From an uncultured Planctomycetota bacterium (GTDB lineage: Bacteria > Planctomycetota > Planctomycetia > Isosphaerales > Isosphaeraceae): a stretch of DNA of 64,000 nt. This document shows positions 1-64,000 of this stretch, piece after piece. The stretch spans positions 192,001 to 256,000 of the forward strand of contig CAWGMQ010000005.1 in the NCBI GenBank assembly GCA_963823665.1, written 5' to 3'. The notes beneath the pieces were generated by a model. That model saw nothing but the letters and a program-made list of their open reading frames with translations. It was not told where the DNA came from and ran no database searches. Position 1 is the stretch's first letter. The number at the start of each line of letters is the position of its first letter. The position numbers and the translations under genes were made by a program.

Positions 1-57
1 ATCGAAGCGCTTCGCGATTCAATTGATCGGAGCAATCAAATCGCGAAGCGATTCGAT
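1..57 (-). terminator. Inverted repeat / putative terminator hairpin just downstream of the fliG-like gene
   Basis: Perfect 12-bp arms CGCTTCGCGATT (8-19) / AATCGCGAAGCG (39-50), extended by ATCGAA (1-6) / TTCGAT (52-57); lies 14 nt past the minus-strand stop at 71. No clear U-tract visible at the window edge. Confidence 0.55.
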
Positions 58-70
58 TGATCGGACCCGT

Positions 71-700
71 TCAGACGACCACTTCCTCGCTTCCACTCGT
101 GTCCGGCAGGCTGATGCGTCCCCGGTCATACAGCCGGCGCAGCTTCTCCGCGATCTCATGCTGCGCCGCTTCCGAGTCCGACAGCCGGAATGGACCTAAT
201 CGTTCGAGTGCGTGCCGCAGCCGCTCGGATGAAGAAGCCGCCAGCGCCGAGAGCACCTTGGTCCGCACGGATGCGGCACCCCCCGCCAGCGCCAGCGCCC
301 AGGTGTCCGTGTCTTCTTCGTCGAGCGCCGCGCGAATGTCGGGTTCGCTCATTCGCATCAGGTCGTCGAACACGAAGCACAGCCGCCGCAGGCCTAGTCC
401 GTAGAACTCTTCGAGCACGGCCGCTCGTTCCGCCGGGTCGACGCGTTCGAGCCGGGCGATCTCCCATGTCACCGACTCCACCGCAGCGCGGTCGAGGTGC
501 GTCAAAAGCTGAGACGCCAGCGATTGGTCCAGGCTCACCAGCACGATCGCCGCCTTGCGCACCGGCGAAATCTCCGATGCATCCTCGCTATAGGCGTACG
601 GCGCGTTGCCAGCGGTCTCATCACCGTCGTCCTGAAGGAAACCGCCGCGCCCCGATTCGCGCAGCCGGCCCGGCTCGATGTCTTCGCGCGTCGCCGTCAT
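71..700 (-). CDS. fliG: FliG-like protein, 209 aa: FliG_N fused directly to FliG_C, no middle domain
   Basis: VRKAAIVLVSL...VLEEF matches FliG_N; FVFDDL...LGPFRLSDSEAAQ..I...LRRL...G.I matches FliG_C. ATG at 700 overlaps the upstream stop (ATGA), so the longer 940 start was rejected. Confidence 0.8.
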   Translation of the reverse strand: MTATREDIEPGRLRESGRGGFLQDDGDETAGNAPYAYSEDASEISPVRKAAIVLVSLDQSLASQLLTHLDRAAVESVTWEIARLERVDPAERAAVLEEFYGLGLRRLCFVFDDLMRMSEPDIRAALDEEDTDTWALALAGGAASVRTKVLSALAASSSERLRHALERLGPFRLSDSEAAQHEIAEKLRRLYDRGRISLPDTSGSEEVVV

Positions 701-2362
701 GACGAGCGGCCCCCCTGCCCGACCCAGCGCTGCAGCACGCTGGCCGCGGCTTCCGGATTGCGCTGAATCAGCTCGCGAACTCGCTCGGATGGGCTGGACT
801 GCCCGACCGAGCCCGCGTGGTACCGCCGCGACCGGTCCGAAACCTCGGGTAGCCGCGAGGGTCTGCGGGCCAGGTGAAACAGCGAGCCTGCAATGGCCAG
901 AATGGACACGCCCGCACCCACCGCCCCCACGATTCCCCATTCCATCAATCGCTGGCGCGTGTCGGTCGTATCGGGAATGACCGTGGGCCGGCTCAGCGCA
1001 ACTTCGTCCGCAAACGTGCCCACTTCGACCTTCCAGGAATCGGCATCGGGCAACAACAGCGAGATCGCGGTGAGGATGGATTTCTCGGTGCGATCGGCCA
1101 TCGCTCGCAGCTCCTCGAGCGAAGGCTTGCCCTGGTCGCCGCGGATTTCCATGTTGAGATAGAAGCTCCGCGGCACATTCACAACCACCCGCCCCCGCTC
1201 CTTCGAAGTCGAAGTATCCCCCCCTCGAGTGGGTGGCACCGGCTCTGCCAGTGTCCCACGATCACCCGCTACTCGGGGGCGTGCCACCGGCTTTCCTGGT
1301 GCCCCACGATCACCCGCTCCTCGGGGGGTTGCCACCGGCCCCGCCAGTGTCTCGCTCTCGAGCGAAAGCGGCCGATTGACGGCGATCAACGAGTGGGAGC
1401 CGCTCGGGTGTTCGTCAATCCCGCCGGCATGGCTCGGCCCAGGCTCGTGATGCGCCTCCCCCGCTCCGGCGCCCTTGGCGCTGGCAAAGCTTCCCGACCC
1501 GCCGGGTATCTTCGTGACAATCTCGCCCGCGTGCGGCGAGATCACCTGCACTTGCACGCGCACTCCCTTGATCCAGTCGAGCTTTTCGAGGATTTCCTCG
1601 GTGATTTCTTCCTCCCGGGCGCGATTCCGCGAGTGGTCACGAAGGGCGGGGTTGCCGGGATCGAGGTAACGCATGCCGCGATGGTCCATCAGCGTGATCG
1701 ACCCTGTTTCGAGCCCGGGAACCATACCGCCCAGGAGCGAGAGGATCGCCTGCACGCTCCGTGACGGAACCGCGCGGCCTCTCTCGGTCTCGACATACAC
1801 AAGCGCGGAGGCTTTAGGGCTGATGCGAGAGAATGGCTGCGCGCGGGGACGATTGATGGATACGAAGGACGAAAGCACGCCTTCCTGCTCTCCGATCAGC
1901 CGCTCCAGCATGCGTTCGAGCCTCACTTTTTCGTGATATTCACGCTCGATCTCTCCGTCAAAAAAGCTGTCCGAGCTCCGATCCTCGCGTATGTCCTTGA
2001 TCGAGCGCGGTCCGAGGTCGAGCTTCGCGACGCTCTCGGCCGCCTGCTCGAACTGCCCTGGCGCGACTTCGACGCGCCGTTGGTCGTCGATCCGGTACGC
2101 AACTCGCTGTTTCTCCAGCGCGCGAACGACCGTGATCAGCTCCTCGGAGGAAAACCTCTTGCCCATGTTGAGGTAGCGCACGCCAGAAGGAGACAGGTTG
2201 CCGGCACCCCAGTAGCTCGCCGCGCCGAGCACCAGCAAGACGGCCGAGGCCAGTCCCCACCTGACCGCACGCCGCTGGGCGGCGATTGGCTGCCACAGCC
2301 GCGCCACTCCCGCGCAGTCGTTCAAATGTCACCCTGGAACTCGGGCGATCGATGCTCGCCAT
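697..2362 (-). CDS. fliF: FliF/YscJ-family M-ring-like membrane protein (probable 1-nt frameshift near 2310)
   Basis: N-terminal TM; ring-building motifs (LERMLERLI..EGV.S.FV.I..P....F......ASALV.V, LLGGMVPGL....ITLMD..G); second TM (WGIVGAVGAGVSILAIAG); FliF-type C-terminus (VRELIQRNPEAAASVLQRW). A strong GAGGAGG RBS precedes ATG 2362, whose frame (MASIDRPSSRVTFERLRG) joins the 697..2325 ORF after a 1-nt shift. Confidence 0.75.
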
Positions 2363-2489
2363 CAACCCTCCTCACGACATGATCGAGCCGGTCGCCAGAG
2401 ACCGCGCCACCGGCGGGCAGTGAGTTATCCACTTTTCGCCCATCTTGTCAATCGCGGCAGCGCATACCCCCGCACCCCGTGGGGGCGCC

Positions 2490-2569
2490 GCCGCCGCAGG
2501 CGGCAGTGGGTCGCGCGAGCAGCCAGATGGCTGCGCAGCCCAGCGGCGTTCTCTTCGCCGCAGCCGCCG
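2490..2569. repeat. Dispersed ~80-bp GC-rich repeat, copy 1 (copy 2 at 3431-3509)
   Basis: GCCGCCGCA-GCGGC-GTGG...GATGGCTGCGC-GCCC...GTT...TCGCCGCAGCCGCCG is shared between the two sites. Confidence 0.65.
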
Positions 2570-2579
2570 ATTCTGCTGC

Positions 2580-2639
2580 TGCTCCTGCTCATAATCTTAA
2601 TCCTAATCCTAATCCTAATCCTGCTCCTAATCCTACTCC
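2580..2639. repeat. Degenerate hexamer microsatellite (CCTAAT/CCTGCT)n
   Basis: Directly visible: ...ataatcttaatcctaatcctaatcctaatcctgctcctaatcctactcc. Confidence 0.9.
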
Positions 2640-2669
2640 CGCCTCTCACCCCCCACCCCCAACAGCCAG

Positions 2670-2718
2670 TTCGTTTTGTACATTCGACGAGCGTCCTTAC
2701 CCCACAAGGACTACGGGA
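2670..2718. repeat. 49-bp direct repeat with an internal palindrome, copy 1 (copy 2 at 3075-3123)
   Basis: TTCGTTTTGTACATTCG-N6-GTCCTT-N3-CCACAAGGACTACGGGA at both sites (43/49 identical); GTCCTT..AAGGAC is an inverted repeat. Confidence 0.85.
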
Positions 2719-3074
2719 ACGAACCAGCATTCCTCCCCCTGTGCGGAAGGCGTCGCCGCAGGCGGTGGTGGGGGGCTCGCGCACTGACAACCGCGCACCC
2801 CAGCTTCCCCGCGCGCCGATTTTCCGTCTCGCCTCAAATCCGTGACCTCAGTGTAATCCGTGGTTCAAATTCTGATCTGACTCCGCCAATCAAAGACCCA
2901 ACATCCTCCGTCTCCCCGCCCCATCCTGATCTCTGTGACCGCTGAGATCTCCGTGGTTCACTGTTCGCCGCGGGTCTCGGGCACCCGAAGGGTCGCCGCC
3001 GCCATTGCGACCGAAGGTCTCCAACTACTCCGACTCCCATCTCCCATGTTCACCCGTCCACCCCGACGGACCAC

Positions 3075-3123
3075 TTCGTTTTGTACATTCGCCCCGGGTC
3101 CTTGCGCCACAAGGACTACGGGA
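3075..3123. repeat. 49-bp direct repeat, copy 2
   Basis: See 2670-2718. Confidence 0.85.
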
Positions 3124-3430
3124 TCGCCATCACCCGGTCCACATCGCGAGCCACGGGCCAAATCGACGCCCAAACCTTGCCAGCAACCGCCCGGCATTGA
3201 CCCAAAATCACCACGGCGCGCTCCACCCCCCGAGTCCGAACCGTTCGTCCTCCGCAAGTGCACACGCGAAAACGGCTTCGGTCTCCCCCTCCGCTTCTTG
3301 CCCCCTGGCTCAAAATGATAACGTTTGATAGCACCACAAAGGTTCTCGTCTGATCCCCCGCTCACCGTTCTCAGCGCGGGCGCAGACCGCTGTATCCCTC
3401 CCCCCAAAGCCCCCCCACCGTAGGCGAAGT

Positions 3431-3509
3431 GCCGCCGCACGCGGCGGTGGCGGGGCGTGCAGGCCGATGGCTGCGCGGCCCGACAGTGTTCCCGTCGCCG
3501 CAGCCGCCG
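3431..3509. repeat. Dispersed ~80-bp GC-rich repeat, copy 2
   Basis: See 2490-2569. Confidence 0.65.
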
Positions 3510-3563
3510 CTAGAAGGCATCTGGAATGACGATTGGAAAAAGACATCTCGCGATGTGGTAATG

Positions 3564-3598
3564 GATGAGATGAGATGAGATGAGATGAGATGAGATGA
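3564..3598. repeat. Perfect pentamer microsatellite (GATGA)7
   Basis: Seven exact GATGA units followed by one degenerate unit. Confidence 0.95.
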
Positions 3599-3913
3599 AG
3601 TGAGATTCGACCCACGGACCAACCAGCACGGTTGCCCAAGTGACGGTCGGGCTCACCCCCACCGGCCGCACACGCACTTTCCCCTATTAATATATGCGCC
3701 CACTTTCGGTCGTTGGCCATCTCTCAATCACACGTGTAAATCTTTGCGTAACGCACAACTTCAATCGCAATAGGCAATTAACCGCTGCGTTCAGGCGGAG
3801 AATTCCCATTCTGATGTGCCCGTTCAATACGTTTTGAAACGGCATACCTCCGACCCGTTTGCGCCGAAGATGTGGAATTCGTCCATTTCGAGTCGGATTC
3901 CTCCACCACGCAT

Positions 3914-4648
3914 TCAGACCAACTTCCTGAGCAAGACTTCCTCAAAAAAGTCCTTCGCGACATCGATCGGTTTCACATCAGAATCGATAACCATCCCGGA
4001 TGTCGGCCGGTCCCAGCGCCTTTGGATGATTCGTTTATCAACAACGAGCAACTCTCGTATCGAGATCGGCGTGTTCGGCAAGTCGTCGAGCCTGACGGCC
4101 GAATCGCCATTGGGGTGCTGCTCACTGACCATGATGTGCACCCACGGTCCGTCGGCGCCAATTGTCTCATCGAGTGGTGACCAGAAGTGCTTCCCGAAAA
4201 AAAAGATGTACCAAACGATCTTGTCGTTTTTACGGAACCACACCCTGAAAAACCAAGTTCTCTTTGCCCCGCCTCCCGCAAGCAGGGTTTCCCAGGTCGG
4301 CTGATCAATCACCTGATATGGGTGAACTTGCACCTCGACCGACGCGTTCGCTTTTCGCAATGCGGCGTCCCCAAGATTCAATGCCTCCTGGGCCTCGCGT
4401 TTTCGGCGATTGTCGTAGATCGTCCTTGTCTGCAGAATGAATCGGGTCTCGCGAATCGTGAGCGTGTTTCCTTCGATGGCATTGCTGCTGAAAACTCGCT
4501 CACTTAATAAGCTGTCCTTGAGTTGCCGCAGAACGTCTTCGCTCAGAGGACGAATGTCGTTGATCTGGCGGGCCAGATCGGCAACGTCGTCCAGCATGGC
4601 GTGCGTGACTTCATCCAGTTGAAGATCCGCCCGTCCAATGAGTTCCAT
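3914..4648 (-). CDS. Fic-family protein lacking the catalytic Fido core (in-frame internal deletion or chimera)
   Basis: Fic N-terminal signature (RPLS..VL.QL.......VFSSNAIEGNTLT.RET..IL; E..EALNL) is present; there is no HPFxxGNGR motif anywhere in the ORF. Confidence 0.7.
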   Translation of the reverse strand: MELIGRADLQLDEVTHAMLDDVADLARQINDIRPLSEDVLRQLKDSLLSERVFSSNAIEGNTLTIRETRFILQTRTIYDNRRKREAQEALNLGDAALRKANASVEVQVHPYQVIDQPTWETLLAGGGAKRTWFFRVWFRKNDKIVWYIFFFGKHFWSPLDETIGADGPWVHIMVSEQHPNGDSAVRLDDLPNTPISIRELLVVDKRIIQRRWDRPTSGMVIDSDVKPIDVAKDFFEEVLLRKLV

Positions 4649-5249
4649 GGCTTGTCTCGTAGGAGAGCTCGTCGCCCGGATCGTTGTAATCGGGTCAACC
4701 TCGACTGCGCGTGATACACAGCGTCTAAACAACTTCGCAGGTTTGCGACACCAGCCACCGACCGGCTCAGAACCCGATTCTAGCATTCGCACGGCGTACG
4801 TTCCCTATTGGATTGGTAATCCCGCGCCGGAACCTGCGAGGGGCGACAGAGCCTGCCGAGGCTCGATTTACCCAGCTTCCGGGCACCAAGGAACGGCGAA
4901 TCCGAAGGGAGGGAGCTTCATTTCCCGGCTCTCCGACACAGACGGAAGCCGGAACGTTGATGACTTGATTTCGGCTTCTCGGGGAAGCACAATCGCCTGG
5001 AATTCCGGCAGGTTCTTCGCGAAAGCTAACGGCTTCTCTTGAAGCGAATGCGCTCGGGGAGTCGCCCATGATTGACTCTGAGCGATTCAAACCTCTCGAC
5101 GGCCCATATCAAGTGCCAAGGTGCAAGCTCGGAGATAAGCTTCTCATGCGCCGAACGCTCGACTGACCAGGAGCATCCGCGGCGATGTCGACTATTTCGA
5201 GAGAGCTGCCGCTCGAAGTCGAGCGTGTGTTGGAGGTCAAGCCGCGATG

Positions 5250-6270
5250 GCAAGACGGTGCGGCTCAACAGCCACTATCGCGACGTCGACGGGCTTTTCG
5301 AAGTCATCCAGGCGGCGGTGTTTGAGCGGCTCTTGCCCAAGGCCCGCGAGGCGCTCGAGGCCGGCCGGTCGGATTTGGCCCCGTGCGGCTGACGGCCCAG
5401 GGGTTTGACGACGGCGGGCTCCAGCTCCTTCCGTGGGTAGATTACGCAGGTTTCACCGTCGATAAAGCGTTCTTGACCATACGGAAGCGCGGCCAGAAGT
5501 CCGATTGGTTCTCACGCGCCCTGCGCGACATCCCGAACGCGCGTGTGCTCATCGCACTCTTGCAAGCCGGGCCCAACAGCCTGGGAGTCCATGCTGCCCG
5601 ACCGCCTTTGCCGGCGGCCGCGCCCAAGGTGATGACGGCAAAAAAGCAAGACGCGGCGCGATTCTATCTCGGGGCCTTTGCGTTCCTGGGGCTGCTCCTG
5701 GGTCCGGGTTGCGTTTACTTGACCTGGCAACAATTCCTGCTGCATCGCCGGGGCACGGCGACGCCCAAGGAGATCCGCCTGGAAGACCTCGCGCGCGGCG
5801 GGCCGCCAGCAAATGTCCATGTCCGGGTAACCGATTTCTCGCCTGGTCCCAGGTTCGTGATCGACAACCGGCACGAGCACGGTCAGAACATCTTCATCCC
5901 GCTCTTTCCCCGCGGCGCCGAGCCCCGCGGCGGACTTCTCAAGGTCGTGCTCAAATCCAGCAAAGTCAGGAACGAAGAGGGCGTGCAATCCCTCCGCGCG
6001 CACAACTCGATCACCGGCGTGATCGTCAACGACATCGATAACATCGGCCTGCAGCAGAAGGCCAAATTATCCAATCTGTACCCGTTCGCCAACATTGACT
6101 CAGCGCTGCTGCTGGCGCACGACTACCGCTTTCCAAACACAACACTCCTCGCCCTGTACGCCGCCGGCTCGGCCGCACTCGTACTAGTTGGCCTCGCCTC
6201 GGCATTGGGAAGCGTCATGTTGGCGCTCAAGCCCAAGCCGCGACAATTCCCGTTCCTGCGTAGAAGCTGA
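5250..6270 (+). pseudogene. Membrane protein, 5'-truncated and frameshifted near 5370 (N-terminal part resembles DUF6585-type domains)
   Basis: AREALEAGRS / GFGPVRLTAQG..LLPW continues across a frame change at ~5370; two TM segments; no credible start for the upstream part. Confidence 0.5.
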
Positions 6271-6817
6271 AAAGATCCGTCGACATCGCACGCCAGCGAT
6301 ATCGGCAGAGCTGCCCGGCGGACCACCCCGGGCGCGACTCGTGTTGTTAACGAAGGAATGGAATGACGCCTTGTTCCGCGAGAGGATGGACATCGACGAG
6401 GTGGTACGGGCCGCGCCTCCGCTCGCGCAAACATCGCGCGCTCCATCTGTGTCGTCTGAAATTGATATGCGACGAGTATTCTCATTTGGCAAAACCAACG
6501 TCCAAAAAAGTGCAATCACTCAATCGACACCGCTGCAACGTCACGAGTTGTGTTCGTGCGTAATTTCTTTGTTAGTTGCTCCGCGTCTGCCAGTGAGTTA
6601 GGTGCTCCTCAGGTTACTCCTAGGAGAGACCCCTGATCGGCAACTTCCGATTGCGCTACCTTGGCGATCCCCGGCGCACTCGCCAGTGCATGCATTAGTT
6701 CAAAGACGGCCCGCTAGTTCCCAGTGCATGCGCCGAACCAACACGCGAGCGCGTGTCGGCAGGCGTTCCACGGAATCCGGCTTTCAGGTAAAATGCCCAT
6801 CATCAAGGAGGGTCGCC

Positions 6818-7309
6818 ATGCCCGAGACGTTCGCCCTATCCGAATCGGCCGTCGCCGTGCTCCGGTTCCGCGTCAAAGGCCACCAGATAACGGTTACGGA
6901 CCGCTCGATAGAGGCGTTCCGCGAGCTGGCCGCCGCCGGAATCATGGAGCCGGTGCCTGCCGCGGATGGCAACCCCGAAGCCGATTACCGCTTCACGGAC
7001 GACGGTTGGGCCCGGCGGCAGGAACTGCTCAGCGAGGCGGAGGAACAGATCGAGCGGGAGCGGTTCGAGCCGCCCGACGCGAGCAATCTCCCGGAGGCGG
7101 CCAGGGAGCTGCTGCGCCGCCGGCTGGCTGGTGATCGAGAGGTGACGGAGGCCAATCGGCCACTCTATCGCGAGCTGGTGGCGGCGCGGATCATGTATCC
7201 GGTCTCGACTTGGGTCGGCGGCCCGGAGTCAGTTTTCCGTTTCACCCGCGCGGGGTGGGAGCGTCGGGAGGAATGGATCAAAGTCTGCGCTGACGCTCTC
7301 CATCCCTGA
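6818..7309 (+). CDS. Hypothetical protein, 163 aa, two tandem ~70-80-aa winged-helix-like repeats (copy 1)
   Basis: AAGGAGG RBS + ATG 6818; internal repeat L..A..LLR.R..G...VT.....FRELAAAGIM.PV.......E..YRFT..GW.RR.E; paralog at 8832. Confidence 0.8.
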   Translation: MPETFALSESAVAVLRFRVKGHQITVTDRSIEAFRELAAAGIMEPVPAADGNPEADYRFTDDGWARRQELLSEAEEQIERERFEPPDASNLPEAARELLRRRLAGDREVTEANRPLYRELVAARIMYPVSTWVGGPESVFRFTRAGWERREEWIKVCADALHP

Positions 7310-7811
7310 TTTTCCAGGCCAGTTCGCGCGCCTCATGCCGGACGGGTAACTCCGTGTCCGGAGCATGTTCGTAGGCGTATTCGTGGCTGCCGCCGCCTTT
7401 GGATTCCTCATATTCGTGCGCGATGCCAGAATCGATCCTGTCCCTCAAGCGAGCCTTTGTGTAGGCGTCTGATGCTTCCGGCCCGAGGCGTTTGAACAGA
7501 TCAGGGTTTAGTATCCCGCTGTCGAGATTGAGTCTCCCGTCTGGCGTGTTGCCGCCACCATTGGCCTCGTGAGGAATGAAGGCGGCGTGCCGGATACCGT
7601 GTTCTGGATCGCCCACTCCGATTTTCAGTGGGTCGATGCCGAGCTCCATCATCCGGCTCTCGACAAGGTAATTCAGAGGCTTGGCATACCGCTGGGCGAA
7701 ATCCCTGGCGTGCGCCGCCGGATCGTGCCACATCGGCCGCTGGGACGGTGGCGTGCCGATCATGCCGGGCTTGCGGCGGAACAACTCAGCGATGCGGCGG
7801 AACGGGTTCAT
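7278..7811 (-). CDS. Hypothetical protein, 177 aa, with HExxE-x7-H putative metal-binding motif
   Basis: Protein-like composition; IAHEYEESKGGGSHEYA; its 3' end overlaps the convergent gene by 32 nt; the 3' half is conserved in a second copy at 9292-9513. Confidence 0.7.
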   Translation of the reverse strand: MNPFRRIAELFRRKPGMIGTPPSQRPMWHDPAAHARDFAQRYAKPLNYLVESRMMELGIDPLKIGVGDPEHGIRHAAFIPHEANGGGNTPDGRLNLDSGILNPDLFKRLGPEASDAYTKARLRDRIDSGIAHEYEESKGGGSHEYAYEHAPDTELPVRHEARELAWKIRDGERQRRL

Positions 7812-7932
7812 GCCGCCAGCCTATCGCATCAGAGATCGTCGCGCAACCAGGCAGACGTGCGGGGCACTCACGCTACTCCAGTGCGTCTTGGCCGACGGGC
7901 CCCTGGGTAGAAGACTTTGAATTTGACCTGGC

Positions 7933-8319
7933 CAGAACGTCTTCATCCCGCTCTTTCCCCGCGGCGCCGAGCCGCGCGGAGGACATCTCAAGGTCGTGCT
8001 CAAATCCAGCAAAGTGAGGAACGAAGAAGGCGTGCGATCCCTCCGCGCCCAGAACTCGATCACTGGCGTGATCGTCAACGACATCGAAACCATCGGCTTC
8101 CAGCAGAAGGCCGAATTATCAAGTCTATACCCGTTCGCCGACATTGACTCGGCGCTGCTGCTGGCGCACGACTACCGCTTTCCAAACACATCATTGCTCG
8201 CCCTGTACGCCGCCGGCTCGGCCGCACTCGTGCTAGTCGGCCTCGCCTCGGCAGTGGGAAGCTTCATGTTGGCACTCAAGCCCAAGCCGCGACAATTCCC
8301 GTTCTTGAGTAGAAGCTGA
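7933..8319 (+). pseudogene. Second, 5'-truncated copy of the membrane-protein C-terminus (homologous to 5884-6270)
   Basis: Near-identical DNA from CAGAAC-TCTTCATCCCGCTCTTTCCCC to the stop AGAAGCTGA. Confidence 0.8.
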
Positions 8320-8455
8320 GAAGAACCGTCGAGATCGCACGCCAGCGATTTTGGCAGTGCGGTCCAGGAACCTTGTTCCCCGATCGGATGGACATCGAGG
8401 CGGTGGTCCGCTCCGCGCCTGGCATGTCGAAAGATTACCGAATGAGCAGCGGAAA

Positions 8456-8606
8456 ATTTCCCGCCGCGCAAGTTGCGCCAAGTCTCCACTCTTGAGAAGG
8501 GGGGGTCGGGGCCGGCTGCCGAAAAGTTGCAGTACAGCAAGCGCAGATTTCCCGCCGGCAATGTTGCGCCAAGCTTCCCCCCTTAACAAGGGGGGGCCAG
8601 GGGGGG
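8456..8606. repeat. Two ~55-bp direct repeats (91-bp period), each ending in a CCCCCCTT-N3-AAGGGGGG REP-like hairpin
   Basis: ATTTCCCGCCG-GCAA-GTTGCGCCAAG at 8456 and 8547, followed by a degenerate hairpin (first copy) and a perfect hairpin at 8577-8595. Confidence 0.7.
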
Positions 8607-8831
8607 TCCGTCCCGGCGATCGCCATCACAAAACCGTCGCGCAACACAAAACGCCGAGTTGTCCACCTCGAAATTCGCCAATACGGCCCGCTTTTCATCA
8701 GCCCAGGGCCAGGGGGGTGCATTCCGGCGGCCGTCCAAGAAGAGTCGCTCGACCGCACCACACCGCGGGTCGGCAGACGTTCCACGGAATCCGGCTTTCA
8801 GGTAAAATGCCCATCATCAAGGAGGGTCGCC

Positions 8832-9323
8832 ATGCCCGAGACGTTCGCCCTGTCCGAATCGGCCGTCGCCGTGCTCCGGTTTCGCGTCAAAGGCTACCAG
8901 ATGACGGTTACCGACCGCTCGCTAGCGGCGTTCCGGGAGTTGGCCGCGGCCGGAATCATGGAGCCGGTACCGGGCGCGAATGGCAACCCCGAAGCCGATT
9001 ACCGCTTCACGGAGAACGGTTGGGCCCGGCGGCAGGAACTGCTCAGCGAGGCGGAAGAAGAGTTCGAGCGGGAGCGGTTCGAGCCGCCCGACGCGAGCAA
9101 TCTCTCGGAGGCGGCCAGGGAGCTGCTGCGCCGCCGGCTGGCTGGTGATCGAGAGGTGACGGAGGCCAATCGGCCACTCTATCGCGAGCTGGTGGCGGCG
9201 CGGATCATGTATCCGGTCTCGACTTGGGTCGGCGGCCCGGAGTCGGTGTTCCGATTCACCCGCGCGGGCTGGGAGCATCGGAAGGAATGGGTCAAAGTCT
9301 GCGCCGACGCTCTCCATCCGTGA
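8832..9323 (+). CDS. Hypothetical tandem winged-helix-like protein, copy 2 (163 aa)
   Basis: Same length, RBS and upstream region as 6818..7309; highly similar protein. Confidence 0.8.
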   Translation: MPETFALSESAVAVLRFRVKGYQMTVTDRSLAAFRELAAAGIMEPVPGANGNPEADYRFTENGWARRQELLSEAEEEFERERFEPPDASNLSEAARELLRRRLAGDREVTEANRPLYRELVAARIMYPVSTWVGGPESVFRFTRAGWEHRKEWVKVCADALHP

Positions 9324-9513
9324 TCTTCCAGGCCAGTTCGCGCGCCTCACGTCGGATGGGTAACTCCGTGTCCGGAGCATGTTCGTAGGCGTATTCGTGG
9401 CTGCCGCCGCCTTTGGCTTCCTCATATTCGTGCGCGATGCCAGAATCGATCCTATCCCGCAAGCGAGCGTTTGTGTAGGCGTCGGATGCTTCCCGGCCGA
9501 GTCGTTTGAACAG
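9292..9513 (-). pseudogene. 5'-truncated copy of the HExxE protein
   Basis: Encodes LFKRLGREASDAYTNARLRDRIDSGIAHEYEEAKGGGSHEYA...; homology to copy 1 stops abruptly at ~9513. Confidence 0.75.
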
Positions 9514-9595
9514 AAGATTGGAAGAACCTCGGAAGGGCTGCGTTTGAAGTTAGGCCCCACGGCCTCTGTGAACGTGATTCTATCGAAACGAGGCG

Positions 9596-9778
9596 ATGAT
9601 GGCGGCTTGGAGCTTGTCCGAGATTGAATGCGATGCGTTGGATCAATTGCGGTTCGGCGCATCGAGCACGGCGGTGTTTCGCAACGCCACGATCATCCTG
9701 ATGACTGCAACTGGTCCCTCGAAGCCCTCGTTTGCTGCAAGTCGTGGAAGGTGGCAGAACTGCGATTCCGCTCAGTGA
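9596..9778 (+). mobile_element. Probable IS630-family transposase N-terminal remnant
   Basis: MAAWSLSEIECDALDQLRFGASSTAVFRNATIILMTATGPSK resembles the N-terminal HTH region of IS630 transposases; no DDE domain; sits next to the breakpoint truncating the HExxE copy. Confidence 0.45.
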
Positions 9779-9895
9779 ACTGGCTCCCCTCCCTCGTCCG
9801 GATCATCATCGGCCATTTCCTCGGCGAGGCTCCGTTGCGCGGAGTGCCGCACTGTCAGGACGTGAACCGTGTCGTCCCGGATCATAAACAGTCAT
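9772..9895 (-). pseudogene. RelE/ParE-family toxin remnant (start codon fused out of frame to the C-terminal strand)
   Basis: ATGA overlap with the antitoxin stop, then in another frame LFMIRDDTVHVLTVRHSAQRSL, a typical RelE/ParE C-terminus. Confidence 0.7.
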
Positions 9896-10188
9896 CGACG
9901 GCCCTTGGCCCGGCGGAGATCCTTTTCAAGTGCGTCGAACGCGTCATCCATCGGTGTCCCCTCGCCGCGATCGACCGAGGCGATGCCCTCTTTCACGGCC
10001 TGGATGGTCTGTAGCCGCTCGGCAAGATCGAAAAGCCTCTGGTAGGAGGCCGCGTCCTGGACGACCAGTTCGGCCTTCCCGTTAATCGTCAGCACGACCG
10101 GGTTCCCAGTTTCCTTCAACTGGCGGAGGAATTCCGGCGTATTCCGCTTGAAGTCCGTAAGGGGATGGATGTCCTGGCTAAGATTCAT
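9892..10188 (-). CDS. Phd/YefM-family antitoxin
   Basis: DIHPLTDFKRNTPEFLRQLKETGNPVVLTINGKAELVVQDAASYQRL; GGAGGG RBS before ATG 10188. Confidence 0.9.
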   Translation of the reverse strand: MNLSQDIHPLTDFKRNTPEFLRQLKETGNPVVLTINGKAELVVQDAASYQRLFDLAERLQTIQAVKEGIASVDRGEGTPMDDAFDALEKDLRRAKGRR

Positions 10189-10203
10189 TTGGCCCTCCGC
10201 TGA

Positions 10204-10234
10204 TAACATCGATAAAGCATCGAATTCGATGTTA
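10204..10234. promoter_or_regulatory. Palindromic operator-like site upstream of the antitoxin
   Basis: TAACATCGA-N13-TCGATGTTA (10204-10234) plus a perfect 14-bp palindrome CATCGAATTCGATG (10218-10231); type II TA operons are usually autorepressed at such sites. Confidence 0.55.
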
Positions 10235-10304
10235 CTAGATCGAGGCGACCCTGGCAAGCAGAAACGTGACGGGGAGAACGCGAGCCAGCGTTTGATTGGG
10301 TTGA

Positions 10305-10453
10305 ACTACCGCTTTCCAAACACAACACGGCTCGCCCTGTACGCCGCCGGCTCGGCCGCACTCGTGCTAGTCGGCCTCGCCTCGGCAGTGGGAAGCTTCA
10401 TGTTCACACTCAAGCCCAAGCCGCGACAATTCCAGTTCCTGAGTAGAAGCTAG
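10305..10453 (+). pseudogene. Third copy of the membrane-protein 3' end
   Basis: ACTACCGCTTTCCAAACAC...AGTAGAAGC matches 6122-6270 and 8171-8319. Confidence 0.8.
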
Positions 10454-10489
10454 AAAACGGTTGAGCCCTGACTTGGCGGTCGCTCTCAT

Positions 10490-11137
10490 TCATTCACCGG
10501 CTTCGCCCGATTCAGACTTTTCGAGCGCTTCCCTAATTCGCCGGCGAACACGCTCGATCCTCTTGCGTAACGCTTCAGGGTTGATGCCTCGACGGACGGC
10601 CAGTTCCTGCCAACTTACCCCGTCCGCGCGGCCCTTGATGATTTCCAACTCTGATGGCGAAGCACACGCCTCGATTATGGCAACCTCTTCACGGACCGCC
10701 GCGATTTCACTCGGACTCGAGCCCACTTCAGCGAGGTTTGCCAGCATTGAGCCCCCGCCAGGCGCCGCTCGCCGTGCGTCCCGCTTCGCTGCTTTTACGC
10801 GCCGGATCGCATCATGGAGCCGGTCGCGGCCGACCTTATTCAGATAGGCTTCCAACGCCTCCCATTTTGCAAACTCGACGCGATTCGCTCGGATATCGGC
10901 GATCACGCGAGCGAAGACCGACTGAACCAGGTCCTGGCTGTCAATCTGGCTCTGCAGCAGTCGAATAACGCGGGTCACTCGCAACACGCGCCGCAGTCGC
11001 GGTTCGTAATGATCGACGAAGGTGCGCACCGCATCTTCATCCCCCGCGCGAATTGCGGCTACTACGTCACCCAACGGCGACCCCGGATTCAGCAAAGATT
11101 CCGCCATCGGTTTCCTGGCAAGTGTTTCACTGGCCAT
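10490..11137 (-). CDS. ECF sigma factor (planctomycete, kinase-associated type)
   Basis: R.GDEDA...F...YEP.LRR; IDSQDLVQSVF (sigma2); SSPSEIA; G.SWQELA...G....ALRKR..R.RR (sigma4). Confidence 0.85.
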   Translation of the reverse strand: MASETLARKPMAESLLNPGSPLGDVVAAIRAGDEDAVRTFVDHYEPRLRRVLRVTRVIRLLQSQIDSQDLVQSVFARVIADIRANRVEFAKWEALEAYLNKVGRDRLHDAIRRVKAAKRDARRAAPGGGSMLANLAEVGSSPSEIAAVREEVAIIEACASPSELEIIKGRADGVSWQELAVRRGINPEALRKRIERVRRRIREALEKSESGEAGE

Positions 11138-11258
11138 CGACTTTCAATTATAATCGCGTCCGCTCCCGGTGCGCTTTGCGTTCTAACCTATATCCCCGCG
11201 ACGTCCGCAGTGGGATGGCCGCGAAACGGCCTCGAATCGGCTTTCGGGAGGACCTGTT

Positions 11259-12398
11259 GTGTTGAATCGTGCGAAAACCCGTGTTGGAGCAACCCTCATC
11301 GGGTCGCTCGCGCTCCTGGCCACCCTGGGGTTCCCATCCACGTCATTCGCGCGCGACCCGCTGCGCTGCGAGATGAAAAGCGTTTCCGAAAAACTGCGAG
11401 ACTACTTCGCCGGCCGGCGTGTAAAAGAGCTAGCGGTAGGCGATGTCACCAACGCCGATCCTACGACACCCAGTACTTCCGGGCCAGGCATTCGCCAACT
11501 GCTCATCGAAGAGCTTGGCCGAGCCGAACTCAAGGTGAAGCTGCGGGCTGACGTAGGCCTGGCGGTCACGTACCGCGCCAGAAAGATACCCTTGAGGAAT
11601 AACCGGCGAGCCGAGCAGATCGTTGTCGAGATGCGCTTCACGGCCATGTTCAACGCTGACAACTCGCAGGAAGACATCCTCTCCTATCGCGTCGAAAACG
11701 AGGAAGCCAACCGCCACATCCTCGGCTTGACGGTCCCCCCTCCGACGAAGGGCACGAACCGCGAAGAACAAACGGTGCTGGCGTTTGCGAAACCCAAAGC
11801 GAACCTGGACGGAAGCGCCGTTCTGGCAGGCCAAAACGCACCGTTCGGACTGGAGATCCTCGTTGATGATAAGCCCATTCTGCCCAAGGATGAAGATGGC
11901 TTCGGGGTTGTGACTCTGCACCGAGATCAGATGTACGCCATCCGCCTGATCAACCGCTCTCCACTCGATATGGCCATACGCGTCAGTGTCGATGGTTTCA
12001 ACATCTTCGCATTCAGCGAGCTGCGGCAGAACGATGGTCCTTACAAGGGCGCTCCGCTTTACGACATGGTGCTCGTTCCGGCGAAGGGCAGCCTCGTCAT
12101 CCCGGGGTGGCATCGTACCAATAAGACGTCGGACAAATTCAAGATCACGGAATACGCCAAGACCCCCGCGGCGAAGATGAACAAGAACACGGATATCGGC
12201 ACGATCACCGCCACGTTCTGTGCGGCATGGGAGAAAACACCGCCTGACGACGAGCCGCCGGGCGCGCGTGCCCCGGGCGACGACGGCACCGGCTTTGGCG
12301 AGCCTACGACGGCGAACTACGAACCCGTAAAACGGACCATCGGCGCCGTTCGCGCTTCGGTCGCAGTACGCTACAAGGTGCCACCACCATCCCAATGA
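11259..12398 (+). CDS. Exported hypothetical protein
   Basis: Signal-peptide-like N-terminus (…LALLATLGFPSTSFA); beta-rich C-terminal region (YAIRLIN, VSVDG.N.F, IPGW, IGTITATF); first gene of a tight operon. Confidence 0.75.
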   Translation: MLNRAKTRVGATLIGSLALLATLGFPSTSFARDPLRCEMKSVSEKLRDYFAGRRVKELAVGDVTNADPTTPSTSGPGIRQLLIEELGRAELKVKLRADVGLAVTYRARKIPLRNNRRAEQIVVEMRFTAMFNADNSQEDILSYRVENEEANRHILGLTVPPPTKGTNREEQTVLAFAKPKANLDGSAVLAGQNAPFGLEILVDDKPILPKDEDGFGVVTLHRDQMYAIRLINRSPLDMAIRVSVDGFNIFAFSELRQNDGPYKGAPLYDMVLVPAKGSLVIPGWHRTNKTSDKFKITEYAKTPAAKMNKNTDIGTITATFCAAWEKTPPDDEPPGARAPGDDGTGFGEPTTANYEPVKRTIGAVRASVAVRYKVPPPSQ

Positions 12399-12417
12399 CC
12401 GGGAGGCCGAAACCGCG

Positions 12418-14655
12418 ATGGACGACCTGGCTCTGCTGGCACGCCGCGCCGGCGAACCCGCCGCCGAATGGGGCCTTCGCCTGCTCGACGGCCTGACAAG
12501 ACGTCATCAGCGGAAAGGCGGCGCTCGCGTCGAGGCCTTCCTGGGCGGGATAGCCGGCCTGGACCAGGAACGCGATGTCGTCCTCGACCTCGTCGTCGCA
12601 GAATGGACGCTCCGACGCCAGTCGGGCGGTCCGATAGAGCTGGCCGAGTACGTGCGGCGTTTTCCGACCTGGGAGGAAGAGTTGCGAATGCTCTGGGAAG
12701 TCGACCAGCTTACGCCGATTCCGGCCATGGAGCCGTACTCGACCGAGGAATACGGGACAAGTGTCCCGGCGTGGTACGTCGGCGCCGAGTCGTTACCGGC
12801 GACGTTTGGCGCTTACCGCCTTTTGCAAGAGCTCGGCGGCGGCGGAATGGCACGCGTCTTCCTGGCCGAGCCCCTGCCAGCCGGCAAACCGGTTGCGCTC
12901 AAAGTTCCCAAGCTCCCACTGGAGCAAGATTCGAAATCAGTCCGCGATCGCGACGCTCGCAAGGAGCGCTTCCTGCGCGAAGCCAGGGCGCTCCGGAAGC
13001 TGGATCACCCCAATCTCTGCCGAGCGCTTGAAGTCGGCGAGTGTGCAGGTCTGCCCTATTTCACCATGCCCTACTACCCGCGGGGCTCGGTGCTCGAAGA
13101 ATTGAAATCGAGCGGGGTCTTCGCGCAAAGCCACGCGGCGCGCCTGGTCGCCGAGGTCGCTCGCGCCATGCAGCACGCGCACGACCTGGGAATGCTCCAT
13201 CGCGACCTCAAGCCTTCAAACCTGCTGCGCGACGAAGACGGCCAGATTGTCGTTTCCGATTTTGGCCTCGTGATCGAAACAGAGTCCGACGAATCGCGGC
13301 TGACGAGCACGGGTGTCTCACCCGGCACTCCGCGCTATTTTTCGCCCGAGCAAGTTGCCGGCGAGCCGAAGCTCACCCCGGCGAGCGACATCTACAGCCT
13401 CGGCGTGATCTTCTACGAGCTGCTGACCGGCCGTCCCCCCTTCGATTGGTCCAACGTCCACGTGCTGTTGCGTTCAATCCGTGAGACCGAGCCGTGGCAA
13501 TTGAGTGTGATCCGCGCCGACATCGCGCCGTCATTAGCCGCGGCCTGCCACAAGGCGTTGGCCAAGAAGCCCGAAGACCGGCACGCCACCATGCGGGAGC
13601 TCGCCGAGGATCTCGAACGATCCGTCGAGAGTTCCTGGACCCCTTCCCAGGAAACCACACTTCCGCCGACACCCGAAAAACCCGTTACTCGGCCGCGACT
13701 GAAGTGGAAAGCCTCGCATTGGATCGCGGCGCTTTGCCTCGGACTTTTCGCGGCAATCGCCGGCGCGGCATTTTTCACGCACCTCGACCCCGCGACAAAT
13801 ACGTCATCAAGCACGGCAAAGACGGGCTCGCACTCGTCTCAATCGGGATCGCGCGCAATCGTTTCAAAGCGGGTTCCGATCAGGAGCCGCGGCTTGCTGC
13901 AACTCCTGCACGACGACCTCGAACGGCTCGAAGCCGTCGATCGTCCTCACCATCGCTACTTTTCACTCATGGCCGTGCACGACAACCCATACATCAGCGA
14001 TTCGGAATTCAGCCTCCACCTTGACGCGTTGCGCCGGGTGCTCAATCGCCTCAGCTCCGACAAGCTCGACGTGAAGGTGCATCCGGTTGACTCTTCCGGT
14101 TGTCTGCTTCGCGTTGACCTTCGAGACCTTGACTGGTCCGAATCCTATGAATGGCATGACATCCTGAAGGTCGAGCCCTACGGAGTTCGCTACGATACCA
14201 AAGCGACAACCGACGAATCGATGCGCAAGCTGGCGCGAGAGATCCGCGCGCTCATCGCACCCAGCGATGAATCGCCTGTCGTGCGAGCCGATTGGTTCAT
14301 CGATGCCGTCGCGCGGGGGCCGCTATTCGATCACTTGCTGCGGAGCGACAACAAGAACCGACAGATCGTGCCATTCGACTTGAGCGCGGCGGACGATTCG
14401 GTTCGTCGCGTCGTCGAGCTCTACCGCCAGAGCGTCATCGACACCCGCGTCGCGGCCGCGGAGCTCGGCCTCGGAACCGTGAAAGATCTGGAAACACGTT
14501 GGCCGGCAAATAAACCCGACCTCCGTAGTGCGCTCGAACGATCGTTACCCCGTAGCCAGTGGGAAGGGAAGAATACGTACGCACTCTTCTCGGATTATGT
14601 CCGCGCCCTCGGGCTGGGCGCATTGCGCGCAATGCAACCCTTCGATCAGCGGTAA
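12418..14655 (+). CDS. Membrane Ser/Thr protein kinase (Hanks type) with an uncharacterised C-terminal ectodomain
   Basis: LGGGGMARVF, VALK, HRDLKPSN, SDFG, GTPRYFSPE, SDIYSLG; TM WIAALCLGLFAAIAGAAFF; planctomycete-type EY..RFP N-terminus. Confidence 0.92.
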   Translation: MDDLALLARRAGEPAAEWGLRLLDGLTRRHQRKGGARVEAFLGGIAGLDQERDVVLDLVVAEWTLRRQSGGPIELAEYVRRFPTWEEELRMLWEVDQLTPIPAMEPYSTEEYGTSVPAWYVGAESLPATFGAYRLLQELGGGGMARVFLAEPLPAGKPVALKVPKLPLEQDSKSVRDRDARKERFLREARALRKLDHPNLCRALEVGECAGLPYFTMPYYPRGSVLEELKSSGVFAQSHAARLVAEVARAMQHAHDLGMLHRDLKPSNLLRDEDGQIVVSDFGLVIETESDESRLTSTGVSPGTPRYFSPEQVAGEPKLTPASDIYSLGVIFYELLTGRPPFDWSNVHVLLRSIRETEPWQLSVIRADIAPSLAAACHKALAKKPEDRHATMRELAEDLERSVESSWTPSQETTLPPTPEKPVTRPRLKWKASHWIAALCLGLFAAIAGAAFFTHLDPATNTSSSTAKTGSHSSQSGSRAIVSKRVPIRSRGLLQLLHDDLERLEAVDRPHHRYFSLMAVHDNPYISDSEFSLHLDALRRVLNRLSSDKLDVKVHPVDSSGCLLRVDLRDLDWSESYEWHDILKVEPYGVRYDTKATTDESMRKLAREIRALIAPSDESPVVRADWFIDAVARGPLFDHLLRSDNKNRQIVPFDLSAADDSVRRVVELYRQSVIDTRVAAAELGLGTVKDLETRWPANKPDLRSALERSLPRSQWEGKNTYALFSDYVRALGLGALRAMQPFDQR

Positions 14656-14708
14656 GCCGTTTGCAGCTCCACATGACGAAATCCGCTAACTCTTCCGGGA
14701 ACCCGGCA

Positions 14709-17700
14709 ATGCCGAAAAGGGCAAAAAAATCTGTTTCGCAGTTCATTCTCATTGCACTAGTCACGACGATTCTGTCCATCCCTGGCGATCGTTCATTCGC
14801 CGGCGAGACGGGTCAAACGGAGCTGATTCTTCCACTTGGCCATAACAGGGATGTCACATCAGTAGCCCTAAGCATAAATTGTGATTGGGCACTCACCGGA
14901 TCGGACGACAGAACGGCGATTCTTTGGGATGTCGACGCAGGCAGACCCATTCAGCGCTTTATCGGTCATCGCGCCAGATTGAATTCTGTGGCGGTGGCCC
15001 GCGACGGCGCGGGGGTCCTCACCGCTTCAGCAGACGGCACTGCGATCTTATGGGACATCGCCTCCGCCAAACCGATCCTGACGTTCAAGGGCCACGACGG
15101 GTCGGTGAGCTCTGTGGTCCTGAGCAGGGATGGCAAACGCGTTCTCACTGGCTCTAACGACCGCACCGCACGTCTTTGGGACGTCGCGAGTGGCCAGACT
15201 ATTCAGACTTTCAAAGGACATGCTGATTTTGTGACGTCCGTCGCGCTAAGCGTCGATGGTAAGCGCGTCCTCACCGGGTCATGGGACCACTCGGCGATCC
15301 TGTGGGATGCGGAGACCGCTAAGCCCATTCAGATCTTCAAGGGGCATACCAGATTGGTCGAGTCCGTGGCTCTGAGCGGCGATAGCAAGCGCGTCCTCAC
15401 TGGGTCATCTGACCACACGGCGATCCTCTGGGATGCGGAAACGGGGCAATCGGTCCATGTGTTCAAAGATGGTGATAGCAGTTGTATGTCCGTGGCATTC
15501 GTAGGGAACGGAAGCCACGTCCTGACGGCATTCTACGACGCGCTTCTCTGGGATGCTGATACGGGCAAACTCGTTCAACGAATGGCCAATCCCCAAACCG
15601 ACGCGGCGACTTCTATAGCCGTCAGCACAAACGGCAAAAGCGCTCTGATCGGTTACCGTAAGGGGTACGCAGTGCTGTGGCAAACCGAGTTTGCCCGACC
15701 CATTCAGGCCTTCAGGGGCCGCGCGAAGGTCGAGGCGCTTGCCGTAAGCATCGGAGGTAAGCGGATACTCACTGGATCGGACGAAATGACGGCCGTTCTC
15801 TGGGACGCGGGGTCGGCCAGCGCGAACCGCATTTTCACTGCGCACCACGACACAATCGACGCTGTCGCTTTAAGTCCGAGCGGCGAGCGCGCCCTCACCG
15901 GGGCTGGCTCAAGCGCGACACTTTGGGACGTTGAAACAGCGCACAACCTCCAAACCTTCAATGGGATTCCCTCGTTCGTCGTATTCGTGGCACTAAGCGC
16001 CGATGGCAGACGCGTACTGACAGGGTCGTGGAACGGGACTTCAATCCTCTGGGACGTTGCGACGGCCACGTCCATCCAAACCTTCAAGGGCCACTACGCA
16101 ACCAACGATTGTTTGGCACTGAGCGGCGACGGCACGCGAGTCCTTACCGCGCCGGACCCGTTTCGCGCGGCGCTCTGGTCCGTCGGGACCGCCAATCCAA
16201 CTCGCACCTTCGATCACGAGACCGCCGGGTATGTCCGCGCACTGGCGCTGAACGCCGACGGGACTCGCGTCCTCGTCGGCTACGGCCATGGCTTCCAGTC
16301 CCGAGAGGAAATCGCAGTTCTCTGGGACGCTGCGACCGGAAAGGACATCCAGACCTTTAAAGGACACACCGACGAGGTCCGATCTGTCGCGTTCAACGCA
16401 GATGGAAATCGAGTGTTGACGGGCTCCGAAGACCGGACCGCGATCGTCTGGGACAGCGCGAGCGGCAAACCCATACAGGTCTTCAGCGATCACAAGGCCA
16501 GCGTTAGCCATGTAGCGTTTGCCGATCGCGCTCCACTTGTAGTCACGACATCAGACGACGGCGCAACGCGTGTCTGGACCACTGGGCGCGAGCGAGCGCT
16601 CTTTTCCTTAACATCCGCGGGCGAGGAATGGCTGTTCTGGACGCCCGAGGGATATTACACGTGCTCTCCCAACGGCGAGAGCCTGATCGCGTGGAAGATG
16701 CCCGATAAGTCGCCCAGAGGCTACCAAATCGTCGGCCCCGAGCAGTTCCGCAAGAAGTTCTATCGTCCCGACTTGTTCCGCCACCTCCTCAAGGAGCTCG
16801 ATCTAAACCGCGCCCTCGCGCTCGCGGACCGTGAACGCGGCGGGGTTGTCGAGGCCGCGACCTCGATCGCCCATGCACTGCCGCCGAACGTCGGGATCAT
16901 CAAGCCCGATCGGGATGGCGAGGTCAGCACCGAGAAGCTGACGGTCGAGTCGCTCGCATTCAGTGTTGGCGATCAGCCGGTCAACCGAATGCGCCTGCTC
17001 GTCGACGGCCGGCCATATCAGGGAAACCTGGGCAGCTTCACCATACCCGAGCCCAAGCTGGGTGAAGTGCGCTGGAGCAAGGAGATCGAGCTCGAGCCGG
17101 GCGACCACACGATTCAGGTCATCGCCGAAAGCGTGAGCGAAGGACGATCGAGGGTCTTCCGCATTCGCCGCAAGGCGATCGTCGAAACTTTGCCACGACT
17201 TAGTGTCCTGGCCATTGGCGTGAGCGCCTATGAAAAGGAAGACCTCCGCAAAGACGTCTTCTATGCCTCGGCCGACGCGCAAGTTTGCTGACACGATCCA
17301 GCGGTCAAGCAAATCGCTCTACCGCGACATCCAGACAATCACTTTGGTTGACCAAGACGCCACCAAGCGGAAAATCCTCAAAGCACTCGACCAGCTTATC
17401 ACGCAGTCCACTCAGCGCGATGCCGTGATGATCTTCTTCGCCGGCCACGGCAAGCGCGACAATCAGGGTAATTTCTACTTCCTCCCCGCCGATACCGACC
17501 TGGACGAGCTCGCCTTTACCGGCCTTTCCGAGGGCGACTTCAAAGCCAAGGTCAAAGCCATCTCGGGCCGCGTGATCCTGCTCCTCGACGCCTGCCACTC
17601 GGGAGCCCTGATCGAAAACCCGGGCCGCGGCACCGATGGCCTGACCGACCGGCTCTACGTTGACCTGACCTCGAACGAATTTGGCCTGATCATGATGTGC

Positions 17701-17937
17701 TCCTCGCGCGGCCTCGAAAAATCGCTGGAAAGCCCCACCCTCAAGAGCGGCTTTTTCGCCGTCGCCGTCGTTGAGGGCCTGGAAGGCAAGGCCCGCAAGT
17801 CGGAGGATGGTGCGGTGTATTTCAAGGACCTCGACGCGTATGTCACCGAACGCGTGAAGGACTTGAGCGAGGGAAAGCAACATCCGCTGACCTCGCAGGC
17901 GACCACAATCATCAATATTCCGCTGACGAAACCGTGA
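14709..17937 (+). CDS. Exported WD40-repeat / Ig-like / caspase-family (peptidase C14) protein A; frameshift at ~17280
   Basis: Signal-peptide-like N-terminus; about 14 WD40 repeats; WTPEGYY linker; C14 dyad motifs FFAGHG and LDACHSG. The ORFs 14559..17291 and 17230..17937 join at GAC GCG C AAG TTT (ADA/KFAD). Confidence 0.85.
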
Positions 17938-18001
17938 GGGAGTCGCGCTGACCGTCTGCATGTAAACTGGCTCGATCACGCCATTATTTCGGGGGTCATC
18001 C

Positions 18002-21000
18002 GTGGACGGCGCCTACCTTGTTCCCATCCGCCGCCTCTGCCTGCTCTCATTCAGCATGGGGCTGTTCTGTTTCGTTGCGAGCGCCAGCGCCCAGATGGCT
18101 GGACCGGAGACTCATACTACCGCTCGGGCATACCAGTTCGGTTGTATCCGTGGCCCTGAGCGGCGACGGCAAGCGCGTCCTCACCGGGTCTTCGGACAAC
18201 ACCGCGATCCTCTGGGACACGGAGACGGCCAGGCCCATCCAGACCTTCAAGGGGCATACCAGTTCGGTTTCGTCCGTGGCCCTGAGCGGCGACGGTAAGC
18301 GCGTCCTCACCGGGTCTGATGACAACTCGGCGATCCTGTGGGATACGGAGACGGGCAAGCCCATCCAGACATTCAAAGGGCATACCGATCGGGTTAATTC
18401 CGTGGGCCTGAGCAGCGACGGCAAGCGCGTATTCACTGGGTCTCATGACAACACGGCGACCCTGTGGGACACGGAGACGGGCAAGCCCATCCAGACCTTC
18501 AAGGGGCATACCGGTTCGGTTATTTCCGTGGCCCTGAGCGGTGACGGCGAGCGCGCCCTCACCGGGTCTAGGGACAAAACCGCGATTCTGTGGGACACGG
18601 AGACGGCCAAGCCCATCCAAACCTTCAAGGGGCATACCGATTTGCTTCCTTCCGTGGCGCTGAGCGGCGACGGCAAGCGCGTCTTCACCGGGTCTTATGA
18701 CGAGACCGCGATCGTGTGGGAAACGGAGACGGGCAAGCCCATCCAGACCTTCAAGGGGCATACCGGTTCGGTTTATTCCCTGGCGCTGAGCGGCGACGGC
18801 AAGCGCGCCCTCACTGGTTCTGCGGACAAAACCGCGATTCTGTGGGAAACGGAGACGGGCAAGCCCATCCGGACCTTCAAGGGGCATACCAGGTCGGTTT
18901 CGTCCGTGGCCCTGAGCGGCGACGGCAAGCGCGTACTCACCGGGTTTTACGACAACACTGCGATTCTGTGGGACACGGAGACGGGCAAGCCCATCCAGAC
19001 CTTCAAGGGGCATACCGAGCCGGTTCGGTCCGTGGCCCTGAGCGGCGACGGCAAGCGCATCCTCACCGGGTCTCACGACAACACCGCGATCCTGTGGGAA
19101 ACGGCGACGGCCAAGCCCATCCAACGCTTCAAGGGGCAGTTCAGTTGGGTTACTTCCGTGGCCCTGAGCGGCGACGGCAAGCGCGCCCTCACTGGTTCTG
19201 CGGACAAAACCGCGATTCTGTGGGACACGGCGACGGCCAAGCCCATCCAAACCTTCAAGGGGCATACCAATTTGGTTAGTTCCGCGGCGCTGAGCGGCGA
19301 CGGCAAACGCGTTCTCACCGGGTCTACGGACAACACCGCGATTCTGTGGGAAACGGAGACGGCCAAGCCCATCCAACGCTTCAAGGGGCATACCGAATCG
19401 GTCAGTTCCGTGGCCCTGAGCATCGATGGCAAGCGCGTCCTCACCGGGTGTTTCAACAACACCGCGATCCTGTGGGATACGGAGACGGCCAAGCCCATCC
19501 GGACCTTCCAAGGGCATCGCAGTTTGGTTCATTCCGTCGCCCTGAGCGATGACGGCAAACGCGTGCTGACCGGGTCTTTGGACAAAACCGCGATTCTGTG
19601 GGATACGGAGACGGCCAAGCCCATCAAGACCTTCAAGGGGCATACCGATGAGGTTTATTCCGTAGCCCTGAGCGGCGACGGTAAGCGCGCCCTCACCGGG
19701 TCTGGAGACAACACCGCGATTCTGTGGGATACGGACACGGCCAAGCCCATCCAGCGCTTCAAGGGGCACGTCGGAGCGATCACCGCCGCGGCATTTTCTC
19801 CCCGTGGCGAATATATCATCACGTCCTCCGCTGACGGGACGGTCCGCGTTTGGAAGCCCGGACGCGAAGATGCCTTGTTCTGCTTCCTTGCATCCGGATC
19901 GGAATGGCTCTTCTGGACGCCCGAGGGGTATTACACATGCTCCCCCAACGGCGAGAGCCTGATTGCCTGGAAGGTAGCCGATCAGTCCCCCAGAGGCTAC
20001 CAAATCGTCGGCCCCGAGCAGTTCCGCAAGAAGTTCTATCGCCCGGATATGTTCCGACACCTCCTGAACGAGCTTGATCTCGATCGCGCCCTGGCCCTTG
20101 CCGACAGAGAAAGCGGCCACGTTGTAGAAGCCCCCACCACGATCGACAAATTACCGGCGCCAGTGGTGCTCATCATCGACCCCAAGAGGGATGCCGAGAC
20201 GGACAGAGAGAGGTTGACCATCGAAGCGGTCGCCGTCAGCAACGGCGAGCTTCCGGTGACTCGTATGCGGATATTGATTAACGGCCGCACTTACAACGGA
20301 AACCTGTCGATCTTCGAGGTGCCCGACCCCCGCCCCGGCGCCGTCCGCCGGAGCTGGGATGTTGAGCTCGAGCCAGGCGACTTCGACGTGCAGGTGCTTG
20401 CCGACACCAGCGCGAATTTCGGCAAGTCAGAGATCCGCAAGATTCGCCGCAAGAGCCTTGCTGAATCATTGCCGCGCCTGCGCGTCCTGGTCGTCGGCGT
20501 CAGCGCCTACGAAAAGGAATCGCTGCGCAAGAACGTCGAATACGCGGCCGCCGACGCAATCAGGTTCGGAAATGCAATGAAGCTATCACGCGGGCCGCTA
20601 TATCGGGATTTCAAGGCGAAGTGTCTGGTCGACAAGGATGCCACTCGGAAGAAAATCCTTGAAGCTCTGTTGGAGATAAAGAAGGAGACCACGATGACTG
20701 ACACGACGATGGTGTTCTTCGCAGGCCACGGCGATCGGGACGACCAGGGCAACTTCTACTTCCTTCCCGTGGAAACCGACGAGATCGTTTCCAGCGGAGT
20801 TTCCGAAGACGATCTCAAGAGCCGCCTCCGGGCTCTGCCGGGCCGCGTATTCCTCATACTCGATGCCTGCCATTCTGGAGCGGTCGCAGCAAGCCGCGGA
20901 CGCGACGTCGGCGGTCTGACCGACAGGCTTTACCGCGATGTGACGTCGAACGAGCACGGCCTGATCATGTTTTGCTCTTCGATGGGGATGGAGCAGTCGC

Positions 21001-21209
21001 TCCAGAGTCCCCAGCACAAGAGCGGCATGTTCACACTGGCACTCACCGAGGGCCTGGAGGGAAAGGCGTCAAAGTCGGATGAGGGTGTCGTTTACCTGGA
21101 TGCCCTCGAGCGGTACATTGCCGAGCGCGTTCGGCAACTAAGTGAAGGTAAACAGCACCCACTGATGTTTCACCCTACAATCCGAGACATTCCACTGACG
21201 AAGCCGTAA
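18002..21209 (+). CDS. Exported WD40-repeat / Ig-like / caspase-family (peptidase C14) protein B; frameshift at ~18110
   Basis: Signal peptide (…FCFVASASA) in the 18002 frame joins LILPLGH after one extra A (the paralog reads ELILPLGH); 14 WD40 repeats; FFAGHG and LDACHSG intact. Confidence 0.87.
18126..19860 (+). repeat. Tandem array of 126-bp (42-aa) WD40 units: 13 near-identical plus 1 divergent
   Basis: Unit GHTxxVxSVALSGDGKRxLTGSxDxTAILWDTETxKPIQTFK recurs every 126 nt. Confidence 0.95.
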
Positions 21210-21277
21210 AGTTGTGTTCGAGTGGCGCACCGGTTAGCACTGCCGCACCAATCAGAGCGACTGCTGGCGAATACGTC

Positions 21278-22246
21278 ATGAATTTGAGAATGATCCGATC
21301 AACCGCCACGAAATGGTTGGAGCGAAAGCTCTGGCGGCATGTTCTCTTCCTCGGCGCTGCGGGCATCCTCTTGGCCGGCGTCAGCGTCTTCAAGGGCTGG
21401 ATGCACCGGCAGGTGGGTTTCGATGCGGAAGGCAAGCCCTTCGACGTCGCGGAGAAGCGCCTGGAGCCGCAATCGCCGGCGCCCTCCCAGCCCAGGGGGC
21501 GGCGACCAGTTTCCGAGGGGGCTGCTCTCCGCCTGATCTTGGACGACCTCGAGCGCCGGGACGAAGAACGGCGACCACATCTTCGTTACCTCACCCTCGC
21601 GCACCGCAACAACGACCCGACGTGTGCCGACAGCGAGCTCGATGCCGATCGCGCTGCGGTGCGCGAGATGGTCGTGTTCATTTCGCGCGGCCATTCGACA
21701 CGCTCGGATTTCATCGATCCCGAGCAGCTCGTCTTTCGTCTCGACCTCGAAGACCTCGATTGGAGCGGCGAGACGGACTGGCACCTGGTTACGTCGGTCT
21801 ATCGATACGGGCTGACCGGTACCGGAAACGACACACTGTCGGAGCTTCGGAAAAAGGTGCAGGAGCTCACCCAGGATCCGATCCCGGCGCTGCGGGCCGA
21901 CTGGTTCGTCGTCGCCCTCACGCGCGGGCCACTGGCCGGCCCGAGCGGGGTCGTTCGCATCCCAACAAATGAGTTACCCGAGTCGGTCCGCATGCTTTCT
22001 CAGCGCTACGCCAGTGAAACCGTCGACCTCGCCACCTGCGCTTCCGAGGAAGGCCTCACCGATCCACAAGTATTGGCGGATCTGATCCAGCGAACGCCGA
22101 ATCTTCAGCAAGAATTCGGAATCGCCCCGCTGCTCCGCGGCGAGCGAATCCGCCGCGAGTGGTGGGAATCCGACCGCAACCTCTTTTCCCCGTACCAGGA
22201 AGTCGCGCGACTTCTGAAGATCGGCAAGCCGGTTCGCGTCCAATAG
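21278..22246 (+). CDS. Membrane-anchored/exported protein homologous to the kinase ectodomain
   Basis: N-terminal TM; LILDDLER..RPHLRYLTL, FRLDLEDLDW, Y.YG, LRADWFV...RGPL parallel the kinase C-terminus (LLHDDLER..RPHHRYFSL, LRVDLRDLDW, PYG, VRADWFI...RGPL). Confidence 0.8.
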   Translation: MNLRMIRSTATKWLERKLWRHVLFLGAAGILLAGVSVFKGWMHRQVGFDAEGKPFDVAEKRLEPQSPAPSQPRGRRPVSEGAALRLILDDLERRDEERRPHLRYLTLAHRNNDPTCADSELDADRAAVREMVVFISRGHSTRSDFIDPEQLVFRLDLEDLDWSGETDWHLVTSVYRYGLTGTGNDTLSELRKKVQELTQDPIPALRADWFVVALTRGPLAGPSGVVRIPTNELPESVRMLSQRYASETVDLATCASEEGLTDPQVLADLIQRTPNLQQEFGIAPLLRGERIRREWWESDRNLFSPYQEVARLLKIGKPVRVQ

Positions 22247-22291
22247 GCTGTCCCCCGTGGTTCGATTCTCCGCGAATGAATCGCACCAAAC

Positions 22292-23395
22292 TCACGGATC
22301 AGCGAGACCCGCGTGCTCCCACTTCAGCTTGACCTTGAGTGAATTCAGCGTCCTGTTGTAGTTGAGCAACCGGTCATGTTGCAGACGGCCGACGACGATG
22401 CCGGGGGCAATGCCGACCTCCGCCGCAAAAGCACACAGCACATCTTCCCGGTCGTAATCTAACGTTAAGAGCCGCTTGAAATGAACATCAGGGATCAATG
22501 TTTTTGAGGCGAACTCGTTTGCCTCCCGCTCACTGTCATTTCCGTCCCCTTTGAAGTCGTCCAGGAATGTCTTCTTCTTCCCATGCAGGACGATATGACC
22601 CAGTTCGTGAAAGAAGCTAAACCATAGATGATCGTTGGTACAGAAGCGAAGACTGAGCTGAATCACGGCCTTATCACCCAGCCAAAACGCCGCGCCGGAA
22701 ACACAGCTCCCTTGCAGATGGGGAACAAAGACGACGGCGACGCCGAGTGAAGCGCACAGGCTCATCAGCCTTGGCACGAACTCCTCGGGCGGCAGCAACG
22801 AGAATGCGCGAATCTCTTTCAGAGCGACCTTCAATCCTTTGCCATTGAATGAGTCGGTTTCAACCTCAGCCGCTTCCAGTTCACCCTTTCTCAACCATGC
22901 TGCCAGCGCATACGGGCTGGCTTGTTTAATGAGCGACTTCCGGAACGCCGGTGCCTGAACCGTCGTTTTATTGAGCTGTGAGAAGGCGGCGATGCCGAAG
23001 TAGCTTAGTAGCCGGCGAGCCTGTTCCGAGGGGTTCGCTGCCTTCTCCAGCCAGCCAAGTTTGATCATCTCACGAAGAGGGAACTTCTTCAGGGCTTCGG
23101 CCTCCTCCCGAAGTCTCCCGTTGCCGCTGATCCGCTTCTGGGTCAGTTGGTAATTCCTCTCCAGATTCAGCCAAAAGATCGCCGGCAATCCTAGCACCAA
23201 TTCCAGCTCGAGCGAGGTCTCCTCGGTAATTGCGCGCTTACCATGGAGAATCTCGTTGACCTTGTTGGCAGGACGCTTCATCCGCTGTGCCAGTTCCGCC
23301 TGCGTCATTCCTTTCGCGGCAAGCATCTCAAGGATCGTAGCGCCGGGCGGGTTCGCCACGTCCGGCATGTACTCGCGCGGCTTGATTCTAGCCAT
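22292..23395 (-). CDS. HigA-type XRE HTH fused to ImmA/IrrE (M78) metallopeptidase
   Basis: PPGATILEML...MTQAELAQRM......NEILHGKRAIT...FWLNLE; FSFFHELGHIVLH; EREANEFA. Confidence 0.9.
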   Translation of the reverse strand: MARIKPREYMPDVANPPGATILEMLAAKGMTQAELAQRMKRPANKVNEILHGKRAITEETSLELELVLGLPAIFWLNLERNYQLTQKRISGNGRLREEAEALKKFPLREMIKLGWLEKAANPSEQARRLLSYFGIAAFSQLNKTTVQAPAFRKSLIKQASPYALAAWLRKGELEAAEVETDSFNGKGLKVALKEIRAFSLLPPEEFVPRLMSLCASLGVAVVFVPHLQGSCVSGAAFWLGDKAVIQLSLRFCTNDHLWFSFFHELGHIVLHGKKKTFLDDFKGDGNDSEREANEFASKTLIPDVHFKRLLTLDYDREDVLCAFAAEVGIAPGIVVGRLQHDRLLNYNRTLNSLKVKLKWEHAGLADP

Positions 23396-23782
23396 CGTGA
23401 TTGTCGGCTCTCCTCGCATATCTTTTGAAGCTTGGCGTTCGCGTACCCGATCTCCATCGGAGTGGTAATCCTTTTCTTTTACCCCAAGAGTCAAGATTTT
23501 TTTCTTTACCCTTGAGGTCATACGAAATCTCGCCATTATAGAGTCTAGTCCGATGGTCAGATCTCTTCAAGCCGTGGCTCCAGCATTCTCGATAGGGCCG
23601 CTCTACGTGTGAGCCTGGGCGACACGGCGCCGCAGACAACCATGCAGCATCTGACACGGGCGGATTCTCGCGGCAGCTACTGAGACGCCCGAGGCGATGA
23701 GCTGGATGGCAGGCTTGCCAAGGCGAGCGCAATGGTGGAACAATACGACAGAGCACCATAAACGGAATGAACGAGGAGCGAA

Positions 23783-24013
23783 ATGAACGGACTTCAGGGC
23801 ACGACTAAGAACGGCCAGATTATTCTCGACGCCCCGGCCACGCTGCCCGAAGGCACCCGAGTGGAGGTTCTGCCGATCCGGGTGGCTCGGCCCACGCTGG
23901 GCATGCGCGAGGAAGATTGGCCGACGACACAGGAGGGGATCGCGGCCTCGTTGGCCCGGATGGACGAAGTCGAGCCGGGATGTCCGCGAAAGTCGATTCG
24001 GAGGAACGCATGA
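23783..24013 (+). CDS. Small antitoxin-like protein (AF2212/DUF104-like N-terminus), probably truncated
   Basis: GAGGAG RBS; GTTKNGQIILDAPATLPEGTRVEV beta motif. Confidence 0.5.
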   Translation: MNGLQGTTKNGQIILDAPATLPEGTRVEVLPIRVARPTLGMREEDWPTTQEGIAASLARMDEVEPGCPRKSIRRNA

Positions 24014-24336
24014 TCTCATCGAAAAGTTACGTGGAGCAGGATTCCCAGGGCGCGCTGCGGGTGGGCCTGCCCGGCATTTCTCTCGACTCCGTCGTCATCG
24101 CCTTCCAGCAGGGACACTCCCCGGAAACAATTCAGCAGCTCTATCCTGCTCTGAGCTTGGAAGAGGTGTATGGAGCGATCGCCTTCTACCTCGCCAATCG
24201 GGATAAGGTCGATCAATACCTGGAGCGGCAGGAACAGCGCTGGGATCAAGTCCGCGAGCGCGCTGCGCAGAATCCAAGCGAGGTGGTGCAACGGCTTCGT
24301 GCGCTCAGCAAGGTCCACGGCCCGGCGGCAACATGA
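24010..24336 (+). CDS. DUF433-domain antitoxin-like protein
   Basis: RV....ISLDSVVIAFQQGHSPETIQQLYPALSLEEVYGAIAFYLAN; GAGGA RBS. Confidence 0.88.
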   Translation: MISSKSYVEQDSQGALRVGLPGISLDSVVIAFQQGHSPETIQQLYPALSLEEVYGAIAFYLANRDKVDQYLERQEQRWDQVRERAAQNPSEVVQRLRALSKVHGPAAT

Positions 24337-24470
24337 GCCGACCACGCTTCTGGCCGAAAATGACCTGAACAACGCCATCGTCGTTGACGTATCGAGAGCT
24401 TGCTTCAGATCTGGGCGGCAAGTGAGGCGGACCAATGGGCCGGCCACGTCGAGTTTCTGCCGCTTTGTCG
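24333..24470 (+). pseudogene. DUF5615/PIN-like toxin remnant (N- and C-termini only)
   Basis: ATGA-coupled MSRPRF/LAENDLNNAIV, then almost immediately IESLLQIWAASEADQWAGHVEFLPL; the middle is missing and frames are broken. Confidence 0.65.
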
Positions 24471-24540
24471 CACGTCCATCGGGTCGACGACGAATCGCTC
24501 CTGGCCACCTGCGCTTACATTGATCCGAACTCTTCGGCGC

Positions 24541-24607
24541 CGGCATCGTCCAAGGCCCCACCGATGCCGACAAACCACTGACAACCGACAACTCATAACC
24601 GACAACT
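24541..24607. repeat. Hairpin CGGCATCG/CGATGCCG followed by degenerate heptamer repeats (ACAACCG-like)
   Basis: Directly visible in the sequence. Confidence 0.55.
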
Positions 24608-24772
24608 TCCCACCCACCTTGCTGGTCTCCTACAAGTTGTGGTAGTCTCACCTACGACAAGATGTAGTAATCGAGCAACCCCACCCCCGAGGAGTGCGAT
24701 CACTCTCCCGCATCCAATGCGTCATGTCTCGTGTGATCTCAGCAAATCTTCCTCACCCAGGAGCAAGCCCGC

Positions 24773-25912
24773 ATGGTCCGCCGCATCTTCTTCTGTTGCC
24801 TCGCGCAGTTCTGGATGGGTTGCTGGGCGTTTGGACAAGCCGCCAAGGGCCAAGAGCCATCGGCTTTGGCTCCGTCCGCCATAGACTCGAAATACCGCAA
24901 GCTTGATGAGCTGATTTCCATCTTGCGCAAACGCAACGAGGAGCAGTACGCGGTCTCGTCCCCCAAGGCCATTTCCGAGTCAAGCTATGTCAGCATCGGC
25001 GGGATCGAACAATGGGTCACGATTCACGGGCAGGATCGTGATAACCCCGTTCTGCTGTTCTTGCACGGCGGGCCCGGTGACGTAACCAGTCCCTGGTCGT
25101 ATGCCCTGTTTGCCCCGTGGGAGAGGCATTTCGCGGTGGTGCAATGGGATGAGCGAGGCTCCGGCAGAACTCTCGGAAAAAACGGACCAGGGATTGCGCC
25201 GACAATCACGGTGGACCGTCTCGTGCAAGACGGCATCGAGTTGACGAACTATCTGCGCAAGCATCTCCACAAGGAAAAGATCACACTGGTCGCGCATTCC
25301 TTCGGTACAGTCCTCGGCGTGCGCATGGCCCGGGCAAAACCGGAGCTCTTCGACGCGTACGTCGGCACCGCCCAGGTCTCGGATTTTCCGAGCAAGAACT
25401 CGACCGCCACCTACGAAGCCCTGCTGAAAAAAGCGAAGGACCTGGGCGATCAGCGGGCCATCGAGGAACTGAACGGCGTGGGTCCGCCGCCTTACGATTC
25501 CGGCCGTGGATACCGCGTGCAGTGGAAGTGGGCAAATGCGTTTGAGGGTGCTAATGGGTTCTTGGCCGGCACCCTGGGCCTTTTGCTCGTGGCTCCCGGC
25601 TACTCCGTGCAAGATCTCGAGAATATGGAGGACGGCCAAAGATTGAGCGCCGATCGTCTGGTGCCGCAGACGCAATCGATCGGGCCCGCGGAACTTGGTT
25701 TGGATTTCTCCATCCCGATGTTTGTTTTCCAAGGCGAAGAGGATTTGACAACCTCCACCGCGCTCGCTGAGCGCTATGTGCGAGCGATGAAAGCGCCTCG
25801 CAAAGAGTTCGTGCCCATCAAGGGCGGTGGCCACTTTGCCGTGTTCATGCGCTCCGACCAATTCCTGCACGAGCTCGTCACGCGGGTTCGCCCCCTGGCA
25901 GTCGGCAACTGA
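24773..25912 (+). CDS. Exported alpha/beta-fold hydrolase (proline iminopeptidase-like)
   Basis: LFLHGGPG, WDERGSG, nucleophile LVAHSFG, QGEED, GGHFA; signal-peptide-like N-terminus. Confidence 0.88.
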   Translation: MVRRIFFCCLAQFWMGCWAFGQAAKGQEPSALAPSAIDSKYRKLDELISILRKRNEEQYAVSSPKAISESSYVSIGGIEQWVTIHGQDRDNPVLLFLHGGPGDVTSPWSYALFAPWERHFAVVQWDERGSGRTLGKNGPGIAPTITVDRLVQDGIELTNYLRKHLHKEKITLVAHSFGTVLGVRMARAKPELFDAYVGTAQVSDFPSKNSTATYEALLKKAKDLGDQRAIEELNGVGPPPYDSGRGYRVQWKWANAFEGANGFLAGTLGLLLVAPGYSVQDLENMEDGQRLSADRLVPQTQSIGPAELGLDFSIPMFVFQGEEDLTTSTALAERYVRAMKAPRKEFVPIKGGGHFAVFMRSDQFLHELVTRVRPLAVGN

Positions 25913-25960
25913 GGCACGGGTACGGCGTCCCCGAAACTCCATGCCCTGGCGGCCGTAGCG

Positions 25961-26635
25961 CTACACGCCACTTGGCCAAAACCACTTTCCGATGAGCCAA
26001 AACCGCGAGACCGGGAAGATGATGAGCAGTGAATACAGGCCGAGACCCTGGTAAAGGTCAGCGAGATTTCCAAAATAGCTGTGGTGCCTGAGGCCACAGT
26101 ACAAGCACAGGTAGCGCAATGCCCCTTCGACGTAGTAGATGTCGCGCACGGCGCCGGTCACCATCCGCTCCAGGATGTTGCACAGCCCGCCGGCAAATGC
26201 GAGCGACATCGCACTCAGCCACCATCGATCGAGCCACCGTAGCGAGAACCGGAAGAAAAGCGGCGGCACGGCGAACACAAGCGACACGGCGACGAGTGAG
26301 ACACAATCGAGCCACAACGGCCGGGGCATCTCGTGCAACAAAGACGCGATTTGCAGATTGGGCAGCAGCCGCGGGCCGGGCGCCGACGGATTGAACAACA
26401 GCGCGTCCAGGCCGAAATTCAACGTGGTATCGAGCTTCCAAACCGCCGCGAAGTCAATCGGGCCTTCCGCGAGCGCCGCGATCGTCGCGAACTTCGCCTC
26501 GATGAAGGCAAGGTAATCGGATCGAAACGCCGCCAGCACGATCAGGAATGCGACCAACTGAAAGAACAGCGCGTCGCTGAACGAGGCCCACGCTCGCTTC
26601 CAGAATCCGACAAACGATACGCCGCTGACCTCCAT
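25961..26635 (-). CDS. Signal peptidase II (LspA/A8)-like membrane protein with RDD-like N-terminus
   Basis: AGGLCNILERMVTGAVRD...FGNLADLY mirrors LspA GGALGNLIDR..G.VVD...FNVAD; GFWKRAWA..SDAL is an RDD-type start. Confidence 0.6.
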   Translation of the reverse strand: MEVSGVSFVGFWKRAWASFSDALFFQLVAFLIVLAAFRSDYLAFIEAKFATIAALAEGPIDFAAVWKLDTTLNFGLDALLFNPSAPGPRLLPNLQIASLLHEMPRPLWLDCVSLVAVSLVFAVPPLFFRFSLRWLDRWWLSAMSLAFAGGLCNILERMVTGAVRDIYYVEGALRYLCLYCGLRHHSYFGNLADLYQGLGLYSLLIIFPVSRFWLIGKWFWPSGV

Positions 26636-26687
26636 ATCCGACCCCCTTATCGCCGCTGATTGTATCCCGGCGACCAAATGATCACAG
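26478..26687. repeat. ~205-bp direct repeat, copy 1 (copy 2 at 34131-34338)
   Basis: Near-identical DNA covering the 5' end and upstream region of the LspA-like gene. Confidence 0.9.
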
Positions 26688-26747
26688 TACACCGGCCGTT
26701 TATTCCGCGACGGCAAGGCCGTCATCAACGCCGAGCGCGACGTGATT

Positions 26748-26792
26748 GCCCTGAAAGGGCGCAACAACTCAGCCCCGGGCAACGCCCGGGGA
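26748..26792. repeat. REP-like double hairpin
   Basis: GCCCTGAAAGGGC-N-AGCCCCGGGCAACGCCCGGGG, the style of repeat associated with IS200/RAYT-type HUH transposases. Confidence 0.65.
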
Positions 26793-26902
26793 ATGCCCAG
26801 CGCACCCATCGAGTGACGATCGAACGTTTCCGACCGCTGGCAAGAGCCCGGCCGACCAAACCACCACCTCCAAGCCCGGATCACGATGCATGTCGTAGCT
26901 CT

Positions 26903-27130
26903 TCAGCCGCCCTTGCGAACCGACCGCTGAGCACGCTTGTGGATCGTCAGCATTCCCATCAGCGTCTTGCCCGATCCAGGCTCCGCGACGAGCATGCCCC
27001 GACGGGTTTCGTCGAGCATCTTGACCGCAGCCGCAATCACGTGGGCCTGCGGCTCAAACGGCTGGCGGGTCGCCTCGGAGAAGTCAGGCAGCGGATCCTG
27101 CCCCGGCGTGTGCAGGGGCTGCCGACGAAG
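26903..27130 (-). pseudogene. SF2 helicase N-terminal fragment (not in ORF track)
   Basis: Minus strand reads QPLHTPGQDPLPDFSEATRQPFEPQAHVIAAAVKMLDETRRGMLVAEPGSGKTLMGML (Q-motif + Walker A), bounded by stops. Confidence 0.65.
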
Positions 27131-27263
27131 GCTCCTGTTGCCCTCTCAAACATTGCCTGGCCGAAGGAATGTCGTCGGGGGGGGCAACCGCTTATACTGG
27201 TCGTAGCGAAATCCAAGAAATCGTTAGGTGTTATTACCTTATATTTGCAGACTCAGAGCTGGC

Positions 27264-30200
27264 ATGATGGAACGAAAACCGTTCGTCGAAGATATTCAAG
27301 ACTACGCCCAGAACATCGTTGACACGGTGCGCGAGCCCCTGCTCATCCTCGACGCCACGCTGCGCGTCCACTCCGCCAACCGCGCCTTCTACCACACGTT
27401 CCACGTCTCGCCCGTGGAGACCGAAGGCCACCTGATCTACGAGCTGGGCAACGGCCAGTGGGACATTCCCGACTTGCGCACCCTCCTCGAAGACATCGTC
27501 CCCAAGAGTTCCGTGTTCGACGACTTCGAGCTCGAGCACATCTTCCCGGTGATCGGCCGCAGGGTGATGCTCCTGAACGCCAGGAAGCTCCAAGCCGGCC
27601 ACCACGGCGAGCTGCTCGTCTTGGCCATGGGGGATGTTACCGAGCGCAAGCGGGCAGAAGAAGCGCTACTCAAAGCCGGGGCGTTGCAGAGCGCCATCTT
27701 CAACAGCGCCAACTTCTCGAGCATCGCCACCGACGAGAACGGCGTCATTCAAATCTTCAACGTCGGCGCCGAGCGCATGTTGGGCTACACGGCCGCCGAA
27801 GTGATGAACAAGATCACCCCGGCCGACATCTCCGACCCGCAGGAGGTGATTGCGCGTGCCGCCGCGCTCAGCCTGGAGCTCGCGACCCCGATTACCCCGG
27901 GCTTCGAAGCCCTCGTCTTCAAGGCCGCGCGCGGGATCGAAGACATATACGAGTTGACCTATATCCGCAAGGACGGCAGCCGATTCCCGGCCGTCGTCTC
28001 GGTCACGGCGCTGCGCGACGATCAAAGCGTCATCATTGGTTATCTGTTGATCGGCACCGATAATACCGCACGCAAGCGGGCGGAAGAGGCGTTACTCAAG
28101 GCAGGCGCCTTGCAGAACGCCATCTTCAACAGCGCCAACTTCTCGAGCATCGCCACCGACGAGAAAGGCGTCATTCAAATCTTCAACGTCGGCGCCGAGC
28201 GGATGCTGGGCTACGCGGCCATCGAGGTCGTGGACAGGATCACGCCGGCCGACATCTCCGATCCGCAGGAAGTGATCTCGCGCGCCAAAGCCTTGAGCGC
28301 CGAGCTCGCAGACCAAGATCACGCCGGGCTTTGAAGCGTTGGTTTTCAAGGCTTCGCGTGGGATCGAAGACATCTACGAGCTGACCTATATCCGCAAGGA
28401 CGGCAGCCGCTTTCCGGCCATCGTGTCGGTCACGGCGCTGCGCGAGGCACAAGGGGGAATCATCGGCTATCTGTTGATCGGCACCGATAATACCGCGCGC
28501 AAGCAGGTGGAAGCCGAGCGCATGCAGCTCGATCAGCGCGTGCGTGATCAACAATTCTACACGCGATCGCTTATCGAGTCCAACATTGACGCGCTGATAA
28601 CCACTGATCAACGCGGAATCATTACCGACGTGAACAAGCAGATGGAGGCGCTCACCGGCTGCACACGCGACGAGCTGATCGGTGCGCCGTTCAAGGATTA
28701 CTTCACCGACCCGGAGCGTGCCGAGGCCGGCATCAAACTGGTACTGGGCGAAAGCAAAGTCACCGACTACGAGCTTACCGCACGCGCCAGGGACGGCAAG
28801 GAAACCGTGGTGTCCTACAACGCGACGACCTTCCACGACCGCGACCGAAAGCTACAAGGGGTGTTCGCCGCCGCCCGCGACGTCACCGAGCGCAAACGTT
28901 ACGAGCAATCGTTGCAGCAAGCCAACCGCGCCAAGAGCGTCTTCCTTGCCAACATGTCGCACGAAATCCGCACCCCCATGAACGCCATCCTCGGGTTCTC
29001 CCAGCTCATGCTCCGCGACCAGGACCTCACCCCCCGGCAGGGCCAGTACCTCGGGACGATCAACCGCAGCGGCGAGCATTTGTTGGCCCTGATCAACGAC
29101 ATCCTGGAGATGTCCAAGATAGAGGCGGGCCGCACGACGCTGAACCCCACCACGTTTGACCTGCCCGCCCTGCTAGCCGACCTGGAGATGATGTTCCGCG
29201 TCCGGACGGATGAGAAGAAGTTATCGTTCTCGGTGGAGGCGATCGACGGCGTCCCTCAGTTCATCGTGACGGACATCAACAAGCTGCGTCAGGTCTTCAT
29301 CAACGTTCTGGGCAACGCCGTCAAGTTTACCGAGGAAGGCGGCATCGTCGTGCGCGTGCGCGTGGACCGCGCGGGCGCGACGGGCCCTTCCCTCCGGGTC
29401 GAAGTCGAGGACACGGGCCCAGGCATCTCGTCCGACGATCAGGACAAGTTGTTCCGGCATTTCGAGCAGACCAAGACCGGGCAACAGGCGGGGACCGGTA
29501 CGGGGTTGGGACTCGCAATCAGCCGCGAGTTCGTTCGCCTGATGGGGGGCGACATCACGGTGAGCAGCCAGGTTGGCAGTGGCAGCGTTTTCGCCATCGT
29601 CCTGCCTTTGAAGGAGGGCGAGGCCCAGGCGGTTCAAGCCAAAGACAACCCCCGGCACGTCCTGAGGCTCCAACCCGGCCAGGCGACGTGCCGCGTGCTG
29701 ATCGCCGATGACATCGAGGATAACCGCCAGCTACTTGCGCAGCTTCTAGCCCCGGTCGGTTTCGAGATCCGGCTGGCGACCAACGGAGCGGAAGCCGTCG
29801 AGGAGTTTGAGAAATGGCGGCCCCATCTGATCCTGATGGATTTCCGCATGCCCGTGATGGACGGACATGAGGCGATCCGTCGGATCCGGGCCTCCGTCGG
29901 CGGCAACGACCCAAAGATCATCGCCGTCACCGCCAGCGCGATGTACGACAACCGCCAGGAGTTGATGGAGATCGGCGCCGACGATTTTATCGGCAAGCCG
30001 TTCCGGGACATCGAGCTGTTCCAGAAGATCCACATCCATTTGGGCGTGGGCTACGTCTACGCTGAGGACCCCACAGCCGCGGCCCAGGAGAAGGTGGCCG
30101 AGCTCACACCCGAGTCCCTGGCGGGCTGGCCGCGAGACATCATCGACCCGATGCGTGAAGCCGTCGTCACAGCGGATCTGGACCAGTTGCTGGCAAGGAT

Positions 30201-30312
30201 TCAGAACGTTGAAGACAGCGAGCCCCGCATTGCTCAGGGGCTGCGCCGCCTGGCCGAGGGCTTCCAGTATCAGAAACTTCTGGATCTCTTCAGCACGGGG
30301 AGTACCCATTGA
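27264..30312 (+). CDS. Multi-PAS hybrid sensor histidine kinase (4 PAS-HisKA-HATPase-REC); frameshift at ~28310
   Basis: FLANMSHEIRTPMN, NAVKFT, DTGPG, GTGLGL, REC LILMD; two PAS domains are a 426-bp near-duplicate, and comparing them shows one extra base at ~28310. Confidence 0.9.
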
Positions 30313-31538
30313 ATCCGGAGAAACCGAAAAGTGGTGCCGGCAAAACCGCCAGCATTTTGGTAGTAGACGACACTCCCGCCAATCTCCAGGTTCTGGCCGG
30401 CATGCTCAAGGACCAAGGGTATAAAGTCCGCCCGGTTCCCAGCGGCAAGCTGGCGCTGCTGGCGGCGCAGCGCGATCCCCCGAACCTGATCCTGCTGGAC
30501 ATCAATATGCCGGAGATGAACGGCTACGAGGTGTGCGAACACCTCAAAGCCGACGACACGCTCAAGGGGATTCCCGTCATTTTCATCAGCGCGCTTACCG
30601 AACAATTGGACAAGGTGAAGGCGTTTGCCACCGGTGGAGTGGATTACATCACCAAACCGTTTCAACTGGAAGAATTGCACGCGCGTGTCGAAACGCACCT
30701 CAAGCTCCGCCGCCTCCAAATCGAACTGGAGGAGGCTAACGTACGACTGGCGAAGGCCAACGGCAGGATGTCTCGCGACTTGAAGGCGGCGGCAAAGATC
30801 CAGGAGACGCTCCTTCCCCGAGAGGTACCTCGCGTCTCGGGCGTAGGCTTCGCCTGGTTCTATCGGCCCTGCGACGAACTGGGCGGCGATGGCCTGAATA
30901 TCATCCCACTCGGCGATGGCAAGTTCGGGCTTTACATCCTGGACGTCAGCGGCCATGGCGTTGCGTCGGCCCTGCTGTCGGTAACGCTAAGCCGTCTCCT
31001 CTCGCCCCCGTCGGAGCCGTCCTCGATCCTGACCCGGGACGGAGACGTTCGGGGGCGGTTCGACATCACGCCGCCCGCTGAAGTCGCCGCCCGCCTGAAC
31101 CGGCTTTTCCCATTCGACTCGGCGACCGAGCAGTTCGCGACGATGGTCTACGGAATCCTGAACGTTGTGACCGGGGAGTTCCGCTACGTCTCCGCCGGGC
31201 ACCCCGGCCCGGTGCATCTGCCCTACGCCGCAGATCCGGTGATTTTGGAGAGTCAGGGTACCCCGATCGGGCTGGCCGACGACGCCTACGAGGAGCGGTC
31301 GGTCCGCCTGGGCGCGGGAGATCGGCTTTACCTCTACTCCGACGGCGTCCCCGAGGCGATGGACCCCGCCGGCAAACGGTTTGGCGACGCCCGGCTCTTG
31401 GAGGCGATCGGACGCGGGCGGTCCGAACCGCTCAAGGACGGTGTTGCTACCCTTCTGGGGGAAATCGCACGGTGGTATGGAACCGAGAGCCCACAAGACG
31501 ATATCTCCATATTGGCGGCCGAGGTGTCGCCGCATTGA
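30309..31538 (+). CDS. Response regulator with PP2C (SpoIIE/RsbU) phosphatase output
   Basis: ILVVDD, ILLDINMP, KPF; GGD, DVSGHG, SAGHP, YSDGV, DDISIL. Confidence 0.92.
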   Translation: MNPEKPKSGAGKTASILVVDDTPANLQVLAGMLKDQGYKVRPVPSGKLALLAAQRDPPNLILLDINMPEMNGYEVCEHLKADDTLKGIPVIFISALTEQLDKVKAFATGGVDYITKPFQLEELHARVETHLKLRRLQIELEEANVRLAKANGRMSRDLKAAAKIQETLLPREVPRVSGVGFAWFYRPCDELGGDGLNIIPLGDGKFGLYILDVSGHGVASALLSVTLSRLLSPPSEPSSILTRDGDVRGRFDITPPAEVAARLNRLFPFDSATEQFATMVYGILNVVTGEFRYVSAGHPGPVHLPYAADPVILESQGTPIGLADDAYEERSVRLGAGDRLYLYSDGVPEAMDPAGKRFGDARLLEAIGRGRSEPLKDGVATLLGEIARWYGTESPQDDISILAAEVSPH

Positions 31539-31735
31539 ACGTCCTGCGTAATCCGGCTTTCGCGCAAGATGCCCTCCATCTAGGCTCTGCCGTCGCGTTC
31601 GGCCCCCTCCGCCACCCGATCTTCTGGTGCATCGCTTCCAAGTTGATGCACGGGGTTGCCTCATGTAGTGAAGTCCGAAGCGACGCCGATTATATTGGCG
31701 GTCAGACCACAACACCACAGTAGGCAGGAGTCGTC

Positions 31736-32857
31736 GTGATGAAGCGAAGATCCTTCGTCTCGCTCATGGGAACTGGGGCCGCGTTGCTTCGCGGCGAGAC
31801 GACCCGCGCGGGTGGGGTGGTGCCAGAGCCGGAAGGTCGACAGCGTTCCGGCAAGCCTGTGAAGATGCACGTGGGGACCCAGAATGGGCCGACGACTCCC
31901 CGGCTGCTGCAATACTTCAAACGGCATGGGGTCAACCACATCTGCGGATATCCCCCGAACCCTGGCGCAAAGGGAGCTTGGACTTCCGACGATTTGCAGC
32001 GGACGCGTGACCTCTGTGAACTACACGGAATTGCGCTGGACATGGTGGCTTTGCCATTCTTGTCGTCGAGCCATATCGACCGCGAACCCCGCGGCGCAAT
32101 CATGCTTGGGAAAGGTCCCGAGCGCGATCGCGACATCGAACACATTCAAAAGATGATCGCGGCCTGCGCCAAGGCCGGGATTCCGGCATTCAAGTACAAC
32201 TTGAGCCTCCTGGGGGTCTTGCGAACCGGGACGACTCCCGGTCGGGGCGGCTCGCGCTACAGCACGTGGCGCCTGGCCGATGCCCGCGAGGATCCGCCTC
32301 TGACCAGGGCCGGAAAGGTCACGGCCGACGTCGCCTGGGAGCGGATCACGTATTTCCTCGAGCGCATCATTCCGGTTTGCAACGAGTACAAGGTCCGAGC
32401 CGCCTGCCATCCTCACGATCCAGGAGTGCCGGCACGGGGCTTCCAGGGCATCGTTCGCGTGCTGGGAACACCCGAAGGACTCCGCAAGTTCGTCTCGATC
32501 CAGGAGAGTCCTTACCACGGACTCAACCTTTGCCTGGGGACCACCGCCGAGATGCTCCAGGACCCGCGCCGCGAGATTCACGACATCATCCGCGAGTTCG
32601 GCCGGCGCAAGAAGATCTTCAACATTCACTTCCGCAATATCCGGGGCAAGCGCGACGACTTCCAGGAGGTCTACCCCGACGAAGGCGACATGGACATGCT
32701 CCAGGTGGCGTTGACGCTCCACGAAGTCGGCTACGAATTCATGCTGATGCCTGACCACGTGCCCGGCCACCCCGATGACCCGCAAGGGCTGCAAGCCTTC
32801 GCGTTCGCGTACGGCTATATCGCCGGCATACTTCAGGCTGTCGCGGCCTTGGCCTGA
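31736..32857 (+). CDS. uxuA: Mannonate dehydratase (UxuA family) with Tat-type signal
   Basis: YFLERIIPV, ACHPHDP, NLCLGT, IHFRNIRG, FQEVYPDEGDMDM, MPDHVP, AFAYGYI; N-terminal KRRSFV. Confidence 0.85.
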   Translation: MMKRRSFVSLMGTGAALLRGETTRAGGVVPEPEGRQRSGKPVKMHVGTQNGPTTPRLLQYFKRHGVNHICGYPPNPGAKGAWTSDDLQRTRDLCELHGIALDMVALPFLSSSHIDREPRGAIMLGKGPERDRDIEHIQKMIAACAKAGIPAFKYNLSLLGVLRTGTTPGRGGSRYSTWRLADAREDPPLTRAGKVTADVAWERITYFLERIIPVCNEYKVRAACHPHDPGVPARGFQGIVRVLGTPEGLRKFVSIQESPYHGLNLCLGTTAEMLQDPRREIHDIIREFGRRKKIFNIHFRNIRGKRDDFQEVYPDEGDMDMLQVALTLHEVGYEFMLMPDHVPGHPDDPQGLQAFAFAYGYIAGILQAVAALA

Positions 32858-32983
32858 GAAATGGATCAGTAATGTACCGTTTCTGGTGCCGCTGTATTTA
32901 CTTGTCGAGCTGGCGACCGGGATGACCTTACGTCACGCGAGATTGTGGTATCAGTCTCTTCCAGAGCGGAAAGCGCGCACTCA

Positions 32984-33856
32984 TCATGATCGGTACCTTC
33001 TTGTGCGCAGCAGGGGCGATGGCGGGAACGCGTGGTGCGTATTGTGCCATCCTTCGCCCATCGCCAGAACTCCGAACAAGGCGTTATTACGGCTCTCGTC
33101 GTCGCTTCGGTAAGGCCGCAAGCCCCATAGGTGGCACGCCGAATTGACGCTCCACGTTACATGGTGGACAAGGAAGATGCGGACAAGTCCGCCCCAGATG
33201 AGTCCGGTCCAGACACCCGCCCACGTCCTCGTGATCAGGCCGCCGAGGAATGCCGGGATCAACAGGCCAAGGAAGACCCAAACTGGGAACAGTGCGCTCG
33301 CTACCCGGAGCATCCGACTCCGACTCAAGTCTTGGATGTAGCGATCAAGGTCGGGTGGGTCAGGATCGAATAGCCAGCCGATATGGGCGTGCCAGATTCC
33401 GCGCAAGACACCGAGCACGCCCCCACCGTAGCCGTGGGGCGAATGCGGATCGCCCGCCATGTCGGCGTGCTGGTGGTGGCGTCGATGCATGCCGACCCAC
33501 CTCAAGAGCGGGCCCTCCACCGCCATGGAGCCGAGGATCGCTAACACGAACTTCACCAGGGCACTCGTCTCGAACGAATGGTGGACGAAGAGCCGGTGAT
33601 AGCCGACCGTAATCCCCAGCCCGGTCAATATGTAAAGAGTCAGCAACAGACCCAAGTCGGTCCAGTGGAACCCCCATCCCCACACGATGAATGGGGCGAC
33701 GATCACGCCCAGGAGGGGCATGGTAATGGCGATGAACACCGTCAGTCGCACCGCCAGCGAGACGTGCTCCCGGGCTTCGTGAGGGGCCGGCATCTCGGGA
33801 ATGCGATTTGCGACCGGTAATTCGGTCGTTTCCTTGGTGCAGGGCGGCGCAGTCAT
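32984..33856 (-). pseudogene. Acyl-CoA (delta-9) desaturase, C-terminally truncated
   Basis: GYHRLFVH, HRRHH, GEGWHNTHHAFP His boxes; the usual SARHG...D tail is replaced by 12 unrelated residues; AAGGAGG RBS. Confidence 0.75.
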
Positions 33857-34130
33857 GGCGGTCCTCCTTTCTCGCGCGATACCGTCACGGATCGGTATTC
33901 GAGGCACGCTTTACGTTGACCCGCTCCCAGAAGTAAGACGAGATGCAAAAACCGAGCCGAACCCTTATTCTTTCGGTTTTCCTCCAAAGCGTGCGGGTAA
34001 CTTCGTGCCTTTTTTCACTTGGAAATCTATATAAGAGGATTTTCTGAGGCATGACTCCGCTGTCCGGTGGCGGCTTGCCGCATTGTCTGTCGAAGCTAAG
34101 CCAAACCGCGCCTCGAGCTGGGAGAGGGAT

Positions 34131-34338
34131 GCGATCGTGGCGAACTTCGCCTCGATGAAGGCAAGGTAATCGGATCGAAACGCCGCCAGCACGATCAGGA
34201 ATGCGACCAACTGAAAGAACAGCGCGTCGCTGAACGAGGCCCACGCTCGCTTCCAGAATCCGACAAACGATACGCCGCTGACCTCGATATCCGACCCCCT
34301 TCTCGCCGCTGATTGTAGCCCGGAGTCCAGATGATCAC
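34131..34338. repeat. ~205-bp direct repeat, copy 2 (LspA-like gene 5' fragment; ATG changed to ATC)
   Basis: See 26478-26687. Confidence 0.9.
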
Positions 34339-34556
34339 GGCACCAATGCAGCGCAAGAGTGGCCGGCTGAGAGAAATGCCTGGATAACGTGGACCACCTG
34401 CCTTGAGCGCTTTGCCGACTCCAGTCCAGTTTGCCGGAATTTCGTTGCACGGCATCCGCGGTTCGATTCCAATGGATCTTTGGATCAATCGGCCACGGGC
34501 GGTCCATCGAGTCGGACGGCCCTCATCCGGGAAACCCACTGGAAAGAGTGCAAGCC

Positions 34557-35499
34557 ATGCGGTGGATCATCGTCGTCGCAGCCCTTGTCGCTTCGCCGGG
34601 TTGTGGTTGGAGCTCGGAAACTGAGAAATGGCGCCGGACTGCCGAGGATTTTAAGACTCAACTTGAAACAGCCAACACCACCCTCGACCAAGCCCAGAAG
34701 GACCTCAAAGAGGTGGCAGAATCAATCAAAAAAGTTGGGCGCGGCAATGATCGACGCCAGCTCGACGTTGGACCCCTTGGAGATCAGGAAGATTTATGTA
34801 GATAATCGCGATCTGACGGCCGTCGCTGATCAGTTGGAAGCCAGGATCGCTTCGGCTAAACCGGAGGATGGCGATCTGATGCTGACCGACGCCCAGTTGC
34901 GTTTCGATGTGACTGGTTTTAAAGGGCGGTCGGTCGTTCGGGCGTATCTCGACTACGATAGTGCTCCATTCTTGGAGTGCGAGTTGGCGGTGACTGAACC
35001 CGTTCTGTCGTTGCCGTACAATATCGCGACTGGGTTCTATGACGAACTCTTCAAGGCCGACCGCGTTCACGCGAGCGAGACCGAGAGCGCGAGTTCCTTT
35101 TTCCCATTAAACGACGATGCAAAGGACGAAATGACTGCGAAATTTGCCAACGCGCACTTTGCAGCGCGCAGGGGCGAGATCGATAAACGTTACAAAGATG
35201 CAGTCACTTCCGAATTTGGCGCGTACCTCAAGCGAGGAGACTTTGGTACGCCGTGGGGAGTACCGAAGCCGATTTTCCTGGCGCACCAGTTCCGCACCCC
35301 GGGCCGGCACGAAATCCGCATTCAGTTGGAGCCAAAGACGCCGGACTGGGAAGTTCGACTCACGGCTACAGAAGTGGCCAAAGAGAAAAATGACAAAACT
35401 ATCAAGTACTGGCAACTCAATGCCAAAACGACACCACTTCCAAACAACATTCCAACAATGGTCTTCTGGATCAGGTATCGTCCCGAAGACCGAAAATAA
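34557..35499 (+). CDS. Putative lipoprotein with coiled-coil N-terminus; +1 frameshift in an A6 run at ~34730
   Basis: MRWIIVVAALVASPGC lipobox-like; ...AESIKK joins LGAAMIDAS if one A is removed. Confidence 0.6.
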
Positions 35500-35504
35500 G
35501 AGAC

Positions 35505-35766
35505 GGGGTGAGTCAATGGCGGCCTGACTGACCAGTGGAGCGATCCGAAGGGCGAATTCCTCGCCCTTGTGGCGGCCGGGCCGGTGTACCGGTTGCTCGG
35601 GGGAAAGGATCTGGGCGTCACCGAGCTGCCGCCCCTCGACGCACCCGTCACAACGGGCGATTTGGGCTTCCATTACCACAGCCGCGGGCACATCGCGGTT
35701 CCCGCCGACCGGAAAGCCTGTGTCGACTTCGCCGAGCGCCATTTCCAGGTCCGACGCCGTGACTGA
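35505..35766 (+). pseudogene. C-terminal fragment of a CE15-like (glucuronoyl/acetylxylan) esterase
   Basis: DQWSDPKGEFLALVAAGPVYRLLG.KDLG.TELPPLD.P...GDLGFHYH..GH...D. Confidence 0.65.
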
Positions 35767-35920
35767 CGGCGCGGTGCATTCGGAACCACCCGCCCAAATC
35801 CCATCGGGATCTTCCCCTGCCCCCGCGGTGGGCGGTTTGTCGATGCCGAAACAACCCCAACCGCGCAAATCGACCATGTGACACGCGCCGGCAGTTCAGA
35901 TGACCTCCGTCGAACCCATG

Positions 35921-35966
35921 GCCCCAACGGGCCCCGGTCAATAGCCACACGGGCTTCAGCCCTTGG
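35921..35966. repeat. Degenerate REP-like element
   Basis: CCCCAACGGG-N-AATAGCCA-CGGGCTTCAGCCC-TGG, same architecture as 26748-26792. Confidence 0.45.
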
Positions 35967-36140
35967 CACCTTGAACCGCCGCAGTCAGGGCCATCGCACG
36001 CAACGAACCAGTTGACTAGAATGGCTCACTGGCCGTCCGGGGTTCCTCGGCAAGGTAGCTTGGTGCTAAAGAGCCGCGAGTCTCTCGCGCTCGTCGGCAT
36101 AAGCGCGCGCTGCCGCCAACGGCCCAGAAAGGCTGACTCC

Positions 36141-37213
36141 ATGGCCGCCGACTCGCGTCCGTCCCAAGCCGTTTCCCCTGTCCGCGCCGGAACCGGTATC
36201 GACGGTCTCGACGACATTCTGCGCGGAGGCTTCACTCCCGGCCGGCTGTATCTGCTCGAAGGCGTGCCCGGCTCAGGAAAGACCACGCTGGCAATGCAAT
36301 TCTTGATGGAGGGCGCTCGCCGCGGCGAGCCCGTCTTGTACATAACCCTGTCGGAATCAGAGGCAGAGCTCCGCGAAGTGGCAGCTTCACACGGTTGGTC
36401 GCTGGACGGCATCACGATCCACGAGCTCGTCCCTTCAGAAGAGAGTCTGCGGCCCGACGAGCAGTACACGATGTTCCATCCGTCGGAAATCGAGCTGAGC
36501 GAGACGACGAAGACGATCCTGGCGGACGTGGAGCGAATTAAACCGGCGCGCGTGGTGTTTGATTCGCTTTCGGAGCTGCGGCTCTTGGCGGGCAGTCCGC
36601 TGCGCTACCGCCGGCAGATTCTGGCGCTCAAGCAGTTCTTTAGCGGGAGGCACTGCACCGTCCTGCTTCTGGACGATCTGACCAGCACCGATCGCGACCT
36701 CCAGGTTCAAAGCATTGCACACGGCGTGGTGCGGCTCGAGCAGGTGAACCCAGAGTACGGGGCAGAGCGGCGGCGGCTGGTTGTCATCAAGTATCGCGGC
36801 GTGTCCTGCCGTGGCGGATATCACGACATCTGAACGCCATGCCCGAGGAGCGATTTTTGACCATCCAGCTCCACGAGCTCTTGACCTATCTGGGTCATGC
36901 CGGCGTTGCCACGCTCTTGATTGGCGCTCATCAGGGCCTGATCGGCGGCCCGATGATCTCGCCGGTCGACGCGAGCTACCTCGCAGACGCCGTGATTCTG
37001 CTGCGCTACTTCGAGATGAAGGGCGAGGTTCGGCAGGCCATATCGGTGGTGAAGAAGCGTGGCGGCGAGCACGAGCGCTCGATCCGAGAATTCCGGATGG
37101 AGCGAGGTCGGATCAGTGTTGGGCAGCCCCTGCGCGACTTCCGCGGGGTGCTCACCGGGGTGCCGATTTTCGATCCGGGCCCCGCTCCGCCCAAAGAAGG
37201 GGGAGCCTCGTGA
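36141..37213 (+). pseudogene. KaiC/GvpD-like duplicated RecA-type ATPase with the first half of domain 2 deleted
   Basis: TGIDGLDDIL.GG, GVPGSGKTT, VVFDSLSE, RGGYHD, then a direct jump to LNAMPEERFLTIQLHELLTYL...KKRGGEHERSIREF. Confidence 0.8.
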
Positions 37214-39174
37214 CCGACACCAACGAGAAAGGACTGGAGCAGCGGGTGCTGGTCCTGGCCCCGACGAGCAAGGACGCAGAGCTGACTCGTTCCGTGCTGG
37301 ACAGGGCAGGCGTTGCATGTTTCGGCTGTCGCGATCTGAACGAGATCTGTGACCAGTTGGATGCGGGCGCGGCCGCCATCTTGCTGCCGGAAGACGCCAT
37401 CATCCAGGACTGTCGCCACCGTTTGGCCGACTGGCTGGGCTGCCAGCCGCCGTGGTCCGACTTACCCGTTTTGATCCTCGCGCGGCCGGGAGCCGACTCC
37501 GCCGCGGTTGCTCAGGCCATGAACCTTCTGGGGAATGTCGTGGTGCTGGAGCGACCGATCCGGATGGCGGCGCTCGTCAGTGCCGTCCGCACGGCCTTGC
37601 GGGCGCGTCAGCGGCAGTACCAGATTCGCAATCATCTCGCCGAACGGGACCGCGACATGCAGGCCCTGGCGCTTCTGGCCGCCATCGTCGCCTCCTCCGA
37701 CGACGCCATCGTCAGCAAAACGTTGGAGGGGACGATCCTTACCTGGAATGCGGGTGCCGAGCGCCTCTTCGGATACTCGGCGGCCGAGGCGATCGGCCAG
37801 CCGATCACGCTGTTGATCCCGGCGGAACGGCATGACGAGGAAAGGGCGCTGCTCGGCCGCCTACGCCAGGGTGAGCGCATCGAGCATTTCGAGACCGTCC
37901 GGGTCGCCAAGGACGGCCGGCAAATCGACGTCTCCTTGACAGTGTCGCCGGTTCGGAATGCTAACGGCAAGATCATTGGCGCATCGAAAATCGCGCGGGA
38001 CATCACCCAGCGCAAGGAAGCCGAAGCGGCGCTGCGCGATGCCGACCGCCGCAAGAACGAGTTTCTGGCGATCCTCGCGCACGAGTTGCGCAACCCCCTC
38101 GCGCCCATTCGCAATTCGTTGCACATTCTGCGCATGTCGGCAGGCAATGACCCAACCGCCGACTCCGTCAGTGAAATCATGGAACGACAGGTTAACCACA
38201 TGGTGCGCCTGGTTGATGACCTGCTCGAAATATCGCGCATCACGCGCGGCGATATCGAATTGCGCGAGGAATCGGTGGAGCTGGCTGCCATTGTGCGCGG
38301 AGCAGTGGAAACCAGCCGGCCGCTCATTGACGGCGCCGGCCACAGACTGGCGATTACGATCCCGCCGGAACCTCTGACCTTGGACGCAGACGCCGTCCGG
38401 TTGACTCAGGTCATCGCCAACCTCCTGAATAATGCGGCGAAGTACACCGACGCGGGCGGGCAAATCTGGCTGACGGTCCGCCGCGAGGGCGAAAGCGTGA
38501 CGATCTCGGTGCGAGACAACGGCACGGGAATCCCGGCGGACATGCTTCCGTATGTATTCGACTTGTTCACGCAGGCAAACCGTTCCTCCGACCGGGCCCA
38601 GGGCGGCCTGGGGATCGGGCTGGCGCTGGTGAAGAGCCTCGTCGAAATGCATGGAGGGAGCGTCCAGGCGCACAGCGAAGGGCCCGGCAAGGGAAGCGAG
38701 TTCGTGGTCCGGCTGCCGCTGGCGGCCAGCCCCCGCCCCTCCGGCAGGGCAGAACCGGAGCCCAGGCCGTCCACCGTGCTCGCCGCACGCCGGGTTCTGG
38801 TCGTCGATGACAACCGCGATGCGGCCGAGAGCTTGGCCATGGTGCTCAAACTGCTCGGCGCCGACGTTCATGTCGTCTACAACGGTCGAGATGCCCTGGA
38901 GGCACTCACAGCCTATCGGCCGGCTGTGGTGCTTCTGGATATCGGCATGCCGAATATGGACGGCCACGAATTGGCACGGCAGATCCGGCAACGTCCTGAA
39001 TTTCAGGACGTCACGCTCATCGCATTGACCGGATGGGGGCAAGAGGAAGATCGCCGCCTGTCCCAAAGCGCTGGATTCAATTACCACTTGGTCAAACCCG
39101 CAGACGCCGGCGCCTTGCAAACGTTGTTGATGTCTCCTCAAGATCGCGACGAAAGCCAGCGAATCGCTACATGA
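37210..39174 (+). CDS. Hybrid histidine kinase (degenerate REC-PAS-HisKA-HATPase-REC)
   Basis: GTG overlapping the upstream stop; ILAHELRNPLAP, NNAAKYT, DNGTG, GGLGIGL, VLLDIGMP. Confidence 0.9.
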   Translation: MTDTNEKGLEQRVLVLAPTSKDAELTRSVLDRAGVACFGCRDLNEICDQLDAGAAAILLPEDAIIQDCRHRLADWLGCQPPWSDLPVLILARPGADSAAVAQAMNLLGNVVVLERPIRMAALVSAVRTALRARQRQYQIRNHLAERDRDMQALALLAAIVASSDDAIVSKTLEGTILTWNAGAERLFGYSAAEAIGQPITLLIPAERHDEERALLGRLRQGERIEHFETVRVAKDGRQIDVSLTVSPVRNANGKIIGASKIARDITQRKEAEAALRDADRRKNEFLAILAHELRNPLAPIRNSLHILRMSAGNDPTADSVSEIMERQVNHMVRLVDDLLEISRITRGDIELREESVELAAIVRGAVETSRPLIDGAGHRLAITIPPEPLTLDADAVRLTQVIANLLNNAAKYTDAGGQIWLTVRREGESVTISVRDNGTGIPADMLPYVFDLFTQANRSSDRAQGGLGIGLALVKSLVEMHGGSVQAHSEGPGKGSEFVVRLPLAASPRPSGRAEPEPRPSTVLAARRVLVVDDNRDAAESLAMVLKLLGADVHVVYNGRDALEALTAYRPAVVLLDIGMPNMDGHELARQIRQRPEFQDVTLIALTGWGQEEDRRLSQSAGFNYHLVKPADAGALQTLLMSPQDRDESQRIAT

Positions 39175-39175
39175 T

Positions 39176-39412
39176 TCATGAGCCGGCGGTCACAGGGTCC
39201 AGCAGCACGGCAACGGTGTGGCCGTTGGGCAAGGTGCCGTAACCTGAGATCTGCCCGCGATTGTTGATACCAGTGACAGGTCCCAGCGTGAGACCTGTAC
39301 TGGCTGGAATGAGCGTGTTCAGGTCGATCATCTTGGCATCGCTGTAGAGGAATTGGTCGGCGCCGATTCCAGCCACGTAAGACCAGCCGACCACCTGGTC
39401 GTTATCGTTCAT
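39176..39412 (-). pseudogene. C-terminal fragment of an HAF-type extracellular repeat protein
   Basis: NDNDQVVGWS, FLYSD..MIDLNTLIP, GINNRGQISGYG...LLDP. Confidence 0.6.
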
Positions 39413-40869
39413 GGCCGTTGTGCATCGCGCCTTGCTTTGAGCATGACTCGCTGGAGCGCTTCGAGTGTTTCGGCTGAGGGCTTGAAGTTGCCGGGCCGAT
39501 GACCTTCCGCGATCGATAAAGGCGTCCATCCGTACTTGTTCTTGTGGTTCCAGACCTCGATCTTGGCACCTTTGTCGGACAGCAATTGCACGACTTTTGG
39601 AAAGCTCTTGTAGGCTGCGCCGTGCATCGCCGTTTCGCCGTTTTTGTCGACTGCGTTGACGTCGCCACCGAGTTCCAACAGGAACGTGACGGCTTCGAAC
39701 GCCTCGGGCTCGGTCCCGGCCTCTTCGGTGGGTGCGAGACAGCCCAGGCCGGCGGCTGCCATGAGGGGAGTTGCCCCGTCGGCGTTGGCGATTCTCGGAT
39801 CGGCCCCGTGTTCGATCAGCAACCGCAAGAGCGGCAGGTCGGCCGTCATAGAGGCCATGAGAAGCGGCGTTGCACCGGTACGATTGAGAACGCCTCGACC
39901 AGACCGGCCTCGCGTGAGCCTCGCGTCAACGTCCGCTCCGTGTTCGAGGAGTTTTTCGACAAACTGGAGACTCGTCATGTTCCCTGAGCCTTTTGGGGCG
40001 GGGTCGCCGCTCTCTTCGTCACCTCGATTGGGCTTGCGTACCCAGGTGAGCGTATGAAGTGCTGTGAATCCGGATCGCTGGTCGTTGGGATCGGCCCCGG
40101 CGTCCAGCAAGGCGTTTGCGACCTCGAAATGTCCGTTCTCGACCGCCATGATCAAGGGGCTGGTCCCCTTGACGGGCCCCCGAGCGGCTGACCGCTTGGG
40201 CTGCATGGCTTCTTTAACGTCGGCCCCCGCCTTCAGAAGGACGCGGACGACGTCCAACCGCCCCTCGCGCACGGCGAAGAACAGCGCATTGAACCCGGAA
40301 GGCAGTGTCTCATGGAAGTCCGCTCCGGCCTCGAGAAGCGCGTCGACCACGTCGGCGTGCCCTTCCGCCGCGGCCCACATCAAGGCTGTCTGACCGCGGC
40401 GTTCCTTGGCGTTGACGTCGGCCGCGCGAGCAAGAAGCGCCTTCACCGCTCCGAGTTTTCCGGTCCGCGCCGCCGTCATCAGAACCGTCTCATCGCCGCG
40501 CAGTTTCGCATTCGCCTTGGCGCCGGACTCAAGAAGCAGACGAACCATGGATTCATTGCCATTGACGCACGCAAGGGATAGCGGAGTGACGCCATATCGA
40601 TTCGCGGCATTCACATCAGCCTTCGCGCCGATCAGCAGTCTCGCCATTTCAATGTCGTCGTGATGGGCTGCCCAGTGCATGGCGGTCATTCCGTCGATCT
40701 GGGCCTGATTCACGTCGACCTTGCGCTCGATCCATTCACGGACTGAAGCCCGGTCCGACTTCTCGGCGGCGTCGGCCACAGCAGAGTCGGCACGAGCGAG
40801 CGAGACGCAGAAAATGGAAGCGAGCGCCCAGGCAAGGGAGGCATTTAGCGCCAGCATGATCAACTCCAA
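39409..40869 (-). CDS. Exported ankyrin-repeat protein
   Basis: Repeated GxTxLxxAA...GADVN units; signal peptide. Confidence 0.9.
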   Translation of the reverse strand: MELIMLALNASLAWALASIFCVSLARADSAVADAAEKSDRASVREWIERKVDVNQAQIDGMTAMHWAAHHDDIEMARLLIGAKADVNAANRYGVTPLSLACVNGNESMVRLLLESGAKANAKLRGDETVLMTAARTGKLGAVKALLARAADVNAKERRGQTALMWAAAEGHADVVDALLEAGADFHETLPSGFNALFFAVREGRLDVVRVLLKAGADVKEAMQPKRSAARGPVKGTSPLIMAVENGHFEVANALLDAGADPNDQRSGFTALHTLTWVRKPNRGDEESGDPAPKGSGNMTSLQFVEKLLEHGADVDARLTRGRSGRGVLNRTGATPLLMASMTADLPLLRLLIEHGADPRIANADGATPLMAAAGLGCLAPTEEAGTEPEAFEAVTFLLELGGDVNAVDKNGETAMHGAAYKSFPKVVQLLSDKGAKIEVWNHKNKYGWTPLSIAEGHRPGNFKPSAETLEALQRVMLKARRDAQRP

Positions 40870-40885
40870 TTCGGTCGGTCGAGCC

Positions 40886-42235
40886 TCAGATCGAGAGCGG
40901 CCCGAACAGGTCGTCGACCTTTCCTTGACTGTCGGCGAACGAGTCCAGCCGCACTCCCACCTTATCGAGCAAAGTGAGATGCAGGTTGGCCAGCGGGGTC
41001 GGCTTCTCGAATCGAATGTGCTGGTTGCCCTTCATGTTGCCTGCTGCGCCACCCGCAACGAGGATGGGCAGGTTCGTGTGGTCGTGGACGTTGGGGTTGC
41101 CCATGCCGCTGCCGTAGAGGTAGAGCGAGTGGTCGAGCAGTGTGCCGTTGCCCTCGTTTGTTGCCTTCAGCTTGGCGATGAATTCGGCGAACAGCGAAAC
41201 GTGGAACTGGTTGATCTTGGCCATCCGCGCGATCTTGGCCGGGTCGTTGCCGTGGTGGGTGAGCGGGTGATGCGGGTCGGGCACGCCGATCTCGGGGTAC
41301 GTCCGGTTACTGGTTTCGCGGGCGAGCTGAAACGTGATGACTCGCGTGACGTCGCCCTGAAGGGCGAGGACCTGGAGATCGAACATCAGTCGGGCGTGTT
41401 CCGCGTAGGAGGAGGGAACTCCCACGGGACGATCAAGGTCGGGTAGGTCGTGATCGTTTGCGTCGGCCTCGGCCTTCTGGATCCTGCGCTCGACTTCGCG
41501 CACGGTTTCCAGATATTGACCGACCCGAGCCCGATCGGCCGGGCCGAGCTTTTTCTTGAGGCTGGCAATTTCCTCGTTCACGGAATCCAGCAGACTGGCC
41601 CGCTTCTTCAAAGCTGCGCGGCGCAGGGCGGCGTCGCCACCTTCGCCGAATAGACGCTCGAAGACGATTCGTGGATGGGCCTCGGACGGGAGCGGCGTGG
41701 TGGGTGATGACCACGAGAGGTTGTTCTGGTAGACGCAGGCGTATCCGTTGTCGCACTGGCCGACAATGGAGAGCAAATCCATCGACATCTCGAGCGACGG
41801 CAACTGCGTTTCCTGCCCGATCTGCTGGGCGGCGATCTGGTCCACGGTCGTGCCGAGGTAGTAATCGGTGCTCTCGGTCAGCTTTGCCCTGGCCGCGCTC
41901 AGGAACGCGCAGTTGGACGTTGCGTGCGTGCCGGGATAGGCGTTACGCAGTTCCAGGTTGCTGATCGCTGTCACGAACTGCCGCACCGGGGCCAGAGGGC
42001 TCAAGGTTGGCGAGAGTTCGTCGAGCGTTTTCGCATTTGGAGGGGTCCAGCGCGTCAGGTCGCAGCCCATCGGCATGTAGATGAATCCCAGGCGGCGAAG
42101 ACTTGCCGGGGCGGCGGGGGTCGCGGCCAGGGCGGTCATGGACGGGACCATCGCATCCAGCAGCGGCAGTGCCAGCGTGGTCCCCAATCCGCGGAGGAAC
42201 GTCCGGCGCGGCATGGCCTTCTTCGTGATGATCAT
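40886..42235 (-). CDS. DUF1552-domain (HXXSHH) protein with Tat motif
   Basis: PRRTFLRGLG..LALPLLDAM, CDNGYACVY, HHPLTHH, NPNVHDH. Confidence 0.9.
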   Translation of the reverse strand: MIITKKAMPRRTFLRGLGTTLALPLLDAMVPSMTALAATPAAPASLRRLGFIYMPMGCDLTRWTPPNAKTLDELSPTLSPLAPVRQFVTAISNLELRNAYPGTHATSNCAFLSAARAKLTESTDYYLGTTVDQIAAQQIGQETQLPSLEMSMDLLSIVGQCDNGYACVYQNNLSWSSPTTPLPSEAHPRIVFERLFGEGGDAALRRAALKKRASLLDSVNEEIASLKKKLGPADRARVGQYLETVREVERRIQKAEADANDHDLPDLDRPVGVPSSYAEHARLMFDLQVLALQGDVTRVITFQLARETSNRTYPEIGVPDPHHPLTHHGNDPAKIARMAKINQFHVSLFAEFIAKLKATNEGNGTLLDHSLYLYGSGMGNPNVHDHTNLPILVAGGAAGNMKGNQHIRFEKPTPLANLHLTLLDKVGVRLDSFADSQGKVDDLFGPLSI

Positions 42236-44603
42236 TCGGATTTCCTCATCTGAAAGGGAGTGCTCTTGGCGATTCCCACGATCAATGACGAGAAACGATA
42301 ATCCCTGGCGCGGGCCTCGCGTAGGATCTTGCGGATGGCGGGGGCGTCGCTCGTCTCGATGCCCCTTCCCAGAGCGAACGTCAAGAGTTTTTCGGTCAGC
42401 GTGCGCACGAACACTTCCGGTCTCTTGAGCAAAGCTTGTTCCAGGCCGGTCACTCCGTCGAACTCGCTGCCGTCGGGAAGTCCACCAGTCGAGTCGACCG
42501 TTTTGCCTTCCTCGGAGCTGCGCCAGCGCCCCACAGCGTCGAAATTCTCAAGCGAGAAGCCGACCGGGTCCATGAGCTTATGGCAGCCTGCACATGCTTG
42601 ATTGGCCCGATGTTCGGCCAGGCGCTCGCGCACCGAGAGCGAGGATAGGGCGGTGTTGTCCTTCAGGGAGGGTACGTTAGCAAGAGGCGGAGGCGGCGGC
42701 GTCCCGACGATGTTCTCAAGCACCCATTTGCCGCGAATGACCGGCGAGGTGCGGGTTGCATAGGACGTCACGGTCAGGATGCTCCCGTGGCGGAGCAGAC
42801 CGCCTCGCGGGGTGGTGCTGTCAAGTTGAACGCGGCGGAAGTGACTGCCGTGAATGTGAGGAATACCATAGTGCTTGGCCAGGCGCTCGCTCAGATAAGT
42901 GTGATCGGAGTAGAGGAGATCGACGACGCTGCGGTCTTCGCGCAACATCTCGTCGAACAGGAGCTCTGTCTCTCGCCGGAGCGCCTGACGCAGATTGTCG
43001 TCGAAGTCAGGGAAGAGACGAAGGTCGGGAGTGATCGAATCCAGGTTTCGCAGATGGAGCCACTGACCGGCAAAGTTGGTCGTCAGGTTCCGCGCGCGCG
43101 GGTCCCCGAGCATGCGGCGGACCTGGCGTTCGAGCACATCGGGCTTCTCGAGCTCGCTTCGCGCGGCCAGGTCGAGCAGCTCGTCGTCGGGGATGCTGCT
43201 CCAGAGGAAAAACGAGAGGCGTGAGGCGAGTTGGATGTCAGGGATCCGGTAGGCGGAGTTCGATGGGAGGTCAGACGGGGGCAGTTCGATCCGGAACAGA
43301 AAATGCGGGCTAACGAGCACAGCGCTCAGTGCCATCTCGATCCCGGAGTCGAAGTCCCCTTCTTTCCGAGCTTTTCGAAACAGCTCCATAGGTCGCTGGA
43401 GGTCAGAGTCGGAGATGCTGCGGCGGTACGCCTTTCGCATGAGCGTGGTGAGAATTCGCGTCGCGCAGGCCTCGTCCTCGCCTGGTTCCTTCGGTTCGCA
43501 GATGAAGACCTTGCGGCGGCCCGGCGGCTCGCCGTGTCCTTGGCCGGAATAGGGGCCAGTGATTGAGATCTGGTAGAGCGCCGGAGATTGCCGAGGGTGC
43601 CGGTGCACGTTGAAGTGAGCTTGGTACGGCTGGCACTGGTCTCCATGAGCGAACCTGAGTTCTTGACGAACGTGACCCCAAGTTTGTGCGGACCGGCGGT
43701 AACTCGAACGCGGGCTTTCAGGTGCTGGTCAGCCGTCCCATGTTCGCTATCGTTTTTCGGGGCCTTGACGGTAAACGATGCCTTCCGGTCGCGGTCCAGC
43801 AGCACTTCGATCTCGTGAGCCTCGCGGAGGCCTTCGACCTGCTCGTTCCGGTCCCGCGCCAGTCGGAGCTGAATCTCGTACTCCCCGTCCTGCGGGAAGG
43901 TGTACGAAATCAATAAGCCGCCCCTCGTCCCGAAAGGTAGGCCCTCGATATGCTCTTCCTGCGTGATGTCCGGACGGACCCGGATCGTGTCGCCGCCCGG
44001 TGAGCGGCCGGGAGTGCCGACCGCCATCTTGCTGATCTTCTGCGCGGCGGAGATATATCGTTCGAGCAGCGTGGGAGACAGGTCGCCGACCGTCACGTTA
44101 TCGAATCCGTGGCTGGAATCATCCGGGGGCAGAAGCGCCCTTGCATCGATGTCGAGCGCAAGGAGGTCGCGGATCGCGTTCTGGTACTCGGTCCGGTTGA
44201 GCCGGCGGAAGGTGTCCGGCCGGCCGGGCTCGGGGCGTGCTTCGGCCTCCCGATCGAGCGATCCCGCGATCATCGACACGAACTTGTCGTACGTCCGCCC
44301 TGTAGGCCGTATTTCTCCCGAGGGAGGCATCTGCCTTGCAGTCAGGCGACGGACGACCTTTTCCCAGACCTTGGGATGCTGACTCACTTCGTCCCTGGCG
44401 AGAGAATCCAGCGCGAGGTTTCCGGCCTTGTCCTCCTGGTTGTGACAGGAGGCACAATACAGACTGACGAACCGAGTCCTTTCCTCTTGATCGGTCTCGA
44501 CCACCGAGGGCACAGGATGAGGCCGGGCTAAAGAGACCATGAATCCGCCCAGAACGAACAGGATTGACAACCCGAACAGGCTGGTCGTTCCCCATCGATT
44601 CAC
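42232..44603 (-). CDS. Cytochrome c / DUF1587-1595-1592-1588-1585 protein; frameshift at ~43637
   Basis: CASCH, RRLNRTEYQN, LASRLSFFLWSSIPDDEL, RTSPVIRGKW, CAGCH..MDPVGF; two ORFs join at MET/(x)QPYQAHFN. Confidence 0.88.
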
Positions 44604-45007
44604 GAGGTGGGCCCCGAGGTTATGGAATCAAGGAAGTTTCGGGTAGGCGGCTCTCGTCAATTAATTCTACCGCATGACGCCCTGGCAAGCACGTCTGGCG
44701 TTTGTTCCGCGACGGCAAGGCCGTCATCTCCGCCGAGCACGAGTCGCGGGTTCCATTCCTTCCGGAACCGCAGGGCGAGGGCCCAGGCCGCGCCCTCCTC
44801 GCGGCCATCACTCAATTCCAGCTCGCCGGGTAAGGACCTCATCGGTTTTCTCCAGAGGACGCCAGTGGATCCATGTCCATCGGAAACCGATTTCGCGCAC
44901 CGCTGGGTTGGCTTACACGATCTTGTTATGAATGTGATCGGAAAAGCAACGAGATAGAGGGCCGCCAGAGACTCGGACTGGAAAGCGAGATCGCCGGGGT
45001 GAGAGCG

Positions 45008-45631
45008 ATGTCGGACGGCCTGTTTGAAGACCTGAAAGGCACGCTGAGCGCTAGCGACGAAAAAACGTTTGCGAGAGTTTATGAGAAGGTCCTGCCCAAC
45101 GTCGTCCAGGCCGCCAGGCGTAAGTTCGGCGAGCGCATCCGCTGGTACACGCCGGAAGACGCGGCTTCGTCCGCCGTGCGCACAGTCTATCGTCGCCTCA
45201 AGGAAAAACAGCTCCAGGAATTGAAGACGTGGAAAGACTTCGAAGACCTGCTGGTCACGGTTGCGTACCGCAAGTACGTGGACCGGATCCGCCGGGCCCT
45301 GGTTGAGTCAAGGGCGCGGGAACGGATCGCCCTGGACCTGGAAGCCCCGGATGGGTCACAGGGCCAGGCTCTGGATTTGCTCGCCGCGGAGGAATCCCAG
45401 GCCGAGGCGCTCGAGGTCCTGCAACTCTTGAACGAAGTCCCGCACGACGACGTGGAATGTCTCGTCTTGCGCGGCAAGCTCGATGGAGACACGGAGCAAA
45501 CCATTGCCGACGAGCTCGCCGCGAAGACGGGCGAGCCTTGGTCGAAGTACATGGTCCGAAGGATTTGGGAGAAGATCCGGATGCAATTCTTGCAGCGGGC
45601 CGCGATCCGATTTGGTTGTTCCGAAGGGTGA
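45008..45631 (+). CDS. ECF-type sigma factor
   Basis: DEKTFARVYE....V...ARRK, TPEDAASSA, LL.TVAYRK..DRIRR; C-terminal HTH (G.TEQTIADEL...VRRIWEKIR). Confidence 0.72.
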   Translation: MSDGLFEDLKGTLSASDEKTFARVYEKVLPNVVQAARRKFGERIRWYTPEDAASSAVRTVYRRLKEKQLQELKTWKDFEDLLVTVAYRKYVDRIRRALVESRARERIALDLEAPDGSQGQALDLLAAEESQAEALEVLQLLNEVPHDDVECLVLRGKLDGDTEQTIADELAAKTGEPWSKYMVRRIWEKIRMQFLQRAAIRFGCSEG

Positions 45632-45777
45632 CCGGTGCCGCGTAGCCCGGCTCTGCTCCGCTGCAATTGCTCACTCGGAAATTAATTTGAAACCGCATCA
45701 AAGCGTCGAAGCCGCGCGCAGATCGAGTTCGCTTTCTTGATCCGCCGCGGCGATTCTGCAACTAAGGAAGGCGACCA

Positions 45778-48700
45778 ATGCCGACTCCTGACCCCAGGCG
45801 AAGCGACGAAAGGCCCGATGGCAAACGCCGCAAGATGAGCCGCCGCCGGCTCGCGATGCAGATGAAAAAGAAGCGCCAGCAGTTCCAGCCCGACTTCCAC
45901 GGCCTGGAACGCCGGATGATGCCCTCGACATTCACGGTCACGGATACGAGCGATTCGGATGCCGGCTCGCTGCGACAGGCGATCCTCAACTCGAATTCGA
46001 CTCCCGGATCGAACACGATCGACTTCAAGATCGGCTCGGGCGCCCAGACGATCTCGCTGCTCTCGCCGCTGCCGGCCATCACCGTCCCGGTCTTGATTGA
46101 CGGCACTTCGCAGCCGGGATACACGGGTGCGCCACTCATCGATCTCGACGGCACGGGCGCCGGAACCGGCTCGAACGGCTTCGACCTCGCAGCCGGGTCG
46201 CGTGGGAGCACCATCCGCGCGCTCGTGATCAACAATTTCAGCCTGGCCGGAATCTTGATCGGAAGCATAGGCGATACCGTCCAGGGCTGCTACATCGGCA
46301 CCAATTCCGCGGGCACCGCGGGCGGCGCCACGCCGATGACCTATGGCGTGTATGTGGTCGAGCCCGGCAACATGATCGGCGGCAACGGCGCCGGCACGGG
46401 CAATGTCATCTCGGACAACGCCTACGGCATCGTGATCCACGGCACGTCCGCAACCGGAAACGTCGTGGCCGGCAACCTGATCGGCACCAACTCATCCGGA
46501 AGCACCCCGGTTGGTAACACTGCGTATGGAATTGTGATCCAGAACGGAGCCGCGGGCAACTGGATCGGTGTCAATTCGCTCCACGGACCCAGTAGCGCGA
46601 ACCAGGGCAACGTGATCGCCGGCAGCTCGAGCGGCGGAGTCCTGATCCAGGACTCCGGCACCACGGGCAACGTCGTCGCCGGCAACCTGATTGGCCTGAA
46701 CGTCAACTCGGGCGGCCAGGTTATCGACGGCCTCGGCGACGGCTTTGCGGGAGTCGAGCTGGTGAGTGGCGCATCAGGGAACTGGATCGGCGTCAACGCG
46801 GCCGCCGGGTCCGGGACGGAGAACGCTCTCCAGCGCAATGTCACCTCCGGGAGCTACATCGGCGTCGCAATTTACAACACAGGCACGAACGGCAATGTGG
46901 TAGCCGGCAACCTGATCGGCACCGACCCCAGCGGCACGACCGCCGTCCCCAACCAAACCTTCGACGCGCCGATTAGCTATGGCGTCGTCATCGCCGTGGG
47001 AGCCTCGTCGAACCTGATCGGAACCTCCGGTCAGGACGGGGTGGACGACGCCTTGGAACGGAATGTCATTTCCGGAAATACGCAGGTTGGCGTTTATATC
47101 TACGGCGCCCAGGGGCGCCGACCACGGAAAATGTCGTCGCCGGCGATTACATCGGCACGACCGAAGCGGGCACGGCCGCGCTCGCAAACGGCTATGGCGT
47201 CACAATCCAGCTCGGGGCCGCGAACAACTGGGTCGGCGTCAACCCCGTCTACGGCGCCGAAGACTCAGACGAAGGCAACGTCATCTCGGGCAACACGAAC
47301 GCAGGGGTCTTGATCAGCAATTCGGGCACGACCGGCAACGTGGTCGCCGGCGACTTCATCGGGACGAATGCGGCCGGCACGCAGGCGGTTCCCAACTCGG
47401 CTGGCGTACAAATCTATACAGGGGCCTCCGCCAACACGATCGGCGGGACCGTGGCAGGGTCAAGAAATGTGATCTCCGGTAACACGAACACGGGTGTCGA
47501 TCTTGGCCAGATCGGAACGACCGGCAACGTGGTTCTGGGGAATGACATCGGCACCAATGCGACTGGCACGGCCGCCCTCGCCAACTTCAATGGATTGGTG
47601 ATCGAAGGCGGGGCGTCCCTCAACACGATCGGCGGCACTTTAGCCTCGGCCGCCAACGTGGTGAGCGGCAACACTGACTACGGCGTGGCGATCGCCAACA
47701 GCGGATCGAGCGGCAATTTGATCGTGGGCAACTACCTCGGCACCGGCGTCACCGGCTCCACGGCGGTGCCGAATGGGTTGGATGGCATCTCGATCGGCAA
47801 CCAGGCCAGCGGCAACACCGTCGGCGGGACCGTCCCTGGGTCGCGAAACGTGATTTCCGGCAACGACTACGCCGGTGTCGAGTTTGGCCAGAGCGGGACG
47901 ACCGGCAATGTGGTTCTGGGGAATGACATCGGCACCAATGCCGCTGGCACCGCGTCGCTCGCCAACGTGTATGGCGTGGCGATCGCCAGCGGCTCTTCGG
48001 GCAACACGATCGGCGGCACGTCCTCGGGCGCGGGCAATACGATCGCGTTCAATTCCCAGGAAGCAGTCGAAGTAGTCGGTGCCTCGGCCGCGATCCTCGA
48101 AAACTTGATCTTCCAGAACGGATTCGGCATCCTCCTCTTCTCGGGCGGAAACAACAATCAGATCGCGCCGGTGATCACCGGCGTCACGTCGGAGGCAACC
48201 GCTGCGACGTCCTCCCAGACGACCATCTCGGTGGACCTGACCGCGGCGGGGTTCACGTCCGGCTCGACTTATTCGCTCGACTTCTTCGCCAGCGCATTGG
48301 CTGATCCGACCAGCGGGGTCGAGGCCCATATTTACCTGGGAACCCAGACATTCACGGGGGGTGCCACCGGCAGCGTCACGTTCACTTCGCCCATGCCGCT
48401 GCTGTCGGCAAACGAGACAGTCACGGCGACGGCGACGCTGCTTTCTGGGTCGACGTTCACCAATACCTCGAGTTTCGCCACGGCCGCCCCGGTCACCGAG
48501 ACCTCCAACTTCATCGTCACCACGACGAACGCAACCGGAGCCGGCTCGCTGGAACAGGCAATCCTCGACGCAAACGCCGATACCACCAATACCACGCCCT
48601 ACACGGTCACGTTCGCGATCCCGACCGGGAGCGCTCCGTATACGATCAACCTGCCATCAAGCGGCTTGACCCCGATCGCTCGCCCGGTCGTGCTGGACGC

Positions 48701-51700
48701 GACGAGCCAGCCGGGATACGCCGGCTCGCCCATCATCGTGCTCAACGGGACCGGGATCTCGGGCAGTGGGCTAGTCCTGGGCACCGGGTCCGAAGGCAGC
48801 CTGATCAGTGGCTTCGACATCATCAACTTCACTGCTACCGGCACCGCCGGGATTGACATCGCCTCGGCCGGCAACGCCGTGCAGGCCAGTTACGTGGGCA
48901 TTCAAGCTGGCGGAAGTGCGGCGGCCGGGAACTCGGAAGGCATCCTGATCACCGGCTCGAACAACACGATTGGCGGTGTGGTCCCCGGCGCCGGCGATCT
49001 GATATCGGGCAACACGACCTACGGGGTTGAGATCTTCGGCGCGGGCACGTCGGGGAACGTGGTCGAGGGTGACTTGATCGGCACGAGCGCGGCAGGGACC
49101 ACGGCCCTCGGCAACGGTGTCGACGACCTGGTGATCACAAATGGAGCCACCGGCAACTGGATCGGAGTCAATCAGGTCAATGGCCCGGATAACGCGGACC
49201 AGGGCAACGTGATCGCTGGCGGCGCCTCCGTCGGCCTACTCATCGAAGGCGCCGGGACGACGGGCAACGTCGTCGCCGGCAACTTGATTGGCCTGAACGT
49301 CGGCTCTCAAGGTCAGGTCATCGACGGCCTCGGCGACGGCTTCGCCGGAGTGTGGATCATCAGTGGAGCATCGGGCAACTGGATCGGCGTCAACGCGGCC
49401 GCCGGTCCCGGCACCCAGGACGCCCTCCAGCGAAACGTGATCTCCGGGAGCTATATTGACGTCGGGATGGACAACAGCGGAACAACCGGCAACGTGGTGG
49501 CCGGCAACCTGATCGGGACCGACCCGACGGGAACAGCCGCCGTTCCGAACCAGACTTACGACGCCCCCCAGAGCACCGGCGTTTACATTGAAGGGGGGGC
49601 CTCGTCGAACCTGATCGGAACCTCCGGTCAAGATGGGGCGGTCGCCGATGCCCTCGAACGCAACGTGATCTCCGGCACCACATCAAGTGGCGTTCTGATT
49701 GACGATCAGGGAATAGCGACGACGAGCAACGTGGTGGCCGGTAACTTTATCGGCACCACCGCCGACGGGAGTGCCGCGCTCGGCAACTCGAACGGTGTGA
49801 CGATCGCACAGGGCGCCTCGAGCAACTGGGTTGGTGTGAACTCGGTCTACGGTCCGGAGAACGCCGACCAGGGCAATCTCATCTCGGGCAACTCAAACGC
49901 CGGCGTCTATATCACCAACGCGAACACGGCGAACAACGTCGTTGCGGGGAACGACATCGGCACGGACGTAACCGGCACGAAAGCGTTGCCGAACGCCGGT
50001 CATGGCGTGGCGATCTACGATGGTCCGCAAGGTAATATCATCGGAACCAACGGTGATGGCGTGGCAGACGCCTTGGAGCGGAATCTCATTTCGGGAAATG
50101 GCCAGGACGGCGTCGCGATCGCCGGCTTCACCGTTGAAACCGACGACAACGTGGTCGCCGGGAACTATATCGGCACGGACGTCACCGGCACGTTACCGCT
50201 GGGCAACCAGGCACGAGGCGTGGAAGTGTACGGCATGGCCTCCTTCAATCGAATCGGGGTCAACCCCGGTGACGTCGGAGCATTGGCGGAAGGAAACGTG
50301 ATTTCCGCCAATCAGGGTTTTGGCGTCTGGATCTGGCACGGAGCGGCGAGCAATGTCGTCGCCGGGAACGTGATCGGGACCAATGCGGCTGGTACGGCCC
50401 CCCTGGCCAACAGCGCCGGCGTGGAAATCGCAGACGGCGCCTACAATAACTGGATCGGGGTCAATCCGGTCTATGGTCCGGAGAACGCCGACCAGGGCAA
50501 CGTGATCGCCGGCAACACGAGCAACGGCGTAAATATCCAGGACTCCGGGACGACGGGCAACGTCGTCGCCGGCAACCTGATCGGCTTGAACGTCAACTCC
50601 CAGGGCCAGGTCATCGACGGACTCGGCAACGGCGAGTTTGGAGCCCCAGTCTTCAACGGCGAGTCCGGAGTCGCAGTCTACAGTGGCGCATCGGACAACT
50701 GGATCGGCGTCAACGCGGCCGACGGGCCCGGGACAGAGAACGCCCTCCAGCGCAACGTGATCTCGGGGAGCTATCTCGGGATCGCGATTTCCGGCACGGG
50801 AACGAAAGGCAACGTGGTGGCTGGGAACCTGATCGGGACCGACCCGACGGGAACGGCCGCTGTTCCCAACCAGACTTATGACGCCCCAGTGAGCCTGGGC
50901 GTGGACATCGCCCTGGGGGCGTCCTCGAACCTGGTCGGGACCACGGGTCAAGACGGCGCGGTCGCCGACGCGCTCGAACGTAACGTGATCTCAGGCGGAA
51001 CTTACGGCGTTTATATTAACGCGTCGGGGACCGCGACCACGGGCAACATCGTGGCCGGTAACTATATCGGCACGACCGCGGACGGCAGCGCCGCGCTCGG
51101 CAATACTTGCGGCGTGGTTATCGCACAGGGCGCTTCGAACAACTGGGTTGGCGTGAACACGGTCTACGGTCCCGCGAATTCCGACCAGCGAAACACCATC
51201 TCCGGAAACACCGGAGACGGCGTGCTCATCACGGATGCGGGCACGACCGGCAACACGGTCGCCGGCAATTTAGTCGGGACCGATGTCAGCGGCTCACGTG
51301 CGCTGGGCAACGCTGCCAACGGCATCTTGATCCAGTCCGGCGCCACCAACAACACGATCGGGGGCACGATCGCCGGCGCCGGCAACGTCATCTCGGGAAA
51401 CTCGGATACAGGGATCGAAATCGCCAACCCGACGACGACCGGCAATCTCGTTCAAGGGAACTTGATCGGACTCGACCTCTCGGGCTTGCATCCCCTGGGC
51501 AATGGCAGTACGACTGCGCAAAGCTCCTCCGGCATCTGGCTCTACCACAGCCCCGGCAACACGATCGGGGGGACGACGGCAGCGGCTCGCAACGTCATTG
51601 CCGCCAACATGGTCAGCGGAATCTACATCTATGGCCCGGATGGCGGCAACAACCTGGTCGAGGGCAACTATATCGGCACGGACGCCACGGGCACCGTTGC

Positions 51701-54700
51701 ATTCGGAAACCACAACGACTCCATAACCATCGACACGGCCCCGAACAATACGATCGGCGGCTTGACCAGCACGCCCGGCGTCGGGCCCGGCAACGTGCTG
51801 TCCGCAGCGACGGGAGGAAGCGGCGTCTTCATCTATGGAACCTCTGGCACCGGCAACCTGGTCGAGGGCAACCTGATCGGCACGAATGCCAACGGCACTG
51901 CCGCCCTGGGAAACGTCCTTGACGGTGTCGCCCTTTACGCCGCTCCGGGAAACACGATCGGCGGCACTGCGTCAGGCGCGGCGAACGTCATCTCCGGCAA
52001 TGCACCATACGGCGTCTGGATCACTAGCACCGGCGCCACGGGCAACCTGGTCGCGGGCAATGACATCGGCACCGACATCACGCGCACCGTGGCGATTGCC
52101 AACGCCGTAGGCGTGGAGATCGATACCGGCGCCTCCGGTAACACAATCGGCGGAAATTCAACCGGTGCGCGGAACATCATTTCGGGCAATACGGACGACG
52201 GCGTGGAACTGAGCGGCTCAGGTACAACCGGAAACGTGGTGGCCGCCAATTACATCGGTACTGGCGCAACCGGAACGACCTCGATTGCCAACGGCACGGT
52301 CTTTGTCACCGACCCGAGCGGAAATGATACCAACGGTGGCGTGTTGATCGCCAGCGGCGCCAGCGGCAATCTGATCGGGACCTCCGGAGAGGACGGGACC
52401 AACGACGCCCTCGAACGAAATGTCATCTCGGGAAATGGGTTCACCGCGCTCGTCATTGACGGCGCGGCAACGACCGGCAACGTAGTCGCCGGCAATTATC
52501 TGGGGACGACCCCGTCCGGCGAATCGGGTCTGAGCAACGGCATCTATGGCGACGGAGTCGATCTCGTCTCCGGAGCGCACGGCAACTGGATCGGGGTCAA
52601 CTCGGTTTACGGAGCGGAGACTGCCGACCAGGGCAATCTCATCTCGGGAAATAACGGCAGCTTCTCCGTCGGCATCTACATCGACCCCACCGCCACCGGC
52701 AACGTCGTCGCCGGCAACTCAATCGGCACCGACTCGAGCGGAGCCAGCTCGATTCCAAACACCGTGGGCATTGACATCCTGGGGCCGTCGAACCTGATTG
52801 GTACGTCAGGCCAGCACGGTGCCGCTGATGCCCTCGAGAGAAACATCATTTCGGGAAGTTTGCAGCAGGGAATCGAGATCACCGATTCCACCGCAAGCGG
52901 CAACGTCGTCGCCGGCAACCTGATCGGCACCAATGCCAGCGGCACCGCCGCGCTAGCCAACAGCGTCGGCTTGCTCTTGGGCGACGGTGCGACGGCCAAC
53001 ACGATTGGCGGAAACGTCACCAGTGCGCCCAACATCATCTCCGGCAATACGGGTGACGGCGTGCAGATCACCGGCGCGAACACGACCGCCAACGTGGTCG
53101 CCGGAAACCTGATCGGTACGAGCGCCTCCGGATCGTCGGCGCTGGGCAATGCCAACGACGGCGTGGAGATCGATGGCGCCCCGAGCAACTCGATCGGTGG
53201 TGTATCGAGCCCATCCCGCAACGTGATCTCTGGCAACGCCAACTGGGGCATCTTCGTAACCGGCAGTGGTGCCACCGGCAACCAGATCAAGGGGAATTAC
53301 ATTGGACTCGAAGCCAACGGCACTGCCGCGCTGGGTAATGGTCTCTCGGGGATTCTGATTGCAGGCGGCTCTTACAACACAATCGGGGGAACGGCCAGCG
53401 GCGCCCGCAACGTGGTCTCCGGGAACCGAAATCACGGGATACAAATCGGGATCTCCAGCAACAACGTCGTGCAGGGGAACTATGTCGGCACCGATGTAAG
53501 CGGCACCTTGAATCTGGGAAACTCGGGCGCCGGCGTTGTGCTCGGGACCGGCGGGCCGACCGGAGGCGCAACAAGCAACCTCGTCGGCGGCAGCGTCCCC
53601 GGGGCGGGCAACTTGATCTCGGGCAATGGCTGGGTGGGCGTGCTGATCTTGGACTCAGGCACACAGTCCAATATCGTCGCCGGCAATTCGATCGGCACCG
53701 ATGTCAGCGGCTCGCATGCGCTCGGCAACGCGCAGGGCGGCATCTTGATCGAATCCGGCGCCTCGAGCAACACGATCGGCGGCACAACCGCCGGCGCCGG
53801 CAACGTGATCTCCGGCAACGTTGGCGTCGGCGTCGAGATCACCGGCCCGACATCAACCCACAACGTCGTCGCGGGCAACTGGATCGGCACCAACTCCACC
53901 GGCACCGCCGCACTCGGCAACGCCGGCGACGGCGTTTTGATCGATCAATCCTCGGCCGACACGATCGGTGGGACCTCGACCGGGGCCGGCAATCTCATCT
54001 CCGGCAACACGAGCGGCGTGGAGCTGAGCGACGCCACTGCCAACCTCGTCCAGGGAAACCTGATCGGCCTGGACCAGACGGGCACACACGCCCTCGGCAA
54101 CAGCGGGGCCGGAGTCCTCCTCGACGCCGGTTCCTCGTCCAACACGATCGGCGGGGCCTCAGGTGGTGCGCGCAACTTCATCTCGGGGAATGCGGAAGGA
54201 GTGATGGTGACCGGCGCGGCCACCACGGACACCTTGATCGCGGGGAATTTCATCGGCACCGACGTCAAAGGGGCCGTCGCGGTGGGCAACCTCACCGCCG
54301 GCATCGACCTCGCCGGCGGCACGTTCACGACCATCGGCGGAACGACCGCATTGGCCCGCAACCTGATCTCGGGTAACCACGGCGACGGCCTCGACGTCGG
54401 CAGCGGCGGCGCAAACACGCTGATCGAGGGCAATGACGTCGGGATCGACGAGACCGGAGCGAAGTCACTCGGCAACGGCGGCGACGGACTTTCGATCGAT
54501 GCCGCGCCGGGCACCACCATCGGCGGCACGGTCCACGCCGCCGGCAACGTGATCTCCGGTAACGCGCAGGCCGGCCTCTTGATCGAGGGCGCGGCCAGTC
54601 CGGCGCCTCTGGTCCTGGGCAACCGGATCGGCAGCGACAATTCCGCCACGACCGCAATCGGCAACGGCACGTTCGGCATCATGTTGAACGCCGCGACCGG

Positions 54701-57700
54701 CGTCACGATCGGCGGCATCTCGGCCGGCGACCAGAACATCATTTCCGGCAACTCCGGTGCGGGCATCGGGCTCTACGCGGGCACGACCGGCACCCTGGTG
54801 CAAGGCAACCTGATCGGCACCGACGATACCGGCGCAAATCCCCTCGGCAACGCAACCGGCATCCAGCTCGACGGCGGGTCGTCAAACAACACCATCGGCG
54901 GTACCACCTCGGTCGCCGGCAATACCATCGCCTTTTCGGCGGGCATCGGCGTCGATGTCGACGCCACCGCCGGGGCCGGCAACGCGATCCGGCTCAACTC
55001 GATCTTCTCCAACACGGCCCTGGGCATCGACCTGGGCGGAAACGGCGTGACCTTGAACAACTCGGTGCCGCACACCGGGCCCAACGAACACCAGAACTTC
55101 CCCGTCATCAACGCCGTGACGAGCGCAGGAGGCACGACCACCGTAGCCGGCACCTTTAGCAGCACGCCAAGCACAGATTTTGCGATCGACTTTTACACGC
55201 TCTCGTCAACGAACGCGTCGGGCTTTGGCGAGGGGCGGTTCGTCCTCGGCTCGGCGATGCTCGCGACCGACGCTTCGGGCAATGCCACCTTCTCTTTCCC
55301 GTTCCCGACCCCTGCCGGCGGGGCGCAGTTTGTGACGACGACGGCCACGGACCCGAGCGGAAACACTTCGGAATTCTCCCAGGAGTTCGGTATCGACGTC
55401 GCGCCGACGGCGCGGATCAGCTTCACTACCCTGACGGTCAAAGTCGGCGAGCCGGTCAGCTTCGAAGCCTCGGCCTCGACCAGTCCCCTAGGCGACCCCC
55501 TGTCCTACGCCTGGACATTCGGCGATGGAACCGCGGCGACGGGCGCCGCTCCGACCCACACTTATCTGGCGCCCGGGACGGACCACGTCACCTTGACGGT
55601 CAACGACGGCTTTGGCGGGATTTCAACCGCGACGGCCACCATCGCCGTGGTCGACGTGCCGCCGGTTTTCACCCCGAGCTTGTTCACACCGCCGCTCACT
55701 TTCACCACCACCGCGCCCGGCAACGGCTTCGGAACGTCCGTCGCCTCGGTCGACGGCAACGTTGCGATCGGCGCCCCGTCCGCGGATAGCACCGGCGCAG
55801 TCTACCTCTTCGACGGCGTCCCCACCGACGACGGTGTCTCTTCAACCTATGTTTACGGCGCGCTCATTCACACCTTCGCTGACCCGAGCCCCGCGCCTGG
55901 CGACGACTTCGGCGCGTCGCTGGCGGTCGTCGGCAATGAGCTCGTGGTCGGGGCGCCCGGTAGCTCGCGTTCCGGGTCGGGCAACGGCGTGGCCTACGTT
56001 TTCGATGCCAATCCCGACAGCACGACCTTCGGCAATCTCCTGGCAACCCTTTCGATCCCTGACCCCGACGCCCAGGCTCACGCGCAGTTCGGCGCCTCGG
56101 TCGGCACCACCAACACCAATATCGTGATCGGCGCTCCGGGGAAGGACGGCGGCCGGGGCGAGATCTACGAATTCCAGGGCGACACGACCCAGGCGAATTT
56201 CGGCGACTTGCTGCTCAAGGTCGCCAACCCGGGCCCCGCCCCCGGAGCACAGTTCGGCGCGGCCATTGCCGGTCTCGGAGACAACGTGATCGCGGCAGCC
56301 CCCTCGGCCGGCACGCCACAGCCGGGCGCCTTCGGAATGGTCTATCTGTTCGACGGCACGACGGGGTCCCTGCTCAGCTCGATCGCCAACCCCAACGAAT
56401 CGAGCGGCTTCGGCTCGTCGGTTGCGTCCGTCGGGGCCAACATCGTGATCGGTTCGCCGTTCGACGACACCGCGGGCCCGGGCGCCGGCGCCGCGTTCCT
56501 TTACAACGCTTCGGGCGGCTCGCTCACGACGTTCGTCCAGCCCGACGACGGCGGCGGCGGTTTCGGCGCCGCGGTGGCCGGTACGGACAACACGGCCTTG
56601 ATCGGCGCCCCGGGCGCCACGCTCGGCACTCGGTCAGCCGGCGCGGCCTATCTCTTCGATGCCGATCCCACGAGTCCGACATTCGGCCAGGCCATCGCCG
56701 CGGTGCAAGAGCCCACGCCCAGGTCGGGCGACCTGTTCGGTGCCGCTCTCGGCTTTGACTACGGGGCCGTGATCGCCGGCGCTGCGGCCGCCGGAGGCAC
56801 CGGGGCCGAAGCCGTCGATCTGTATCAGCCCGGTGCCCTCGTGAGTGCCTCGTCCGTCACGACCTACGCCGCGGCCGCGCCCTACGACTCGGTGATCCTC
56901 AGCAGCACGTTCATGGATGCCAATCCCAGCGCCGCGCTGACGGCCTCGATCAACTGGGGCGACGGCTCTGTCCCGACCGTGCTCGATCTCCCGGCCGGTT
57001 CCTACGCCTTTTCCGCCCCGCACGACTACACGACCGACGCGGCGGCGCGTTTCAACATCGGCGTGACCTTGACCGACGGCAGCGGCGCATCCGCCTTCGC
57101 CCAGACAACCGTCGCCATCAACGACCCGTCCCCAGAGTTTGCCGCACCCGGCCTTGTCCTCTCGTCATCCAGCATCAATGAGAACGACCCGGTAACGGTC
57201 AGTGGAACCATCTTGAGCCCCAGCGACATCCACACCAACACAGTCGTGGTCGACTGGGGTGACGGATCGACCGACTCCACGATCGTTCTCCCCCCGGGCG
57301 ACGACACATTCAGCGCCCCACACACGTACCTGAATAGCCCGCCTGGCACCGCGTCCGGCAGCTTTGCGATCAACGCTTCGGTGACCAACGAGGAAGGCAA
57401 GGCCGGCACCGCATCGACCAGCATCATCGTCAACAAGGTGCCCCCGCAATTCACCGCGGCGGACATGAGCCTGTCTGAGCCCGTCGCCACCGGGGGTGAC
57501 ACGATCACCCTGGATGGCCAGTTCACGGACCCCGGCACGCTCGAATCGCATACGGTGACGATCAACTGGGGCGACGGCTCGGCGCCGACCGTGCTCCTCG
57601 AGTTGCTCGGCCAGGTCGTCGCCTCGACCGCGCCGGGCCTCTATACCTTCTCGGCCGCGCACCAGTATTTGAACAATCCACCTGGCGCGCTGGCCGAAGC

Positions 57701-60700
57701 GACTGACGACATCCACGTCTCTGTATCAGACGCCGTGAGTACAACGTCGGCCGCCAAGTCCATCGTGGTGAAGAACGCGACTCCCACCGTCCGGATCTCT
57801 AGCGCCGGCTATCTTGGCTCGGCAACGATCGCCCTGACCGCCGTCGTCACCAACCCGGGTGTCCCTGGCACCGAGACCCTGGCCTGGTCGCTGACTCAGA
57901 ACGGCATCGTGATTGCCACGGCGACGACCCCGACGTTCACGTTCGCGGTCCCCGACCCGATCGGAGTGCTGGTGGCAGCCGCCACGGCCACCGACAGCGA
58001 CGGAGGCACCGGCAGCGACAGCGCGCAGATCGTCGTGATCCCCCAGTCCAGTTCTTCAGTGCTCATCACACCAGCCGGCATCTCGATCTCGACCGGCGGG
58101 GGCCCGGCCTCGATCATTCCCACGGCCGGCGCAAACGAGGTCCTCGCCGAGATCGACGGGTCGCACGACCGGGTCGACGCAAGCGCCATGAACGACCCCG
58201 TCGAGCTCGACGGCTACGGCGGCAACGAGACACTCAAGAGCGGTGCGGGAAATGACCTTCTGGTCGCGGGCCCCGGCGCGAACAGCTTGGTCGCCGGCAG
58301 CGGCGCGGACACGCTGGTCTCGAACCAGGGTAACGACTCGCTCTATGGCGGCACCGGCAACGACCTCTTCGTCATCAATCCTGGGCCCGACCCCCTCGTC
58401 GTGGGCGGTACCGCGCAGAACACCCTCGACTTCTCGATCTCCTCCGTCGAGATTTCGATCAACCTCAATCTGGAAAGCGGACAAACACAGTTCGTCGCCT
58501 CGAGCGGAGGAGTCGAATACGTCGTGACCCTCGTGGGCAATTTTGACGGTTTTATTGGCTCGTCGCACGGCGATAACGTCACGCTCAACAACGATAACGA
58601 CCTCGTTTACGCCGGGTCCGGCAACAACACCATCACCGGAGGGGCGGGAAACAGCACGATCATCGGCGGAGCAGGCAACGACCTCATCTATACCACCACC
58701 GGCAACACAACGATCTCCGGAGGCAGCGGTCACGATTCGATCGTCGGCGGCAGCGGCAACGACATCATTTACGGCGGCTCGGGTTCGTTGACCTTGACCA
58801 GCGGCAGCGGCAGCGAATCGATCGTCGGCGGATCGGGTGACGACGTCATCTACGGCGGCTCCGGCAACATCACACTCACGGGCGGCAGCGGCAACAACTC
58901 GATCACCGGCGGCGCGGGCAACGACATCCTCTATGGCGGGTCGGGCAACACGACGCTGACGGGAGGTGGCGGAAACAGCACGATCGTCGGCGGCACCGGC
59001 AACGACATCATCTACGGCGGTGCAAGCTCGAGCAGCTTGTCAGGCGGCTCGGGCAACGTTTCGATCTACGGCGGCTCCGGCAACGACATCATCTACGGCG
59101 GCGCGGGCTCGAACACGATCACCGGCGGCAGCGGCAACGACTCGATCACGGGCGGCTCCGGCAACGACATCATCTATGGCGGCTCAGGCAACACCACGAT
59201 CACAGGCGCCGGCGGCAACGACACGTTGATCGGCGGCACCGGCAACGACGTCATCTTCGGCGGCGCGAGCTCGAACACCTTGACCGGCGGCTCCGGCGGC
59301 GAATCCATCCTGGGCGGCAGCGGCAACGACATCATCTTTGGCGGCGCGGGCGCGAATACGATCACCGGCGGCACCGGCAACGACTCGATCACGGGCGGCA
59401 CCGGCGACAACATCATTTACGGCGGCACCGGCGACACCACGATCATCGGCAGCGCGGGAAACAACACCATCGTCGGCGGATCCGGCAACGACATCATCTA
59501 TATCACCACCCTTAACTCGACGATCTCGAGCGGTGGTGGTCACGATTCGATCACCGGCGGCAGCGGCAACGACATTATCTACGGCGGCGCGGGCTCGAAC
59601 ACGATCACTGGTGGCAGCGGCAACGACTCGATCACCGGCGGCTCCGGCAATGACATCATCTACGGCGGCTCAGGCAACACCACGATCACAGGCGCCGGCG
59701 GCAACGATACCTTGATCGGCGGCTACGGCAACGACTTCATCTACGGCGGCGCGAGCACGAGCACCTTGACCGGCGGCGGTGCCGGTGAATCCATCGTCGG
59801 CGGCAGCGGCAACGATATCATCTACGGCGGCGCGGGCTCGGACACCATCACCGGCGGCTCCGGCAACGACTCAATCACCGGCGGCAGCGGCAATGACACC
59901 ATCTACGGCGGCTCAGGCAACACCACGATCACAGGCGCCGGCGGCAACAACTCGATCACGGGCGGCTCGGGCAACGACATCATCTACGCCATTGCCGGCG
60001 ACAATACCCTCACCGGCGGCTCGGGCGATGACACGATCTTTGGCGGCAGCGCCAATGACACCATCTACGGCGGCACCGGCAACGCCACGATCGTCGGCGG
60101 CCAGGGCTCTGACTCGATCGCCGGCGGCTCGGGCAATGACATCATCTTCGGCGGCACCCTGGCGAGCACCTTGACCGGCGGCAGCGGCAACGACTCGATC
60201 TTCGGCAGCAACGGCAACGACATCATTTACGGCGGCACCGGCAATACCACGATCACCGGCGGCACCGGCAACGACTCGATCACCGGCGGCACCGGCAACG
60301 ACATCATCTACGGTGGGCCAGGATACAACACGATTTCCGGCGGCGGGGGCAACGTCACCATCGTCGGCGGCGTGGGCTACGACTCGAACCTGGGCGGCGG
60401 CACGAGCGACACGATCTTCGCCACCAACGGCAACGACGTGCTCGAGGGTAGCGGCTTCGATTCGTGGCTGATGGATTTTGGCTCGCAGAACATGACGCTC
60501 TCCGACACAACCCTCTCGACCTCCGGCGGGGGCTTGCCCGCGTCGGTCTCGACTCTGAGCGGCTTCCAGAACGTGCTGCTCGCGGCTGGAAGCGGCGACT
60601 TCACTCTCGACGCCTCGGCCTTCTCCGGCGGCGCCATCCTGCAGGGCGGAACCGGCAACGACACCCTGATCGGCTCGCGCGGACCCGACACCCTGGAAGG

Positions 60701-63700
60701 TGGCACCGGCAACGATTCGCTCTCTGGCGGCGGCGGGGGCGATACCTTCGCGTTCAACAGCTATTCGAGCGGCAGCCAGACGATCTACGAGCCCCCGGGA
60801 GGCGCCGCAGCCTGGCTCGACTTCTCCCAGGCCCCCGCCGGAGTCTCGATCAATTTATCCGACTCCGCGCCCCAGGCCGTGATGCCGGCCACGCTGAACA
60901 ACGGCCCGCTCACCCTGACGCTGGCCGACCCGCTCGGCATCGACAACGTGCTGGGAAGCTCATACAACGACACCTTGATCGGCAACGCGAACGACAACAC
61001 CTTGATCGGCGGCGGCGGCGACGACCTGATCGCCGGCCTGGGGGGCAACGACGTCCTCGATGGGGGCGTCACCCGGACGGTCTTCCTCGACTTCAACACC
61101 GACGAGCTCCCCGGCCAGCACGTCTATACCCCGACCGAGCGCGACGAGATCCAGGCCCAGCTCGAGGCCGACTACGCCGACTTCTCCTACACCTTCAGCC
61201 AGACGGCCCCGCAGTCGGGGCCCTATACCACGATCACCTTCAACGACCCGGTGCTGGTCGGCCTCGAAGGAGGAGTCGCCAGCGAGATCGACTGGCGCAA
61301 TCTCGACATCTCGGGCACCGCCACGCTCTCGGCCGCGGGCCTGGTGGTCGTCCCGGCCGATTCCGGCGGGGTGAACGTCAATAACTTCCTGGGCGGGCCC
61401 GGCGAGCCCGCCGCGACGAGCTCCGACTTCGTCGGCCTCTCGGCCACGATCGCCGCCCACGAGCTCGGCCACCTCTCCGGCCTCCAGCACGGCGACTCCT
61501 ACGGACCGATCGGCTCCGGCATCTTTGACGCCGTGAGCCCCGGCCTCTACAATCCGGCTTATCCCGGCCCCACCGATGCGAACGAGACGATCCTGCACAT
61601 CATGGCCTCCGGCGACTCGGTGCACTCGACCCTCTACGACGCGATTAACAACCCGTTCTTCGGCGAGCGCGAAGCGATCAAGCTCGCGTTTGGCGAAGAT
61701 GGTTCACCCACCAACGAACAGCTCGCGCCGCATAACGCGATGATCGATGCCCAGCCGCTGGTGCTTGCGCCCCTGGTCGTGCCCAACACCGACCTCCAGG
61801 GCACAAACGCCGACACGGTCTGGGACGTCACCGCCGCCGATGTCGTCGGCTACCTTGGGGAGACAAACGGAGCATCGAACACCGACTTTTATTCCTTCAC
61901 CGCTAGCGCCGGCACGTTGATCAACTTCCAGCTCATGTCGGTACTCCTCACACGCACCCTGGCGCCTGCCGGCACCGCCCCGAATGACTTTAACCAAGGG
62001 CCTTTCGATACTTACCTGGCGATTTTTAACTCAAGCGGCCAGGTGATCGCCTCGAACGATGACTCGTTTCAGGACGCCGACTCCACGATCATCGACCTGA
62101 CCCTTCCCTACTCCGGCACCTACTACGCGATGGTGACCTCTTCCCCCAAATCGGCATCACTGGGCGAGCCGCTTACCGGAGACTACGAGCTCTTCATGTA
62201 CACCTTCGCCACCGGCAGCGACCCGCCGGCAGGCGACACGATGTACGCCGGCTCCGGCAACGACACGATCATCGCCGGTACGGGCGACGACACCATCGTC
62301 GCCAAGCAACCCCAGGACACGATCCTCTTTGGGTCGGGCGCACCGATCTTCGCGAGCAAGGCCCCCTACCTGGACGTCTCCGCCGGGCCCGACCAGGTCG
62401 TGAATGAGGGCGCCACCGTCAACCTGACCGGCTCATTCATCGACCCCTCCGACACGGACACGCATACCTTCGACTGGCACGTAGTCGCATCGAACGGCCA
62501 GTCCATTCCGGACGGCACTGGCCCCACGTTCTCATTCAGCCCCGGAGACGCCGGGACCTACTCTGTCTCATTCACCGTCTCGGATCAAAACGGCGGCAAG
62601 TCGAGCGCGGTCGTGCAGATCACGTCCAGCGCCGTCCAACCGGTTCTGATCCCCCCTGCCACGCCACAGAATGGCGTTGCGGGGAAGAGCACTCAATTTG
62701 ATCTGGGCGCCCTCACGGTCCAGGGCGTCGGCCCCTTCACGGTGACCGTCCAGTGGGGCGACGGCCAATCGTCGAGCTTCTCCCCCGCGGGCTCCGGCCC
62801 CCTGTCAGCGAGTCATACGTACGGGCAGGAAGGTTCCTACACAGTCACCGAAACGGTCACCGATTTCGACGGTACCTCGACAAGCCTGACCATCCTGGAT
62901 CTGGCTGTGATCGCAGAGTCCCTGACCATCGCCTCGATCGCGACCGTCTCGCCCAACCCGCGGAACACGGCCGTCTCGGGCGTCAGCGTCGCCTTCAGCG
63001 TGCCGATCAATTTGAGCAGCCTGACAGCCGGCGCCTTGACCCTGACGGACAACAACGGGCCCAACCTGATCACGAGCGCCGTCAAGATGAGCCTGGTCTC
63101 GGGCTCGACCTACCAGTTGAGCGGGCTAGGTGCCCTCACCACAAGCAACGGCAACTACACCCTCACCGTGAACGCCGCCGACATCGACGATCAGTACGGC
63201 AACCCCGGGTCGGGAACCTCGTCGACTTCCTGGCTCATGGATACATCCCCCCCGACTAGCAAGGTCAATGCTCTTCCCCAGCGCGGCACCAGCCTCACTT
63301 TCCCCGTATCCGTCACCGGCGCCGACTCGGGCTCGCCGCCCTCCGGCGTCAAGTCCTACGACATTTACTCGAGTACCAACGGCGGCGCCTGGATACTCTG
63401 GACGACCGTCCCTGCCTCCAATCCCACAGCAAACTTGACGGGCCAGAGCAACACAACATACGCCTTCTACAGCATCGCCCACGACCTGGCCGGCAACACG
63501 GAAGTCAAAACACCGACAATCGAGGCCAGCACGTATCTTCCCAACCTGACCCCACCGGTCACCACGGTCGACAGCACCACCGGCGCCAACCCGAGCACAG
63601 TGAATACCGCCACTGGTACATTCACACTGAATCTAAAGGGCAGTGACCCCGGCGGCAGTGTCGTCACCTACTTCGAGGTCTTCGTCTCGATCGACTCCGC

Positions 63701-64000
63701 CCCATACACGCTCGCCACAGAACCCATACCAGCCGGCCCGGCCGACTCCTCCGGAAACGTCCACGCAACAATCCCCTACCAGGGTCTCACCGACGGCGCT
63801 CAGCACACCTACGCCTTTTACAGCATCGGCATCGACGGAGCCGGCAACACCCAGCCTGCCCCGGCAACCCCTGACCTCACGCTCACAGAAACCTTCGCAG
63901 CCGCCTCCCCAGCCCAGCTCCAGACAACCAGCTTGATCGTTGAAGACGGCGCCGTCGAGCGATCCTACATTCGGTACCTCCAAGTCGATTTCAACGAATC
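45778..64000 (+). CDS. Giant surface/adhesin-like protein (>6000 aa, 3'-incomplete): beta-helix repeats, PKD, FG-GAP, RTX-like repeats, metzincin, PPC, Ig-like; frameshift at ~47113
   Basis: LERRMMPS (LEPR-xLL type) start; adding one G to the GGGG at 47112-47115 gives YGAQGAPTTENVVAG; that frame is still the coding frame at the window end (RSYIRYLQVDFNE) and the ORF track lists no closed ORF in it. Confidence 0.85.
58230..61070 (+). repeat. RTX/hemolysin-type Ca-binding nonapeptide array (GGSGNDxIx) inside the giant gene
   Basis: Dozens of GGCGGC-AGC/TCC/ACC-GGCAACGAC units at mostly 27-30-nt spacing. Confidence 0.9.

What the first reader, a model, noticed from the sequence alone, without database searches (positions are those of the whole stretch)
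10490..22246. Candidate recognition-and-signalling system: ECF sigma / exported protein / receptor kinase / two exported WD40-caspases / free ectodomain
Seen: five closely spaced co-directional genes (gaps under ~70 nt), divergent from an ECF sigma. Both caspase-like domains keep the His (FAGHG) and Cys (DACHSG) dyad and sit behind signal peptides and 14-blade WD40 arrays. The ECF has DSQD where most ECFs have DAED. Established: some ECFs are activated by phosphorylation at a Ser/Thr in this region by a neighbouring kinase, and WD40 sensor + caspase architectures occur in innate-immunity-like systems. Inference: periplasmic or surface WD40 arrays bind a variable ligand and activate the proteases, which cleave the kinase ectodomain or its free paralog, leading to kinase-to-ECF signalling. 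This would be an extracytoplasmic counterpart of NLR/caspase signalling. The parts are known families, but I do not know this assembly as a described system.
Basis: partly seen in the sequence, partly recalled or inferred. Interest (0 to 1): 0.8.

Follow-up and report, generated by a model that had tools for sequence, protein, structure and literature searches.

The report
Exported caspase system of planctomycetes
Many planctomycete bacteria carry a gene set for caspase-like proteases that appear to be sent outside the inner membrane together with two proteins of unknown function, and in this genome the set is joined to a membrane kinase and a sigma factor, so it may detect foreign molecules at the cell surface and switch on genes.

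Summary
The locus is real and its order is conserved: divergent ECF, exported protein X, membrane Ser/Thr kinase, signal-peptide WD40-Ig-caspases, kinase-less paralog. Both caspase genes are frameshifted in the assembly, probably by sequencing error (intact homologues, other split genes nearby; no read bridges the sites). The kinase 'ectodomain' is a heme-less, internally deleted form of an unnamed exported di-heme cytochrome c family (RAD). The conserved core is RAD + X + exported caspase: X in 56 of 301 class genomes; a caspase beside 24 of 25 full-length RAD/X loci, a kinase beside 7, this ECF type beside none. Kinase plus this ECF go with the short RAD (7 of 7, 6 of 7). The 'free ectodomain' keeps a membrane anchor and is optional. 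The second WD40 array varies at top-face binding positions, as fungal NLR sensors do. The ECF's DSQD serine is not the EcfP phosphosite and is common in this genome's kinase-linked ECFs. Cleavage of the ectodomain is untested. Ten literature searches found no description of the core.

The parts
10490..11137 (-). ECF sigma factor of the kinase-linked planctomycete type; motif DSQDLVQS, DSQD at 10931-10942; no anti-sigma gene beside it
   Evidence: Pfam Sigma70_ECF and Sigma70_r2; TIGR02937 over cut-off; alignment with orthologues
11138..11258 (.). Divergent intergenic region; a block of about 50 nt (about 11146-11195) is conserved in the same-genus relative; TATAAT-like site ending at 11154
   Evidence: not conserved in three more distant loci
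11259..12398 (+). Protein X: signal peptide, N-terminal alpha/beta domain weakly like LpoB/LptE, C-terminal Ig-like domain; no Pfam, NCBIfam, PADLOC or PHROGs match; core component
12418..14655 (+). Hanks-type receptor kinase: N-terminal domain shared with other ECF-linked kinases of this genome, kinase domain, one membrane helix (13720-13776), heme-less short RAD ectodomain from 13864
14673..17937 (+). Signal peptide, 14 diverged WD40 repeats, Ig-like linker, C14 caspase domain (His motif 17437-17451, Cys motif 17587-17604); frameshift at about 17278 in the assembly
18002..21209 (+). Signal peptide (other frame, frameshift at about 18110), 14 near-identical WD40 repeats with variable top-face positions, Ig-like linker, C14 caspase domain (His motif 20718-20732, Cys motif 20862-20879)
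21278..22246 (+). Kinase-less short RAD protein with a conserved N-terminal membrane helix (21341-21391); optional component

Best explanation
A periplasmic recognition system whose fixed core is X + RAD + exported caspase(s), here wired to gene expression. SHOWN (sequence and genome context): the three core parts travel together; the caspases carry exchangeable binding modules (WD40 here; FGE/C-type-lectin fold, TPR, DUF4384, PDZ elsewhere); in this lineage RAD has lost both heme sites and is the outer part of a membrane kinase, next to a kinase-type ECF. INFERRED: the two WD40 double propellers bind foreign or damaged proteins in the periplasm, which clusters and activates the caspase domains; X and RAD form the platform on which this is read; the change (a cut in or near RAD, or clustering of RAD) activates the kinase, which phosphorylates the ECF; the anchored kinase-less RAD tunes the kinase as co-receptor or decoy. 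About 0.55 for this direction of signalling overall; about 0.25 for the specific step that the caspases cut the ectodomain.
For: 57 of 60 top-scoring full-length RAD matches have X within 12 kb. A caspase lies within 10 kb of X in 24 of 25 full-RAD loci. All 7 short-RAD loci have a kinase and 6 of 7 this ECF type, against 7 of 25 and 0 of 25 full-RAD loci. RAD is fused behind a kinase in 16 of the 150 best family members, and behind FHA + membrane helix + a caspase-like domain in two. 6 of this genome's 8 caspase matches lie in its two X/RAD loci. Heme motifs plus signal peptides in full RAD (140 of 150 with two or more CxxCH, 96 of 150 with a crude signal peptide) fit export. WD array 2: positions 6, 8, 24 have pN 0.65 against 0.105 elsewhere, overall pS 0.21; 2 of 11,480 triples are as high; these match R1-2, R1, D-1 of PMC3419727. 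Removing the periplasmic domain of PknS switches on its autophosphorylation (PMC13147305), so a cut could activate such a kinase.
Against: No binding, cleavage, phosphorylation or expression data. Most core loci have neither kinase nor this ECF, so the core's usual output is something else. Some linked caspase domains lack the GHG motif (L014, L060, L016, L073) and the two fused to RAD read GQS, so the fold may act without cutting. The ECF keeps both aspartates of DxxD and may not need phosphorylation (PMC8999054 says such ECFs may work differently from EcfP). ECF/kinase pairs of this type occur at 4 other places in the genome, so the pair could be loosely attached. WD array 1 is not internally conserved, and only 4 of 121 proteins examined met my criteria for near-identical repeats. 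The 7 short-RAD loci are kin (one side of a branch in the X tree), not independent events.
Confidence: 0.55

Rival explanations
1. Clustering without cutting: the WD40-caspases and X act as periplasmic co-receptors that bring RAD domains together and dimerise the kinase, as TagQ/TagR are proposed to do for PpkA; the protease activity is aimed at the bound ligand.
For: Dyad-less caspase domains beside or fused to RAD; FGE domains are common on the linked caspases (8 of 25 full-RAD loci) and TagR's FGE domain is proposed to bind PpkA (PMC13713981); RAD sits on both kinase and FHA membrane proteins.
Against: The dyad is kept in both window genes and 67 of 79 homologues; no TssC/VipB match in this genome, 92% complete. 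This rival overlaps with the best explanation and differs only in the relay step.
Confidence: 0.2
2. Reverse order: the kinase senses through RAD/X, the ECF switches on the divergent operon, and the caspases are the output (periplasmic or surface proteases that destroy recognised foreign proteins or remodel the envelope).
For: The ECF is divergent from the operon across a 121-nt region with a block conserved in the genus; variable binding faces suit target choice as well as sensing; several caspase copies per locus (2 here, 3 in G001, 4 in the paralogous locus).
Against: No shared promoter motif in the more distant loci; it does not explain why caspases stay with RAD and X where no regulator is present.
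Confidence: 0.2
3. Redox module: full-length RAD is a periplasmic di-heme enzyme or electron carrier, X its partner, and the caspases mature it or are kept reduced by it; the window holds a derived form that lost the redox role and kept only the protein contacts.
For: Two CxxCH motifs and many invariant polar residues in the middle subdomain that short RAD lacks.
Against: It does not explain the variable WD40/FGE/TPR modules or the kinase and FHA fusions; the short form is conserved without hemes (none of 28 has CxxCH).
Confidence: 0.12
4. The locus is decaying: the frameshifts are real and both caspases are dead in this strain.
For: Both genes are broken as assembled; no read or contig bridges either site; gene 1's site is also broken in all three caspase genes of G001.
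Against: The G001 breaks differ in size (two of 2 nt, one of 1 nt) at a GC-dinucleotide run; the 15 closest homologues span the site in one frame; G001's kinase and two unrelated genes in the window are split as well; no in-frame stops in the parts.
Confidence: 0.08

Closest known systems
Kinase-activated ECF sigma factors: ECF43 (EcfP/PknT, EcfK/PknS) and planctomycete groups ECF59-62, ECF217 (PMC7826278, PMC8999054, PMC13147305)
   Same: ECF without anti-sigma beside a single-pass Hanks kinase with a periplasmic domain; Ser/Thr in the sigma-2.2 motif.
   Different: DxxD is kept and the Ser is at position 2 and 8, not at the EcfP position; the kinase is not at +1; the ectodomain is neither TPR nor WD40 but an unnamed cytochrome-derived domain; the group descriptions read (ECF56-62 in full, ECF217 passage) mention no caspases.
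EACC2-caspase and other bacterial caspase conflict systems (Kaur et al. 2021, PMC8195603; 2020, PMC7159879)
   Same: Caspase with variable sensory domains, sometimes an ECF gene nearby; FGS (FGE) domains as proposed invader sensors.
   Different: No NTPase, EAD or TRADD-N seen here; the caspases have signal peptides; NF047832 (EACC1-type caspase) scores 77-83 against a cut-off of 140; no passage on X or RAD found.
Fungal HNWD NLRs (het-d, het-e; PMC12222747) and the Apaf-1 apoptosome
   Same: Double WD40 propeller of near-identical repeats with variable top-face positions (same spacing as positions 10, 11, 12, 14, 30, 32); WD40 + caspase + cytochrome c domain in the full-length loci echoes Apaf-1 (passage in PMC7159879).
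   Different: No NACHT or NB-ARC domain, exported rather than cytoplasmic, caspase fused directly; no evidence that the propellers bind the cytochrome.
TagQ/TagR/PpkA/Fha1 of Pseudomonas H1-T6SS (PMC13713981)
   Same: Periplasmic accessory proteins upstream of a membrane Ser/Thr kinase; FGE and FHA domains in the wider family.
   Different: No T6SS sheath gene found in this genome; no TagQ-type lipoprotein; proteases and cytochromes are not part of the Tag module.
Prokaryotic metacaspases with N-terminal membrane helix or signal peptide (Asplund-Samuelsson et al. 2012, PMC3501461)
   Same: WD40-caspase and caspase-FGE architectures and probable export are already catalogued.
   Different: No conserved partner genes like X or RAD appear in the passages read.

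Membership tests
ECF43 (EcfP/EcfK type) | Loss of acidic DxxD residues with Thr at motif position 3 | tested here: not met
   DSQD keeps both Asp, Gln at position 3 (definitions in PMC8999054, PMC13147305)
Kinase-linked planctomycete ECFs (ECF59-62, ECF217) | Planctomycete ECF, no anti-sigma, membrane kinase in the neighbourhood | tested here: met
   Kinase two genes away in 6 of 7 short-RAD loci; none with the ASF-like gene
Kinase-linked planctomycete ECFs (ECF59-62, ECF217) | Scores against the group HMMs | not testable with these tools
   Group HMMs not held; TIGR02984 scores 42 against cut-off 184
Kinase-linked planctomycete ECFs (ECF59-62, ECF217) | Direct phosphorylation by the neighbouring kinase | not testable with these tools
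   needs an assay
C14 caspase-like proteases (metacaspase/orthocaspase) | C14 domain with His-Cys dyad | tested here: met
   PF00656 over cut-off, 46.8 and 63.4 bits; FAGHG and DACHSG
NLR/STAND-caspase systems | STAND NTPase between sensor and effector | tested here: not met
   No NTPase family among the matches shown for the locus proteins; the genome's nSTAND1-WD40 gene lies elsewhere
EACC1/EACC2-caspase systems | EACC-type caspase and EACC domain | tested here: inconclusive
   NF047832 below cut-off; no EACC2 model seen in the libraries
HNWD-like diversifying WD40 sensor | Near-identical repeats with variable top-face sites | tested here: met
   Gene 2 only: 84% mean DNA identity, positions 24, 8, 5, 6 vary most; gene 1 repeats are diverged
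T6SS Tag/PpkA module | Linked type VI secretion system | tested here: not met
   PF05943 not found in G000, 92% complete
RAD di-heme cytochrome family (defined here) | RAD N- and C-terminal parts with RADWF motif | tested here: met
RAD di-heme cytochrome family (defined here) | PSCyt1 domain and second CxxCH subdomain | tested here: not met
   Both absent from the two window proteins; clean gap of about 235 residues in alignment A3

The most novel reading that the evidence does not exclude
Planctomycetes have a class-wide, undescribed extracytoplasmic innate-recognition pathway: diversifying exported sensor-caspases act on a cytochrome c-derived platform (RAD + X), a periplasmic WD40/caspase/cytochrome c assembly without any NTPase. 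In the lineage of this window the platform lost its hemes and became the outer domain of a receptor kinase, so that caspase cleavage outside the membrane triggers sigma-factor phosphorylation inside.
Probability: 0.3. Interest if true: 0.92.

Novelty: categorically new. Interest (0 to 1): 0.74.

Why it matters
Exported bacterial caspase-like proteases have been catalogued (PMC3501461), but the passages read give them no partners or substrates. This gives them a fixed genomic context, two candidate partners and, in this variant, a measurable output (kinase and ECF). A kinase-fused full-length RAD is on record in a cultured species (WP_015243877.1, Singulisphaera acidiphila), so the core can be tested. 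It also shows a di-heme cytochrome domain being turned into a heme-less receptor ectodomain. The novelty label applies to the X + RAD + caspase core; the kinase-ECF arm alone is a new member of a known kind, and the claim of no prior description rests on ten searches of an open-access library.

Tried and rejected
Reads: no RNA holder listed; contigs of 4 runs laid on the locus bridge neither frameshift; one exact 195-nt piece begins at 17278 and is uninformative. Complex prediction of X with the kinase ectodomain was not available, so binding is open. The whole genome was too large to lay, so no genome-wide frameshift rate was computed. Fold searches: short RAD model (pLDDT 83) had no Foldseek match at E 0.001 or less, and VIA rows covered only the N-terminal helix, which shows neither a known nor a new fold; X matches are weak (best Z 5.5, rmsd 2.4, 100 residues, LpoB). 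ESM Atlas: X hit only unnamed Planctomycetota clusters; RAD hits to CTD7/Cap4 came with a low recognition score (1402) and were not followed. X's Ig domain as DUF4384: one profile comparison gave 0.3%. Programmed frameshift at the recurrent site: rejected because the breaks differ in size; a test for loss of GCGCGC in these assemblies was not clear-cut. T6SS link: not found. Shared ECF promoter motif: not found beyond the genus. PADLOC kinase hits (PD-T4-6, mad6) are generic kinase-domain matches. Earlier scan findings: 5 look-ups, nothing shown. The X tree is the quick tree; the careful search did not finish. Wiegand et al. 2020 was not held; Jogler 2012 and Iyer 2020 were not read.
Full report
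OBSERVATION. The ECF is on the minus strand; X, a single-pass Hanks kinase, two WD40-caspases and a kinase-less paralog of the ectodomain follow on the plus strand with gaps of 17-68 nt. X and the ectodomain match nothing in Pfam, NCBIfam, PADLOC or PHROGs. The window is G000:C5:192001-256000 of a 16.46-Mb, 12-contig assembly, 92% complete; related loci with titles are nearly all Planctomycetota (10 of 11).

FRAMESHIFTS. Gene 1 breaks at about 17278 and gene 2 at about 18110. Laid contigs bridge neither. I read them as assembly errors by inference: the 15 closest homologues cover 97-100% of the Ig-caspase region in one frame and 12 of them begin with a hydrophobic signal-like stretch (over all 79 examined, 47 by a crude hydropathy rule and 67 with both dyad motifs); two unrelated genes in the window, a PAS histidine kinase near 28320 and a DUF1587/DUF1595 protein near 43600, are split too. 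Against this, the gene 1 site is also broken in all three caspase genes of the same-genus genome G001, although by different amounts at a GC run.

SYNTENY OF THIS VARIANT. ECF<-, X, kinase-RAD, WD-caspase recurs in L008 (the same stretch as G001) and L009; L010 starts inside X and shows X, kinase-RAD, WD; L011, L012 and L078 have WD-caspase before the kinase. The kinase-less RAD was not found in G001 or G528 in a search at E 1e-30 (G001 is 84% complete, and its locus shows none). Its N-terminal hydrophobic helix and the residues after it are conserved in 25 sequences, which fits an uncleaved anchor.

WHAT THE ECTODOMAIN IS. The genome has a second X beside a longer ectodomain relative on contig C4. 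These long forms, here called RAD after their RADWF motif, consist of a signal peptide or kinase + helix, a PSCyt1 cytochrome c domain, and a middle subdomain with a second CxxCH. Both window proteins align to the N- and C-terminal parts with a clean gap of about 235 residues and lack both heme sites. Of the 150 best family representatives, 140 have two or more CxxCH, 16 carry a kinase, 96 a crude signal peptide; none of 28 short forms has CxxCH. The profile finds 2,237 clusters at E 1e-30 or less and only cytochrome c hits among solved structures.

THE CORE. X was found in 56 of 301 genomes of the class and in 6 of 251 drawn across the phylum, all six in this class. From the two class searches, 57 of 60 RAD matches of 520 bits or more (a threshold chosen after seeing the table) have X within 12 kb, and 72 of 93 X loci have a listed RAD within 12 kb; I entered 79 RAD rows, 154 rows were not displayed, and three split X hits were merged. 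Lower-scoring RAD relatives mostly end in other domains (WD40, FGE) and two loci checked had no X or caspase. Of 45 hand-picked loci, 4 had no tblastn hit to the window's X and were left out (among them the C4 paralog); duplicates and contigs under 3.4 kb had been dropped. Of the 41 left: 25 full-RAD loci (caspase 24, kinase 7, this ECF type 0, a canonical ECF with an anti-sigma-like gene 3); 7 short-RAD loci (kinase 7, this ECF 6, caspase 4); 9 without RAD (caspase 5). A fifth short-RAD locus has a divergent caspase with His and Cys; the other two contigs end inside the WD gene. The linked caspases carry WD40-Ig, FGE, TPR, DUF4384, 3-keto-disaccharide hydrolase, PDZ or pentapeptide domains. 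In a quick tree of 37 X proteins the four short-RAD X fall on one side of a branch (support 94; one has a very long branch), while kinase fusions to full RAD are scattered. So the variant probably arose once and these loci are not independent.

ECF. Orthologues read DSQD, DSQD, SSQD, DSED, DSED, DTNA, with S/T four places later, whereas ECFs of full-RAD loci are canonical. In EcfP the site is the second Thr of STTA, position 3, in a motif without acidic residues (PMC8999054, passages); EcfK has further linker sites (PMC13147305, passages). The window's Ser is therefore not the proven site. [DE]-S-x-D is in 6 of 11 other ECFs fetched from this genome, and four ECFs lie directly beside kinases that share the window kinase's N-terminal domain. 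The arm is a generic planctomycete module, like ECF59-62/217 (PMC7826278, passages and supplement part 15; the supplement was cut when stored).

SENSOR SIGNATURE. The 12 internal repeats of gene 2 are 84% identical in DNA; positions 24, 8, 5 and 6 carry 9, 8, 6 and 6 different residues. Positions 6, 8 and 24 match the top-face binding sites R1-2, R1 and D-1 (PMC3419727, passages): pN 0.65 against 0.105, overall pS 0.21, pS at those codons 0.40, uncorrected. I saw the variation before looking up the definition. L011 shows the same sites. The spacing equals that of the diversifying sites of fungal HET-D/E repeats (PMC12222747, passages). Gene 1 is diverged throughout.

STRUCTURE. X folds confidently (pLDDT 82) into an LpoB/LptE-like domain and an Ig-like domain, with weak scores only. 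Short RAD folds (pLDDT 83) without an informative match.

MECHANISM. Most likely, ligand binding by the propellers activates the caspases, the X/RAD platform registers this, the kinase is switched on and the ECF phosphorylated (0.55). Whether the relay is a cut (0.25) or clustering, and whether the caspases are input or output, is open. That exported heme proteins and kinase ectodomains lie in the periplasm is established knowledge (kinase topology in planctomycetes: PMC11032199, passages); basic-residue specificity of orthocaspases is from the abstract listing of PMC6426788.

LITERATURE. Ten searches found no account of the core. Read as passages: PMC8195603 (plus 12 of 13 supplements searched for PSCyt1, cytochrome and Singulisphaera; no hit for the first two), PMC7159879 (supplements not searched), PMC7826278, PMC8999054, PMC13147305, PMC11032199 (one supplement, no hit), PMC3501461, PMC3419727, PMC12222747, PMC13713981. 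Subscription papers on planctomycete ECFs (Jogler 2012, Wiegand 2020, Iyer 2020) and unseen supplements could mention these neighbourhoods.

VERDICT. Real and conserved. The kinase-ECF arm is of a known kind; the exported caspase + X + cytochrome-derived RAD core fits no described system I could test. Interest 0.74.

Noticed in passing
G000:C4:609194-623882 (L006, L007): Paralogous locus in the same genome: canonical ECF with an anti-sigma-like gene, a kinase, four caspase-FGE genes, X and a full di-heme RAD.
   Followed up: yes
window 5881-10451: A unit of about 2 kb is duplicated at 92-93% identity with a third partial copy ending just before the ECF; its proteins have no Pfam or PHROGs match.
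   Followed up: partly
window 9892-10257, 22292-23536, 23917-24336: Phd/YefM antitoxin, HTH + IrrE/M78 protein and DUF433 protein flank the locus, as in an island rich in toxin-antitoxin genes.
   Followed up: no
window 44873-64000: An ECF-like gene precedes a giant ORF of at least 5,674 codons running off the window, with PKD, RTX and FG-GAP repeats; ORF 45778-47313 may be its frameshifted start.
   Followed up: no
window about 28320 and about 43600: Frameshifts split a PAS histidine kinase and a PSCyt1/DUF1587/DUF1595 protein.
   Followed up: yes
L115:7898-15372 (G000:C10): Two caspases, apparently without signal peptides, beside an nSTAND1-WD40 gene: a conventional NLR-like locus.
   Followed up: partly
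L091, L092, P0253: A second RAD subfamily, widespread in the class and with C-terminal WD40, FGE or unknown domains, without X or caspase in the two loci checked.
   Followed up: partly
P0227, P0236, P0211: FHA + membrane helix fusions to RAD, two of them with a caspase-like domain lacking the catalytic His in between.
   Followed up: partly
L076:4511-13013 (G530): X beside caspase-pentapeptide and caspase-PDZ genes and a serpin.
   Followed up: no
P0104, P0109, P0113, P0115, P0117, P0121-P0123: WD40-caspase homologues that start with a CxxC zinc-ribbon-like segment instead of a signal peptide.
   Followed up: no
window 697-2325: YscJ/FliF-family gene.
   Followed up: no
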